From Moniliella sp. 'wahieum' (Eukaryota), in assembly GCA_003971905.1 (NCBI GenBank), contig RSEE01000104.1, forward strand, positions 1 through 64,000: a stretch of 64,000 nucleotides of DNA, written 5' to 3'. This document shows positions 1-64,000 of the stretch, one piece after another (positions within the stretch are counted from its first letter, which is position 1; each line of letters starts with the position of its first letter). The translations under genes were made by a program, and so were the position numbers. The notes beneath the pieces were generated by a model, which was not told the DNA's origin, searched no databases, and saw only the letters and a list, made by a program, of their open reading frames with translations.

Positions 1-2137
1 TAGCGAGCTACCCGAAGGGGAGAGAGTTATGCCGAGGCGATAGCGAGCTACCCGAAGGGGAGAGAGTTATGCCGAGGCGATAGCGAGCTACCCGAAGGGG
101 AGAGAGTTATGCCGAGGCGATAGCGAGCTACACCGAAGGGGAGAGAGTTATGCCGAGGCGATAGCGAGCTACCCGAAGGGGAGAGAGTTATGCCGAGGCG
201 ATAGCGAGCTACCGAAGGGGAGAGAGTTAGCCGAGGCGATAGCGAGCTACCCGAAGGGGAGAGAGTTATGCCGAGGCGATAGCGAGCTACCCGAAGGGGA
301 GAGAGTTATGCCGAGGCGATAGCGAGCTACCCGAAGGGGATAGTTATGCCGAGGGATAGCGAGCTACCCGAAGGGGAGAGAGTTATGCCGAGGCGATAGC
401 GAGCTACCCGAAGGGGAGAGAGTTATGCCGAGGCGATAGCGAGCTACCCGAAGGGGAGAGAGTTATGCCGAGGCGATAGCGAGCTACCCGAAGGGGAGAG
501 ATTATGCCGAGGCGATAGCGAGCTACCGAAGGGGAGAGTTTATGCCGAGGCGATAGCGAGCTACCCGAAGGGGAGAGAGTTATGCCGAGGCGATAGCGAG
601 CTACCCGAAGGGGAGAGAGTTATGCCGAGGCGATAGCGAGCTACCCGAAGGGGAGAGAGTTATGCCGAGGCGATAGCGAGCTACCCGAAGGGGAGAGAGT
701 TATGCGAGGGATAGCGAGCTACCGAAGGGAGAGAGTTATGCCGAGGCGATAGCGAGCTACCCGAAGGGAGAGAGTTATGCCGAGGCGATAGCGAGCTACC
801 CGAAGGGGAGAGAGTTATGCCGAGGCGATAGCGAGCTACCCGAAGGGGAGAGAGTTATGCCGAGGCGATAGCGAGCTACCCGAAGGGGAGAGAGTTATGC
901 CGAGGCGATAGCGAGCTACCCGAAGGGGAGAGAGTTATGCCGAGGCGATAGCGAGCTACCCGAAGGGGAAGAGTTATGCCGAGGCGATAGCGAGCTACCC
1001 GAAGGGGAGAGAGTTATGCCGAGGCGATAGCGAGCTACCCGAAGGGGAGAGAGTTATGCCGAGGCGATAGCGAGCTACCCGAAGGGGAGAGAGTTATGCC
1101 GAGGCGATAGCGAGCTACCCGAAGGGGAGAGAGTTATGCCGAGGCGATAGCGAGCTACCCGAAGGGGAGAGAGTTATGCCGAGGCGATAGCGAGCTACCC
1201 GAAGGGGAGAGAGTTATGCCGAGGCGATAGCGAGCTACCCGAAGGGGAGAGAGTTATGCCGAGGCGATAGCGAGCTACCCGAAGGGGAGAGAGTTATGCC
1301 GAGGCGATAGCGAGCTACCCGAAGGGGAGAGAGTTATGCCGAGGCGATAGCGAGCTACCCGAAGGGGAGAGAGTTATGCCGAGGCGATAGCGAGCTACCC
1401 GAAGGGGAGAGAGTTATGCCGAGGCGATAGCGAGCTACCCGAAGGGGAGAGAGTTATGCCGAGGCGATAGCGAGCTACCCGAAGGGGAGAGAGTTATGCC
1501 GAGGCGATAGCGAGCTACCCGAAGGGGAGAGAGTTATGCCGAGGCGATAGCGAGCTACCGCGAAGGGGAGAGAGTTATGCCGAGGCGATAGCGAGCTACC
1601 CGAAGGGAGAGAGTTATGCCGAGGCGATAGCGAGCTACCCGAAGGGAGAGAGTTATGCCGAGGCGATAGCGAGCTACCGAAGGGGAGAGAGTTATGCCGA
1701 GGCGATAGCGAGCTACCCGAAGGGGAGAGAGTTATGCCGAGGCGATAGCGAGCTACCCGAAGGGGAGAGAGTTATGCGAGGCGATAGCGAGCTACCCGAA
1801 GGGGAGAGAGTTATGCGAGGCGATAGCGAGCTACCCGAAGGGGAGAGAGTTATGCCGAGGCGATAGCGAGCTACCCGAAGAGAGTTATGCCGAGGCGATA
1901 GCGAGCTACCCGAAGGGGAGAGAGTTATGCCGAGGCGATAGCGAGCTACCCGAAGGGAGAGAGTTATGCCGAGGCGATAGCGAGCTACCCGAAGGGAGAG
2001 AGTTATGCCGAGGCGATAGCGAGCTACCGAAGGGGAGAGAGTTATGCCGAGGCGATAGCGAGCTACCCGAAGGGGAGAGAGTTATGCCGAGGCGATAGCG
2101 AGCTACCGAAGGGGAGAGGTTATGCCGAGGCGATAGC
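1..2137. repeat. 40-bp tandem array (TAGCGAGCTACCCGAAGGGGAGAGAGTTATGCCGAGGCGA)n, about 53 copies; satellite or possible non-canonical terminal repeat
   Basis: The unit can be read directly and runs from base 1 with no spacers. Variants are mostly 1-nt indels, and about 971-1555 is a perfect run. Confidence 0.97.
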
Positions 2138-2393
2138 TCGCTATAAAATCGTCCGCTCTATGCAGCATATGCCCTCCGTTTTTCGATTGGACCACCCGTT
2201 CAAAAGTTACACCCCCCATCCCTAACCTACCCACCCCGACCCACCCACCCCACCCTCCGATGGCCTCGACGATAGCTCGCTACGAAATCGTCCGCTCTAT
2301 GCAGCATATGGCCTCCGTTTTTCGATTGGACCACCCGTTGAGAAGTTACACCCCCCCATCCCTAACCCTACCCACCCCGACCCACCCCCCACC
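2131..2393. repeat. Two tandem copies of a 139-bp subtelomere-like repeat with C-rich CCCTAA-like tracts
   Basis: Copy 1 starts cgatagctcgcta at 2131 and copy 2 at 2270. Both contain aatcgtccgctctatgcagcatatg...cgattggaccacccgtt...ccatccctaacc(c)tacccaccccgaccc. Confidence 0.9.
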
Positions 2394-2794
2394 ACAAATA
2401 GAATCCGTACCAACTGCAGGCTGGAAATAAATAGAATTCGACACTAGTGTCAAATTGCATTTGTGGCCGTCATATCATCGATCAGCCGTACCAAATGTAT
2501 CACTGAACATACGTCTAGTCCCAAAGTCATGCTGTTGTTCGTTTGAACACCGTTGATACTTGTTCAGGTACGCCTGTTGATCATCTATGCAAGTGCATGC
2601 CATGAAGCGCTTGACAAAGTGGGACAGTCGTTGTTAGGTTGGCCTCAAAGACCCACGACGGTCGTCGTCATTGTACACTTCAACATCTATGACAGGTGCT
2701 CGGATGCTTCTGTGTGCATGTACTAGAGTGCATGGAGAGGTAGGCTGGGATGGTATGCATTGCTATGTTCCTATACATGTTGATGTTCAAGACG

Positions 2795-3080
2795 GGGAGC
2801 AGAGGCGTGGAGATGGGGAGCACAGGCTTGGGGATGGCGAGCACAGGCTTGGTAACGAGGAGCAGGCTTGGGGATGGAGAGCGTGGGTGGAGGGCGCAGG
2901 CTTGGAGATGATGGGCAGAGGTTGGTGGCGAGTACAAGCTTGGGGATGACGAGCACAGGCTTGATGGGGAGTGCAGGCTTGGAGATGATGAGCACAGGCT
3001 TGGTGGCGAGCACACGCTTGGGGAGAGAGCGCAGGCTTGGACATGATGAGCACAAGGTTATGGCGAGCGCAAGCTTGGAC
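2795..3080. repeat. Degenerate ~21-bp minisatellite (gagcacaggcttggggatg-like)
   Basis: The caggcttgg core recurs about every 18-21 bp and explains the repetitive ORFs in several frames. Confidence 0.85.
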
Positions 3081-4309
3081 GCAACAGACAGAGCACGACG
3101 ATGTACTTGCACATGGCCTACTCGAGCTTGAGCATGGCCCGGCGAGCGTTGGGATGGGGGCAATGACGAGGGAGAGTGGAAGGATGAGAGGCAGAACACT
3201 GGTGCAAGAGCGGGTCAGAATGAGGCAGGGTGGCATGGGATGGAAGGAGATGGGATGGGGGATGCGTACCGATGCGCTGAACGACGTTGCACATGGCCCA
3301 GACGGCGTTCGGGATGAGCATCCCAAGCAGGGTGACAGCAGGGGCAGCCAAGCGAGTGCACATGGGCCGGCAGAGCGTCGGACGGGGACGGCATGGCAAG
3401 CTGCACGGTCAGCTGGGACGGGTGCGAGGCAAGTGGGTACATGGGCGAGACGAGCTTCCAGATGGCCAAGCCAAGCGTCCAGACGGCCACTCAAGCGCGG
3501 CAGCGGTGGCAGCAGCCGAGACGGTGACCTTGGACGGCCAGGACGCCAGACCGAGGCCAGCAAGCATGCACAACGCCATGCACCATCCCTGCACCATTCC
3601 CTGCTTCCGCTTGGCCGGCCCGACGGTGGCGATGGCCGAATGAATGGTGATGGTGGCCGAGCCAATGGCGGTGGTGGCCGCTCAGTGGTGGGGATGGCCT
3701 GGGCGTGCGTGGGAGGTGGGAGCGCGGCGCTGGGGCGGGTGGGGAGGCAGGGGACGTGGGAAAGAGCGCCAGGGTGACGGGCAGTACCTGCAGAGACCCA
3801 GAAGCTGGACAGAAGACACAGAGGCGAGAGGGTCAGTAGAGGGCCGGTGTGGAAGATGAGGCGCGGGAGGCACCGAATGGGGGAAAGGAGGCTCAGAACG
3901 AGGGGCTAAACGAGGCAACAGACCTTGGGGGGCGGGCAAAGCCAGCCGGGTTGGGGGGGGGCGTGGTAAGAAACCAACCAGATCCGTCGCCTGGCCCGTG
4001 CATTCATCCGCCGCGGGCTGAAAATATTAACATTTGCAATTGCACCGATGCACGCGCAGCCTGCGCGGTCAGATTGGCTCGGCCGCCACCAAATCGACCA
4101 ACCGCCACCACCACCAACGCATCCACCGCCACACGCCCGTTCTCCATCGTGGTGCATCGTCTTGCGCCCCACGCGTGCGCGTCTGAAAGAGGACTACCTG
4201 GGGCACGCTACGCCCACCCTCGTGCTCTGACTCGTCCCAAATTGGTGGGGCACCGACGCTGTTTGTTGGGACCGTGCGCCGTCTGGACCGCACCTGAGGT
4301 AATTGGATG

Positions 4310-5900
4310 TGGTGTAACCTCAATCCTGGACCGAATCAAAAGCGCATCATCATTCTTGAAAGCCTTGATTCTGGGCTACGCTACACCGTTGACAGATCTC
4401 TGATTCGTCCAGAATTGGTTGAACCGCCGGCAGCATCAACATCGACCATCCGCTGTTTGGACCTAACCTCTGATGTTCACATGTGTGTGACCCCAATCCG
4501 GGCCCAATCTGCGTGCCCCCGACCTCCCATGGAAGCCCTGCTTCTGATGCAAGATGTGCATGTATGCAATCTATTGTTTGATGAGGATTGGTGCTGTGCC
4601 GGCGCCGTCAACATAGACCTTCATCCGAATCAAGCTAACATCAGATGTTGGGGCGTGTTCTGACCTCAATGCTGGACCAATCCTGGAGCGCCTTACCTCC
4701 CCTGGAAGCCCTGCTTGTAGTGCACGATGGGGCGCGACGATCTCTGGCATCCGACGACAACTGGTGGAGCGGCGGCGCCATCAACACCCACTGCCCGTGT
4801 TTGGACCTGCTGTGCACCATCGCTTCAGCTGGTGGACAGATGCAGATGGTAGTCGATGTAGGCCTGCCCTGGTGGAAGGCGAGGGAGTAGCTGCAGCGGG
4901 AGGCTTGGATGAGGCGTGCACCTGAGCGGGAGCGGCTGGGATCGATGCATGCTGGGATGAGATGGTGGCGTATGCCGGCGGGACCAAAATGGCGATATCT
5001 CAGCCGTCTCTCATCCGTTCTGGCTCACATTTGGCATGCTACCAACAGTGAGCAAGCACTGTTGGAGGCATGCATCAGATCCTCCATCTGCCTCACGATC
5101 AGGGGCAACGCGCATAGAGGTGTGCTAGCGCCAAATGAAGCACGGATATGGACGATTGCTCACCACGAGACGGCCATGCATGGTGACATGGGTGGTGGTG
5201 GTGGTGAAGTGGTGGTGGCGGTGGCGGCGCTGGATAATGGTTTGCGCACACCAACATCAGATGCGCTGCGCCGGCAGCGCGCACAGCGGTGGACAGCGGT
5301 CGGATGGCCACAGGCCAGAGTTGGGACTGGACACGGCGCACAGCGTGGCAGGGCCCGCTTGGCGGATTGACCCAGAATGCAAGGTAAAGACAGGCCTGAC
5401 CACTTGTGACAAGCGGCTCTTCGGCCCAATGCAGGACCAGTCACCAAGCGGACCGCAACGGCCCCAGCCGCCCCGCCGAGGACCTGTCACCAAGCGGACC
5501 CAGCCACGGCCCAAGTCGGCACGCCAGGACCCATCACCGAGCGCACCTAGCCACGGTCCGGGCCGGCACGCCCCCACCTGCCCCGACCAGAAACAACCAA
5601 TTACCTTGGTCGCGAATGGCCCTATCGTCGTTGCCGATCCCCCACGGAGCGCTGGCCCAGGCGCCACACAGGCCAGAGTCGGGACCGGGCACGGCGCAAG
5701 CAGCGTGGCAGCGCCCGCTACGTTTCCGCAAGGAACGCCATCAAAGAATGTCAGAGCTCACCAAACGTCAGACCCCGCATTTTGCCCTCCTCACATGTCA
5801 CATTCCAGGCGTGACAGCGTGAATACCGCATTCCAGGACTAAGCCCCACCCGAAATGTCAGAGATCACCAAACGTCAGGCACCACATTTTGGTCCCCATC
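4310..5900. repeat. Patchwork of diverged direct repeats (subtelomeric or TE-derived)
   Basis: ggaagccctgctt at ~4531 and ~4705; tgtttggacct at ~4454 and ~4797; cacaggccagagtYgggacYggRcacggcgca at ~5309 and ~5667; aatgtcagagMtcaccaaacgtcag at ~5747 and ~5854. Confidence 0.65.
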
Positions 5901-6008
5901 ACACTGTGGTGGCTGACTTTCGTGGGGTGTCCCAGTTTGGGCTAAAATACCTGTCTCAGTACTAATTGAGCCGCGTTTTGACAGGACTCATCACACGCCA
6001 ATATAAGA

Positions 6009-7207
6009 CTAGGTCCATGGGCTCGGCTTCGGGCGACGAGGGCCGAAACCAATGATTGCCGCCCGATCCCGGGGAGGTTGCGGTACCATGAGCGCCCAAC
6101 GATTGCGATTGGTCGATGTCAATGGCCGCTGTGCGCAGTTGTTCGAAACTGATCCGTCCAAAGTGAGCCGACTCGCCGCGGGAGGCGATTGCGTCACGCA
6201 CCCGCGGCTTCAAGCCGTACAGAAAGTGATAGTAGCGGTCCTCATCCGACGCGTTGGGGTTCCAGCGACGCAGCAGAACCGTGAACGTAGCGGAATAGTC
6301 CGCTGCAGATCCCGTCTGCCGAAGACGACCAAACTCCTCAAACGCCTTCAGCGCCGGGTTGCGCTCGCCCCACGCTCCAGGAAAGCTGCGCGAAACGCAG
6401 GCCAAGACCGGAGGGCGGGTGTGGTGCGCGCCTCCAGGGGAAGGGCCACCTCCGAACCGAACTGCTCGACCCAAGTGAGGGCCTCCCCCTAGCAGGCCCA
6501 TGAAGCGGTCGATCCATGCCGCCGCGCCCAGATGCGTGAGGGCGACGCGCGCGTAAATCTCGAAGGAGGTGACGACGTGCTGGGCCTGGACCGGTCCCGA
6601 GAGTTGGGATTCGCACCAGACGACGGGCGGAAAACGAACGGGCTCGAACATCTTCGGCTCTTCCGACACCTTGTTCGGGATGGCGGTCAGATCACCATAA
6701 GGCCCAGGGGCGGGAGCGGGGGCGGGGCCCGAGGACACCACGCCAGTTTAGCCTCCGTACCGAGGCGGCCAACCGGGCCTCTTCCGCGGCGAGCGCCGCC
6801 TCCTCCCGCCGCTGACGGAGGCGGTGCTCACGGCGCTTCGCCTCTTGCTCATCCTCGAAAGCGCCGCTGGTCCTTCTGGGCTGCAAGGTAGGCCTGGTGT
6901 TCCCGGGCCTTCGTCAACAGAACTGGCGCATTCTGCGGGCCTCATCGACCCGGCGCTGAGCGGCCTCGAGGTCCAGGCCGGACAGGTCGGAGGCAGGCAA
7001 TGTATACCCCGGGGGCGCGGGCGCAACAGACGGAGCTGCATGGGGGGGTTCAGAGGGGCCAGCCGGGTGGAACCACTCCGGGCCATCGTCGTCGAACGGA
7101 GCGTCAGAGGGGGGGTCGGACGGGGGTCGGATCGGGCCGCGCCGCGCGATGGGGTGCGGCGCGCTAGGGTTACTGGGGTCATGGGGGTTGTCGTGGATCG
7201 AGGACAT
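6009..7207 (-). pseudogene. Retrotransposon Gag (Retrotrans_gag-like capsid domain), frameshifted and truncated
   Basis: ORFs 6914-7207, 6692-6886 and 5962-6741 join by frameshifts. The LxQtGSvxdY..F and F..GLK..vr motifs and PMDL are typical of fungal Ty3/gypsy Gag. Confidence 0.85.
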
Positions 7208-7248
7208 CTCTGGTCGGGCTCGCCTGTTGACGGTTAGACGAACGATAA

Positions 7249-7430
7249 TGTCACAGTCAGGGCTAAGGCGAGGGAGACCAGGATCGGACTAGGCCAAGGG
7301 GTGTAGCAATCGTTCGTGGGGAAGAAGCAAGAACAGAGGACATGGTGCGAAGTGGAAGGAACAGGGAAGGAGCGAGACGCTCGAGACGAAGAAATTGGAA
7401 ATGGGGAGCGAGATCAGCCAAACTATGACA
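7249..7430 (-). repeat. LTR, 182 bp
   Basis: TG...CA ends with an imperfect 9-bp terminal inverted repeat. It lies 41 bp upstream of the gag ATG. Confidence 0.75.
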
Positions 7431-7817
7431 CCTATCGATTCGGCTATGACATGCGAGGCCTGGAGCTACCGCGCGTCCGCCCGACGCATGACTTACATTC
7501 CGGCTTCGCAGATCCACACCATCTTTGGCCCGCTTAACATCCAGCACAATTGCGTGAAGGCCCAGTGCCGGGTTGTCCCCAACAGCATTACGGATACAAC
7601 CACTGGCTTGACGTTCGATGGGGTCCAGCACAACAACTTGTCTGGGACGTCGGCGGTACAGCGCTACGTGCTCAACCACTTTGTCAACTCTGTCTCTCCC
7701 CACACCGATATCTGCGACTTGCGGACTTGGCTTTTGCCCAAGACTGGGCGGTCGAGGGCGAGAATGTCCTTCTGCCGACGATGTTTGGAAGCAGTACAAT
7801 CCGTAATGAATGTTTAG
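7431..7817 (+). mobile_element. C-terminal fragment resembling basidiomycete DNA-transposon (CACTA/EnSpm-like) proteins
   Basis: The pattern NIQHNCVKAQC...VQH...RYVLNH matches the N[VI]QH[DN]C-x4-C...H...Y[VI]LN tail I recall from basidiomycete transposase-associated proteins. The LTR abuts its 5' side. Confidence 0.5.
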
Positions 7818-7965
7818 ATACTTCCGAATGGCTACTAATGATGGTAGTCACCACTGTTGATGTATACTCTACACCATCAGTCTATCAGTTTTTAGCGACT
7901 TGGCTGAAAACGGACACAGCACATGTGGCTGCCCACAAGATTGCCAAATTGCTGCTGGAGTCTTA

Positions 7966-8037
7966 GGCTCCATTGGTGCAACGGCCAATTCTTACTATTG
8001 GCTGGAGAAACCTCAGGTTCAATTCGTGGGTCGGCCA
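7966..8037 (+). pseudogene. Decayed tRNA-like gene (His- or Gln-like) or SINE head
   Basis: 72 nt with an A-box-like TGGTGCAACGG, a B-box GGTTCAATTC in a near-complete T stem, and a T6 run at 8040-8045. The acceptor and D stems are mismatched. Confidence 0.45.
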
Positions 8038-9092
8038 TCTTTTTTAAGATGACTCGAGGCTGGCCGCCGTTCACAACATATTGCGACTAGAATAGCGGAC
8101 AAGGTTGCGACGAGCTTTATAGGCAGCAATCTAGGGACAACCTCGCTGGGCGGCCTTGCCGCGGTGTGGTCCAAGAGGTTGGGACTAGCTGTGTCAGAAT
8201 CACACCGTGCTAGGGGCCCTTGCCCACTAGGCCCGTATGGGCACTATGGCGTGATTCTATCAGTTGGGAGATCCTGTGTCCACCTCTCGACTGTGCCCCC
8301 TTCCTGAGGAGGTCATATACCTCCTCGTCCATAGATGTATGCATCCATCTGCACACTTTCCCCCATCTCCGTCTCCTGACAAGCTGTGTTGGCGAGGCTG
8401 TGACAAGGTTGTGCCCCTCAAATCTAAAGACAAGCTTGTGGCGAGGCCGGCAAGGTTCTGGGCTAGAAATTTCGATTAGCTATGCTAAGCGTGAGCACCG
8501 GAACCACGCGCGGACCGCTGAGGAGCTCTGGCTGTGCCTGCTGCTCTCCGGTCGCGTCTGGCGCTCCCTCTCGCCCGCGGGCTACCGCATTGTCACGCGG
8601 GTTAGTTGCCAGCAAGCGCCAGCCAGCGGGGCGGGCCCGAGGCCTTGCTCTGGAGCAGCGTGCTCTCTCGCTGATCACCTGCGGCTCAAGTTCAATACCT
8701 TCAATGCCCGCCACCGGCGCCACGCCTGCGTTGATCGTGCTGGACGAGGCGAGCCAGGTGCACCGCGATCGGGTCCTAGACGACGGCGAGCTGCAAAGCG
8801 GTGCGTTCCTCGTGTGGGACTGGGGCCAGCAGGCGGAGCGGTGGTTGGCGGCGCACTAGCCTCACCCAAGGCGAGGCGGAGCGGCACTCACTTATAAAAT
8901 ACGTGCCGATCGGGGCGCCACAAGGTCAGTGCTTAATTGTGCAGGGCCAAAGCGGCGGTTGTGGGGTAAATAGACGTGGGGCTGTGGGCCGTGCGCACCG
9001 CCCCCCTCGGGTTAGCTAAGCAAGAGGGCAATATGTAGCCGCCAAAGTACACACGCGGCGAAGAAGAAACGGGACGGAGCGTCTTGCTCGCC

Positions 9093-12000
9093 ATGCTGGA
9101 CCGCCTGCCGGCCGAGTTGGCGCAGCACGTGCTGTCGCTCGGCGTGCTGTCCGTGGCGGACGTGTGCGGTGTGCAGCGACGTGTCGGTGCTGGCGCGCAC
9201 ACGCACGCGCCGACTACGTCTGGCGCACCCTCGCTGCCCGGTGGCAGCTCATCCCGTCGCGTCGCATGCCGCTCGTCGATGCGGTGGCCTACTGGAACGG
9301 CCAGTACGACTTGGCGCTCCAGCCGCCGTTGATCCTTGCGCCAGCTGCGTCTGATACCCCCGCTGCGCCGCTCAGCCCCGCGCGAGCGCAACGAGCGCGA
9401 GAGGGGTGCAGAGCGCGCGCGACCAAGGTCAGTGGTACGACGCCATTCTGTTTCTGCATGTGCTGGTGCAGGGCCGCGGCCGTGCGCTGACGGGCGAGCC
9501 GGTGGGGTTTGGCTTCCGCTATTGGGGCGGGTGGTGCCGTGGGCATACGAGGACAGCGAGTGGAGCAGCAACAAGATGGCTATGAAGAAGACGCGGAGCA
9601 AGGGGCGGAGCGGGAAGGACCGCACTTCGGTGGTCGAACGCACCGATGGCCATCGTCGGTGGGTCCTGCCCCCGATGCTCACTCGCTCCTGTGGCCCAAC
9701 GAGATGGGACACGAGAGACCAGAGGAAAGCGGAGACGAAGAGGAAGGCGAAGGGGACCGCGATGCGCTCCGGCTGGTAGAGGAGGACCTTCTGCTTCCGA
9801 TGGACTACGATCATCCGGACTTGGTGCAGGACGCGCCCAGCGCCCGTACCGGTCGCCACAAGAGCGATACCGTATTTACATTTGAGCTGGATAGGGTGGA
9901 CCAGAGCTTGGTCGTGCTGGCGTGCAATGCGGACGTGGGCGCGCACGTGGCCAGCTTGGACTGTACCTCGGGCGAGCTGCTGTGGAGCGAAGCCGTGGTG
10001 ACCAACCCCGATGCAACGCAACTCTGCCTCAGCCGCGACTACCTCTACTGCTTTTCCAACCCGTCCCACCTCGCACTGCACTGTACGGTACGTACCCCCT
10101 CGCTTGCCTCCATTTGCCTCTTGGTTGATTGTTGATTGTTGATCGTTGATCGCCCGCCGGGTTGTGGCCGTGGCGTTGGGCAGGAAATGGTGCTAACCTT
10201 TTTCCCTCGGTCGCAACTTGGATGTGTGCTGCGCCCGACCCAGACGGGATTTCGATGAACGTGAGTCGTTCGGCACCATCACGCGCTATCGTCGTGCCGA
10301 CCCCGAGCTCGATCCCAATCCCAATCCCGATCCCAATCCCAATACCCATCTCGAATCGACCGAAGGTGGAGCAAGCTGCACCCACGCTGAGGATTCTGGT
10401 GGTCCTGGTGGGGGTGGGGGTGGGGGTGGCCGCCAAGCTGGGGTATGGACGTGGGATGCGGAGCTGGAGACCGACACGCCGCTACGGAACGTGTGGAAGT
10501 TCACCTCGATGCGCAGCACGCCGTGGGCTTGCTGGTGACGGACGAGTTGCATGGGGTGTACTTATTTGGCGAGGCAGGTGCAGGCGGTGCGACGACACCA
10601 AGTTGTACTTGGACCTTGCCCCCGACTGAGGTACACCCACTGCTCACCACCATCGCCGTGACCATGAGCTTGACCATAACGATGACGATGACTATTCCGA
10701 CGACGACAACCCGGAAGAACTTTTAACGTGGTGATGTTCGACCAGGATAAGCCCGTGGTGGACTTGATGGGATGTGGTGTGGTACGCACAGTCTCATGTT
10801 ACGCGCTGGGGCGCACGCACCCGTCTCTCCGCTCTGGGACCCATGCATCTTACTTCTCCCCTCCGCCTCAGCCTGCTCTCCTCCTACTTCGCCTCCTTTC
10901 ACGCCTCTTTCCAGTCCGCGCCCGACGTTCCTAGCCCCAGTGGCGGCGGTACCAATGCCGATGCCAGTGAAGGCGCCAATCCGACCCAAGTCATTGTGGA
11001 CCTCAGCCAACTCCCCTTGACCGCGGCCAAGGTCGATTTCGGTCCGTCCCCTTGCGCTTCCTCCTCCACTTCTGCTTCCGCTTCCGCTTCCGCGTCGCTC
11101 CCCAACCCCAGCAGCGAGGGAGAGGCAGACGCAGCGGATGGAGTTTGTCGAGATGGACCTGGCTGGGACGGAAGACGGGTACATTGTGCCCGATGAGGTG
11201 GGCACGGTACCCATGTGGGGACGGCAGGCCACGTTACGATTTTGCCGCCTGTTTGATCCTCCTGATCGGGTACGTACACTTGAGTTGTCTCCCCTGGTTC
11301 GGGTTCTTTTTTGGTCCCTCTTGCTCTGCTCGTCTATGGCCGAGGGGACGTCACAGCAACAGCGTACGTACTGACACTCTGATCTGTGGTGTGTGTTATG
11401 TGTGCTTGTGTGTGCTTGGGGGACGATGCGAATGAGCAGTGGAGCTACGCGGGCGACCTAGACCTGTTCCTAATTGACTACCAGGCCAACACGTTGCTCC
11501 TCCTGTTCAACCAAGGCCACACGCCTGCTCATCCGGCACTACCAGCACCTTCTCCCTGCTCCCTACACCCCCTCCACCGGGCCCACCAACACCGCTCATG
11601 GTGCTGATCAACCGTGGGCATTGGAACTGACCCTGGACCAAGAAGCCTACCCGAGCCTGTTGGCCAACCGGAAGAAGTCGGGTACCTGTCGGTGGACCAG
11701 TACGGGCTAGGCCAAGCTGTCTGGATCGGCACACGGCCCGTGCTGGTAGACTATGGTCGGGCCAAGTGTGCGAAAGAGGTGCGGGTGTGTGATTTGGCCA
11801 TGCCTCTCGGACCTAGGAAGCGGAAGTGGACATCTGCTCCTTCGCCTTCTGCTCCCCCTCCTCCTCCTCCGCCCGAGCCCACACAGCGGCCCCAACGAGC
11901 GCCACGCCACTCCGAAACTGGGCCTGAAAACCTACAAGAAGAGGAAGAGGAAGAGGAGAGAAGAGGAAGAGGAAGAGGAGTACGAAAGCGACGCCTCCAT

Positions 12001-12574
12001 GGACTCGAACCGGGCTACCGTCTCGTTGGTTCGCCCTGCCGCCGCTCCAACAAGTACATTTCCCGTGCCCGCTGCAGCGCCACCACCAGGACCACCGGCA
12101 CCGCCACCATCCCCACCGACGTTGACACTACTCAGCACGGACGCGGTGGCGCTCCGTGCGTTGCGAAATCATGCCCTTCCCGAGGGTGGCGGGAACCTAT
12201 TGACAGGCGTGGTGCTCACGCATTCGGCTGTCTGGATCGGCGTGCAGACAGCGCGGCACCTGTTGCGGGCGGACGATGAGGGTGGACAGGAGTACGGCGG
12301 GTGGGACGGGTGGGGCGTAGGAGGAGGTGGGCTAGGTGGCGATTGGTTTGCCGTCGGCTTCGATTGGGCTTTGACGGCGGCCATGGCGCTCCACCCGCCT
12401 GCGGTGGCTGCGGCTAATGTGCAGCTGGCCTGTAGGCACGGTGGTGGTGGTGCTACTGGTGGTGGTGGTGGAGAAGAAGAAGAAGGTGGTGGTACAACGG
12501 GTGCGGTCACGCGCCAACTGGAGGGACTAGGGATTGGAGATCAACTGAGTCGATCCGCAGTCCTCCGTCGCTAA
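9093..12574 (+). CDS. F-box protein with a probable beta-strand-rich C-terminal region (frameshifted in this assembly; introns at ~10088-10183 and ~11269-11439)
   Basis: The N-terminus LDRLPAELAQHVLSLGVLSVADV..CAATCRCWRAHARADYVWRTLA is an F-box. Coding-like segments continue to the stop at 12574, with GTACGT donors. Confidence 0.75.
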
Positions 12575-12693
12575 TCCCAATCTTTTCTGCACCATCTACC
12601 CACGCCCGGAACGCCGACGCGCCGCCTGTCGGCTGCTCTGCTGAGCCATCCAGCCCTACCGCCCTCCCTTTGTGCTTGCGCCAGAACGCCACC

Positions 12694-14308
12694 ATGGGCC
12701 TCTTCGCCCCCCTCGCGCCCACCACCATCGCCACCGCCATCGCCATCGCCATTCCCACCACCACCACCACCACCACACCACCACCACCACCACCTCCTCC
12801 TCCTCCTCCTCCTTCCCGCCCGCTGCCCCGCGGCTCTTGCTCGCCTCCCCCTCCCCCTCCTCTTCCCCCAAGGGCAAGGGCGGCCTGTCTGGGCGCGCTG
12901 GCCGGCACGCTGGTCGGGTCGATTGTCGGTGCGTTGCTCGTCGGATCAGCACTGACGTTGGTAGGCGTGTACGTCTTTTCCTCTCGCTCCCGCCGTACCC
13001 GCCCTTCCTCTGAGCCCGCCACACGTCTCCCCACCGTCCCCACTGTCCCTTCCGTCCCTTCCATACCCACCGTCGCCACCAGTCCCCATTCCCAACCTCA
13101 TCCTAATGCCGACGTGGAGGAGGTGGCCGCGCTTGCCCCGCCCCCGCAGAAGCACCCAGCACGATCGTCACGGCCTCTGCACCTGCACCTGCATCTGCAT
13201 CTGCATCTGCATCTGTATCGGGATATGCATCGGGAGATGCACCTGTCCGCGCTTCGGCCCTTCCCCTCCCCCGCCCCCCCGATGCGCACCACGATGTACC
13301 CCTTCCCCACTAATCCCACGTCAGCACGCTCGCCCCCCCCCCACCGTTCCGCCTACCTTGGGCCCATCCCCAACCGCACCTCCAACCGCACCTCCAGTCG
13401 TACCTCCAACCGCACCTCCAACCGCACCTCCAACCGCACCTCCAACCGCACCTCCAACCGCACCTCCAAGCACAACCGCCATCACACCCGCTGCCAGTAC
13501 TGGACGAGCGAGAAGGGGAAAGGGACGTGTCAGCAGTAGGCGGAGCCGGAGCGGAAGCCGGAGCCGGAGCAGGAGTAGGGGCACAAGCGGGATCGGGATG
13601 GCCACTACGAGTCGGGAAGACGTGGTGGCAGTGTATGCGTATACGGCGCAGATGGCGGACGAGTTGACGTTGGAGCCGGGCGAGGTGGTGCGGATCGAGG
13701 GGTGTACGATGATGGTTGGGCCGTGATCTAAGTTGACTTCTCTGGTTTCGCTGGCTCTGCTTGGGTCGCTCCCAAGTTGGACTCCCGGTTCCACTTCGGG
13801 GTCCGGTTTGGTTTCTGCACCCGAGCCTGAGCCCGGTACCGGGGCCACCCCTTCCCTCGGTGGTACCCCCCCCGTTGGTGGGGCCCCACCTGGGGGGTGG
13901 GTGCACGCACGGTGCACCTAGTGTCGATCCCAGTACGCATCCCAGACCTGGTCCCGATCCCGATCCCGGTCCCCCGTCCACGTCTCTGTCCACGCCCTCT
14001 CCCCCTTCTACGGAAAGTCCCACCCAACCGCCCGTCCAATGCACCAAGAAGGACGAGAAGCCCAACCTCAAGGTCAAACACAAGCCCACGCCCAAACACA
14101 AGTCCAAGCCCAAGCCCAAACACAAGAGCAAGCACAACGCGCAGGACAAACGGGTGTGTTCCCATTAGTCTGCGTCGCGCGCGTGGGGACACCCTTGGCT
14201 ACGGGACCAACCCTTTCAACTGCTACCGGTTTGGCTCTACCTTGTTCCCCGCGCCGTTCTTGGGACCCTTGTCGTCTTTGGGCCCGTTGGGGGAAGGAGA
14301 GGGATTGA
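12694..14308 (+). CDS. Single-pass membrane protein with a C-terminal SH3 domain (Fus1/Nbp2-type SH3)
   Basis: Hydrophobic GALAGTLVGSIVGALLVGSALTLVGVYVF followed by RSRR. SH3 motifs VAVYAYTAQMADELTLEPGEVVRI, YDDGWA and TGVFPLVCV. Confidence 0.75.
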
Positions 14309-15865
14309 GGGAGCTAGGGGGGGTAGGGGGACTGATGGGACCCGCAGGGGGACCCGGGGCGGGGGGAGTGATCTTACCGTACGGTCGGCCCGGGTGGGTG
14401 CTGGCGCAACAGGGCGCGGGTTGCGTGTGCCTGTGGCTCGTGCGCGGGCGGCGCGGCGATAGCCGAAGCGGACGAAGTCGAGGGTGAGTCCCCCGCCGGA
14501 TCGCCCTGATTCGTGTGGCACGGAAAGGGAAAAGGGAAACGGAAGGGAAAGGGGAGGGGGACGGTGCGCGTAGCGCCACGGACGGAGGCGGAGGCGGAAG
14601 GGCGGTGGCGAAAGTATAAAGTATTCTTTCCATGTTTGGGCTTGGAGGTTCATGAAGGCCCCTGGTCTAGCCTTTTTTCTTTTTTTCTGATGCGTGTTGG
14701 CTGTCCTTAGAAGTGTCTGTCATGTGGCTCGAGGTGGGTCAACCGTCCCCCCATCCACTACCTCATGTCCATCCCCATCCCATTTCCATCCAATCCATCT
14801 ACATTGCACGCCCGTAGCTCTGACCCACTGCATGCCACACGCACACATCTGCCCAAACTCCAAACTACACCCCACACACCTCCCCAGGCTCCCAGCATCC
14901 GTAGCGAGGAGAAAGCCTGCCCCTCGCCCTCGCTCGCAAGCCTTCTAGGTTAGAGCGGCAGGGGGGGGGGGGGTTAGGGTGGACCAGATGGACAAGGCAA
15001 TGTGGACAGGGGGCAAGAGCGAGGACCGGCGCGCTTATCGGAACCTCCATGCCAAACGCTGGCTCCCTCTGGGGGGGAACTTATCTTGCCATTTACGCTT
15101 GCTCTACCGTCGGATCTTTGTGCTATACAAGGGTACTACCGACGGTGCCCAACCGTTTGCATTTTGTTCATAAAGTGCGCCTGCGGGGGCTTCAATTGGG
15201 AAGCTCCCGAACTGGATGCCCGGGATGGATGTTCAGCTGTGGGTGCCACTGCAGAGGGCGTAACTTGACTCTGACTCCTGACTCCTGACTCCCTGACTCC
15301 TGAGTCTCAATGCAGTGGCGATGGGTCCCCGTTCCATGTACAGATCCAACGAGGGAAAGAGCGAGAGACGGACGGAGAGAAAAGAAAGACAAGAGACAAC
15401 AGAGACAGATGCGACGGCGAAGAGCCTGAGACGGACTCGGCCGCTACAGAGGTGACTCTGGCGAATCAGTAATCATCCGTCCTGCTCTAAGCAGTAACCG
15501 GTAACCGCCGGTATTACCCCTCGAGCGCCGGTCGGGACCAGCGTCGCAGCAACCATGCACGACAAGCTGCAACCCACCAAACCAACAGGCAGGCAAGCAC
15601 CCAAACATGGTCTGATCCTATCCTATTGGGATGGAACAGAGCAGGATGGGACGGATGGGACAAGGGAAGTGACGGTCGCGGTCCCATTCCCATTCGCACT
15701 TGTATTTGCATGGGCATTCCATTCGCATTTCCCAATCGCACTTGCTTGTTGCTTTCGGATTTGTCTGTGCATTTGCACTTGGCTGCACATTTGCATTTGT
15801 ATGGGCAGTTGCATTTACTTTTGCTTTTGCTTTTGGCATTTGGCTTGACAAGCTAGCCCTGCGAC

Positions 15866-15928
15866 GCCACGTCCCACGTCCCGCGTGCCACGTCCCGCGT
15901 GCCACGTCCCGCGTGCCACGTCCCACGC
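15866..15928. repeat. 14-bp tandem repeat (gccacgtcccgcgt), about 4 copies
   Basis: Read directly, just downstream of the Tls1-like stop. Confidence 0.85.
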
Positions 15929-15959
15929 CAGCGTCCCGCACACCGGGTCGAAATCAAGG

Positions 15960-17204
15960 CTAGGCCTTCTTCTTGCGCCAGCCAAACTGGTCAGCATGAC
16001 GCTGCCGAAACCGATCGGACACCCACTGGTCCGACGCTTTCGTTCGCACCTCTGCCGCTCCACGTGCTTGGCAAACGACGTGCTGAACCGGAAGTTGTCC
16101 TGCTCCAACTCCAACGCACCAAGCAGCGGCACAGCCGAAGCAGAACCGGAAGGTGAACCGGAAGTTGATGAGAAAGGTAAAGGGGTAGATGTAGGCATCG
16201 CCTTCGTCCCCCCGCTCACCTCACTTCGTTCTTGTCCTTGCCCTGGTCCAGGCCCTTGTGCTTGACTTGGAGCCTGGCCCGGTGTACCTGGGCCCCAGGC
16301 GGTCGACGACGAAGCTCCAACGCGCGGCGCGCCGCTTCGGTCTGCTCAATGTTCCGAATCTTAGCTTCGATGCCCAGGTCCCACTCGGGTACCGTGCCCA
16401 GCATCCCGGCCGATAAGGTCACGGAACCTTCTTCCTCGTGGGTATGTGGGGTCGGGGTGGGTGAGAGGTCGCGTCGGTCGCGGTCGCGGTTGCGGGCGGT
16501 GGCAAAGCGGGGTCCCCCGCGCTCCGACGGCTACAGCGTCGGGGTCCACCGACTTACCTTCGCCCACTTGGTCTTGCACATTGCTCCCCCAGTACCAGCA
16601 CCGGTACCAGTGGCAGTATCAGTACCCGTGGCAGTGGCAGAAGCAAGCTGACGACGACGACGGTCCATCTCTTGTTCAATAAACGCCATCATGTACTTAT
16701 CCACATCGACCGCGCCTGTTTCGGACTGGAAACTGTCCTGGGTTAGGATACGACGGCGTTTGCGGTCGTCGGCGGCGGGTCGGACCCGCCGGCGCGCACC
16801 CCAAGTCCAGTGCCATTGCCATTGCTCGTGGTAGTGTTGCTGTGCTGGGGAGGGTTGCTGGGGGTGTTGGAGGTGTTGGGTCCTTTTGCGTTTTTTGCCA
16901 GGCCCCTCGTTGAGGCGGTGCAAGTCGATGCCAGCACCGGGACCGGTGGAGAGGTTTGAGCTGCCGCAATACAAGTATGTCCGCCAGGGCACTACTCCTC
17001 CATCGTCGTCGTCGTCATCTCCATCTCCATCTTGGTCTGTTCTTGCCCTTCCTTGTGGGCTTGGTCGTTGGGGTGGGTCGTCTGGTTGGGGGACGGGTGG
17101 GTGTGGGTCGTGGCGTGTGGCGACGGCGGCTGGCTCTCGTCGAAGGGGAGCCGCAGCGGCGCTGCGTTCTTCTTGCCGCGCTTCTTGAACAGCGGCGCAG
17201 CCAT
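15960..17204 (-). CDS. TLS1: Tls1/C9orf78 (Hep_59 domain) splicing-associated protein
   Basis: MAAPLFKKRGKK; FQSETGAVDVDKYMMAFIEQEM; MLGTVPEWDLGIEAKIRNIEQTEAARR; C-terminal ASDQWVSDRFRQR...KKKA*. Confidence 0.85.
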
Positions 17205-17570
17205 GCGGACGATGCGAGGGCGGTGGTGGGGGTGCCATCTCCAGATGGGAGAGGCACGCATCCAATATGCACCCCCCGCTGGTCACGTGCATGCATTCCG
17301 CCGGCGGAATGGAAACTGGGCCCCCCAAATTCCAAAGCCGCCGGGTAGGCCTGGGGGTGGCCGCGCACAGACCAGCGCTGGCTATCAGACCATCCTGCCT
17401 GCGCTCCTCGACAGACCATCCGCATCAGATCCATCCATCCAGGCATCCCTCCATCTGCCCTCGCTCCTCCTCTCTCCCTCGCAGTCCCATCGCAACCCCT
17501 CCCCTCCCATCCATCCCCCACGACAGACACGGCAGCCACGCTGCTCCACCTGCGCCCCGCAGCACTCCCC

Positions 17571-20500
17571 ATGGCGCCGAGTACCCGCAGCAGATAGCAT
17601 CACCCCGTAGCGAAAGTATGCTTGGGTGGATTTGTGGTCTGCTACCAGTGGGGCTTATCATCCATCGCACCCACCACCTTCTCCACTTCCACCCACCCTC
17701 CTCCACCTCCGCAGCACACCCCCATGGGGCCTGCGCATTCGCCACGCTCGTCACACCGACAGCTTCCTGGCTGGTGCGCTGGTGCTCGCGGTCGCTGCGG
17801 CGGCACCACGGGCACCGCCTACCCGCTGCTCGTGCTCTGCACGCCCGCCACGATGGCCACCGCGACGCTGCAAGCGCTACGTCTCACCTTCGACGTGGTA
17901 GTCGGCGTGGAAACCTATTGCGCTCGCCTCGATCCTCGCTGACCGTCTGGCGAGTGTGCTACCGCACGTGCCGGGTGCACGCGACGCCACGCTGCCCTCA
18001 CTGCCCGCTTGGCGCTGCTACGCCCCAACCTGCCCAGCGACACGGACACGGACCCGAGGGCCGCTGCGCGTTGACCAAGCTGCACCTGTGGCGCTTGACA
18101 GCGTACGAGCGAATCGTGTACTCGACGCGGACATGTTAGTCGTTGGAGATCTCAGTGCGCTTGCACCCCGCCGCTGTGCCCGTGGACACCGTTTCCACCC
18201 CGGTGGGAGAGCGAGTACCGGTGCAGCACTACGACGTCCTTTACCTCGTTGTCTGCCGCCTCCGCTCCTTGCTGCCCCCGACCCCGCGTGGCCCGACACG
18301 TTCAGCACAGCCGTCTTGTCCCTCCAGCCGTCGGTCACCGTCGCCGAGGGGTGCGCGCGTTCCTCGCTGACGTCGGGTCATGGGACGGCGCGGACCAGGG
18401 CTTGTTGAATGATTTTTGGCGCCCCACTTGGTTCTGCTTCGTCCGACTTGCATCCTGATCCGGGTGAAGGTTCTGGTGTCCGGTCCAAGGCCTGCCTACA
18501 CCACAGCCTCAATCCCGCCCCCCTCGGACGTTGGCTTTGACTTTGACTTTGACTTTGATCCCTATCCTCCGACGACAACAACACAAACAACAACAACAGA
18601 TTTCCCACCACGTGTACCCCCTCACTCTTCCTTTTCCTGCGCATCTTGTTCTTCTTCTTCTTCCTCCTCTTCCGATGAACGGCTGATCGCCCTTCGTACC
18701 GCGCCGACGCACAGCAGCGCGCTCGCAGCCACAACTGCTACTGCTCCCGCCCGTCGCTCCCCGCACGCCCACGCCCACTCGGCACCAGCAAGAGTATCAG
18801 TCACACACCAGTCCTAGCAACAGCCTCACCAAGAGTCCCAGTATGGGTATGAGCACCAGCATGAGTGGTGGTATGAGTGGGGGTATGAGTACAGGTGTGG
18901 GTGTGGGTGGGGAGTGTCGAGACGGAGGAACGTCCATTGGGCGGACGACAATTTTGGGGCACGTGGGACGCGACTGCGCCCGATACGGTACGCGCTTGGA
19001 GCAGTGGCACGGGCCTGGTTGGTGCCCGCTTCGGTTCGGGTACAACGTCCCGGTCCAAGGGGATACACGTACGTTGACTTCGGTTTGGGTTTTGCTTTTG
19101 GTTATGGGTTAGTTGGGTTGGGTTGGGTTGGGTGTTGGTGTTTTGGTTGGGTGGTTTGCGATCTCTCTCGCTCTGTCTTCTCTTGTTCGTTCCAGCCTTC
19201 GTTCGGCGGTCCTGATCACAGGGAATGGGAGTGGGAGTGAAGTGGGATTGGATGGAGCGAGAGAGGGAGTGGGAGGAGAGGGGAGAGATCCTATGCAGCG
19301 CGTACCCAGCCCACCGTCCCACCGTACAAACACCCGGACTGAGTACTGAACACTGACACTCTGTGACTCTGTGACGCTGTGACCTGATTGCCCCGCTTGC
19401 GCACTCACGCTACTCTACTCTACGCCCCGCTACGCTACTCTACCACCAGACATGTGCCGCACTACGACGGTACGCAGACCAAGTGCGCGCCGTACACTTT
19501 ACTGGATGGGGCAACAAACCCTGGGACCGCACTTTGCCCGATCGCTTACCCGCCCTCCGTCCGACGGCAACAGCAATGGGAGTGGAAGTGGCGATGGGAA
19601 TGGGAGGGAGTGGGATTGGGAGTAGGAGTGGGAGTGGGATGAGGGATTACTTTACGCAGTGGTACGATGTGTTTCGGTGGGAGTTTGCGGATCCGTGGCA
19701 CGCTTGGCAGCACACGTCTTCCATCCCGCGCCCACCACCACCACCACTGCCACCAACAGCCTCAACCTCAACCTCCACGGCAACAGCAACCTCCACGGCA
19801 ACGTCCACGGCAATGACAATTCCTACCCCACCAACGCCACCGCTAACGCTACCACCACCAGTGCACCGTACTCACAAGCGCAAACGCAAGCGCAAACCTA
19901 CTTTGACGTGATCCATACCGACCGGGGCATCGAAGTGGTGGAACGTACGTTGCCCCCAGGCCACCCCACCCTCACGCCCACCCTCACGCCCAAAACCAAT
20001 CCCACCCCTCAAGTCAATCCCAAAGTCAATTCCAAAGTCAAAGTCAACCGCAACCGCGAATCGGGCCGAGGTAACGTACACCCAAGTCATCTGGGACCTG
20101 GTGCACAAACTCGATCGCGAAGTAGGGCCGCGTACTACGCCCGGGGGGGATCGGGGCCGACTTGGCGTCCGCACCAGATCGATCCCTTGATTCACCTACC
20201 TGCTCCATTCCTGGTGCTGCTGGCTGCTGCTCCTGACGCTGCTCTCGATGGTGCTCCCGGTGGTGGTGTGGTAGTGGGGATATCACACCCATCGGATACA
20301 TCGCGTCCCACGTGTCGCCCTTGAACCGGCACACGCAGCCGGACCTGGACCGAGCAGGAACAGGATAATGCCCACGTCCACGTCCACGTCCACGTCCACG
20401 TCCACGTCCACGGCCACCACTGCAGTGCCTGACCCCTTGGGGGTGGGAAGTACGTTCACGCACGTTCCCCCCTCCTCTCGTGCTGCTGCTCGTCCTGTTG

Positions 20501-22406
20501 CTTCTGGCCGCACGACCCCAGGGGCGGAAACATACACCCCATTGGCCAACCCACTTGCCCCCCTGAGGATGGGGGTGGGAGTGGAGTGGGAATGGATCGG
20601 CACGTACGTCAGTTTGCCCCTTGGAAACCGGCTCACGTTGTTGCCCCCTGCTTTGGCTCATCTTCGTCGCCGTCCCAGCGACACGCCCGAGACGATCGAA
20701 TCGCCTTCCGTCGGAATGGCGTCGGCACCGACGTTCCCCACCTCCTCCCCAACCTCGTCCACGTTCCGCTTGGCCCCACACGCTCATCCACGCACCTCGT
20801 TCCCGCTTCACCACCTGCCACCACCACCATCAGCCGCAGCAACACTCGGTCACCAGTTTTCCACTCACCCATCTTCCCCGTCGTACCTTTCGTACCCTTC
20901 CCACCCGTCCTACCCGTCGTACCGTTCTATCCTTCCTCTCCGTCTTACGCTACGGCCTCCTACCCCCCGCTTATGGACCGGTCCAAACGCCGTCGCCGCC
21001 GGACCGTCTCCGTCGCTCTGTGCGCCCCACCTACACCCCCACCGGCAGCACACGTACACCCACACGTACACGTACACTTTCAGCTGCAGCCGTCGGTCCA
21101 GCCGTCGGGTCAGGCCCAACCGTCGGTACAGGTGGCCCAACCGTCGGTACAGCATACACGCGCCGACGAGTCAACAGGAGAAGAAGAGGAACTACCTGCT
21201 ACCTCTGTACTCGCTCCGCGACACACAGCACCGCGACGTAACCACCGTCGAGCGCTAAGTTCACATTCACATTCACATTCACATTCGCTTTCCCTCCTTC
21301 TCTCCCTCCTCCTCCTGGCCCTGTCCCGTTCCCAGCGCTAGAGCCCGGACCGTGCGTCCGCTTCACCCCCGCCGCGCCCCCGGCGCAGGTCCAAGTCAGC
21401 TCCCGGTACAGCTCCCGGTCCAGGTGTCGGTCCAGGTATTTTGGGTAGCCTGCCACGTAGGTTGCGCTACCGGAACGCATGGGATGCGATCCTGCCATTG
21501 CCGTTTTGCCCATGCGTACCTACAAAAGTTCACGCCTGCGTCTGCCCCCGACGCTGCTCGCGCTACCACCACGGACTGGGCGGGTCCGCGGTCCGTTGGG
21601 TCGGTACCCCCGTCCCGCTCCACCTCGGTCGCAATTACCGTGCTGCGTCCGCCTACTGCCCTGGGGGAGTGCGGGGTCAGGGTCAGGGTCAGGGAGTAGG
21701 GACTCGTCCTGCCTGGTGCCCGGTCGGTGCGGTGGACGTGCAGCACGAGCAGGATACTCAGGGTACGCAGACGCGGGCTCGGGTGGTCCCCCTCGCGCGG
21801 CATCTCGTGGGACAGGGGACACTGGCACCTTGCACACCTTCCCGACCCACCTCAGCCCCTCCCCATCCACATCCACATCCACATCCGTGTCCCGCTCCTG
21901 CGCGTACCCTACCAACCTGGACCCGGCACAGGGACGCTCCCCGCCTCGGCGCACACTTCATACCGCTCCTCCGCCCTGGATCGCAGGCCCAAGCGCACAC
22001 CCAAGCACACACCCAAGCACACCCCCAAGCACACACCCAAGCTAGAGGTAAATCCAAAGCATCTGTTCGGACGCGGACGCGGACGCTGTCCCCGCTGCCC
22101 GGTCCCTCCCGGTTGCGGTCGAGGCAGGAAGTGCCAGCGGCACCGGTTCCGGCACCAATTCCGGCACCGGTTCCGGCACCGGTTCCGGCGCAGACCGAGG
22201 CAGCTCAATGGCAAAGTGGCTCGGATGTGGATTCAGACGTCGAGTCTAATACGCTTTCGTGCTCTGTTGTCGAATCTGAGTCCGAGTCCGGGTCCGAGGC
22301 GCAGGCTGGGTCCGAGGCTGGGTCTGAGTGGGAGCGCGATCCCGATGCTGATCCCGATGCCGAGGGGGAGGACGTCGAAGAAGAAGAGGAGGATGTGGAC
22401 GAGTAG
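17571..22406 (+). CDS. Glycogenin-like glycosyltransferase family 8 with a long low-complexity C-terminus (3' boundary uncertain)
   Basis: AFATLVT..DSFLAGALVLA; LTKLHLWRLTAYERIVYLDADMLVV (DXD); AAPDPAWPDTF; SWDGADQGLLNDFW; RLRFGYNV; VHFTGWGNKPW; FTQWYDVF. Introns at ~17616-17714 and ~19069-19449. Confidence 0.85.
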
Positions 22407-23689
22407 GAGGAGCAAGCGTAAATGCAAGTGCAATTGCACGCACTCGAGAGCAAGACACCCCAAACCTGGCCGCACCACCACCTTCGCTCTCCTCATCGCT
22501 ATCCCTATCGCTATCCCCATCGCTGTCCTCATCACTATCGCGGACGTTCCCCCGTCCAGGTTCAGGGTCAGGGTCGGGGTCTGGTGCAGGGTCGGGATCA
22601 GGGTCAGGGTCGGGGTCAGGTGCAGGTGCAGGTGCGGGGTCGGGGTAGGCGGTGGAGCGGTCCAAGTGGAGTCCTGCGTGCCCCCCCCCCCCCCCCCTCC
22701 ACAACCACAAGCACATCCGCAAGCACAAGCACAACCACAACCATAGTCACGGCCCTCACCACGGCCGTAAGCACAGGTACAGGCACGTGCGTCGCCGCCG
22801 CGGTGCCGGTGGAGCTCGGCTCTGTGGGCACAGGCACAGCAAGGCGGGAAGGTGAGGTGCCCGTAGCGGTGGTACGGGCGGGGCTTTGTTTGATGCGGCA
22901 GGCGGTGCAGGTGCAGATGGTGCTTACTACGGCGCAGAGGTGTGAGAGATGTGGAATGAACACCCAGTGGCAGAATTGCAATTGGGGAATGGGGGAATGG
23001 GGGAATGGGTCAGAAGGAGAAGGAGAAGGATGTGGGGGGGGGGGGGGTACGGGGCAGGTGGTAGAGCGAGTGTAAGTAGGATGTAAGTACTCGTACGTTG
23101 GATACGACTACCGCGACGTGTTCTGATAACCCAGAATTGACAACCGACAAGGGAAGAACGACCAGAACGACAAGAACGCAAGCGTCGACTGATGGAAGGA
23201 TGAAAGGGACACGACCCCTGCAGCAACCCATACCCCATATCCCTCCCGCGCCCGATCCTAACCGGTAACGGTAACCAGTAAGCCCTCTTCCCTCGCCGTA
23301 TCCAAGCGAAGAGGGATCATCTCTTTCGTTGGGTTTCTTTCCCCCCATGGATGGCGTAAAGATCACGGCTGATCAACGTTCAATGGTCCACACCTACTAC
23401 TATATTGCGCGAGATTACCACTATCGTACCACCACTTCCACTTTCACCACCGTCCACGGTCCACCGCCCATGGTCCACCGCCATCTGGCACCCTATCCTT
23501 GGGGCTTGGGGTTTGCGTCAGCGCCCCTTGGGCAATCATTAATCTGGCATCACAACCAAACACCGAACCGAACAAACCAAACCAAAAACGAAAGCAAAGC
23601 AAGCAGCTGTAGCCCACCGCAAGACTGAGCTCAGTCGACAGGACTATGCGAGGGACTCGGCACGACTGGCCAATGCCAAGCACGGAAAA

Positions 23690-23790
23690 CCAAGGCAAAG
23701 CAAGGCAAAGCAAGGCAAAGCAAGGCAAACCACGGCAAGGAAAAACAAGGCAAAGCAAAACAAGGCAGGCAAACCAAGGCAAGGCAAAAG
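23690..23790. repeat. (AAGGC/AAAGC)n microsatellite
   Basis: Read directly. Confidence 0.85.
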
Positions 23791-24512
23791 ACTGAGAACT
23801 GGCACCGTACGGTACGGTACTGTACTAGGGGTAGGGAACTGGCGGCAAATTAAGAGGAGGTATACCGCTCGTTTGGTTCGGGGCAAAGGACAATGGGTAA
23901 AGGGCAAAGGGCAAAGGGTAATGGGTAAAAGGGTAAAGGGTAAAGGGGAAAAGGGTTAAAAGCGCGGGGAGGAAATGGGGTAGGGAAAGGGGGTAGGGGA
24001 AAGGGCGCGGAGAGAAGGTACGCGTTACGAGCAAGAAAAGTAGCCAAAACGCCAAGAACAGAAAAGAAAAAGAAAGAAAAGAAAAGAGTCCCAAAGGGGG
24101 GGGGGGGGGGGGGCGGGGCGGGGGAAGGGTGTGTGGGCGCACCCCAAACACGCAGACAGTGCACCACACCACACACGACCGTACGTCCCGCCACTTCCAC
24201 TTCCACTTCCACTTCCACCACCGCGCCGCGCCGCACGCCAACCAATAACATAGCCCGGCACAAAAGCCAACACGGCAAGAAAGGAAAGAAAAGAAGGAAA
24301 GAAAAGGCACATTAAGGTTAGGGTAGTATGGGTAGTCAAGGTACCGGGGTAGTAAAACTGGGTAGTAGGATAAGGGTAGGATAAGGGTAGTAGCAGGGGG
24401 GGGGGGGGGGGGGGGCGGTGAAACGGATTCCAAACAAAAAGGAGAGGAGAGGAGGGCCAACGAGAGGAACCGAGGAAAAGAACCGAGCAACCGAGGGGAA
24501 GAGGAGAAAAAG

Positions 24513-24752
24513 AAAAGCAAAGCAAAGCAAAGCAAAGCAAAGCAAAGCAAAGCAAGCAAAGCAAAGCAAAGCAAAGCAAGCAAAGCAAGCAAAGCAAGCA
24601 AAGCAAAGCAAAGCAAAGCAAGCAAAGCAAAGCAAGCAAAGCAAAGCAAAGCAAAGCAAAGCAAAGCAAAGCAAAGCAAGCAAGCAAAGCAAAGCAAAGC
24701 AGCAAAGCAAAGCAAGCAAGCAAAGCAAAGCAAAGCAAAGCAAGCAAGCAAA
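24513..24752. repeat. (AAAGC/AAGC)n microsatellite, about 240 bp
   Basis: Read directly. It accounts for the LLCFA-repeat ORFs. Confidence 0.95.
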
Positions 24753-24981
24753 AGAGGAGAAGGACGAGGGGGGAGGCCAGGTCGGCTCGTCTCTTGCAAC
24801 CAATCTAGTTGGATAGTCATCGTACAGTTTTGGGTTGAGTAGGGTAGGGCTTGGCTTTAAGTTGAAGAGGTACCCTTACCACCATCAGCTTCGCCTGACC
24901 CCCTGCCTCTCCGCGGCCGGCGCGGGAACGACAAGAGTCCAACGAATCACGACAAGACACCACACCACAACCCACCCTAGC

Positions 24982-27917
24982 TCACCGCACGACACGCGTG
25001 CCCGCGCACCGACCCACCGCCCACGCGTCATCCGCCATCCCAGCGCTTAGGTCGCACGTACTGTGCGTCGATACCGCCCTGCCCGGTCTAGGGGCGGGTA
25101 GGCGTGGTGGAAGGGAGGGGATCAGCAAACGGATCGATCTCCAGTTCCAGGTCGTCGTGGTCAGCACCAGCATGCGGACCAGGAGCCGGATGAGACGCTT
25201 GTGTTGTACGCATCACGAATCCGCTGGGACTCCGTGACAGACTCGGAACCCGATAGGGCCGTCAAAGCTGTCTGGCCGGACCAGGCAGGCGAAGCGGGGA
25301 TAGCAGCCAAGCCTGGTGCACGAGGCAGAGTCCATGTCCCATCTGCTTCTTCGCCCCAATTGGATCCCATACCGGTCCCCACGGACCCAACCGATCGACC
25401 CGCCAATCGACGCACGCTGCGACCGCACAGATTGCCGCGCCGTCACGATCGCCGCGGTGTGCTCGGCGAAGGGGTTGCCGCTCGACGTACTGTTGGGCGA
25501 ATCGGACGCTGGGTGGCCATGCGCTTGCGCTTGTCCAGCTCCGTATGGATCGTGGGTGGGATGTTCGTCTTCATCTTCCGCGTTAGGGTCCCAGGTTTCG
25601 CGTAGGCTCATCCCTGTGCCCATACCCATACCCGTGCCCATTCCCATTCCCGTGCCCATGCCGGTGCCCATGGAGCGCACGGTAGGTTTGCGCTGCATGA
25701 CGCTCGTGCCCATACCGGTTCATCTTTTTCGCGCGTCTGCTGTGCGAGGCTAGCTTGGCGATCGCGTTTGCGCCGGTACAGTAGGGCAGCTACCACGCCC
25801 GCCGAGAGGAGTGCGACGAGCGGATGAATGTCCCAAGTAAAGCTGTGCGGGTGGTATGGTTGGTACCGTTGTGCGATTGGGCATTGAGTTGTGCGCTCTT
25901 GCTTGTTCCCCCACCCGAGGAGAGCACGTTAAATCCCACCGTGAGAAGCGAGGCGAGTTGCGTGTTGATCCCTGGTGTTTGGGCTGTGAACAATGCCGAA
26001 TTAGCTTGGTTGACATTGTTTTGTAGTGTGCCCACGAGCCGAGTGGGGATGTAGGCCTCATACGTCGTTTGCGCATGCGCATTCGTCCCGTCCTCCACTT
26101 GCCCGGGGGCATGGTACGCGTTCAACCCCACCGTCACAACTTGCTCTGGCGACACGTTCAGACCAACCGATACACCGTCGGCATGAAACTAAAGCTGCGC
26201 AGGTAACTCGCCTGCTGTCGCACCAGCCACATCCGACCACAGTACACGCCCCGTAAACAGAAGCGAGATACTCGTCGTGTTCTCTGGCTGCGCTGGCGCT
26301 CCATTCATAGGCGCAATCGATTCGGGTAACACGACCGTCGCACCAGTCGGCGTAGCACTCGCAACGCTCCCTGTAGCTAAGGTGTTGCTCCCCCCATTGG
26401 CATTCCCAGTACCGCTGCCGCTCCCGCTGCTGGGACTGCTGCTGCTGCTGCTTCCGCCCGGGAGGAGAAGCGAACGCGTAGGCGCATACGTGTACCAGTT
26501 AGTGTACGACGCGCTGCTCGACCCAGCGCCCGAGCCTGAGCTTGAGCTTGAACTTGAGCTGGCACTGGCACTGGAAGGGGCCGAACTGGCGTGCCCGTGC
26601 CACTGGGTATGCGACGAACTTGACCCCGTCCCGTTCGACCCGTACCAGAGGAAGAAGAAGAAGAAGAGAGAAGAGGAAGAGGAAGGGGAGGACGAAGCAC
26701 TGGAGATACCCGAGCTCAAGCTTGAAACGGAAGAAGAAAGAGATGCAGGTCCGGTCGCATTGGCTGAGCTACTGGCGCTCAACGACGACGCGAGCGTAGA
26801 CGAGCCGAGGTACGACGTCGCACCCGACGCGCTGGAGGAAGAGCCAAACGCTGAACTGCCATTCGCCGAACTCGCGCCCGAGCTCACACCGGAACTCACA
26901 CCCGAGCTCAAGCTGCCGCTGGCACTGGAAGAGCGAGTGTAGGAGTGCGAGCGCGAGTGTGAGTGCGAGGAAGTCCACGAGCCGCTGGACGAGGAAGCAC
27001 CACTAGAGACGGAGGAACTGCTGGGCGTAGGGATGGGAAGCCAACTGAGCCAATCTGAGCTGGACGCTGAGCTGGCCGAACTGGACCCCGAGCTGAGCGC
27101 AGAGGAGTGGTGGTGGTGCGGGTGGGAACTGGTACTGCCACTGCCACTACCACTGCCACTGCCACTGGAGCTAGGGCTGGGGCTGGAACTGGCGTTCGAG
27201 TCGGAGGGCGAGGCGGTGGAGCTGCGAGAAGTAGAGGTGGAGGTGGAGGAGGAGGAGGAGCCAAGGATGGACGTGAGGCAGTCCAGGCCGACGCAGGCGC
27301 TGGAACTGGCGCTCGGACTCGAAGAGTGGGAGCGGGAGTGGGAGCTGGCGTGGGACGCTTGGGATGCCGAAGAGCTGGGCGAGGAGGGGGAGGAAGAGTG
27401 GGAGTGGGAATGGGATGAGCTGGGGTTGGAGGAGCTGGAGCTGGAGCTGGAGCTGGAGCTGGAGGACGACTGGAATGGATCCCACCAGGGGGTGCTGTCC
27501 GCGGCGAGGAAGAGGAGGAAGAGGAAGAGGAAGAGGAGGAAGAGGAAGAGGGGGTCTTGCTTGCACTCTTGCTCTTGCTGCTGCTCTTGCTCTTGCTGCT
27601 GTGCTTGCTCTTGTGGTGGGTACTGCTGCTCTTGTGGTGGTGGCTGCTGCTGCTGCTCTTGTGGCGGTGGTGGCTGCTGCTGCTGGACTGGCCCCACGGA
27701 AGCTGGTCCCACCAGGGCGTGGAGGAGGCCGAGTCGGAGGCGGAGGCCGAGTCGGAGCCTAGCAGGTCCGAGGCCAGGCGAAGGGCTGGCGGGGACGGTG
27801 GGCATGCTGGGCGTGGCGCGGGGAGCGTGGGCGGTGCTGAGCGTGTGCGTGTGCGTGGGTGGTGCCGAGGAGGGCGAGGAGGGCGAGGAGGAGGAGGGGC
27901 AGGGCAGGCAGGCGCAT
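24982..27917 (-). CDS. MSB2: Msb2-like signalling mucin: signal peptide, Ser-rich ectodomain, HMH-like domain, one TM helix, cytoplasmic tail (3' end approximate)
   Basis: Signal MRLPALPLLLLALLALLGTTHAHA; long Ser tracts; LPESIAPMNGAPAQPENTTSISLLF; VSPEQVVTVGLNAY...YEAYIPT...LQNNVNQANSALFT; TM ending VAALLYRRKR. Confidence 0.8.
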
Positions 27918-28747
27918 CGAAACGAGTGTGGCGGCGCAGGCAAACGAGGGTGGGACGAAGCGCAGCCGCCGGCCAGCGAGCGAGACGAGAGGGGGGGGGG
28001 GGGGCGGAGGGAGAGGAGAGGAGAGGGAGAAAGAAAGAAAGACAGGAAGCACACACCACACACAGACGAGCGTCTGCTTCCCTGCGGAGTGCTCCCCAGC
28101 CCAGCCATAGCCAGCCCACCCGCGTCGAACGTCTCTGCGCTCCCTCTGGGCCGGCTACTACTTACTCCCTACTATGGGTTGCGCCCAAGCGAGACTATAC
28201 TCCCAGCTCCGCTACGCCCCCCGCACGGGACCAGTGTCGGACGCCACTGGGGGGCGGGGCCAGTGTGGCGCCACGCCCCCCGCCGCGCCGCCGATCACCG
28301 CCGCCGCGGGCCCCTGTGCGCTGCTGTCGCGCCGCCCCGCCGCGGCCCACTGCGCCACCCGCCTCCCGCGCCAGGAACACACCCAACCCTACTGCCCTGC
28401 GCCCAGCATGTGATCATGGCACAGGCATGTCACATGTCACATGCCGCATGTCACATGTCACACCCTCGCATTGTCACATGTCACACTCCCCCGCCGCACG
28501 CCACTGGTGGCGGCTGGCTCTCTCTCTCTCGCGCGGCGGTTTCTCCTGCTGGACGCTCCCTCGCTCCATCGCACAGTCCATCCCATCCCATCTCCGCTGA
28601 GGCACGGACGACCGTCCGCTCTCCCTAATAATAGAGCGCACCCTCACATTCAATTCACTTCCACCGCCAACGCAATTATCAAGTCTACGTGTCTGAGCGA
28701 CAACAGTGAATCAAGAACCCAGTTTCGTGGTTCCCCCCCGTTTCCAT

Positions 28748-29387
28748 TGTCCTGGTGTCGCTAGTCGCCCTGTGCCCGTTGATCTGACGTCTCTGCGGTG
28801 CGCTTTTTGTGGCAACCCCGAGCGACAGTAGTCGCCCCATGCCAGTGTTTACCTTACTTACCAATTTCTAGCTTGTCCGTGCGGCAGCCGTCTCTGCTGT
28901 TTTCCCTTCAATGTTCTTCCTTCTTCCTCTGTTCAATGCCTTGTTTCCCTTTTCGTCCCTGTCTGGTAGCAATCGTTCGTGGCTTTCCCCCGGTCCATTG
29001 GCGTCTCCCCCCCTACTCTATCTAGTACAGACAACTCCTCCTCTTAGTTGCTCCTCCAGCCCCGTCGTCAGCTCTCAGCTGCCGCCCCAGTCTCAGTCGG
29101 CTGTCCCAGCCCAACCTCGGTCCAGCAGCGTACGTCCTCCGCTGCCTCCACCCCTCCCTCAGCCCAAATGCTTCAGACACACTACTGCCGCCCAAGCCAG
29201 TGCTACGCAGCCTTTCCACACCTGCAGCCGCCTCTGCTATACGCCGAGAGGCCTCTCCTTGTCCCTCGCTCTCGGAACCACCAACCAGCACAAGCGCGTA
29301 ACTACCGTGAGTCGACCTTAGGACCTCCAAGGGATTGTACCCCTTAACCCCCCAGGGCGGGCCCCCTGGCAGCGCCCGTCCGTGACA
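28748..29387 (-). mobile_element. Solo-LTR-like relic (left edge uncertain, 28748-28808)
   Basis: The right end is ...cgtgaca. It is homologous to 33435-34142 (gtgctacgcagcctt, ccgcctctgctatacg, tgagtcgaccttaggacct) and shares 17 bp (gtagcaatcgttcgtgg) with the LTR at 7303-7319. Confidence 0.65.
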
Positions 29388-32300
29388 GCACCCAGGTGGA
29401 GGAGCACGCGCCATACTAAGACAGCAGCCAGTCGTCCATCCCGGTCTCCCCTACGTGATCCTCTGGGTGTCCCACGCGAGCCAAGCTTCCCTGCTACGGA
29501 CTGCAGAACCGTGTTCTTGCCACGGGGAATAGGATGCAACGTGAACCTACGTTGCATGCCAGAGTGCTGGTCTCTGGGACAGCGTTGACGATGGCAAAGG
29601 GGGCTCAAGGGAACGGTGGACTGGTGGACAAGGCGGGCGGGGGGAGGAAAGATGGCCCTGCAGCACCTCAACGTTCACCAATGACCAGTGGTCCCATAAA
29701 ATCCACTGGTCAGACTGCACTATAGGCCGACATTCTGGCTCGCTAGCGACCCAAAGGAAGGAAGAGAGCAAGCCGTCGCGCCCTTTCATTCAGCCCCTCG
29801 ATTCCGTCCTGACGCACCCAATGCCACTACCAAGTCAATCATCAGATTTCATTGCAGTTGGTATCCGTACAGTGAAGTGGCAGGACAACCTTGCGCGTGG
29901 AGCTCACTGTCCCTCGCAGCGAAACGCAAGTGATGGGGGGCGAAACCCAACCAGGCCAATCCCTACCGTAGCGATCACAACACTCCGTCTCCGTCCCCCC
30001 CGGTTACAGGCGGCGATTTCTGCGCTGATTATTGTTCGTCAGTGGTGGCAGGGGTGGCGGGGGAGCGTTTGGTCAAGCAGCTTGGTCAACTGTGCGCTGG
30101 CAAGAACGATGAGGTCCATGGTGCTCCACCAGGTGGGTCGTGCATTTTGATCAACGTCCCTTCAGTCCCTACTTCCGACTAAGTGCTCAGGCCTCTCTCA
30201 GACCTAAGTACTATGCATATGAGTTGCGTTGCTTTTTCTCCCTCGGGTTTCCGTGTTGCGCAGTATTAGCCGACTAGGTGCTTGTTGTTCTTCAGACGGC
30301 GTTGGTGGGTGACTCAGACCCGCACCGCACCACCATCACCAATGCGATTGCACCTATCACCCTCGCGGACCGACAGGACTGCAGGACTGCAGGTCCAATC
30401 AGTCCGAGTTCCACCTCTTCCTTCATCCAGTGAGCAAAAAAGGGGGTGATCACCCCCCGCCCCCTCCTCATCTCCATCCCATCCTTTCATTCCGCGTCTT
30501 TCGTCTGTCCACGATGCGCCCCAACCCCACTCCCAACCCCCAAACCCTACTACGCCTAGCATCCGGAACCTGGGCTGGGTCGACAAACATAGTTCCGTCT
30601 CCTTTTTCCCCCAGAAGAGGGAAGGACCTTCCAACGCGCTTCTCACCGGCCCACGGAATAGCTCCACCAGGTCTACCGCCTTGACCAGGTTCTTGAGCGA
30701 CAGACGCTATGGCGACCACCAAGGCGACAGCCACACATGCGTCCGGTCTGTTTGATTTTCATACCAATCTACGCACACGAGATTTCAACCCGACGTGTTG
30801 GGCCCCGACGACCGGTCGAGTCACCGGTGCTTCACATGGCCATGATCCCCTTATATGGGTCCTCCAGAGGCGACAATGGCATAACCTCCTGCTCCTCCGA
30901 CTGTTGATACGTGCATGTGCAAGCTACCAATATAAGGTCAGTCGAGGCTTATCCGTCTATGGAACTGTGGACAACGTCTCATATGGACTGCCGTCGCAGA
31001 GAGATCCAGTGCTGAGACGTGGACATCCCAACGGCTATACTATTGCGGTTGTACGCCAAGGTGCTCCCACTACGACCTATATATCCTATGATCCAGTTGT
31101 ATAGCCACCACACTCACCCCCACAGTCGCGGACGTGCAACAGGCACGCGATGACCTTCATTTTTGGATCGATAACAGTCTCCTTTGGAGCCAGATCATGC
31201 ATCATGCCGCCCGGGTGGTTGGTGCGGACCCGTGTGTCCAGGACTATACGGCACGCATTGCAGGAGCGAACTCGTACCGACGGAACGGATTTAAAGATTT
31301 TGCCCTGTTTTGTCCAAACTTACCAACCCCCTAGGTACCTTCACGCTGTAGACGCGGTTATATTAAACCACGACAGCCTTTTCGGCCATGGGATGACTAC
31401 AACGTACCTGCCCGAGATCTGCCTGTCAAGCTTCGAGCGATTTCGTGCACGTTGGATTGGGATCTGCCGGAACACAGTACAAATCTGGTCAAGACCGCCC
31501 GTCGATCCGTACATGTGAATCTGTGACGCCACACTGGTGTAGTGGCGCCGGTAGCCCAAGTCCGGAACCTTCTGGTTTGTTCCGTGCAAAATATTCCTTC
31601 CTGGCCGGCAGGAATATTCTCTAGCCTCTGTAGCTCATGCAGTGCAATGCAATACATTACCAACTGCCTGTCCTCTGGTCTTCTACAGAATCACTTAGTC
31701 ATACAATGCTGACATACCCACTCTCGTGCTTCCTCACATCTTCGCCTTTCTCCGCCTGCGATACGGCGACGTCACCACCCCAAAGGACAAGATCTCTACG
31801 CTCTCGTCGCTGGTTGACTTGGCCGTTGGGTCGCGGACAGGAACGCAGTGTGGTTAGCAGTTTCTCCACCGCGTGAGTGCACCGCGCCAACTTGGGTTTT
31901 CACTCGCTCTATGGATATAAGATACGCTGATCCTCCATGTCGCGCTGACCGCTGCGGTGCAGAAGAGCGGGATGAGCATCTGGTAGGGTGAGAAAACGTC
32001 GTTGATGCTACGCGCGGATCATGCACCTGTTACACTCACGCGGGCTATTACACAAATATTATTACTGGCATCGTCCCTTGTGCGTACGACCTTGTTCCAC
32101 ATCTCCCCTTGACCCGTGTTTGTGTGTCTCGTTGTCTCGTCGCACGTTATTGGCCGTGCCGGTCCGATTGCTTTTCCTCTGGGATATCCAAGGCGCACCA
32201 TTCCATGCAGCCTAAAGAATGATCGAATGAATTCCCTCTACATCCAACCCAACCTTACCTTGAGACACACATCGTTTTTTCCCCCTCAGAGGGTTCATCA

Positions 32301-33434
32301 CCCGGGGGACGTGGTCTACGCCGTGGGGGGTCTCTCTCGCAACGGGCGATTTACCCCGCCACTGCAACATCTCTACTCCGGTCTCAAAGCTCACGTGTCC
32401 GGCAAACCTGCTGATGACCCCTCCTCCTCTCTCTCGCGGTTAAAATGCCAAGGGACCACACCAGCATTGAACCAGCAACATTCCGTCTCACGTTACTCTT
32501 TACGTTGCTCTTCAGTCGGTATCTTCGTCTTGGATCGGTGGAACTGGTGGTTAGCCCTTCCTTGGTCTTCATCAGCACCTCGTATATGGTACTGTCTCAT
32601 TCCTATCCCATCCGCTATTGCGGGCACTGCGAGCTCTACGCGCTGTGGTCTTCTCCGTCGCGTGAATAATACTGTTAGGAGTGCACGGGGAGTACTTCGC
32701 CCGCCACCCTCCCTGCGCAAGATGATTCGGACCCGCGCCCGTCCGTCTTCAGTGATAAGAATGCATTTCCTTCACTCCATCCATGCAGCAGATGGAGATG
32801 GGGAAAAGGATAATGATCATATTCATCGAGGGAAAAGGCGGCGGGGGATATGTATACCTCGCATCAGAAGAAGAGACCATGCCAACCGAGTCACATAATG
32901 GAGACAGAAAGGGGAGCCTAGACAAAGGAGAAACAGAGTCTAAGCGAATAGGAGGATCCGGCCAACCTGGTGCAGTGTGTATGATCAGGTGGGTCTGACC
33001 CCGACAATTCTAGTCATGCTTCTACAGTCCTTCCTTGCAGACGGCCGGGTCGTGCAAGCCAATGGCATTGGCACACTGCTTCTTTTTCTATTTCCATACT
33101 GCTGTACCCCATCACCTCCCCTGTTTGTTCAACCGCGCAACCACTTCTATTGTGATGCTTTTCCCTACAACTTGCTAAGTGCGTGACAATTCGCGACGGC
33201 CGGGCTCGAGAATTTGCTCGCCACATGGAGCCAAGGCATCTATCTGTGCCGCACGGGTGACATACCCCTCCTCCGCCTTATTACGGATGTTATCGACAAA
33301 ACGTTTCTCGAACCCCTTCTTCACTCTGTGATAACCCCTCCCAATCGTGCCCATTTCATTGAACCTGTCACGGGCGGAGACTGGCGGGCAAGCCCGGGGT
33401 CGCCTTTCGCCCAGGTGAATTGGTAGCCACACCG

Positions 33435-34142
33435 TGTGATGGCCACCCAATTGTCAGTTTCTTCCTTTGCGACTATAGTCACCACGTGCCCGTTTCTCTT
33501 ACCCTTCTAGGTTGCCCATGCGGCAACCTAACCCCTTGTTTTTCCTTGTCCCTGTTCTACTAGTCTATTGCATTGTTTCTCTATTAGTCCCTGTTTGATA
33601 GCAAAAATGGTCATGATTATCCCCGCGGTCCATTCGCGTTTCCCCACCCTACTCACCAATTTGAAGAACCCACTGGTACAGGCAACTTTCCCTCAGTTCG
33701 ATGCTCTCCTCCTCTCACCTCGTCCTCCAGCCTCTGTCCTCGGCTCGACATCCTCAGTTAACCCAGTTCGCGGTACCATGTCGACGCCCAGCTCAGATCA
33801 GCCGCGTGCGGTCCCACTTCTAGCCTTGCCACCACTAGTCCTAGTCCAGATCCAGCTCGGGCCGTGTTGGCCCTCCACCGCTGCCCTTCTCGTTTCTACG
33901 TCACGAAGGATTTAGACGCGTTACTACTGCTCAAGCATGTGCTACGCAGCCTTGCCACACCCGATTCCGCCTCTGCTATACGTCGAGCGGCATCGTCTTG
34001 TCCCTAGCCTCGCTCAGGCCCACCAATTAGCCCAAACGCGGAAACTACCATGAGTCGACCTTAGGACCTTCAAGTGATCGTACCTTTTAACCCCCCCCCC
34101 CCCCCCCCCCAGGTGGGCCCCCGGTGGTCCTCGCTCGTCACA
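33435..34142 (-). mobile_element. Solo-LTR-like relic, diverged relative of 28748-29387
   Basis: TGTGATG...CGTCACA ends (6/7 inverted) and collinear blocks of similarity to the 28.7-29.4 kb copy. No TSD seen. Confidence 0.65.
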
Positions 34143-37100
34143 GACCCTCTACCGTTTGATACAAGCCTTACCGAGTCCATGAACAGTCGAGCCCTATCTC
34201 CCTGTCAGTTCCCCACACTTAACTGCTTCCTTCAACTTCCTCTTTCGTGATTTCTTTCAAGATCTAATAGCCACTGTTCGGCCCCACTGGCATTGCCCTT
34301 CCTGGATTCTCTCGCAGGTCACAGCCCCGGGGCGTCTCTTATTCTCTTCTTATTACCTCCAATGTTACTCGCGCCACCCGACACATTTCTCTCTTCCATA
34401 ACGATGTAGTCTCTTCAAATTCCTCGCGAAGGAGGCGCGGGACATGGGTGGGGGTGAATTATCGTTGATGACTTCACCTTGTACGTTTTCTTCATCCCTC
34501 TTTCTTCCCAAGGCAAAGCCACCTTGTCCCTTTGTGCCTTGAATCCCCGTGAGCAATGTCAGCACCTGATCGGCACCTCCAGGTGGTCCGATTTGACAAT
34601 GCTCCCACGTTAATGTTCGAAAGATGAAGTTTCACAACGAAAAAGGCATTGTCACCGAAACCAACAATCCTGGTGAAAGTGCATCCAATTGATATATCGT
34701 AGAAAGGGAGATTTCGCTTCATCATGGATGGTGAGTCGTACTCCACTTGCACCTATAATTGTCGCCTCGATCCGGAGGAATGGCTGGCAACATGCCCTTC
34801 ATGCTCATAATTGGAGGCAACAACCGCTTTGTATGTCGGCCTCGCTACTACCACAGAATCTGAGCATTGAACGTCGTATTCGACTAAGAAGCTTCTGCGA
34901 CTGACTCGTCCAGAAGACTGGTGCGAGCTCGGAAGGAATGAAAACTGACTCACGTGACTCAGGGTCCGCGCGGCCCTAGGACGGATGTCAACATGGTACG
35001 CTGCCATGGTTTTCCTCCTTCTCTTGCGATGCATCATTGCGCCCTCGTATATCTTCACCGTTTTCACAGCAAGCGTGATGGCGGCAACGTTCGGCTCTCA
35101 GGTCATTCGGGCCGTGCTCATTAAGGATAACACATGCGGAAAGCCCCTGTAGTCATGAACGTTTGCGTTTCACCCTGTATATAATGGCTCCTCTGGCTTG
35201 GTATACTAAGGCTGTTGGAAATCCCCTTTCAAGTGTTGGACCACTGCAGCAGCTGTGGTGTACGCTGCCATGCATGATTTTTCACTTGGTGTTTTTGGAT
35301 GGTGGACTACTACTAAGACTCAGAACCAAGGGGTTAGGATCGCGGCTACATCCGAATCCTTGGCCATGGGTGTGACTGCCGCCAAAGCTCTTGCCCAAAA
35401 GCTTAGCGAGTCGGCGTGAGATTCGTCCAATCGATGTGTGGCATCAGAAGATGCCGGAACGCATTCGTTGGTGAACTTGAGATTCGCCACGTCCCTGGGT
35501 GAATCAGCTCCGGGAATGGTTCTTCAAACCTGTTAGTATCCTCAAGTTCTTTTTATATCAACAATTCTATTTGGTTCCATTTCTTCGACAGAGTGAACCA
35601 AATCCATCCATCCTGTCCTGTTGTCATACGGGAGGCGCTGCTTCAAAAAATTCTTCCTATACGATGTGAAGGATGGGAGCACAGAGAACAGCGGCAAAAA
35701 ATGAAGAGCGTGATGTCACATCAATGACTGGACAATGGACTCACATTCTTTCCCCAAATCTCGCGACTGCGTCAACAATTGGTAAATAGGCAGGGGAATG
35801 TGTACGTGGCCATGGAATGGAAGCAGCTGTTAAAGGTGCGGTTTGGCATACATGCTATCTATCCTCTGTCAAGAAAGCGCCATTTGCGTTACCTCGTGAC
35901 ATGAATCCGAGGTCTTCTTCATCCTAAAAAATTACAAAAAATTACGAGACGTGCGGATAGAAAACACACAGAATGTTAGGTAAGATGGATGTAACAAATA
36001 TCCCCTACCAGTTATGTGGTCTATGTGGAAGTTAGCAGTAACTGTTCCTAAAGTGGCGTACACATCCGCTTCATTGGAGGTACGCAGACATCAATAATAC
36101 TATTGAACATTCTTGGAGAATGTTTCGGTTCCGTATGTACTCTTTGTCACAACTAAACGTGAACATACATATGAGATTAGCCCCTGCATTATAAGGTCTG
36201 CTGCACAACAGCACCAAGCCAGTAATTCTCCGTCCAATTGCATCGCTCGTTTGTATCTTAAACGTTTATATTTCCCGGTCTGTACATTTCCTCAGCGTCC
36301 TTTGTTGGTTAACAAAAGTTAATGTAACTGTTGCTGTACTTTTCGGGCTCATAGCCCGTAAATCTTGTTTGCATGGGCTTCTACAGTCTTAGAAAGTGAA
36401 AAAAATGCAAAACCAAGGAACCCAAAAACTGAGTACTTGATTGGATGGTGTTTGAAATTGCATGCGATACTTTTGTATTTCCAGGCTTCTAAGCCCTGGG
36501 TACCGTTGCCAGAGTGTTCCTGCTGCTTTCCCCGGAAACGAGCTGTTTCTCAGTCCCGACCCTGTACAGTATTGTTTGTTATCCTGTCGGTAAGCAATAG
36601 AATAGGATTTCCTCGCCAATGATTCATTCGCTCCTTCTGCAACAAATCTGCCAGTGAAAATGCAACTCATCCTCCTTTGAGTTGTCTCCTCTACTCTTGG
36701 CCATTTTCCCATCCCATTAGGTGCCGGATTTAAGTTTCAATCTCGGCTTCATAGATATCTCTGCTCCCCGCTTTGAGAAGAAACCAAGTCTGGACATTGT
36801 TTTTGTCCTGAGCTATCTTTTCAACCGCTTCCCCGCGTCCGAACTGATTCCGATCCAGGACGTTACGTCGGCCCAGGCCGGTACCAGCGTAGCTCCCGAG
36901 AACAAATTCGGCCGGTGTATGTTGTGCGCTCAGGCGTCTTTCCTTGCCCCGATAGAGCCCCATTCGCATTCACCAACCCTGCGCCAGCATAAACTTCAGT
37001 GTACCAGTCGACCATTCTTGCGTAAGAGATTGTCATTGTAGAATACGCTGGTGAGAGCACACATTCACAAGACTCCTTCCACATCCATATGTTGTACTGA

Positions 37101-37941
37101 TGAATGGCATACTATACTAGTGACATGCAACCAGTGTCACCTCAGCAGCAGTGTTCTTATTTTCATCTCCGTCTCCAATTAATCTGGCATTAGAGCTGTA
37201 CAATAATACCGTGGTGTGTTTGTTTGCCTCTGGCCCTAGGCAAATGTGTGGTCTTAGTGTAAAGGACCGTGACGCGGATATGGCATGTTCGATCATAGTA
37301 TGAACATGCACGAGTGGGCACGACAGCGAGAGTACATGTGACTGGGGGTAAGGAACTCCGCCCCTCAGCCCTTAAGGGTCACTGCGGGCTGGCTCGCCTG
37401 AACAACACGTCCACTCCGCTTCTCCTCAACGAAGCATGCTTCATTATCTGTGGGCAACCAAGATCGAGTCCCTTCGTACGACTGAAGAGAGATCTAAGGG
37501 TGAGCTTTGAGTCCGTACTAAGTTGATTCTACCTCAGATATTTGGTTTTTGGTCTTAACGCAAGTGGGCTGTACGCTAAGCCACTGGATTTGGGCCGCTG
37601 TTTTCTGATCAAGACGTGAGGGTTTCGTTCGTTTGATTATTCTCCCCTCATGCCGTTTATGTTCCTGTTGAGGGCGCAGGACTTGTCCATTAGTTTGGCA
37701 TTTTCGGCCTTGGTTGTTCCAAATTTTATCGGAACCTTTCCCTGCTTGATCTGTGCTTCTTTGAGAGCCATTCTCATTCATTCCTTCTTCTTACGATTGT
37801 ATGTTGCGTCCTTAGGGTTGCTGTCTGTATAGCCTTTCTTCTACGTTCTTCGCTAGCAACCCATTTGCAACAACATCTCCTACGAATCCATCCTTGACCC
37901 ATCAGAGAAAACCCTCATTTTGCTCTCTCGCTCATGGGCAG

Positions 37942-38095
37942 TGTCACTAACCTGCGTGAGCGCGACCACCTCTTGGTCCTCCCGAATCCCTCCGTTCAGT
38001 CAACCTTTCCCGTCGATCTCCCTCCACCCTTCGGTCCAATCTGGACAGATCCCGCGTGATCCTACACAAGTGTTGAGTTTTTTTTTTTCGTGACA
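37942..38095. mobile_element. Possible short solo LTR
   Basis: Bounded by TGTCAC...GTGACA inverted ends. No TSD. Confidence 0.3.
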
Positions 38096-40320
38096 AGGCC
38101 TGTCCGACCCTGGGTTTTGTTTGCAACAACCTTCCGGCGAACCTTTCTACGTTCTGCACCTTCAAACTGTTAGTCTGCTCGTTCCAGCACATACGCAACC
38201 TTGGTCACTCAAGCCTCCCCTTAATTGAGAGGCTTCACATCTCCAGCTCCGTTCGAATCAGCTACTAGCGTCCACACTCGATAAACCGTGATCCGACAAG
38301 GGAATGCAGCCCTCTAAACCGCAGGTTGGGCTGCAGTTCGTGACCTACCCGGACAATAGAGGAGAGCGTCATCATGGTTGTGCTGGCTCATACCACTACA
38401 TATATGCGGGAGCAACGAAGTTGGCATGACCCGTTTGTATGCGCCAATGGTAGCAAGGCCTCAATCTACACCAAGAGAGGCTGCGAGATAAAGGTCCTCT
38501 TCATGAGCCAGTGGGCACCATGACGCTTTGGGGCTATCCTAAACCTCCTGCCCTCCCCCCCCCCCCCCCCCACCTGTCCACTCCGATGCCTACTAGGTTT
38601 TGGAAGGGAGTCAGCACTTCTGAGTTTTTGAGAACAACCGTCAGGGCAGTGTCTTTGATTGATGGGGATGTGCTGACATAGGGAAGAGTGGCACCGGTAG
38701 CCCAAGCCTGGTCCCCTTCGGTGCATCCCTTCTGTTACTTCTTCATAGAGGGTAACAATACTCTCTAACCTGTGTAATAGCCATGCTATGTGCAAATGCA
38801 ATCACCTAATGCCATCCAGAATTCTGTTGATCCTCGAATTTTACCAGTCCTGAGGGCTTTGGTCAAGAGATATACTCACGGGTTCTCCCTTCCGTGATAA
38901 GCAGGCTTTTGAATAGGATGGACAGCGCGAATGCCGTTCATCCTGCCATAGCGCCATTACTGGTAGATGGCACCGTTTCACAGATTGATGGCGGGGGTTG
39001 TTAGATGCTCTGTTTACGGACTTGGAATCAAGCTGGTCATCAGAGCTTGTACATGCTCATTGCAAAGGCGTGCACAGCGGGGTCTCGCAGTGTGGCTAGT
39101 GGAGAGGGTCTGGCTGCAAGCCAGAATAACGTTTGTTCCTCTATACGGATGGCTATCCTCTTGTTGTCCTTGGCGATCCTACACAGTTTGTACTTCCATA
39201 TGCTGGTATCCCATCAAAAATATTGCAAGAGGTGGGTTGAAGGATCAAGCAAATATGCTACTACCCGGTGCCAAGCTGTGGAAGATATAGGTGCATAGCT
39301 AATCGAAAACGCTGGTAACAAGGTTGCGGATAGATATGTGAGGACTACGTACAAAATTCAAGGTGAGCAAGGCCCACAAGATTGTGCAAGAAATTTCGAT
39401 TAGCCATGTGTACCATCGCTCAGGATTGTATAGCAGATTCTTCGACGGCCACTCTCGCGCCCAAAGGGAATCTGGAGCGATGCTCAGAACACACCACGCT
39501 AGACGCGGAACCCGGCGCTCGAGTCCAATGAGGTTATATGATGGAGTGCGTCTTATTGGCCGAGGCAACCAATGTTCGTGTGTCGAGGCCCGGGGGATGG
39601 GTAAAAGGCTGTTACTTCTTCAAGGACGGGCTCCCCCCTCAGGGGGTCAGCTTGGGCGGGCGGTGGGAAGAATGTGAGAGGTGGCATGTTGGCGAGGCGA
39701 CGTGCACGGAGCGTTACTGGTCCAAGGGTATATGCGCTGGAGGGGGAACGTGGCAGCACGACGGCGCGTAAGCCAGTTGAAAGGGAAAGACCATGTATAT
39801 TCATTGCTGTCCCGTTTGGACCATGGGCCCGCCGGCGAGGATGGGATACCTGCCCTGGAAGAAGGACGGGGGGATCCAGGAGGCGGCTGGCCCTCTGATC
39901 GCGTTGGCCAACAGCCATGCTTTTTGCCAAGTGATGAACACCTTCATGGGGTGTCGACACTGCGGGGGAGTGGGGGGGGAGGTGACAGAAGGACCGATAC
40001 CCACTATCTTCTCCTACAGCGACTATGGCGGCTGTGGCGAAAGTCCCACGGCGCGCGCGCACGCCACGCGCGACGGCGAATGAGGTCCAAGAAGAATGGG
40101 AGCTGGCCGCCTGCTGGTGGGCAGCGAAGGAGACAGGAGAGCGTCTGGCTGCCTGGCCGCATGGCCACATGGCATCGCGGGGGATGAATGCACACGACTG
40201 CCCGTCCCCAAAGGAGGAGAAAAAGGGACGAGACCACGAAGCGAAGCGAGGGGGCACTGCGGCACCCAGCGCACCGACGCGGGGGGCGCGAGAAGGAGGA
40301 GGGGAAGGGCGGGGGGGCTG

Positions 40321-43300
40321 TCAGGCGTCGACAGGCGGCAGAGGATGGTGGTGCGAGCGCCCACAGGTGAGATGGGCGGCAAGTCGGCTGGGTCGCCGGC
40401 GGCCAAGCGGCGGTGCGCGTGCACGTGCCCACAGACGCGTTTGCTCGACGCGTGTGCGTCGGCGCGGGCGGGTGAGCATCCTTGGTTTCTCGCCGTACAG
40501 CAGCTCGTAGTCGAACCACAGGCAGATCCACTCGTCGGGGAACAAGGCGGAGGCCGTGGTGGGGTGGTCCAAGCAGCCCGGCGGATTCCATCTTCTCCTG
40601 TGGCAGCGGCCAATGACGCTGGTCCCTCGCGCTCACACCGCCGCGGTCGGTCGAGGCGGGGCGGAGGGGCCGGCGGCGGCGGCGGCGGCGGCTGCAGCTG
40701 CCTTCTTGCGCCGGACAGCTTTGGTCTTCTTCTTGCCCAGTCCGGCGCGCAACGGCGAGTCGGGTGGAAGAAGGCTGACGACGTCCGACACGGACAACTC
40801 CTCGTTCTCGATCATGGCCAGACCATCGGTTTCCAGGCGGCGGGGTGAGCACTTGGCATGCGTCCAGCAACTCCTTGGTGGTCGGAGTGCGGTCCTGGGG
40901 CAACAGCTTTTGCGCCGCCGGGAGCTTGAGGAAGGCCTGGATGCCCGGCCCGGCCGGGCCAGGTCGGCCATGTCGATGCCGGGGGGAAGAAGGGGGTGGG
41001 GTCCCTGGCACGGCTGCGGCTTGGTCGCGGCTGTGGCGCTCTCGCTCTGTTCGGGTTCTTTTTCTGGTTCATTGGCCAATTCCAAGGACGCGATGGCCGA
41101 AGGGCTCATGTCCAGATTTCCCACCGAAGGGGGCTGTCCTCAATCATGAGCATGATGCGCGCCAGGGTGAACATCTTGAGCCGATGGGTCTGTTTTATCA
41201 CATCCTCCACTCTGTCATCTCCGCCGTGTCGCGAAGGAGTTTGTGCATGGCCACCACTGGGTCGCGGCCTTCGTCGCGGAGCTGGCGAAAGGTGGCCATC
41301 CAGTCGCCGAATTGCGTCTGGAACAACTGGTGGGCGGTGAGGAAGAGCTTCTATAGATTTCCCGCATGGGCAGGGGCCACTGGAACGGCGTCGGGACTTG
41401 GAGTCGGGGTGGTCGGGGTGGTGGGGGGGGGTCGGAGTTGGAGATAGCGGTGGGGTTGGGGCTGGGTTTGGGTCTGGGTTTGGGCCTGGGGAGGGGGTTG
41501 GACGGGGTTTGATGCGGAGCTTGGATTTGGAACTTGGACTTGGAAGACTTGGGCTTGGATGGATGTAGATGTCTTTTCTCCGGCTCGTCTGAGCCGATAG
41601 AGAGATAGTCGGACGGGGGGAACAGGGTCGTAATCACATCCCCCGCATCCATCGGGGTGCGAGCGATCAGGGCGAGCGTCTCGTCCGACTCGGCGTGGTC
41701 AAACATCTGCCGTGCTTTCAGCGTGCAACTGCGGTGCCGGGCCATGCTCTCGACCAGCGTGTCTCCGTAGAGGGTCGAAGATTCCCTTGGCTCGTTGGCA
41801 AGCAAGGTGCTGGGAGACGGTGCACGTGCCGAACTGTGTGCCCGTGGCGAAGGAGGCTGGTCCGAGGCGGAAGGTTCATCGGCTACGACTGGGGGTTCCT
41901 GTAGCGAAACCGCCTCATCCCACGCCTTGGCCATCTCGATCGGCAGTGCCTCGGGCCTCGCAGGGACGGACCGAGCGGGGGTGCGAGCAGGCGGGCCGCT
42001 GCTCGTGCCCGGTGCGGCTGCCGGCGGGGCAGAGGGAACGACAGAGTCGCCAGGGGAGGAAGGGGGATGGAGGGTGTGAAGCGCGGCCAGGTTGGCCAGC
42101 AAGGCAGGGGAGACAGCCTGTTGCGCCACTGTGATTCCGTCAAGAAGGTCCTGGATGAGCAATTCGGGGCGGGAGGAGGTGTGGCTGCGCTGGCTGGCCT
42201 GGGCCAGCTGTTCTCCCCGCGTGCGAGCGAGGGCAGACTTTGTTCCAAGGTACGGCCGAGTTGGGCCAGGGCCGGGCCGAGGCCTTGGTCGGGCCAGGTG
42301 GTGTCGGAGGCCAGGACGGGCGGGATGGTGAGGCTGGTGGGGATTGGGAGGGGAGGGTGATGCCGGGACGCGGCAGGCTGGGTGGGGGGACAAAGATAGA
42401 CTGCGACGGCGGGCCTGGTACTGCTCCTGGTTGCGGCGAGAAGGGGAAGGTGGAGGACGAGACGAGTGCAAGGGCAAGGACACAGCGGAGACGAGCGCGT
42501 TCCGAGCGGGGGTGGGGGCGGCGGGGGCGAGCCATGTAAGCGAAGGGGGCGAAGAAGAAGGGCTGGGAGCGGCAGCTGGGAGCGGAGGAAACGAAGGGAG
42601 CGTCACCCCCACCGGGGGCCAGCGGAACGAGGACGGCGGTGGCGCTGCGCTCGCCGCCGTCGGCGATGGAGGCGACACGGCCGGCGGGGGGCTGTGCGCC
42701 GGGTCCAGCTCACCTTCGCGCTCCATCTCGGCAGGAGGGGGTCGGGCTTCTTGCCGGCGACGCGGGCGCGCAGTTGGGCGAGGGTGGGTCGGCGGGGCGC
42801 CCTTCTGGGTCTTGGTGGCGAGCGCATGCGCCTTGGCCTTCTCGGCCTTGGACGCCTTTTTCTTCTTGGCGCCGACTCCCGTCGGCGGCAGCGGCAGGCG
42901 GGGGCCCGTCAGGCCCGGCAGACGTACCAACCTGGGGTCGGGCCAGGTGCTGCCGTCGTCGCGAGGAGGGATGGTCACCTCGACAACGGCGCTTCCGCCC
43001 GCGTCGGGAGCGTGAGGAGGAGGCTCGTGGACATGGATGTGGATGCGTGGCAGCTCCAGCTGTGTGGCTGCCGCGCTCGACGGTCGAGACGGCGTGCGCC
43101 GACCAGGCACGACCTGGGCCAGGGGCGTCTCGTCGGTCGATGGCTGTGCCTCATTGTCGCGGATCCAGAGCCGGTACTGGCGTTGATCGTAGTACTGCTG
43201 TGCCAGGCGGCGGAAGGTCCACGGTGTGCGCATCGGACGGTCCCCGCCGGGCCCACCGCGAGCCCTACGATACGGCGGGAACGGGTAGGTCCACGTCTCG

Positions 43301-44480
43301 GACGGGCGGGCAGAGGAGCAAGCGCAATCGCCGTCGTGATGGGAGCGACTCTGTGGCGGGATGCCACGCACGCCCTCGGTGCTGCCCGTGGCATTGAGCA
43401 TGCCGCACCAGTGGCGCGAATCGATGTCTTCGCCCCGGCGGGAGCGGAGGGACTTGCGTTTCTTGTGGTTGCCACCGCTGCGATCGCCGTCCGAGGCGTA
43501 CTCGTCGCTGGACGTCTCGCTCGCGCTTGCGCTTGCGCTTTCCCGGGGATCGGTTTCGTGTGGGCGCGAGTGGTCAGGGAGCACCGCCGCGGTCTCTTGC
43601 TCGGGCGGATCGACATAGAAATAGCCGTCTGGCCCCGGCTGGTGCGGCGGTAGCGCTGCGCCCCTCGCCTCTTGGTTGGTTGAGATGGGGTACGAAGGGA
43701 AAGAGCGACAAGCGGGCGGCGACGTGCGGGTCGACCCATGTGGACGGGTCCTCATCCTCTTTGGTCAGGCCGGCAGAGGCAACGGGAGATAATGGCTGGA
43801 AATCGTCGCCGTCGTCATCGTCGTCGCCTTCCTCGTCTTCGTCCCCTCGTCCTCATCCTCCTCTGCACCCAGAGAGGTAAAAGTGTCGGAAGCCCGGATC
43901 AAGCCCCGTATCCGCTCGGCCACATCGATGTTCGGATTGGCGAGAGGAGGATCAGGGGCGGGGGGAGAGATGCACTGGACGGAGGGGCGACGGAGGCAGG
44001 GAGGAAAGCGACGACCTGTTTCTGGGAAGCCTCGACGGCGGAGCGCAGATCGGCGAGGGAAGCGAGCTGGGCGGAGGATACGTGTCCGGCGTGGTGAAGT
44101 GCGAGCGCCTGGGCCGTACGCTGGGCTGCGGCCAGCAACGCTGCCTGGGTAGCGTGGAGCTTGCTCAACAGCTGGGGCACGGCCGGTGGCGCGCCTGGCT
44201 GCCTCCGCAGCGATGGGCGTCGAGGGGCGTGCGTGCGCAGATGGCGAGGAGGGCGTGGGCATTGGTAGCGGCCCTGGTGACGGGGCTGCCAAGGAGGAAG
44301 GCGCCGACTCGGACGCGGCCGCCTGGGCGCTGCGATGGGGGTGGGGGTGGCCATCGCGGGAGACACGGTGGGGCAGGCGCTGGGGACGGCGTCAGCGGTG
44401 GGCTTGTTCGTTCCATGCACACACAACACCACAGGAGACGGCGCACTCACCTTGATGCGGCGCGGAGGCGACGACAGCAT
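40321..44480 (-). CDS. Large Pro/Ser-rich fungal protein with an Ibd2-like C-terminal motif (frameshifted; 3' end approximate)
   Basis: ATG at 44480, then an intron GTGAGT (44450)...GCTGAC...CCCCAG (44380). It includes the 846-aa ORF 41215-43755. C-terminal LFPDEWICLWFDYELLYGEKP resembles the WICxFCEYxxxxGxxP motif. Confidence 0.6.
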
Positions 44481-44814
44481 CGCCCTCGTCGCTTGCCCGG
44501 GGGGGGGATGGGGATGGGGGGGCTGGGATGGAGGTCGGGATGAGGATGAAGATGAAGACGAAGATGGAGATGAAGATGAAGACGAAGATGGAGATGGAGA
44601 CGAAGATGGGGATGGAGATGAAGATGGATAGGCTGGTGTTGGTGGCTGTTGCAATCGAGAGTGGTTGGACGTTGGCCCCGCCAGCCGCTTTCCGCCGCTG
44701 TATTTTTTTTCTGCCAATGCGCCGTTCCGCACTGCTGCGTCCGTCGACCGAGTGTGTCGCAGCAGCTCCGGTATTGGCCCCACTACCAAGGGTGCTTTGT
44801 TTCGCTTTCGCTGC

Positions 44815-45626
44815 CTACGCCCGCACATATGTATGGTACTCTCGACGCAGAGCTCGCTGCCTCCAGTACCCAGATGGCCAGCCAGGTTGGCGTGGGTTCG
44901 CAGGATCGGATCCATCATTAAGCAACAATCCACAGACGGGGGGGGGGGGGCAAGAAGGAGTGGTTCCCTGTTTCCAACTACAGCTGGGCGTGACTCGGGC
45001 CTGGGCCTGGACTGCCTTCTTCTGCTCGACGGCGGGCTTTTCAAAGACCCAGTCGTTGAACGGGTGGCGGTTGCGTACAATCTCAACAATGTAAAACTGC
45101 ACCTTGGGCACAAAGATGGTGTTGGTCTATGTGTACTCATCGCTGCTGTCCACGCACAGGAGGGAGGCGAGGTTAAAGTCGGCCACGGCCAGGAAGGAAA
45201 CAGGCAAAGAAGCGAACACAAGATGCGGGAGGAGGGGAAGAGGGGTCAATCCCACCTTCATCGCATCCCCATCAATCGCAGTTCGAACAGCCACGGCTCC
45301 ACGGCTGCCGGGGCACCGCTGCTACAGACAGCGGGCGGACAGAGACCGAGAGACCTGCCCTTCTTTTTGTACTGAATCATCCACGGGCACCAGCGGGGTT
45401 TGTTCTGGTTAGAGAAAGGGCAAGGCCCGGCAGAGCACAGGGAGAGAGCGTCAGTAGGCAGCGATAGAAGGCGTACGTACTTGTGCTGCCCGTCGTTGAT
45501 CTTGACGAGCAGGCCGTAGTACGTCTGGGCCTGCTCCACCTCCACCGTCTGGACGGCCATCTGCAACTCGAATGCCTCGGCGTTCTGGACGGTGTCTGGG
45601 TGCATGTTGGCGATGGAGGCGGGCAT
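44815..45626 (-). pseudogene. PBDC1: PBDC1/Ypl225w (Chp1)-like gene, disabled
   Basis: NAEAFELQMAVQTVE..QAQTYYGLL; IDGDAMK; VADFNLASLL.VDSSDEYT*TNTIFVPKVQFYIVEIVRNRHPFNDW. There is an in-frame TAG at 45127-45129, and a splice acceptor plus exon segment is missing. Confidence 0.8.
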
Positions 45627-45918
45627 GGGGGGGCGTGGGCAGTGTGCTCGAGGGGGCTGTCAGGTGGGCACCTTATAATCCAGCGAGCGGGCTCTGAGAT
45701 CTGATGTGATGCGGGCGGAGCCTATGGCCCAAGGGAAAACCCTACGACAGGCGCTAGGGTTGGAGCGCCACGTGCTCTGTGCGACGCTGCTCCACCGGGG
45801 CAGGGGGATGGGGAAGGTGATGGGAATGGTGATGAGGGGGAAGGTGATGGGGACGGGGCTGGAGATGGGGATGGAGATGGGCTTCTGCTGCTCCGTCTCC
45901 GCTTCCATCGTCCCCCGC

Positions 45919-46886
45919 ATGGCCGCTGCAACACCTCCTCCTCCTGGCTGGCAGCTGGCGCTGCAGCAGCTCACCCACCGCATCCCCTCCGTCCTCCGCA
46001 CGCCCGCCGAGGCGATTGTGGGCGAGGTGCGTGTCTTCCCCCCCGCGCTCTCCCCCACGGCACTCACGCCTCTCCCCCTCTCCGCAGGAATGCTACACGA
46101 CGCTGATCTACGATGCGGAGCTGACGGACGTGCCGTGCGTGCGGCTGGCGCTGTCCAAGGGTCTCGGTCTGGGCATCGTCGTGTTTGGCTCGGTGATGAA
46201 GGTGCCGCAGATGCTCACCATCCTCCGTGCCCACTCGGCGCAGGGGATCAGTTTGGGCGGGTACGTATTGGAGGTGCTGTCGTACAGCATCAGTTTGGCC
46301 TATGCCGTGCGTAAGCAGTTGCCCTTTAGCACCTATGGCGAGAATGCGAGTTTGACCGTGCAGAGTACGTGTTTCTTCCGGCTGGTCTCTGCGTTTGCGC
46401 ATGGCTGCACTGAGCCTCAGCGCTGACCTTACTGACCGGCCACTCATCGGCGGCGCGGGTGCAGATATGATCATCCTGATGCTGCTGCTGGCGTATGGCT
46501 CAAGGGCGGAGGCTAAGGTACGTGGGCAGCGTATGGTGCTTGCGGCCGGGATGCTGTGCTGTGCTCACGCTGTTCCTCTACACGCCCATGCTGTGTTCGG
46601 GGGCAGTGCTTGGGCTTCTGCAAGCAGCGACGATTCCACTCTCGTTGTTGTCCAAGGTGCCGCAGATAATTGAGTTGCAGCGGCGCAAAGCGCCGGGCCA
46701 GCTGAGTGCGATTGTGGTGTTGCCCAGTTTGCCGGCACATTGGCCCGCATCTTACCAGTCTCACCGAGACGGACGGACGATCGGCTGCTGCTGTGGGGCT
46801 TTGGGCTGAGCGCATGTTTCAATGCGGTCGTGCTCACGCAGCTGCTGGTCTACTGGAATGGCAACGAGAAGGCCAAGAAGGAGTAG
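45919..46886 (+). CDS. MPDU1: Mannose-P-dolichol utilization defect 1 (PQ-loop) protein
   Basis: LSKGLGLGIVVFGSVMKVPQM; LAYAVRKQLPFSTYGEN; second PQ motif LSKVPQII...GQLSAI; LTQLLVYWN. Introns at ~46027-46087 and ~46366-46464. Confidence 0.92.
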
Positions 46887-49800
46887 TGGTCGGGTGAACA
46901 AGAACAAAGAAGGACCAACCAGCCTTCCATCCATCCAGCCATCCAACCAACGATCTAGGCGTCTAGGCCCATTTCGTTGTGTGCGGCAGCTAGAGGAGGA
47001 GGTAGGACATTGGGCGAGATAGATGACGACCGGAGCTAGGACAGGCAGCTGAGTAACCCGGCACGATCGCCACGCCCCATCCTACCTAGCGTACGGAGCG
47101 GGGATTGGAGGTGGGTTGCCCCATGCGCTGTGTGTTTTGGGCGGACCACTGCAATCTGACCCCCATCCAATCCAATCCAATTCAACCCGCCATTCTTTCC
47201 TCAGTGCCAGTACCAAACATGCATGCGATTCATCCGCACACCTCACCGCCGTCGCCCTGGTATCAACCCGCCCTCCACAGAAGGAGGGGAGCAAAAAGAC
47301 CAAGACCCCGAACGTTGGGTGAACTAGGACCCGAGGCGAGCTGGCACCCAGGGGCGCAAAGGATGAAGGGGGTATTAGCCACTGCCATACGACCCCCGGC
47401 ATGTTCTCCCCCCCCCCATCTCTGTTGTCCGCTTGTCCGGCACGCAAAGCTGGCTTGCAACCGTCGTGTTGGGGAGAGGAGTCACAGGGCGGCGCGAAAC
47501 CGAGAGTAAAGCTTGCAGAGATGGGGCCAGGACGAGGGCGGAGACAACCGTGGAGGCAATAGAAGCACAGGGCGGAACATAACCAGAAAGACGCGTGCCG
47601 AAGAAATGTGACCAGGGACGCATACCCAAGGAGAGTACGTACGAGGGAGAGCAGAAAAAGGTGTGGGCCGTATGCCCAAGCCCAAGCAACTAATAAAGCA
47701 CCGATTATCCACCCACGTTCCGTTCTCCGCCAGGGGCAGAAGTGGGATCGAGCGGGGCCGAGAAGTCGTTGGGAACCGGTTCCGTAATCCACCAACGTCA
47801 TCCTTGTCGGGGCAAGCGCAACCGCGATGGCAGGTCTACCAGGTCTACTAACCAATGGCAGGTTTCGCAGCCAACTGAGCACGGTGCGCAGAAGACGCGG
47901 AGTAGGGTGGAAACACAGCTAGTACCCCGGCGCGCCCAGACAAAAACGCCAAGGAACAGACCGAAACAAGGAACAGAACAACGCACTCAAATCAGATTAA
48001 TCAGATGACGGTTCAAGCTTCAAGGTTTAAGTCTTTGATCTTACGCATCTGCCCGCAAGGAGAGACCTGAACCCCTCTTCCCTCTCCCCGCTTCACCCGA
48101 ACAAGTTCCCAGTTCCCACCCCCAGGTTAACCGTAAGTTCCGTGCACAGTGGAGCCCTCTCCTATCCGAGGGTTGTGCAGCCTGGATTGAAGCTAGGGCG
48201 GATCTACGTTTGGCCGACCGAGGTAAAAGCAGCCTACTTCCGTTAGACGTGCCCGTTCTTCCGCCCGCGTGTCCAAAGATGTCGCTATCAACATGCGACC
48301 CAACGCGGGGGGGGGGGGGGGGGGGCGTGGGCGGGAAGTGCGGCCTGAGCAGAGCGTGACGGGGCATGATGAGGCGAGAGGCGAGTTGAGGCTAGGCAGG
48401 GATCGGACGTACGTGGCGTGCGTTGTAGCTGCCATGGAGTGCGGGTGGTGGGGGGGCACCAGAACTTGGGTCTACAAAGGTAAGGAGGGAGGGAGTGGTC
48501 TTGAGTACAGTGACAGAAGGGCGACTGTGCCAGGCAGCTGATCTGATGGACGAACGAGAGCGCCATGTCTGGTCCCCGTGTCATTCATGGCATTGCTGTC
48601 CTCTGTTCGCGGGCCGGGGAGCCGGGCAGGCAGTTCGGTGGGGTGGTCGAAGAGGCTAGCAGACGCGGTGTAGCGTGGTACAGGGTACGGTGGGATTGTC
48701 TAGAGATTCAAGAACAACCCGAGGAGGAGGAGTGGACCGAACCAGGAGGGTCGTGGGGTCGCACGATTGGGCCAGACACTGTGCACGATCTGATTGGAGA
48801 GCGAGGGTGGAGGGCAGGCGCAACGGCACAGAGAGAGGGAGTGTGGGGAGGTCTTGCTCCATACGGATACAAGGTGGCACTTGGCTTGAGGGTGTTATGT
48901 CCGACGCTAGGATGAACATGTCAGTGCGTCTGATTGGCGAAAATCGTGAGCTGGATCGCGGGGCGCGACGACGACGATCCTCTAGCTGATCCGAGGAAAA
49001 CTTAACTCCAAAACGGTGGTACGTTTGGCAGGCTGGCCCGCCAGGCCTTCAGTATGCCTTGCGGGATGTGTGGACGATGGCCTGGGGCAGATCGCGCTGC
49101 TCGGGTTGAGCGCACGCTGGCCAAGATGGGTGGTGGGCGCAGCGTGGTGGAAGAGAGGGAGAGACTGCGGAAAGAAAGACAGGAGCCATAAGCGGTCGGA
49201 GAGGTTGTGCGGGGTGTAGGCCGATCCATCCCTCCGTCCATCCCTTCGTCCATCCGTCCATCCCTCCATTGAAGATCCGGTACGTCCCCGCGCACGACTC
49301 AACCCAAACCGGCAAACTGACCACTCACCACCTCGAAGAATGGGAAGCCAGTGCAGGGGCGAAGGCACTGATCCAGTACTGTTGAGTGGGAACAAGAACA
49401 ACAATGCGAGTTGGGAAATGGCAGGAAAAGCGGTAGAGAGGAACCGAACGTGTCTTCCTATGGTATTCCCGCAATGGGAAGAGAAGGGGATGAAGGGGGA
49501 GAGAAGGGGATGAATGGGAAGGAAAGGGGGTGGTGTTACTAAAGCGATGACCAACCAGCATGACGTGGCCGCAGAGTGACGAGCGCTGCGCAGCCATTCG
49601 ATGCTCGTCTTCGTATCCGTAACCCTTGTGGATTAGAAGTATTCGTAACCCTTGTGGATTGGGAGACGGCAGACTTTAATCTGAAGGGACGCAGTAGGTC
49701 TGGCGGAAGGATTGAGTAGCTTCAAGCCTCCAAGGAGCGAAGCTTCGCGTGCATGGGGTGAATCATATCAATATTCAAAAGGTGGAGGGGAGGGCCACGT

Positions 49801-50305
49801 GTGCGTGGGCGGTGTGAGATGCGAGGGGGTGTCATGCATGTCACATGTCCCCGTCACGCTGAGGTGAGTCAGCAGCTGGCCATTCACAGTCAGCTTGCTT
49901 GCACCGACCGTGGCGAGCGACTAGGGAGGGCAGCGTCCTACTCCTCAGTGCTCCGTCCGGAAGATTCGCGCGTGGCGTCGGTGGGCGAGGCGAGAAGATC
50001 AGCAGGCCAAGGGTGGGAAGACGAGCGGGCAGGCCAGAGGCGCATCGAGGGGCATGTTGGGCGTGCGGGCAGGCGAGGCGGTGTTTGGTGTGACATGTGA
50101 GTGACAGCGAGGCTGAGGCTGAGCTCAGCGGCTGAGAGCTCGCTGAGAAGGGCCACGCGCCATCACGCATCGCGCCTCGCCTCAGCGCGACAGTCATCTA
50201 GTCATCCATCCCCCGACCGCCAGGGTTGCAGCCACAGCGCCCAGCTCGCCGTGCTTGCGCCCTCGCCTCGCTCTCTCTTTCGTCTGCCCCACCGCTCTGC
50301 CCAGG

Positions 50306-51870
50306 ATGGCCTCGTCTTCGTCCTCTGCTGCGCAAGCGCCCGCAGCGCCATCCCCAGCAGCGCCATCCCCAGCAGTGCCATCCCCAGCAGCACCAGCAGC
50401 ACGCCCGCCGCGTCGCTCGTCGGTCGTCGACGCGCTGGCCCAGCTGCGTGCCAAGCCGCCCATTGGCCGCGGGCTCGAGTGGCAGCTCACTGGCCCACTG
50501 CTGCTGCTTGCCCTAGCTGGCGTGCTGTACGTCGCCTCGGGTGGCCCCACCAGCAGCGCGTTGCACACCTGGGCAGCCTCCTTCTTCCCGTCCTCCGGGC
50601 TTGGCGAGGCCCTGCCGGGTGGCTTGCGGCGCTGCACCGTGCCATGGCTCCATGTTTTTTGCAGTACGCGTGCCGTCTCGGCTTACGGGCACGGCCGAAG
50701 CTGTGGATCAACCGGACGTACGCCAAGGGTCCGCTGGACATTTGGTTCGCGGTAACTTGGGCGGTAGTTTGAGGCGATTCGGGCGTTTGTGATGAAATTT
50801 ATACGACGCCGCTGGGGCGGGGGGGGTCCGCGCGCGAGAGGTGGGTGTGGCCAAAGGCGGTGGTGGGCGAGGAAGGGTGTTGGTGCTGGAGCGTGCGCAG
50901 CTCGACCGATAAGAAAGTGCTTCGGTTGCGAGAGCAAGGCTGGTGGTGGTGGTACTACATTCCTTCGTGGACCATGGGGCTGTGGGTGGCGTCGCGCCAG
51001 CCCTACTGCGTTGAAGATGAAGGAGTACTGGACCGACTACCCGGCAACGACGAGGATGGTCTTTTCAAGGTACGTACGCTACCGCTCTTTTTCTCTTTCT
51101 GTTTCTTCTTCTTCTTCTTCGTGGGAGGGGTTTTGCGTTTGCGTTCGGGCTCTGTTGATTTCTCGTTGCCCCCCCCCCTCCTCCCCATGGGCAGGTGGGT
51201 GTGTGCGGACACTGACGAACGCCCTTCCTCTCCCGGCAGTTCTACTACCTGTTCCAACTGGGCTTTTGCTGCACCAACTGGGGGTGATCAACCTGGAGGC
51301 GAAGCGGTCGGACTATGTGCAAATGTCGAGCCACATGTGATTACGATCACGTTGATCGTCAGCAGCTACGTGCGCATTACAGCGGATTGGGAATGCGATT
51401 CTGACGGTGATGGATCCAAGTGACATTTTGTTATCGCGGCCAGTGTTTGCGGTACATGCAATGGCAAATGGTGTGCGACGTGATGTTTGGGTTGTTTATG
51501 CTCGTGGCTGATTACGCGCCACGTGCTGTTCAACTTGATGACCTACAGTGTCTACCACGACCCGCAGCTCGTCATCCCGCGCGTGTGGGACGCCAAGCGG
51601 CAAATCTACTTTTCGCACACGCTGCAGCGCACCATGCTCGGTCTGCTGCTCAGCATGCAGGCCATCCTGCTCGTGTGGTTCGGCATGATTGTGCGTGTCG
51701 CGTACCGCGTCGTGACGGGCGGCGAGGCGCACGACTCGCGCTCCGACGAGGACACGGACGAGGTGTGGGAGGCCGACAAGCCGGACGCGCAGCCCGAGGA
51801 GGACAAGGACGCGCTGCCCAAGGACGAGGACTCGGACGAGAAGGAGCACGGCGGCAAGAAGGCCGAGTGA
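50306..51870 (+). CDS. LAG1: Ceramide synthase (LAG1/LAC1, TLC domain)
   Basis: YAKGPLDIWF; EQGW..YY; YWTDYP; EAKRSDYVQM..H(H)VITITLI; MDPSDI; WLITRH; WFGMIVRVAYRVVTGGEAHDSRSDED. Intron at ~51070-51239. Confidence 0.92.
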
Positions 51871-52161
51871 GGAGGTGTGGGCGCCAGTGTGAGGCGAGGC
51901 GGCCTGAGGATGCATGCATGCATGAAGCGTCAATAGCTTCAATATAGCCCCCCCACGAGCCGTCGCAGTAGGGTTGGCAGGCAGGCGCGCGGCTGACGTC
52001 AGCCGGCGCAGGGGGCGGCGGCGCCACAACGCAACACCGCCCAGCGCAACCCTAGCGCCACGCCGCCGTCGCCCGCGCGGGTGGACCGCAAGGCAAAAGC
52101 CAAGTGCCTCTCGGCCATCCCATCCTCCATCCCCCATCCCTCCCACCAGCACCCCACGCCC

Positions 52162-54343
52162 ATGCGCGCCCTCGACAGCTGGCCGCCAACCGCCGCGCAC
52201 GCCGAGGGGGACGACATGCCCCCCCCCGGCCTCGACCTCGGGTCGCAGCTGCACCACCCGCTCGGCATGGGCCTCGACATGGACATGGACATGGCCGACA
52301 TGCGCCCTGGCATGGACATGGGCATGGACATGGGCATGGATATGGACATGGACATGGGCATGGACATGGGCATGGATATGGACATGGACATGGGAATGCG
52401 CCTTGGCATGCCGCTCGACATGGACCTTGGCATGGGCATCGACCCGCTTGCCGACTCGCTCGGAGCCGAGCTAGGTGGCCACAGTCTGCATGCGCAGTTG
52501 CATGGCGACTCTTTGGGTGCCGAGTTGGGTGGCGACTCGCTTGGTGCCGAGTTGGGTGGCCAGCTCGGCGAGTCGCTCGGTGACGAACTGGCCTTTGCAC
52601 CTGGTGGTGACGATGCTGTGCGTGGCTCCCCTCGTGGCGCTGGCGACCGTCGTGCCTCGGGCGTGGCGAGCGGTACCCCTTCTCCCAGCTGGACGAACAT
52701 GAGCATGAGCATGACGACGACGACCCAGTGCGCCTTCCTGCCACTGAGCACGCTTCCCCCCTTGCCCCTACCTCTACCTCTACCGCCACCAGCCGCAGCA
52801 GTACGACACCTGGCGCACGCGGCGCAAACGCAGCTGCCAGCCTGCCCCTCCCTGCCGCAGCGGCAGGCTCGACGTCCCCGTCTCTATCCACGTCCACTTC
52901 CACGCCTACCTCGACCACTGCCTCGGGCGGTGCTCGCATGCGGGCCGGTACCTCTGGGGGCGTTGATGCGCAAGCGAATTTCGAAGCGCGTCTACAAGCG
53001 ACACATGCGCACACCTTAGCGCAACTCCGCGCGACGTTAGCGCAGACCGAGTCGTTTTTAGCCAAGCTGCGACCTCGGCCTGGCGAGGGCGGGGTGGAAG
53101 AGGACCTGCTCAAGCTCGAGACGACAGCAGCGAGCGTAGTGCGTCAGTTGCAAGAAACGGCAATTCAACGCGAAGCTCAAGTCCGCGAATTGAAAGAGGC
53201 GCAATTGGTCTTGGATGTATTTGATCCTCCTTTGCCCGGGTCTGGGGCGCCTACCACCTCTGCTTCCGCTTCCACCTCTCACCCGGCGCTTGCTCTGGGG
53301 CCCAGTTCATCTACGACCGCGACGCCGACGGCGGGGTCGGTGGCTCTGCCTCCTGCGCTGAGTGGGGGAGGGGGTGGGGGGGGCAGCTGGGGTCCGCATT
53401 GGGTGCCTCGACAAGAGGTGGTCCAGGTGGACCTGGACGAAGAAGAGCGTGTGATCCAAGTTTGCTTGTCCGGGCCCGAGGGGGGCGAAGGGGACGACTT
53501 GTTGGGTCTGGATGTGCTGCGTCGGGTCGGTCTGACGAGGCGGACGCCGACCCGGAGGCTGAGGCTGAAGCTGAAGCTGAAGCTACTCGAGCTGGAACGT
53601 CTGCCACGCGCCGTGTGGTGCTCCGGTCCACAGGGCGCGACGCCCCAGCCGAGACCGAGGCGCACGTGGCGAAGCAACTGGCGGAAGGGGGCGAGGGCAA
53701 GGGCGAGGGAGAAGCGAAGGGGACTTGGACTTCAGCTTCATCTCTTGGTCGGGGGAACATGGCAAGTTCAATGTGGGTTCGTGGGGACGTGGGTGCTGGC
53801 ATGGTAGCTGTGCGAGCTACGACGGCCGACTTGCTCTTGGGGCTAGCAACGATCAATGAGCATACCCAAGTCAACCGTGCAGCGGTGAACGATTTGAATC
53901 GCAAGTTTCGTGGGATGCGCGGTGCGCTTTCGCAGATTGTGGCGGAGACGAGTAGTACCCAACAGAGCATTGACTGGCTCACGCGGTGGCACCAACGTCA
54001 ACGTTCTGACTTTTCCTTGCCGCCACACACGAGTCCCGTTGCGAGCCCTACAAGCACTACGAACCCCACAAGTACTACGACCCCCACGAGCGACACGAGC
54101 ACCACAAGCACCACGAACGAGACGAACCCCGCGAGCGAGACGAAGGAGACGAGGGACGAGGGACATGCTGGACTGAAAGCGTGGATCGAGGCGGTACGAA
54201 CGTACATGGACCAAGCGCTGATGGAAGCTGAGACGCGAGCGCATACGATCTTGCAGCCTCCGCCGGTACCTGCGTCGATTGCCGAGGTGGACGTGAGCCA
54301 TGTTGTGCTCCCTCGCCCAGCCTCGGTCGCGGGACAAGCCTAA
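52162..54343 (+). CDS. Hypothetical coiled-coil protein with an N-terminal (MDMG)n repeat
   Basis: Overlapping long ORFs joined by frameshifts. Helical heptad segments include LETTAASVVRQLQETAIQREAQVRELKE and LATINEHTQVNRAAVNDLNRKFRGMR. Confidence 0.55.
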
Positions 54344-54494
54344 GGTTGGGCAGGCCAGCAAGGCAAGGCCGTGCGCCGCGTACCACCAGCCCGTATACTA
54401 TGGCCCGTCTGCCACGGGTTACAGGTCTCAGGACAGGTCCTACATCCCACAGGACACTGGACACAGGATACGAATCGGCCAGCCGAAGCGTGTA

Positions 54495-54552
54495 GTGTGC
54501 GTGTGCGTGTGCGTGTGCGTGTGCGTGTGCGTGTGCGTGTGCGTGTGCGTGT
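54495..54552. repeat. (GTGCGT)n microsatellite
   Basis: Read directly. Confidence 0.9.
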
Positions 54553-56101
54553 ACGCGCGCCCAACTAGCATACTTTCCTGCATACTTTCTCTCCCCCTCC
54601 CCCTTCCTCCTCCCGCTTCCTCCCTCATCTCCTTCCTCCCGCTTCCTCCCTCATCTCCTTCCTCCCGCTTCCTCCCTCATCTCCTTCCTCCCTCTGCCTC
54701 CCTCCTGTGCCTCCCCCTCCCTCGTTGCGCAGCTCGCCCACCGGGGCTGGGCTGGGCACAAACGCAGTCCAGTCTCTCCGTTCCCTCTTGACGTACCCCC
54801 CCGCCCATGTAACATGTGGAATGTGGCATGTGGAACCGTGGGCGCGACGTGGGTGGGGACTAAGATTCAAGAACGAAGACTGAGGGGGGCGCGCATGGCC
54901 ATGGTTCGGTTCCTCCCAAAGAAAGGCACAGGCACGGTGCAGCCTCCCCTCTCCCCCCCCTTTCGATTTCGAAGAGGGGGCAGAACTGTGTAGCTCACGG
55001 CTCACGTGGCACCGTCGCGAAGCTGGCGTGCGGTAGAATGCCATGTACTGTCAGGCCTTAGGGACGTAGGATCGCAGCCTCAGCCCCTCGCAGTGGCAGA
55101 TGGCCAGTGCCACATGTCAGTGACCGAGCTAAGCCTGTCCATGTCAAGCTTACAGTGTCTTCAACGGCGACGGCGCGAAATGTGAGATGCGAGATGTGAG
55201 GTGTGAAGTGTGAGGTCGGAACCTACGCACTGGCAACAAGTACCAAGTGTCTCTCATAGGACTCAGGGGGTACTGAAGCTTGAAGCTTGAAGGTCCTGCG
55301 ACGGAAGGCTCCGTGTGCTCGGCGGGTATTTTCAAAGTAGTACTCCTACACAAGGGAGAGGGGCGGCGGCCGACGGGCTGAGCCCGGGGCGTGAGCGGAC
55401 CTTGGTGCGGCACCCTAATGCCTAACCCTTAAGCCGCTTAAGGCGCTTAAGGCTAAGGGCTAAGGGCTAAGGTACCCCTTTGCGCCCTACCGCCACAAGC
55501 GTCACGCATGCCCATGCGCGCCACGTGACGGTGTCATTAATCATTGTCACCTGTCACCTCTCACCTTGTCACATGTCAGATGAGATGTCAGCATGTCAGA
55601 TCTCAGAGCGGGCGCTAAAGCATCATGGTGGCTGGTAAGCTTCACGGTCGCGGCGGGCGTCAGGTAGGTGAAGTGGGGCATCGTAAGCGATGGCACAGGG
55701 GAGCGTGAGGGCACCGCCGCCGTGTGGCGACGGGAACGAAGATTGACTGTTGAGAGGTGGGGGGCGAGTGACTAGTGGGTCGTGTTGCTGATTAGTATAT
55801 GCATCATGCGCGTCATGGGGCGTCGGTGGGCGCAGTGCAAACCAAAGCCAGTAAAACGCCAACAAGGGGTCAATACTCAGTCCGCTGCGCCTCGACAGGA
55901 GTGCAACACTATCATCTATAGGATCTAGGAGGCTATAGTATAGGTACAGTAGTCACTAGTCACTATACAGGTATCTGGTCGAACCACATTTTCTCGCGCC
56001 CCACTATTCTCTCTCCTCCTCTCGTTTTTTGGTCTTGTTCTCTTCTTGCTCTTCCTCCACGGTCACGATCACATTTCGTCCCCAGTGCCGCACCACTCAC
56101 C

Positions 56102-56704
56102 ATGGACCGGATCCGGGAAAAGCTGAGTGCGCTCCGATCCGAGTGCGCGAGGGCGGTATCGCGTGCCGAAACGAGCGAAGCGCATGCACAGCACAATGGA
56201 GCAGAAGCAAGTGGAAGATAAGCAACACATTGCCACGCTCGAACTGCGTCTGCAACAACTCGAACAGCAGCTGGACCAGACCGACACTCAACTTGCCCAG
56301 CACAAACGGGTTGCCGAGCAGAGTGAACAGGCCCGTGCCCGTCTTGCCGCCTTAACTCGCAAACTGGCTCAGCTGCAAACTCGACGGGATGAAGTGGACA
56401 CGCGTGTTGAACAAGTGACGAAAAAGTCTGTTTTTTTCCTTCCTTCCTTCCTTCCTCTATACCCTCCCATTCCGTTTACTTTGATTTCCTCCTCGAACGC
56501 CCTAAGTAGAAGTTCTCTGTGCACTAACCCCAGCGGCGCAGGTTGCGCGAAACGGCGGAACGTGCGGAAGGACTCGAACGGCAGATACTTTCGCGCGAGC
56601 AGGAACGGGACACCTTGGAGGCCAAGTACGAAGACGCGCATGCCAACGATATATCGTGCAAGCAACACCTCGACGAGATGGTGCAGCAAATCGACAACCT
56701 ATAA
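56102..56704 (+). CDS. TPM: Tropomyosin (divergent fungal type)
   Basis: MDRIREKLSALRSE start and a continuous coiled coil. An intron at 56426-56541 joins TKK|LRET. The end is LERQILSREQERDTLEAKYE...KQHLDEMVQQIDNL*. Confidence 0.85.
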
Positions 56705-57604
56705 ACTGGCCTAGTACTGCTAGTACCGTCGAGAGGAAACTAAGCGCATCGTATCTTTTGGGAATTCAAGACCATTTCCAGTCCCCGTTTGGTTATGTTT
56801 TTGTTTTTGCTTTTGCTTTTGGTTCGTTTTCTTTTGCGGGGTTTGCTTCCTCTTGTGCCCTGGGCCTTCGTGTTGTTCTTGCGTTCGCTTGGCCTTGGAC
56901 GCCGTGTGTGTAGGGGAGGGGGGGTTGCGTCGCACCGCTCGTGTCTCCCTTGAATGGGTCGTGGGATGGGAGTTTAGTTGCCGTTCTACTGTTAAATTGT
57001 TCAGCTTGAGCGCACACACCTTGAACCTCTGCCCTGCCCTTGGTGTTGTGCCTCTGTTGAGGAGGGTGAGGACCCACCACGCGGAGCGCTCTCGCTTGCT
57101 GCGGTGACGGTGAGGGGCAATCATTGTTGGGGGGTGGTGTGGAGGCCGGCGGATGGGTGCGCACGTTTTCTTGTACAACCTCACCCTCCACAAGAACAAC
57201 AAGGACAATGACGAAAGTACCCTCTCTCTGTATCCCTACACTGCTCCCAACCACTCCGGCAGATCGACTGGCTGTGGATGGCCCATCTATAGTAGAGCAT
57301 TTCCCACTATCGTATAGGAGCCGTGTCCAAGAACCCAATCCTGCGTAAATCCAACCTGGCCCGCGGGATCGGTGCAACGACTGGGGTTCAACCGTACACA
57401 TGAACATTTCACGTCCTGCCCGCCGGGGGATTTTTTCGCGTTCCAACGAGCAAATTCCAAGTCGAGCCCAAACACATTGCAGCCCCCGCGCCAGGCGGCA
57501 GCGCGCGTACTCGCCCCACTCCCACTCCCACTGCACTTCCACCACCAGGTATACCCCAACCCCTTCCCCTCCTTCCGCTCCGAGTACACAATCCGTTGCG
57601 GACG

Positions 57605-59763
57605 ATGGACTACACACGCTTTCTCACCTGGTTCACCTTGTCGGGGGGCAGCATTGCGTGCAAGCCGGATGGCTCGGGCGCGGTATGGCAGTTGGAAGAT
57701 ATGACTGCGCAAGGGATGGGCACCGGTTTGGTGGCTACGACCGACTTGGATTCCAATGCTTTGCTCTTCACGCTCCCGCGTGCGTGGTCCTATCTACGCG
57801 TACGTCCCAACTGCCATCGCTGGTGCAGCAGGCCGAGAAGCTGCGCGCGGCCTCCGCTGGGACGGGGATGGTTGGCACAACGGGAGGGCCGCAGTGGACT
57901 GATGTGGCAGGCAAGTGGACGGGACTGATGGTGTGTATGCTATGGGAACGAGCAAGGAGTGTGTCGGGCCAGTTGGACCTGGGCGGAGCGCAGACCAACG
58001 CGCCGGAATGGGGACCTTACCTCCACGCCATGCCGACTCAGTTTGATACGCCCATGTTCTGGTCCGATTCCGAGCTGGCTTGGCTCCGTGGTACTTCGAT
58101 CCAAGGTACGTCTTGCGTTCTTCCGTGTTGTGTGTTACGTGTTCCCACGTTGCCATGTTGCCATGTTGCCATGGTACGTGGTACGTGGTACGTGGTACGT
58201 GGGGTGGGGGTATAGGGTGTTGTATGGGGGGATCAGCCTAATGGCTAACGCGCCCGTTGGACTTGTGGTTGATTTTGAGCAGATAAGATTGGGCGTGCCG
58301 AGGCGGACGAGGAGTACTGGCGACTGGTTGTGCCGTTGGTGCGTGCGTGGCCGGAACTGTTTGTGCCCGGGTGGGCGCGGTGGACGTCGGTGCAGGAACA
58401 AGCTGGTGCGCTGGACGCCGCATTGGACACGTACTACTCGTTGCAGCTGTACCACATTATGGGTTCGCGGATTCTCAGTCGTTCCTTCCATGTTGAGCAG
58501 CGGTCCGAGTCGGACGATGAGGATGAGGACGAGGATGAAGAACTAGTTGAGGAGGGGTGAGGGGGGGGGGTACCGTCGCAAGGGCCGGTCGAGATGGAGG
58601 ATACGTCGATGGGAGAGGCGGATGGGTCGGGTATGTCGCTGGACACGCCCAAGCCTACGTCGCCAGGCCGGGCGCAGGAAACGGTGAGCAAGCCCAAAAC
58701 GGTGCTGAACAAGAGAATCAGGACGAAGAAGAGGAAGAAGAAGAAGAAGAGACGGAAAGTGAAAAAGTGGACGATATTGGAATGGTGTGTTTGGCGGATA
58801 TGTTGAACGCGCGTCCGGGGGAGGCGCACAATGCGCGGCTGTTTTACCGTACGGAGCAACTGGAGATGCGAACCACGCGAGCGGTTCGGGCGGGGGAACA
58901 GTTGTTCAACACGTATGCCGACCCGCCCAACTCGGACCTACTACGACGGTACGGGTACGTGGATACGCACCACCCTGTCACGGCTTCCTCCGACCCACTC
59001 GACAATCTCAACGATAACGTCGAGCTGGGCTGGCGGTGCGTGCAGCAGGCCGTGCAGGACGTAGCGCGAGCCCAGGGCGCAACACCCGACGAGCTGGCCG
59101 CGCACGAAACGGAATTGGCCACGCGGTTTGAGCAGTTTGAAAGTGCGGGGCTCATTCCGGATGAGAGCGTGGCACTGGGCTATGTGCCGCGGGACGCTAC
59201 GCGTGCGTACCTCGAACTGTCGTCGGACGACTCGGACGATGATGACGACGACAGCAACAGCAAGGACGCTAACGCGACGGCGGCCGGGCGGGAGAGCGGG
59301 GTGGAAGAGTTGCTGATGGGGTGCAAGTTGGCGTGGTGGGACGGCGCGACGGCAGCCAAGTATCTGGGCAAGGACCAAGCGCCGGAAGCCAAGTGGAGCG
59401 GGACGTTGACGCACAAGCAGTCGGGGCGGACGGTGCTTGCGGCAGAGGTGGCGGTGCGGGCGGTGGAGCAGCGGATGGCGCTGTACGACACGACGCTCGC
59501 GGCGGACGAAGCGGCGTATGGGGCGCTGGTGGGGCAGGGGGCGTGGGCGGCTGACCGTGTCGGAGGAGCGGCATGTGGCTGCGCTGGTGGTGCGGATTGG
59601 CGAGCAGCGCATCCTGACGCGCCTGCACGCGCTGCTGGTGGGCGCGGTGGCCAAGTACCACGCCGCCAAGGCCAAGGCGGATGCGCAGCTCAAGAGCAAG
59701 GCCGGCGCCAAGCGGGGCGCGAGCGGCGGCGGCGACAGCCACCACAAGCGGGCGCGGACGTGA
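57605..59763 (+). CDS. RKM4: SET-domain N-lysine methyltransferase, Rkm4/SETD6-like
   Basis: GMGTGLVAT; WTGLMVCMLWE; WGPYLHAMPTQFDTPMFWSDSEL; YHIMGSRILSRSF; MVCLADMLNA; GEQLFNTYADPPNSDLLRRYGYVD. Intron at ~58106-58281. Confidence 0.88.
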
Positions 59764-60140
59764 GAGTGCTGCCAGACGAGTACACATCCCCCTGCTCCCA
59801 ACGGAGGAACGGAAGGATGGACAGAATACCGGGCAGTGCACGGGGCAATATATTGGCGTGCTTCAGAGGCAGATGTGATGGGGCTGTGATGGATGGCATG
59901 GCATGTGATGCTGCATCACACACCCCACTAGGGTTGGCCACGGGGGGGCGTGTCTTGGGTGCGTCGATCGGGGCGGCACGTGGCCTGCGCCGCCCGCGCC
60001 GCCCGATCCAGCGCAGCACACTGGCGCCGTGGCGGGCCTGGTGGCGCCACGCGCTGCCCCCGCCGCACGGCGCCAGTGCCAGACGCATGTCTGCTCGCCT
60101 GCCGGACGCCCCGGGCAGCCCATCCGCCTTCTGCCCCTCC

Positions 60141-62472
60141 ATGGCCATCGCCATCTCCACCGCCATCTCCACCCCCACCACCACCATCCCCTGCTCCGCC
60201 ATGGCCATGGGCACCGCGCCCCTCGCCACCCTCGCCACCCCTGCCGCCCACGACGCCTGTCTCGCCGTCGCCGACACCCGCCCCGCCCTGCCCGACGCCG
60301 ACGCGGCCTCGGGCGCATACAGCTACGTCGTCCTCACCCTCCCGCCCTCCGCCGAGCCCCCCATCGACCTCCTCTTCGCTGGCCGCGGCAGTGTGCCCGA
60401 CGTGTGCCACCACCTCGCCGATCCAGCCGCTGTGCGCTTCGTGCTGCTGCGCGACCAGCATGCCCTGCTCCTGGTCCAGTTCCTCGGCGCCCAAGTCGGG
60501 TGTGTGCTTTTTTCCTTTAACCTTGGGCCCCGTCCACTGACTCTTTTTTGTTTTCTTGTTCTTGTTTTTGTCTTTTTCTTGCATTCCTCTTTGCAGTGGC
60601 GTCCGCCGCGCGCGCCCTCGCCCAAGCACGCACCCTCGCCCGCGACTTTGCCCCCTTCCGCCAGGCCGCCGCCACCGTCCTTCTCACCAAGCCCACCGAG
60701 CTCACTCCCACGCTCATCCATACCGCCTTGACCGCCAAAACCAAAGGTGCCGCGCCCTCTCACCCTCCCGCCACGTCGTCCCCCAGCTCGACTTTGGGCC
60801 CAGCTCGCGACCCGGGGCGCTGCCGCCGAGCAGTGGGTCCTCATCCGCCTCGCCCGTGGCTGGTATCGCGGCTCTGCGCGCGCGCTTCGCTGCGCTCGAT
60901 ACGGCTTCCAAGTCGGGCCCGGGCCCGGGCACGGGCACGGCCGCCAGGTCGGATCTGCCAGTCGATTCTAATGCCGCTTCGGTCACGGTCGCTTCTCCTG
61001 CTCACCGTCTTCGTCGTCGTCAGACCGATTCCCCTCCTCGATCGCCCGACAAGCTTCCCAATGCACCGTTGCACCATCCGCCTACGCGTTCCGCCTCAGC
61101 CTCAGCCTCAGCCTCCGTCCCCACCTCACCCTTACCGTTTGTCGCTACCACCAACCCTGCCGCCCATAGCTCCGCCCCCGGCAACGCCAACGCCAATGGC
61201 AATGCCTCTGTTTCGGCGAGTTGCTTGGCGCGCCCAAAGCCGAGCCGAGAGAGCAGCAGCAATGGCGACTCGAGTCGGCGTACCATGTCTTCCATATCGA
61301 CCGTTCCGTCTCCCGTGTCGCCGCGGGACTCACCGGACCTGCGAGCACCAGCCCCGACATGCAGTACGGGTGTGCGTGCGCGTTCGCCTACGTCGTTGCA
61401 CCTTTCGCGCCCTGGCGGGACGGGAGTAGATTCGCGACCGTCGTCAGTGGGCATGGGGGAGTCGGAGGAAGAGGAAGAAGATTTGATTGACGATCAGGGG
61501 GATGCGGTACTGATTGCGTTACGTGGGGATAGGAAAGCGCGGAAACGGGTGGTGGTGGCGCGAGAACGGTTGTTACGCTCGCAGCAACATGCAGCGCAGC
61601 AACTTGCGCGAGCCAAGGCCGAGTGGGATCGGTTAGCTGAGCAAGTGCGGGCGGCACGACAAGCTCTGGCCACGGCGACGGTACGTGCTGAGGTGTTAGC
61701 TGAGCGGTGGGCGGAGCAGCGTCCGGCCCGTGCCCGACTGGACGCGTTTGATCGGAGTCAAGTGGAAGCGGGGGAGAGTGAGCGGGTGGCGCAACGCAAT
61801 CGCGAGTTGGCGAGTCAAGCACGTGCCTTGGCCCAGCTCGAGCGGGAGTACACGTCCTGGGCCGAGCGGGCAAGAAGTACGTGACGAAGCCGGGAAGCGA
61901 ATGCACTCCCACACCCAATGGGAGCATACTGTTGTGCGTGAGTTCGAGGCGGCGCAACAAGCGCGAGCGGCGCAAGCTGAACGGCAAGGACTCAAGCTCT
62001 GGGCCCAGACTGTGGCGCAGCACCGGCTGCGCGAGGCGGAGGAACTGGTGGTGCTGCCTCGGCGCGCGCGGCAGTGGGCAACCAGCTTGCCCGCTCACCC
62101 TATCTGGCCGGGGAAGAGGCCGCGCTGTTAGTTGCCTGTGTCGGTGTGCAGAGGGGGGAAGTGGGTTCGCTCAAGCGACGTACGTGTCTCGTGCATCGAC
62201 CTTTGGGGCCACACCGGGGCGCAGTAGAGATTTACTCGTCGGACCCGGCGGTGGGACTGGGAACGGCATCGATGCCCAAACCGCCACTGTGGTCCATCGC
62301 GCCGTCTGACGTGGCGAGCGTGCAAGATGCCGAGTCGGAGCTGATGCTGGACCATGCGGTCGTGTTGCTCAACGAGAGGAAGGACATGGTGGTCGTCTTT
62401 GTCGCCGATTCGGACGAGGAAAAAGTCGCGCTCACGGCCGCCTTGGAGACGGCAACAGGACGAGTGTACTAG
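60141..62472 (+). CDS. Fungal protein with an N-terminal ADF-H-like domain, a central coiled coil and a C-terminal PH-like domain
   Basis: YVVL...LLFAGRGSV...RFVLL...LLVQF, an intron, then GVRRARALAQ (ADF-H-like). Coiled coil at ~61500-62050. The PH-like tail is KRRTCLV...EIY...HAVVLL...VFVADSDEEKVALTAAL. Confidence 0.65.
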
Positions 62473-63679
62473 CCTCTCAACTCTCAACCCCCGCCCTCAC
62501 CACTTTGGACCTCTTTTCCCCGTTCTTGTTCCCTCCTGCCCTCCTGCCCTCCCCGCCTCTCCGCCTCCCCACCTCACACCCGCCCTCTCTCTTTCGCCCG
62601 CGCTGTCTTCCTCCCTTTTGAGAAGGAGCTGGTCGCAGCCAGGCTGCGTTCATACCCGTTTCCCCCCTGTGCCTCCCCGCCCCCCGCCGCCCTGCCCCCA
62701 CTCTCACCCCTGAACTGCTGGTACCGGATCGTCCACTTTGCTTCCCACCTTCGTTCATTCTCATCATCCTCATTCTCTTAGTCCTTTCTCTCTCTCACCT
62801 TCTCTTTCGCCTTCTCTTCCGCCTCTGTCTTGTCTCTCCACCTCCCGTCTTGGCTCTGCTCTCTCCATTCCACTCCGACCCTGTGTGCCCAGGGCCCGGG
62901 GGTTGGCCGGTGGGGAGGTACACACGTCTCAGACGCGCGAGCATACCACCCGTTTGTCCCTTGCACGCATCCTATCCTCTCAATATCACCTATCACCTAT
63001 CACCATCACGTCCCATATATCCCCTCATATATCACTTCTCGCTTGACCCCATTTTCGCCCCATTTCACCGGAAGCGCGTAAGCGCGTAAGCTCTCAACAC
63101 CACAAATCGAGCTTGGATTCCCCTCTGTCGCGTCTGTCGCGCGCGGTGTGTGCTGCGCCAGCTGCGCCCTTTCGTATTGGACTCCCCTTGCGCTTAGATA
63201 CTTCTAGTGAACTACTGCCAGGGCCAAACCCCGTAGTCAGCCCTCTTGGCTTCAATATTCAATCTCGACTGTGGCTGGTACTTTGACTGTTTTGGACTTG
63301 GAGTTTGATCTCGACGTTTGGTGTGCGATGGACGTCTGGGCCGCGGCAGCGACCGTCATGCGGGACGGGACGGAGCTCAGGTACAGTACAGTACGGCTAC
63401 ATAGGCGAGAGGTGCACCGACGATGATCGAATGGATAGGACAAGGGCAAGGGGGAGAGGTAGGAGAGGAAACAGAGATGGAGTGCTGCTGCGCATGGGCG
63501 CACAAGTCGGGACAGGCGGTCTAGGGTGGCCCTGGGAGGGGAACAGCCGAGAGACCTTCAATGGCTACACCACCATCACCATCATCTTCATGCAACACCA
63601 CCGCCGCACGCAGGGACCTGCGAGCCGTGCTGAGACCCCGCGCAGGCCCATCACGTTTCTCCATGCAGGTGGGTACGCG

Positions 63680-64000
63680 TTAGGCCACCTTGGTCGTCAA
63701 GCGGCGGAGGACAGGGACGTTCAAGTACGCGGGGCAGTACGTTTCGATGCCAGTCACTTCACGTGGCATGGGCAGTTCGTACGGTCCCGCCTCGTCCACT
63801 TCGGGTGGGAGAAGGAGGTGGTCGTTACGGTCGTTGGGTACGACGCGGGCGGCGACAGCTTTGAGGATTTCGGGCGAGATGGGGTTCTCGTAATCGGCGA
63901 CGGCGTAGTGGGAGATGAGTTTTTGGATTTGGGTCGGGGTCAGCATCCAGCACACGTCGTAGATGATGTCAATGTCGCCCAGGGTGGCCTTTTTGAGCTG
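63680..64000 (-). CDS. MYO2: Class V myosin, C-terminal DIL/globular tail (partial; the gene continues beyond the window)
   Basis: QLKKATLGDIDIIYDVCWMLTPTQIQKLISHYAVADYENPISPEILKAVAARV...PYELPMPREVTGIETYCPAYLNVP. Confidence 0.93.
   Translation of the reverse strand, partial: QLKKATLGDIDIIYDVCWMLTPTQIQKLISHYAVADYENPISPEILKAVAARVVPNDRNDHLLLPPEVDEAGPYELPMPREVTGIETYCPAYLNVPVLRRLTTKVA

Follow-up and report, generated by a model that had tools for sequence, protein, structure and literature searches.

The 64-kb stretch of fungal DNA analysed here (the window; GC 60.3%), in which a single locus was read, opens with an array of 40-bp units that touches its first base. We infer that this array is the end of a chromosome, that it is independent of telomerase and carries no TTAGGG repeats, and that it is upheld by recombination, with an adjoining 139-bp repeat marking the former end. 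To this reading as a whole we give about an even chance. The evidence is set out below together with the explanations that compete with it.

A tandem array of a 40-bp unit reaches the window edge

TRF reports one tandem array with a period of 40, 54.1 copies, 97% matches, 2% indels and a score of 4039. This bears out an initial reading made from the sequence only, which had counted about 53 near-identical 40-bp units running to the window edge.

1..2137, unstranded: distal array, 54 tandem units of 40 bp, touching base 1 of the window (TRF)

Base 1 lies inside the array, and nothing else is distal to the array within the window. The consensus unit on the + strand is G16 A11 C8 T5, in line with the 16 G and 8 C given initially, and the outward strand, which reads 5′ to 3′ to base 1, is C-rich, with C16/G8 per unit. 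All units of the array face the same way, and a fold-back or inverted duplication at the junction was rejected, as there is no palindromic end. Each unit contains three mini-palindromes (TAGC-GA-GCTA, CCC-GAA-GGG and GCC-GA-GGC). A special structure of the unit was considered and rejected: three units folded as DNA gave z = 0.06 (+ strand) and z = 1.27 (− strand) against shuffles. A coding repeat was rejected as well, open reading frames in perfect units reaching at most 39 aa (+) and 32 aa (−). Pfam rows for ELAPOR1_C and FAM186A on array ORFs held no stretch that passed on its own, and the 131-aa array ORF had no Pfam family. The 40-bp array is non-coding.

Unit uniformity and sequence quality

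Identical units make up 34 of the 54. The other 20 differ almost solely by 1-bp deletions in short runs (CCC, GGGG, CC), and the variant tally for the array comes to 29 deleted bases, two real 1-bp insertions and two substitutions. Nine variant units lie among units 1–25, none among the 14 units 26–39, and the remainder in the proximal part of the array:

988..1547, unstranded: 14 consecutive perfect units, units 26–39 (unit list)
1548..2137, unstranded: proximal 15 units, 11 of them variant (unit comparison)

Units 41–44 and units 50–53 show one and the same succession: two units lacking G17, one lacking C11 and one perfect. The variants of the proximal 15 units may be genuine variant repeats of the proximal side, or errors in the consensus. 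The reading frame of the MPDU1 gene is broken at 46722–46731 by the same kind of indel as in the array variants. Together, the run-associated indels in the array and the frame break in MPDU1 indicate that the assembly is unpolished and that the real array is closer to perfect than the assembled one; the true array is probably near perfect. Such extreme uniformity fits ongoing homogenisation.

Uniform long repeats are also the product of a templated enzyme, and the sequence-only reading had proposed a telomerase with a very long RNA template as one source of the unit. The budding yeasts Candida and Kluyveromyces carry uniform, telomerase-templated repeats of ~23–25 bp. The array is like these in being uniform, in having a unit far longer than 6 bp and in lying at a candidate chromosome end. 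However, 40 bp is well past their range, and the strand skew is opposite. Telomerase-type repeats have units of ~5–26 bp and a G/T-rich 3′-outward strand, whereas the unit here is 40 bp and C-rich outward; we know of no telomerase repeat as long as 40 bp. The strand that the enzyme would have to synthesise is C-rich (C16/G8). A search with Rfam returned 0 families in the window, and thus no telomerase RNA, and 0 tRNAs were found there; the Rfam result is weak evidence, because a telomerase RNA gene may sit outside the window. According to a 2026 NAR paper (PMC13234504), TERT is missing from the closest documented relatives whose ends have long units. Nothing beyond the uniformity of the array speaks for an exceptionally long template, and we consider it very unlikely that telomerase made this repeat.

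The proximal 139-bp repeat, its relics and the junction

Inward of the array lies a second repeat. Here the initial description, of two 139-bp repeats with CCCTAA-like relics in left polarity, agrees with what TRF and a motif scan returned:

2131..2395, unstranded: proximal 139-bp repeat, 1.9 copies, 92% matches (TRF); copy A at 2131–2269, copy B at 2270–2395
2220..2225, + strand: CCCTAA relic in copy A (motif scan)
2360..2373, + strand: CCCTAACCCTACCC relic in copy B, with CCCTAA at 2360; outward strand GGGTAGGGTTAGGG
2124..2143, unstranded: junction of the 40-bp array and the 139-bp repeat, with CGATAGC common to both

The two copies share 92.9% identity over 126 nt. Each consists of a spacer of ~90 bp and of ~50 bp that are G-rich on the outward strand and carry a TTAGGG-like relic. 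The + strand of the copies is C-rich (C60/G19 and C55/G19), which is left-end polarity, and each copy holds one CCCTAA on this strand, as would be expected at a former left end. Unlike the 40-mer, the 139-bp repeat is G-rich on its outward strand (G60/C19). A scan of the 64-kb window for CCCTAA/TTAGGG found isolated hexamers only and no telomere array; their number was 10, compared to 21.4 ± 4.6 expected, and at least 10 were present in 99 of 100 shuffles.

At the junction, where the 40-bp unit has TAGCGAGCTA, the 139-bp unit has the reverse complement, TAGCTCGCTA, and in the repeat-family search a copy of the 139-bp repeat (family D6) begins at 2124, within the array. The join falls in a 7-nt microhomology, and the 40-bp unit and the boundary of the 139-bp unit share CGATAGC..GCTA and neighbouring bases. 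A narrow test of this likeness gave a score that 2 of 1000 shuffles matched, and for the inverted 11-mer the score was matched by 3 of 500. Kinship appeared weaker in a broader test, where 24 of 300 shuffles reached the observed score. With its shared boundary sequence, the 40-bp unit looks native rather than technical.

The subterminal stretch and the first genes

Beyond the 139-bp repeat the window contains minisatellites, and the first solid gene lies about 16 kb from the edge:

2396..12500, unstranded: subterminal stretch without recognisable protein domain (Pfam on ORFs)
2790..3078, unstranded: degenerate subterminal minisatellite, units of 21/39/57 bp, 64–80% matches
3441–3489, 3625–3699 and 5432–5572, unstranded: minisatellites (TRF)
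16219..17424, − strand: Hep_59 domain protein gene, the solid gene nearest the end; Pfam scores of 30.8 and 41.3 bits, cut-off 22.7

All ORFs of at least 120 aa between 2.1 and 12.5 kb, plus 99 of 50–119 aa, were screened with Pfam. No family scored above its curated cut-off among the ORFs of at least 50 aa in this interval, and no transposase, reverse transcriptase or helicase was found; within 2396..12500 the only rows were sub-cut-off ones, SOBP (23.1 bits against 35) and XAF1_C (19.7 against 25.8). A search for dispersed repeats of the stretch showed no recurrence elsewhere in the window. The initial reading had taken this region for 6 kb of repeats and TE debris without genes. Minisatellites are present in it; TE debris is not supported, as there was neither a Pfam domain above cut-off nor a dispersed repeat that recurs elsewhere in the window. 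The proposed telomere/subtelomere architecture is borne out by the order of elements, a homogeneous array that reaches the edge, then a G-rich-outward repeat with relics, then a domain-poor and minisatellite-rich stretch.

This flank bears on the possibility that the end position is merely apparent and that the window opens partway along a longer array or contig, such as a large satellite block at which the assembly broke off. Tandem arrays are classic assembly break points, which would suit such an internal satellite. On the other hand, the flank is subtelomere-like, with a G-rich-outward repeat and TTAGGG-like relics in the correct polarity, and its ~10 kb are rich in minisatellites and without a recognised domain. 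Furthermore, a repeat search found no second copy of the unit across the remaining 62 kb of the window. We consider an internal satellite to be decidedly unlikely.

Host placement and the case for an ordinary minisatellite

The tree of MPDU1 places the window protein inside Ustilaginomycotina (SH-aLRT 99), within a polytomy, and the host is a basidiomycete of this subphylum. The protein shows 51–64% identity to every named lineage, with 55.9% to Parajaminaea and 51.5% to Sympodiomycopsis. A clade of the host with these two Microstromatales representatives was not rejected (AU p = 0.484). The search with the TLC-domain ORF gave only two matches, both to distant agaricomycete proteins. The tropomyosin, Hep_59, PBDC1 and myosin tail fragment genes of the window are too short or too broken for host placement.

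The strongest of the competing explanations is that the array is an ordinary subtelomeric minisatellite behind a normal TTAGGG telomere made by telomerase, the distal (CCCTAA)n cap being unassembled or the contig trimmed. Array length would then change by slippage and unequal exchange, without a capping role, and the finding would be an ordinary one. Interstitial telomere-like relics beside subtelomeric repeats are common with canonical telomeres, and such relics are found here. Like ordinary subtelomeric minisatellites, the locus combines an array of tens-of-bp units with telomere-like relics and a gene-poor end region. In addition, the assembly is visibly rough, the host sits in the polytomy, and the Exobasidiomycetes outside Microstromatales that were examined in PMC13234504 have canonical telomere repeats. 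However, long reads should span 2.1 kb, and a short telomere beyond the array would normally have been co-assembled; moreover, the relics are down to one or two hexamers. Ordinary subtelomeric minisatellites lie proximal to a canonical terminal array, whereas none is seen in the window. They usually also show substitution variants, of which the 40-bp array has almost none, and near-perfect uniformity over 54 units would be unusual for an old internal minisatellite. This explanation seems to us somewhat unlikely.

Searches for the repeat elsewhere

The 31-nt core of the 40-bp unit had 0 exact matches in 185,579 prokaryote genomes, and six units searched with blastn had 0 matches in 72,556 plasmids; on these searches a prokaryotic, plasmid or vector origin was rejected. 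Four 20–21-nt strings of the unit were absent from the literature text searched. The 40-bp motif and its 10-mers, as well as strings of the 139-bp repeat, were absent from the motif tables and supplement of PMC13234504. Comparison of the 131-aa array ORF with 1.84 billion representative proteins gave 38 matches at E ≤ 1e-3, not one of which reached E ≤ 1e-30. Among the 13 matches examined, 12 were unrelated repetitive proteins. The remaining one, P0120, is a protein with a 14-aa repeat that is 60% identical to the array ORF over 40 aa; it is a singleton on one contig of 7,193 nt, with no prokaryotic locus and no Pfam family, and as a lead to the repeat elsewhere it is weak.

These searches also bear on a technical origin, in which an adapter or foreign-DNA concatemer, or a chimeric read, was joined to the end of the contig. 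Sequence with many errors, at what may be a contig end, would be compatible with such an artefact. Nevertheless, the boundary sequence of the unit is common to the adjoining genomic 139-bp repeat and the two join in the 7-nt microhomology, and neither prokaryote genomes, plasmids nor the literature text contained the strings searched. We judge an artefact to be extremely unlikely.

A possible route to a telomerase-independent end

Our preferred reading, that of a telomerase-independent terminal array, would involve four steps. The lineage would have lost its telomerase-made TTAGGG ends. A short G-rich telomere remnant and ~90 bp of adjacent sequence would then have been amplified in tandem to give the 139-bp repeat, whose two copies would be the survivors of this earlier amplification. 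The 40-bp motif, which probably arose where one 139-bp unit meets its neighbouring sequence, at the unit boundary, would have expanded distally to form the present end. Finally, homologous recombination would keep the 40-bp array long and uniform, either by break-induced replication on sister or own repeats, by rolling-circle copying of extrachromosomal circles, or by both, and the array would buffer end-replication loss. The sequence-only reading had already put forward recombination or rolling circle as ways in which such an end might be maintained without telomerase. A published case from the same subphylum (PMC13234504) is now a direct precedent, and the idea of a telomerase-free long-repeat end is therefore less novel and no longer unprecedented.

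The terminal reading is drawn from several features: the array reaches base 1 in a window that holds no CCCTAA array; the units are near-identical; a proximal and a distal repeat are present; and array length and unit size are near the published ranges. The shared subphylum, a similar GC content, the boundary sequence shared by the two units and the polarity of the relics point in the same direction. Counted against it are the C-rich outward strand, the presence of relics, the weaker result of the broader kinship test, the place of the host in a polytomy and the restriction to one locus, together with the motif missing from the published tables and the canonical repeats of Exobasidiomycetes outside Microstromatales (both PMC13234504).

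Implications if the array is terminal

If the array is terminal, the host would be a further natural eukaryote that protects its ends without telomerase repeats. Its motif would be the shortest of this kind to date and would show a reversed strand bias, and TTAGGG-like relics survive beside it. Such an end would also bear on whether end-binding proteins in these fungi depend on the outward strand being G-rich. The published Microstromatales genomes represent the end state only, with TTAGGG fully erased (PMC13234504). With the relic, the 139-bp intermediate and the present-day 40-bp repeat all retained at one locus, the order of events would become testable.

A broader claim would be that the host belongs to none of the four species already published, and perhaps not even to Microstromatales, that its chromosomes end in the 40-bp array with a C-rich 3′-outward strand, and that a fossil TTAGGG tract, a first-generation 139-bp unit and a second-generation 40-bp unit derived from it stand side by side. 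We regard this broader claim as unlikely. If it is true, long-repeat ends without telomerase occur more widely in Ustilaginomycotina than has been reported, the rule that the strand towards the end is G-rich can be inverted, and the locus would be a stepwise record of telomere birth after telomerase loss.

Comparison with known systems

Chironomus midges have satellite telomeres with units of hundreds of bp. Composite telomeres of Meloidogyne are cited in PMC13234504. If terminal, the array resembles both in that long tandem repeats serve as ends in place of canonical telomerase repeats. However, those are animals, and their repeats have no sequence relation to the 40-bp unit.

Type I-like survivors of telomerase-negative fungi include those with amplified UTASa in Mycosarcoma (Ustilago) maydis, Y′ in S. 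cerevisiae and TelKO in Naumovozyma castellii (as discussed in PMC13234504; see also PMC12408736). If terminal, the locus would be like them in carrying a tandem array of a subtelomere-derived unit instead of telomerase repeats, and the 139-bp unit, which combines a short telomere-like tract with adjacent sequence, is like the survivor units. Survivor units range from hundreds to thousands of bp and come from laboratory mutants, whereas the unit here is 40 bp and would, if terminal, represent a natural state.

The four species of Microstromatales yeasts described in PMC13234504 belong to the same subphylum, Ustilaginomycotina, and are without TERT (Est2) and Tpp1. Their chromosomes end in end-specific, BAL-31 sensitive arrays of 1.6–21.6 kb with motifs of 41–178 bp, and some ends carry 'proximal and distal repeats'. 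Different ends and different species have motifs with no relation to one another, and one would therefore expect the motif here to be new. Their outward strand is G-rich, which is described as typical and not as a requirement, and telomeric transcripts were found solely from this G-rich outward strand; by our hand count of rows in the motif table of the paper, though, a 58-bp proximal motif has G14/C17 and a 132-bp distal motif G43/C38. Genome GC is 60.3% in J. angkorensis and 61.0% in P. phylloscopi.

Compared to these ends, the unit here is, at 40 bp, one base below the shortest published (41 bp), and the outward strand of the 40-mer is C-rich (C16/G8). TTAGGG-like relics adjoin the array, whereas TTAGGG-like repeats are reported to be wholly absent from the species of that paper. 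The host is not among its four species, and the array is known from the sequence of one window. On the other hand, the host shares the subphylum, and the window holds a long-unit tandem array and no TTAGGG array. The array, at least 2.1 kb long, falls inside the range of 1.6–21.6 kb, a distal 40-bp array is likewise combined with a proximal 139-bp repeat, and the GC content is near 60%, as in the published Microstromatales genomes.

An array of 40-bp units at the window edge

The sequence next to base 1, the outer side of the window, consists of two tandem repeats followed by degenerate minisatellites (Tandem Repeats Finder, TRF; no strand assigned):

1..2137: 40-bp tandem array (period 40, 54.1 copies, 97% matches, score 4039)
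2131..2395: 139-bp repeat, directly inward of the array (1.9 copies, 92% matches)
2790-3078: degenerate minisatellite
3441-3489: degenerate minisatellite
3625-3699: degenerate minisatellite
5432-5572: degenerate minisatellite

With a fixed 10-nt anchor as the cut point, the array divides into 54 units, 34 of which are identical. Compared to the consensus, the 20 variant units lack 29 bases in total and carry two real single-base insertions (three apparent others are an effect of the cut point of the last unit) and two substitutions, both adjoining deletions. The deletions cluster at the CCC, GGGG and CC runs, a pattern characteristic of an unpolished long-read consensus. The MPDU1 (PQ-loop) gene of the window has two reading frames whose overlap, at 46722-46731, leaves no space for an intron and is most simply due to a 1-bp indel error; the assembly is thus unpolished and ORF-based gene finding in the window unreliable. 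Because the unit deletions and this frame break look like consensus errors, the true array is probably more uniform than the assembled sequence shows. Units 26-39 are perfect (14/14), while variants were found for nine of units 1-25 and for 11 of the 15 proximal units 40-54. The base of ordinary telomeres is rich in variant repeats; the proximal variants may be real in the same way or may be consensus noise. One run of units (G17 deleted, G17 deleted, C11 deleted, perfect) is seen twice, nine units apart, in units 41-44 (1589-1745) and 50-53 (1939-2095). Either part of the array has undergone a higher-order duplication, or consensus errors have recurred here by coincidence.

On the plus strand the unit contains 16 G, 11 A, 8 C and 5 T, bearing out the strand polarity noted earlier, and therefore the strand running 5′ to 3′ toward base 1 is C-rich (C16/G8). 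Three small palindromes lie within the unit. Folding of three units was no better than that of shuffled sequences (z = 0.06 and 1.27), and neither RNA families (Rfam) nor tRNAs (ARAGORN) were found in the whole window. A coding array was rejected, the longest ORF in perfect units being 39 aa on the plus and 32 aa on the minus strand.

Neither the 40-bp unit nor the 139-bp repeat recurs in the other 62 kb, where exact words of 10-14 nt were the closest matches. No exact match to a 31-nt core of the unit was obtained among 185,579 prokaryotic genomes, no blastn match to six units among 72,556 plasmids, and the unit sequence was not found in print by full-text literature search. A 131-aa array ORF, a reading frame opened by sequencing errors, was compared with 1.84 billion representative proteins: 38 matched at E <= 1e-3, five at E <= 1e-10 and none at E <= 1e-30. 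Among 13 of the 38 inspected, 12 were unrelated repetitive proteins. P0120, a protein matched by this ORF, carries about ten 14-aa repeats and then a unique tail, with 60% identity over 40 aa to translated 39-nt variant units. It is a singleton on one 7,193-nt contig, and no encoding prokaryotic locus and no Pfam family were found for it. The likeness may stem from a related satellite that has been translated as a protein, or be chance given the short repeated motif.

The 139-bp repeat and its junction with the array

Each 139-bp copy (A, 2131-2269; B, 2270-2395) comprises a spacer of about 90 bp and about 50 bp that are strongly C-rich on the plus strand and thus G-rich on the outward strand; the plus-strand counts of the copies are C60/G19 and C55/G19. 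One CCCTAA is present per copy, at 2220 and 2360, the relic sequence in copy B being CCCTAACCCTACCC. These hexamers are relics and form no array. Over the whole window, 10 CCCTAA/TTAGGG hexamers were observed versus 21.4 ± 4.6 expected.

At the junction the array ends in ...GCCGAGGCGA and the 139-bp unit starts with TAGCTCGCTA, a 10-mer that is the exact reverse complement of TAGCGAGCTA in the 40-bp unit. CGATAGC is common to both repeats at the join. A repeat-family search puts the start of the 139-bp copy at 2124, within the array, and GCCGAGGCGATAGC aligns with GCCTCGACGATAGC at the A/B boundary. When all unit rotations were compared with the first 62 nt of copy B, 2/1000 composition-preserving shuffles reached the score; 3/500 did so in a local test of the inverted 11-mer, and 24/300 in a broader test that compared both strands with copy B in full. 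Since the narrow target was picked after the similarity had been seen, we rate the kinship of the two repeats as suggestive only. Such kinship argues for a unit native to the locus rather than one derived from an adapter or a foreign insert, and the database negatives are in line with this. The shared boundary sequence also speaks against a technical artefact as the source of the array, which we regard as extremely improbable.

Inward flank and remaining window

We scanned all 226 stop-to-stop ORFs of at least 120 aa in the window against Pfam and, for 2.1-12.5 kb, another 99 of 50-119 aa. Between 2.1 and 12.5 kb no ORF reached a curated cut-off, nor were any domains of transposons, reverse transcriptases or helicases found, so that the 'TE debris' of the sequence-only reading is unsupported. 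For its 'gene-free' flank, the finding extends only to the lack of recognizable domains in 2.1-12.5 kb. The first marginal domain inward is an SH3 at ~13.6 kb (21.9 bits, cut-off 22.9). Recognizable domains are sparse over the 64 kb:

16219-17424, minus: Hep_59 protein gene, first solid gene inward of the array
44818-45126, minus: PBDC1 fragment (domain scan)
46085-46885, plus: MPDU1 (PQ-loop) gene; PQ-loop ORF used as query, 45848-46423
51484-51867, plus: TLC/ceramide-synthase domain (domain scan)
56127-56711, plus: tropomyosin (domain scan)
63683-64000, minus: myosin V DIL tail, running out of the window (domain scan)

In 30000-39500, ~35 kb from the array, GC content falls from ~0.60-0.68 to 0.42-0.55 (minimum 0.420 at 35500-36499), and 0/130 ORFs of 50-119 aa matched Pfam; this AT-richer stretch may be a centromere-like island or the remains of a mobile element. 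An LTR-like direct repeat pair of 186 nt (29172-29353 and 33911-34096; 79% identical, 4.74 kb apart) has no reverse-transcriptase or integrase domain between its copies. TRF returned 117 rows for the whole window, many with units of 6, 12 or 18 bp, and an (AAAGC)n microsatellite of 51.6 copies lies at 24509-24752.

Placement of the host

With the PQ-loop ORF as query, 112 of 855 candidate proteins matched at E <= 1e-3, and every one is an MPDU1 homologue. The top named matches are Ustilaginomycotina with 55-65% identity (Thecaphora, Testicularia, Ustilago, Malassezia, Tilletiaria, Violaceomyces, Parajaminaea, Sympodiomycopsis). In a tree of 43 rows, the window sequence falls inside a 31-row Ustilaginomycotina clade (SH-aLRT 99), on a long branch in a polytomy. 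It is 51.5-64.4% identical to every named lineage (~200 aligned columns), and the two Microstromatales representatives, Parajaminaea and Sympodiomycopsis, share only 63.9% with each other. A clade of the window with these two was not rejected (AU test, p = 0.484), which means only that MPDU1 does not settle the question. The TLC-domain ORF returned only two distant proteins and was useless as a second marker. By its protein sequence, the host is placed in Ustilaginomycotina, to subphylum and not to order, and it differs from all species with an MPDU1 in the PQ-loop search.

The order left undecided by MPDU1, together with the CCCTAA relics, suits a fungus with normal telomerase in which the array is a subtelomeric minisatellite and the TTAGGG cap beyond it was not assembled. 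The near-perfect uniformity and a length of 2.1 kb, which long reads should span, fit less well. We consider this explanation possible but doubtful.

Interpretation and comparison with published chromosome ends

The structure, uniformity and layout of the array, the relics and the host subphylum are the observed part of the best reading. We infer from them, with an even chance of being right, that the array is a chromosome terminus serving as a telomerase-independent cap and buffer; its terminal position, the loss of telomerase and the recombination steps belong to this inferred part. Telomerase-made repeats would have been lost, and a unit of a short G-rich telomere remnant and adjacent sequence would then have been amplified to give the 139-bp repeat, whose layout resembles that of the units amplified in type I survivors. 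The 40-bp motif would have arisen at the 139-bp unit boundary and later expanded distally, its length and uniformity being upheld by break-induced replication and/or rolling-circle copying. If the window instead begins inside its contig, the array would be an internal satellite, which seems unlikely. A long-template telomerase making the 40-bp repeat is very improbable. Apart from its TE debris, the sequence-only reading rested on a real observation; its telomerase-free version is the best one and may be right or wrong about equally, one window being no proof.

Long-unit telomerase-free ends as a phenomenon have been in print since 2025-2026 (PMC13234504 and its preprint), beyond which we found no telomere literature on this fungal group. 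According to Brejova et al. (Nucleic Acids Res 2026, PMC13234504), 20/20 chromosomes of Jaminaea angkorensis (GC 60.3%) end in tandem arrays of noncanonical motifs; the distal motifs, 36 different ones, measure 52-178 bp, and the arrays, ~1.6-21.6 kb long, are mostly specific to one end and BAL-31 sensitive. Some ends have a different, 'proximal' repeat on the inner side of the 'distal' one. The same picture is given for J. pallidilutea (motifs 41-100 bp), Parajaminaea phylloscopi and Sympodiomycopsis kandeliae, all these species being without TTAGGG-like repeats and without Est2 (TERT) and Tpp1 genes; canonical telomeres are kept in other Exobasidiomycetes orders. Rolling-circle amplification recovered circles with 5/6 proximal and 34/36 distal motifs, telomeric transcripts are given for 17/42 motifs, and no single-stranded overhang is reported as detected. 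The authors propose that the ends are maintained by ALT-like recombination and suggest that proximal repeats once served as telomeres.

The window closely fits the scheme described there, with at least 2.1 kb of uniform distal array, followed inward by a proximal repeat that has a different motif and then by unique DNA, and shares a genome of ~60% GC and the subphylum with these species. The motif is new in that the unit strings, 139-bp strings and 10-mers have no occurrence in the motif tables of PMC13234504, and at 40 bp it is one base under the minimum published there. Its outward strand is C-rich, whereas that paper describes a G-rich one. Hand counts for some of its table rows range over G17/C4 (41-bp), G43/C38 (132-bp) and G14/C17 (58-bp proximal), so the outward G bias is not universal; among the motifs counted, none is as C-skewed as the 40-bp unit. 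The window retains TTAGGG-like relics, unlike the species of that paper. If terminal, the array would be a further case of a published kind of end, of specialist interest for the shortest motif, a reversed strand bias and surviving telomere fossils.

Follow-up and report, generated by a model that had tools for sequence, protein, structure and literature searches.

Genes for telomere-linked helicases (TLHs) occur in many fungi and are induced in telomere crisis. The closest described counterpart of the locus analysed here is the TLH subtelomere of Magnaporthe oryzae with its helicase-associated repeats (HARs; PMC1635262), and UTASa and UTASb of Ustilago maydis (PMC10532341) and the TLHcr arrays of Fusarium oxysporum (bioRxiv 10.1101/2024.02.27.582403) are also akin to it. 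In the accessible portions of these three sources, no function is assigned to the TLH domain and the TLH region is not described as mobile. As far as those portions describe them, the TLH systems share with our locus a TLH 3' end that lies telomere-ward, tandem repeats nearby that include a palindrome and motifs resembling the telomere, a sharp inner boundary to unique DNA, stacked units, and dispensability at some ends. In the genome studied here, a RecQ-type gene lies near chromosome ends in telomere-ward orientation, with telomere-like tandem repeats in between and a discrete inner boundary. Unlike what is described of those systems, however, a 10-bp site occurs here in two reverse-complement forms, an inverted repeat stands at every capped cassette end, and many short gene-less modules have one 12-nt inner end that is joined at G|G.

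The telomerase-negative Microstromatales, which belong to the same subphylum, have long-unit tandem arrays at their ends, for which an origin from subtelomeric repeats has been proposed in the accessible text of PMC13234504. Our locus differs from that account in having TERT and CCCTAA caps and one motif common to dozens of ends; neither loss of the telomerase catalytic subunit nor absence of TTAGGG with end-specific motifs was seen here. Coprina and Athena Penelope-like elements (PLEs) and MoTeR, in the available portions of PMC13159263, PMC8557442, PMC4209133 and PMC7367193, resemble the locus in their co-oriented end stacks, fixed inner end, telomere-like tails, and outer end capped by telomerase. 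The MoTeR-type elements of this genome nevertheless have other ends.

The 40-bp array is an expanded core of a cassette next to the telomere

The window, by which we mean the whole 64-kb stretch of DNA analysed, is the left end of contig C104 in an indel-rich assembly of 69.5 Mb and 223 contigs. A repeat scan of the window found a 40-bp unit in 54 tandem copies at 1-2137, with 97% matches. Each unit is a GA site followed by a segment B, and the array of these 54 units (1-2133, plus strand) starts at contig base 1, its outer cap being unassembled here. The GA core was present in 54/54 units, and 34 perfect 40-mers were counted.

Both ends of contigs 1-20 and targeted further ends were fetched for comparison. 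From the telomere inward, the order of the cassette was (CCCTAA)n, A, [TAGC GA GCTA], B, [TAGC TC GCTA] and C, where A is 24 nt, B is 30 nt, and C is a 139-bp unit with a decayed telomere tract. A is a diverged relative of B, and A/B hybrid units occur. As reverse complements of each other, the GA and TC sites form an 11-bp inverted repeat around B, yet they are also 8/10-identical direct repeats. In the window, the basic cassette core with its 11-bp inverted repeat consists of the last GA site, B, and the TC site at 2095-2144; the TC site itself, TAGC-TC-GCTA, closes the array at 2134-2143; and the C unit is present in two copies (1.9) of 139 bp at 2131-2395, and in both a TC site is joined by a decayed tract resembling CCCTAA (2212-2256 and 2351-2393), all on the plus strand.

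At telomere-capped cassette ends, A was followed by a GA site in 28/28. A single B was present in 24 of these 28; the remaining four had 2, 4, and 24 copies of B and one unclosed array. In all 28 capped ends A and CCCTAA sit outside the array, which is thus subterminal wherever the assembly reaches the end. The TC site preceded C in 129/130 cases. Over 119 fetched stretches, the core of the site was GA in 407, TC in 519, and something else in 2, so a GA loop at this site, the first of the three in the preliminary description, is not required. Buried A leaders were followed by TC in 13/17 cases and A leaders near ends by GA in 29/31; a founder effect may account for the GA that follows every terminal A. 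Arrays were made of blocks of GA or TC units (for example, 93 units with one switch, equalled in 0/2,000 permutations), and several short mixed GA/TC arrays were indistinguishable from permutation. The repeat was found near contig ends, in plus orientation at left ends and minus at right ends; its GA loops lie on the strand that reads CCCTAA and not on that of the 3' overhang. At its opposite end, C104 carried a single-B cassette with the same inner flank as in the window.

The 40-bp unit is therefore the core of this cassette beside the telomere, present in many copies, and not a stand-alone satellite; what had been described as a satellite of unusual design is an expansion inside a larger cassette. 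The 40-bp repeat is very probably a by-product of the conserved cassette, and we are highly confident that arrays were born by slippage or unequal exchange between GA and TC sites and were later amplified in blocks. Because the two sites are also 8/10 direct repeats, the arm that is crossed would set the outcome: left-arm exchange or slippage would give (GA+B)n, the form present in the window, and right-arm events (TC+B)n. Loop inversion may arise by fold-back template switching.

An unbiased sample of both ends of contigs 1-20 (40 ends) had the cassette at 4, a telomere without the cassette at 6, and neither at 30. The cassette is dispensable, because 6 of the 10 recognisable ends have telomeres without it. 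CCCTAA tracts were present at 45 fetched contig ends, with the contig end 10-33 nt away. For these short tracts, real and very short telomeres were indistinguishable from assembler trimming; many of them lie directly on unique DNA, rDNA, or truncated cassettes, and the base behind the last TAA is G or C. TERT was found at two loci, its frames interrupted in the noisy assembly, and was closest to that of smut-related fungi (41-47% to Tilletia, Pseudozyma, and Thecaphora); TLH frames are likewise broken, whether by assembly noise or in reality. A diploid or hybrid assembly is suggested by the duplicate TERT locus and by contig pairs that are nearly identical (C135/C136, C39/C47, and C2/C33), and several contigs of 150-650 kb with telomere features at both ends point to many small chromosomes. 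The idea that the array is the telomere repeat itself was rejected: TERT is present, and CCCTAA caps contigs and lies outside the cassette.

Contigs of other public DNA runs held the cassette and 40-bp cycles consistent with both the GA and TC forms; the cassette was found in two runs and 40-bp cycles of both forms in one, and none spans the whole stretch. No RNA run was listed among the public runs with such pieces, and no look-alikes were found in other stretches of DNA. A single 21-nt pattern, run against contigs from metagenomes and viruses, found no diverged orthologue in which compensatory stem changes could be sought. Elsewhere in the window, purine-rich microsatellites (AAAGC x52, CAAGG, and GGGCAAA) were observed at 24509-24752 and 23678-23960, and a lower-GC block at 28,500-40,000 had pieces in common with other contig ends.

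Palindromes and folding of the unit

Inspection of the window confirmed that three mini-palindromes cover 27 of the 40 nt of the unit and that every loop has C before GA and G behind it, as the preliminary description had it. These are TAGC-GA-GCTA at 1-10, an imperfect palindrome and the GA site proper, with TC as its core in other copies; CCC-GAA-GGG at 11-19, which includes CCGAAGG, a bona fide GNA mini-hairpin motif; and GCC-GA-GGC at 31-38, with a 2-nt spacer that places it outside the mini-hairpin definition (all plus strand). The test for mini-palindromes used a stem of at least 3 and a spacer of 2-3, and its statistic was picked post hoc with the sequence already seen; by this measure, three non-overlapping mini-palindromes occurred in 61/20,000 dinucleotide shuffles, coverage of at least 27 nt in 17, and three C-GA loops in 0. 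Palindrome content above that of shuffled units, another expectation from the earlier work, was thereby upheld. The two 20-nt halves of the unit are weakly alike (15/500 shuffles match), so the three loops are not fully independent.

The unpaired spacer at 20-30 (plus strand) is the site of all four recurrent substitution haplotypes, which lay at positions 20-23 among 501 gap-free units. This confinement of variants lends modest support to a putative constraint on the palindromes, weakened by the fact that the spacer is a GA run. With palindromes enriched, recurrent variants sparing them, and the repeat at chromosome ends, a putative structured or symmetric binding signal is plausible. The earlier suggestion of a structured binding or replication substrate keeps its plausibility in that form, but not as an end shield.

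The DNA mini-hairpins of Hirao have the form GCGNAGC or GCGNNAGC with GNA or GNNA loops of 3-4 nt, and CCGAAGG is named as one of them in the accessible part of a review (PMC13037366). In our unit, a GNA or GNNA loop on a GC/GC or CC/GG stem was found in CCC-GAA-GGG and in GCGATAGC, which spans the unit junction at 37-44 (plus strand) and is listed in a table of that review as a mini-hairpin with a Tm of 71 C. CCGAAGG and GCGATAGC thus each occur once per 40-bp unit. TAGC-GA-GCTA and GCC-GA-GGC both have 2-nt spacers and are not of this kind, and GCGAGC does not occur in the review. Of the three C-GA(A)-G mini-hairpins originally proposed, CCC-GAA-GGG fits the definition and the other two, with their 2-nt loops, do not. 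The junction GCGATAGC, overlooked in the preliminary description, is in competition with both palindrome 1 and palindrome 3. Of 50,000 shuffles, 1,307 reached two true mini-hairpin motifs per unit, and the opposite (overhang) strand of the unit had no mini-hairpin motif. As in the phage G4 origin, to judge from the same accessible text (PMC13037366), a mini-hairpin here overlaps one arm of a longer stem; unlike the mini-hairpins described there, the motifs lie on the strand that is not exposed at the telomere.

The fold of a single unit was not above chance, against what had been predicted, with a z of +0.78 for DNA (162/200 dinucleotide shuffles fold as well) and -0.74 for RNA (49/200 as good); ViennaRNA cannot form 2-nt loops, which makes this a weak test for two of the three palindromes. 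The site-B-site core, taken from the copy on contig C3, had a DNA fold z of -3.06 (0/200 shuffles) and an RNA z of -3.87. Longer stretches with flanks around the core were no better than shuffles (z -0.62). Read as RNA, the telomere-pointing minus strand of the unit (window 1-40) has loops CUCG, UUCG, and CUCG, which we take to be YNMG-type tetraloops, on stems of merely 2-3 bp, and shuffles fold equally well.

Fixed inner ends and the TLH genes

Inward of C, ends are mosaics of co-oriented modules. A fixed inner motif, ..ATAYGTCTAG, ends at least 7 different modules, which have a 12-nt end in common. The window's own unit runs through the array, C, C, and 116 bp to its end at 2518; the 116-bp inner-end module of this mini-element (2396-2518, plus strand) has seven copies with six different neighbours, and the fixed inner end ACATACGTCTAG (2507-2518, plus strand) is joined after the G of an uninterrupted neighbour. 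Genome-wide, the end motif had 84 matches compared to 10 for a reversed control, mostly near contig ends and in one polarity. Within the fetched DNA, its 74 copies had 62 distinct neighbours, rDNA and other modules included. The base before the junction was G in all 31 cases for which the neighbour also had an uninterrupted copy, 27 of them matching exactly and 4 inexactly, and 19 of the 27 exact junctions share that one G alone. G also followed the junction in 47/62 neighbours, compared to a background G fraction of 0.30. A second fixed end, CATGCCCTTG|TAA, was found in 20 copies with 20 neighbours, and the module bearing it occupied 28 places at 88-100% identity, with few exceptions close to a contig end. 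For the TLH subfamily of C204 and C37, a third fixed end was considered and rejected, as two other copies continue past it.

Cassette-bearing modules are co-oriented at many ends, finish inward at fixed motifs, and abut unrelated DNA there, just behind a G of that DNA. A fixed end with variable neighbours is, as far as sequence can tell, the pattern of an enzyme that joins a defined end to variable DNA. Mobile end-capping modules probably have the cassette as their outer end. Two other arrangements of end pieces were observed. A tandem of approximately 676 bp, whose unit ends in CATGCCCTTG|TAA like a short telomere-capping module, was present at C167:1-5000 and also at the ends of C86, C133, and C135. 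Stacks of end pieces of 34-71 nt, from different end families and head to tail, were present on C49 (L050:3077-3223) and approximately 5.3 kb in from the right end of C98.

TLH matches were within approximately 25 kb of a contig end and pointed to the telomere in 16/17 cases; the 64-kb window itself has no TLH gene. OrsD, DEAD, and Helicase_C domains were found in TLH, and between the OrsD and RecQ domains a tyrosine-recombinase fold was predicted on C112 (L175:2412-4388, minus strand), C75, C87, C37, and C204. In an alignment of the query and 30 of 41 relatives, including relatives from other genomes, the recombinase catalytic residues R, K, R, H, and Y were kept in 30, 31, 30, 29, and 29 of 31 rows, respectively. 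The domain model had a pLDDT of 78.7, and the single-sequence fold one of 34.6. The top 25 rows from VIA were all tyrosine recombinases, type IB topoisomerases, or fold relatives, the best match having Z 11.4 and rmsd 3.5 over 154 aligned; the Foldseek ranking agreed with recombinases, none of its rows reaching E <= 0.001. Searching the PDB by sequence returned nothing significant, and a longer-homologue search returned one weak match. As modelled, the TLH domain is a tyrosine-recombinase fold with its catalytic residues intact, and a recombinase fold with R-K-R-H-Y is what marks tyrosine-recombinase transposons. No link between TLH and tyrosine recombinases was found in the literature searched, which takes in few subscription papers, nor in the titles and opening lines of abstracts from a wider Crypton/RecQ search; a prior description is possible.

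The subtelomeric region W of the window (2519-6013) is homologous, in its outer part, to the DNA between the cassette and the TLH 3' end at the left ends of C75 and C112, where telomere, cassette, W (the homologue of window 2570-4365), and TLH 3' end follow one another. The inner part of W has weak homology to TLH upstream arms. Three diverged TLH upstream arms (68-79% alike) stop at a fixed motif 1.5-1.8 kb upstream, and the end families of their motifs differ. The left end of C82 and the right end of C196 have 3.1 kb in common and then part exactly at the fixed motif, and at the right end of C98 the motif is 3.5 kb upstream of TLH. Pfam searches gave one short incidental match for 28 window ORFs and none for six ORFs of the W region. 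A 261-aa frame at 5962-6747 (minus strand), gag-like by eye and without a Pfam match, interrupts W at 6013.

How modules may reach chromosome ends

Our best model, which we hold tentatively and at a little less than even chances, is that a TLH protein would move modules by recombinase cutting and joining, that CCCTAG would seed telomerase, and that the repeats and mini-hairpins would be cis-signals. The tyrosine-recombinase domain of TLH would cut the fixed inner end and join it to N-G|G targets, and the CCCTAG of leader A would be the telomerase seed. The inverted repeat and mini-hairpins would mark the outer end as a protein-binding site, a folded single-strand site, or a replication pause; the mini-hairpins of the cassette would thus be signals rather than an exonuclease shield. 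Tyrosine recombinases join a 3'-phosphotyrosine donor to a 5'-OH acceptor, which would leave the fixed 3' end on the CCCTAA strand, where it is observed. Against the model, the end motif was upstream of only 5/9 TLH copies whose 5' part was fetched, being missing from the DNA fetched at the left ends of C75, C112, and C204 and at the right end of C37, and short end modules occur all over the subtelomeres. Proximity of motif and TLH could be chance, because such modules land throughout these regions. For the fixed end with its variable neighbours and the stacked end pieces of 34-59 nt, template jumping by a reverse transcriptase (RT) fits equally well.

The cassette could instead be a passive helicase-associated repeat of the subtelomere, spread by break-induced replication or gene conversion, its palindromes incidental and merely favouring slippage and loop inversion. 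The array dynamics require nothing further, many capped ends lack the cassette, the unit folds no better than shuffles, and repeats of this sort are described in Magnaporthe, one of them bearing a conserved palindrome (PMC1635262, accessible part). This account leaves unexplained, however, how one 12-nt end came to finish at least 7 modules beside 62 neighbours in one register, mostly with 1 nt shared, and we consider it rather doubtful. Terminal retrotransposition is somewhat less probable still. Here an RT of Penelope-like or CRE/MoTeR type, which pairs over 1-2 nt and jumps between templates, would copy CCCTAA-strand RNAs, with the cassette as structured 5' end and the motif as 3' end, onto the 3' ends of chromosomes. 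It keeps weight because such pairing would give the same polarity; polarity and stacking are as described for endonuclease-free PLEs and MoTeR in the accessible parts of those reports, and the short stacked end pieces, the telomere-like tails (TTG|TAA and the decayed tract), and three CRE/RLE families in the genome speak for it too. TLH, however, sits on the opposite strand. Unlike in Coprina and Athena, as far as their accessible descriptions go, no hammerhead core with paired stem II was found in the fetched ends, nor any Rfam ribozyme, and the 32 RVT_1 loci classified of 71 matches were CRE/RLE, LTR-type, and TERT, with none PLE-like. The RLE loci fetched had neither cassette nor end motif, and their element ends differ, so no autonomous partner was found among them.

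Several related candidates were rejected or noted in passing. A hammerhead at the GTC of the end motif was rejected, with 0 canonical cores in a regex search of the fetched ends for the canonical core only; Rfam gave 0 matches on the window, and 13 end loci gave rRNA and one sub-threshold match. A tRNA-derived SINE was rejected on finding 0 tRNA genes in 8 loci. On C158, C2, and C222 (L117-L119, L125), an RLE retroelement in 28S rDNA, in tandem 4.2-kb units, was observed along with two more CRE/RLE families, of which one is dispersed (at least 19 further copies) and the other subtelomeric.

The preliminary description suggested that the single-stranded repeat could protect an end by folding; in such a model the array would be the chromosome end, or a single strand exposed there, and GA mini-hairpins would block nucleases. 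This contig and about ten others do begin inside an array, the two true mini-hairpin motifs per unit are uncommon among shuffles, and non-canonical telomere arrays are described in a related order (PMC13234504, accessible part). The GA strand is nonetheless the CCCTAA strand, with the motifs on the 5'-end strand alone; A and CCCTAA lie outside at capped ends, in arrays of up to 24 units; TERT is present twice; and the GA core is not conserved. Such a shield is very improbable. We regard as equally remote the ends of a rolling-circle (HUH) transposon, in which a fixed 5' end would be joined to the chromosome 3'-OH and the cassette hairpin and CTAG would form the terminator. A hairpin followed by CTAG does occur on the telomere-pointing strand, and Replitrons are described as inserting after RG in the accessible literature, whose Replitron host lists are without fungi. 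The G before and after the junction is not the A|T or T|T between which Helitrons insert, and the 3 Helitron_like_N matches were weak and interior.

To return to the recombinase model, its fullest form is somewhat less likely than the model itself: TLHs would be the transposases of telomere-capping elements. A tyrosine-recombinase/RecQ fusion would join the fixed inner end to G|G, making a new chromosome end; the outer cassette, with its invertible palindromic site, 11-bp inverted repeat, and mini-hairpins, would be read as folded DNA and seed telomerase; and the 40-bp arrays would be by-products of recombination or rolling amplification. If this is false, what is left is a plain subtelomeric repeat of instructive origin, its array having arisen between reverse-complement copies, two in number, of a single palindrome. 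The genome supplies candidates for the enzyme, for the donor site (the fixed end of 12 nt), and for the outer signal (the cassette), together with a target rule (G|G), and the proposal that TLH regions are mobile telomere-capping elements is thereby made directly testable.
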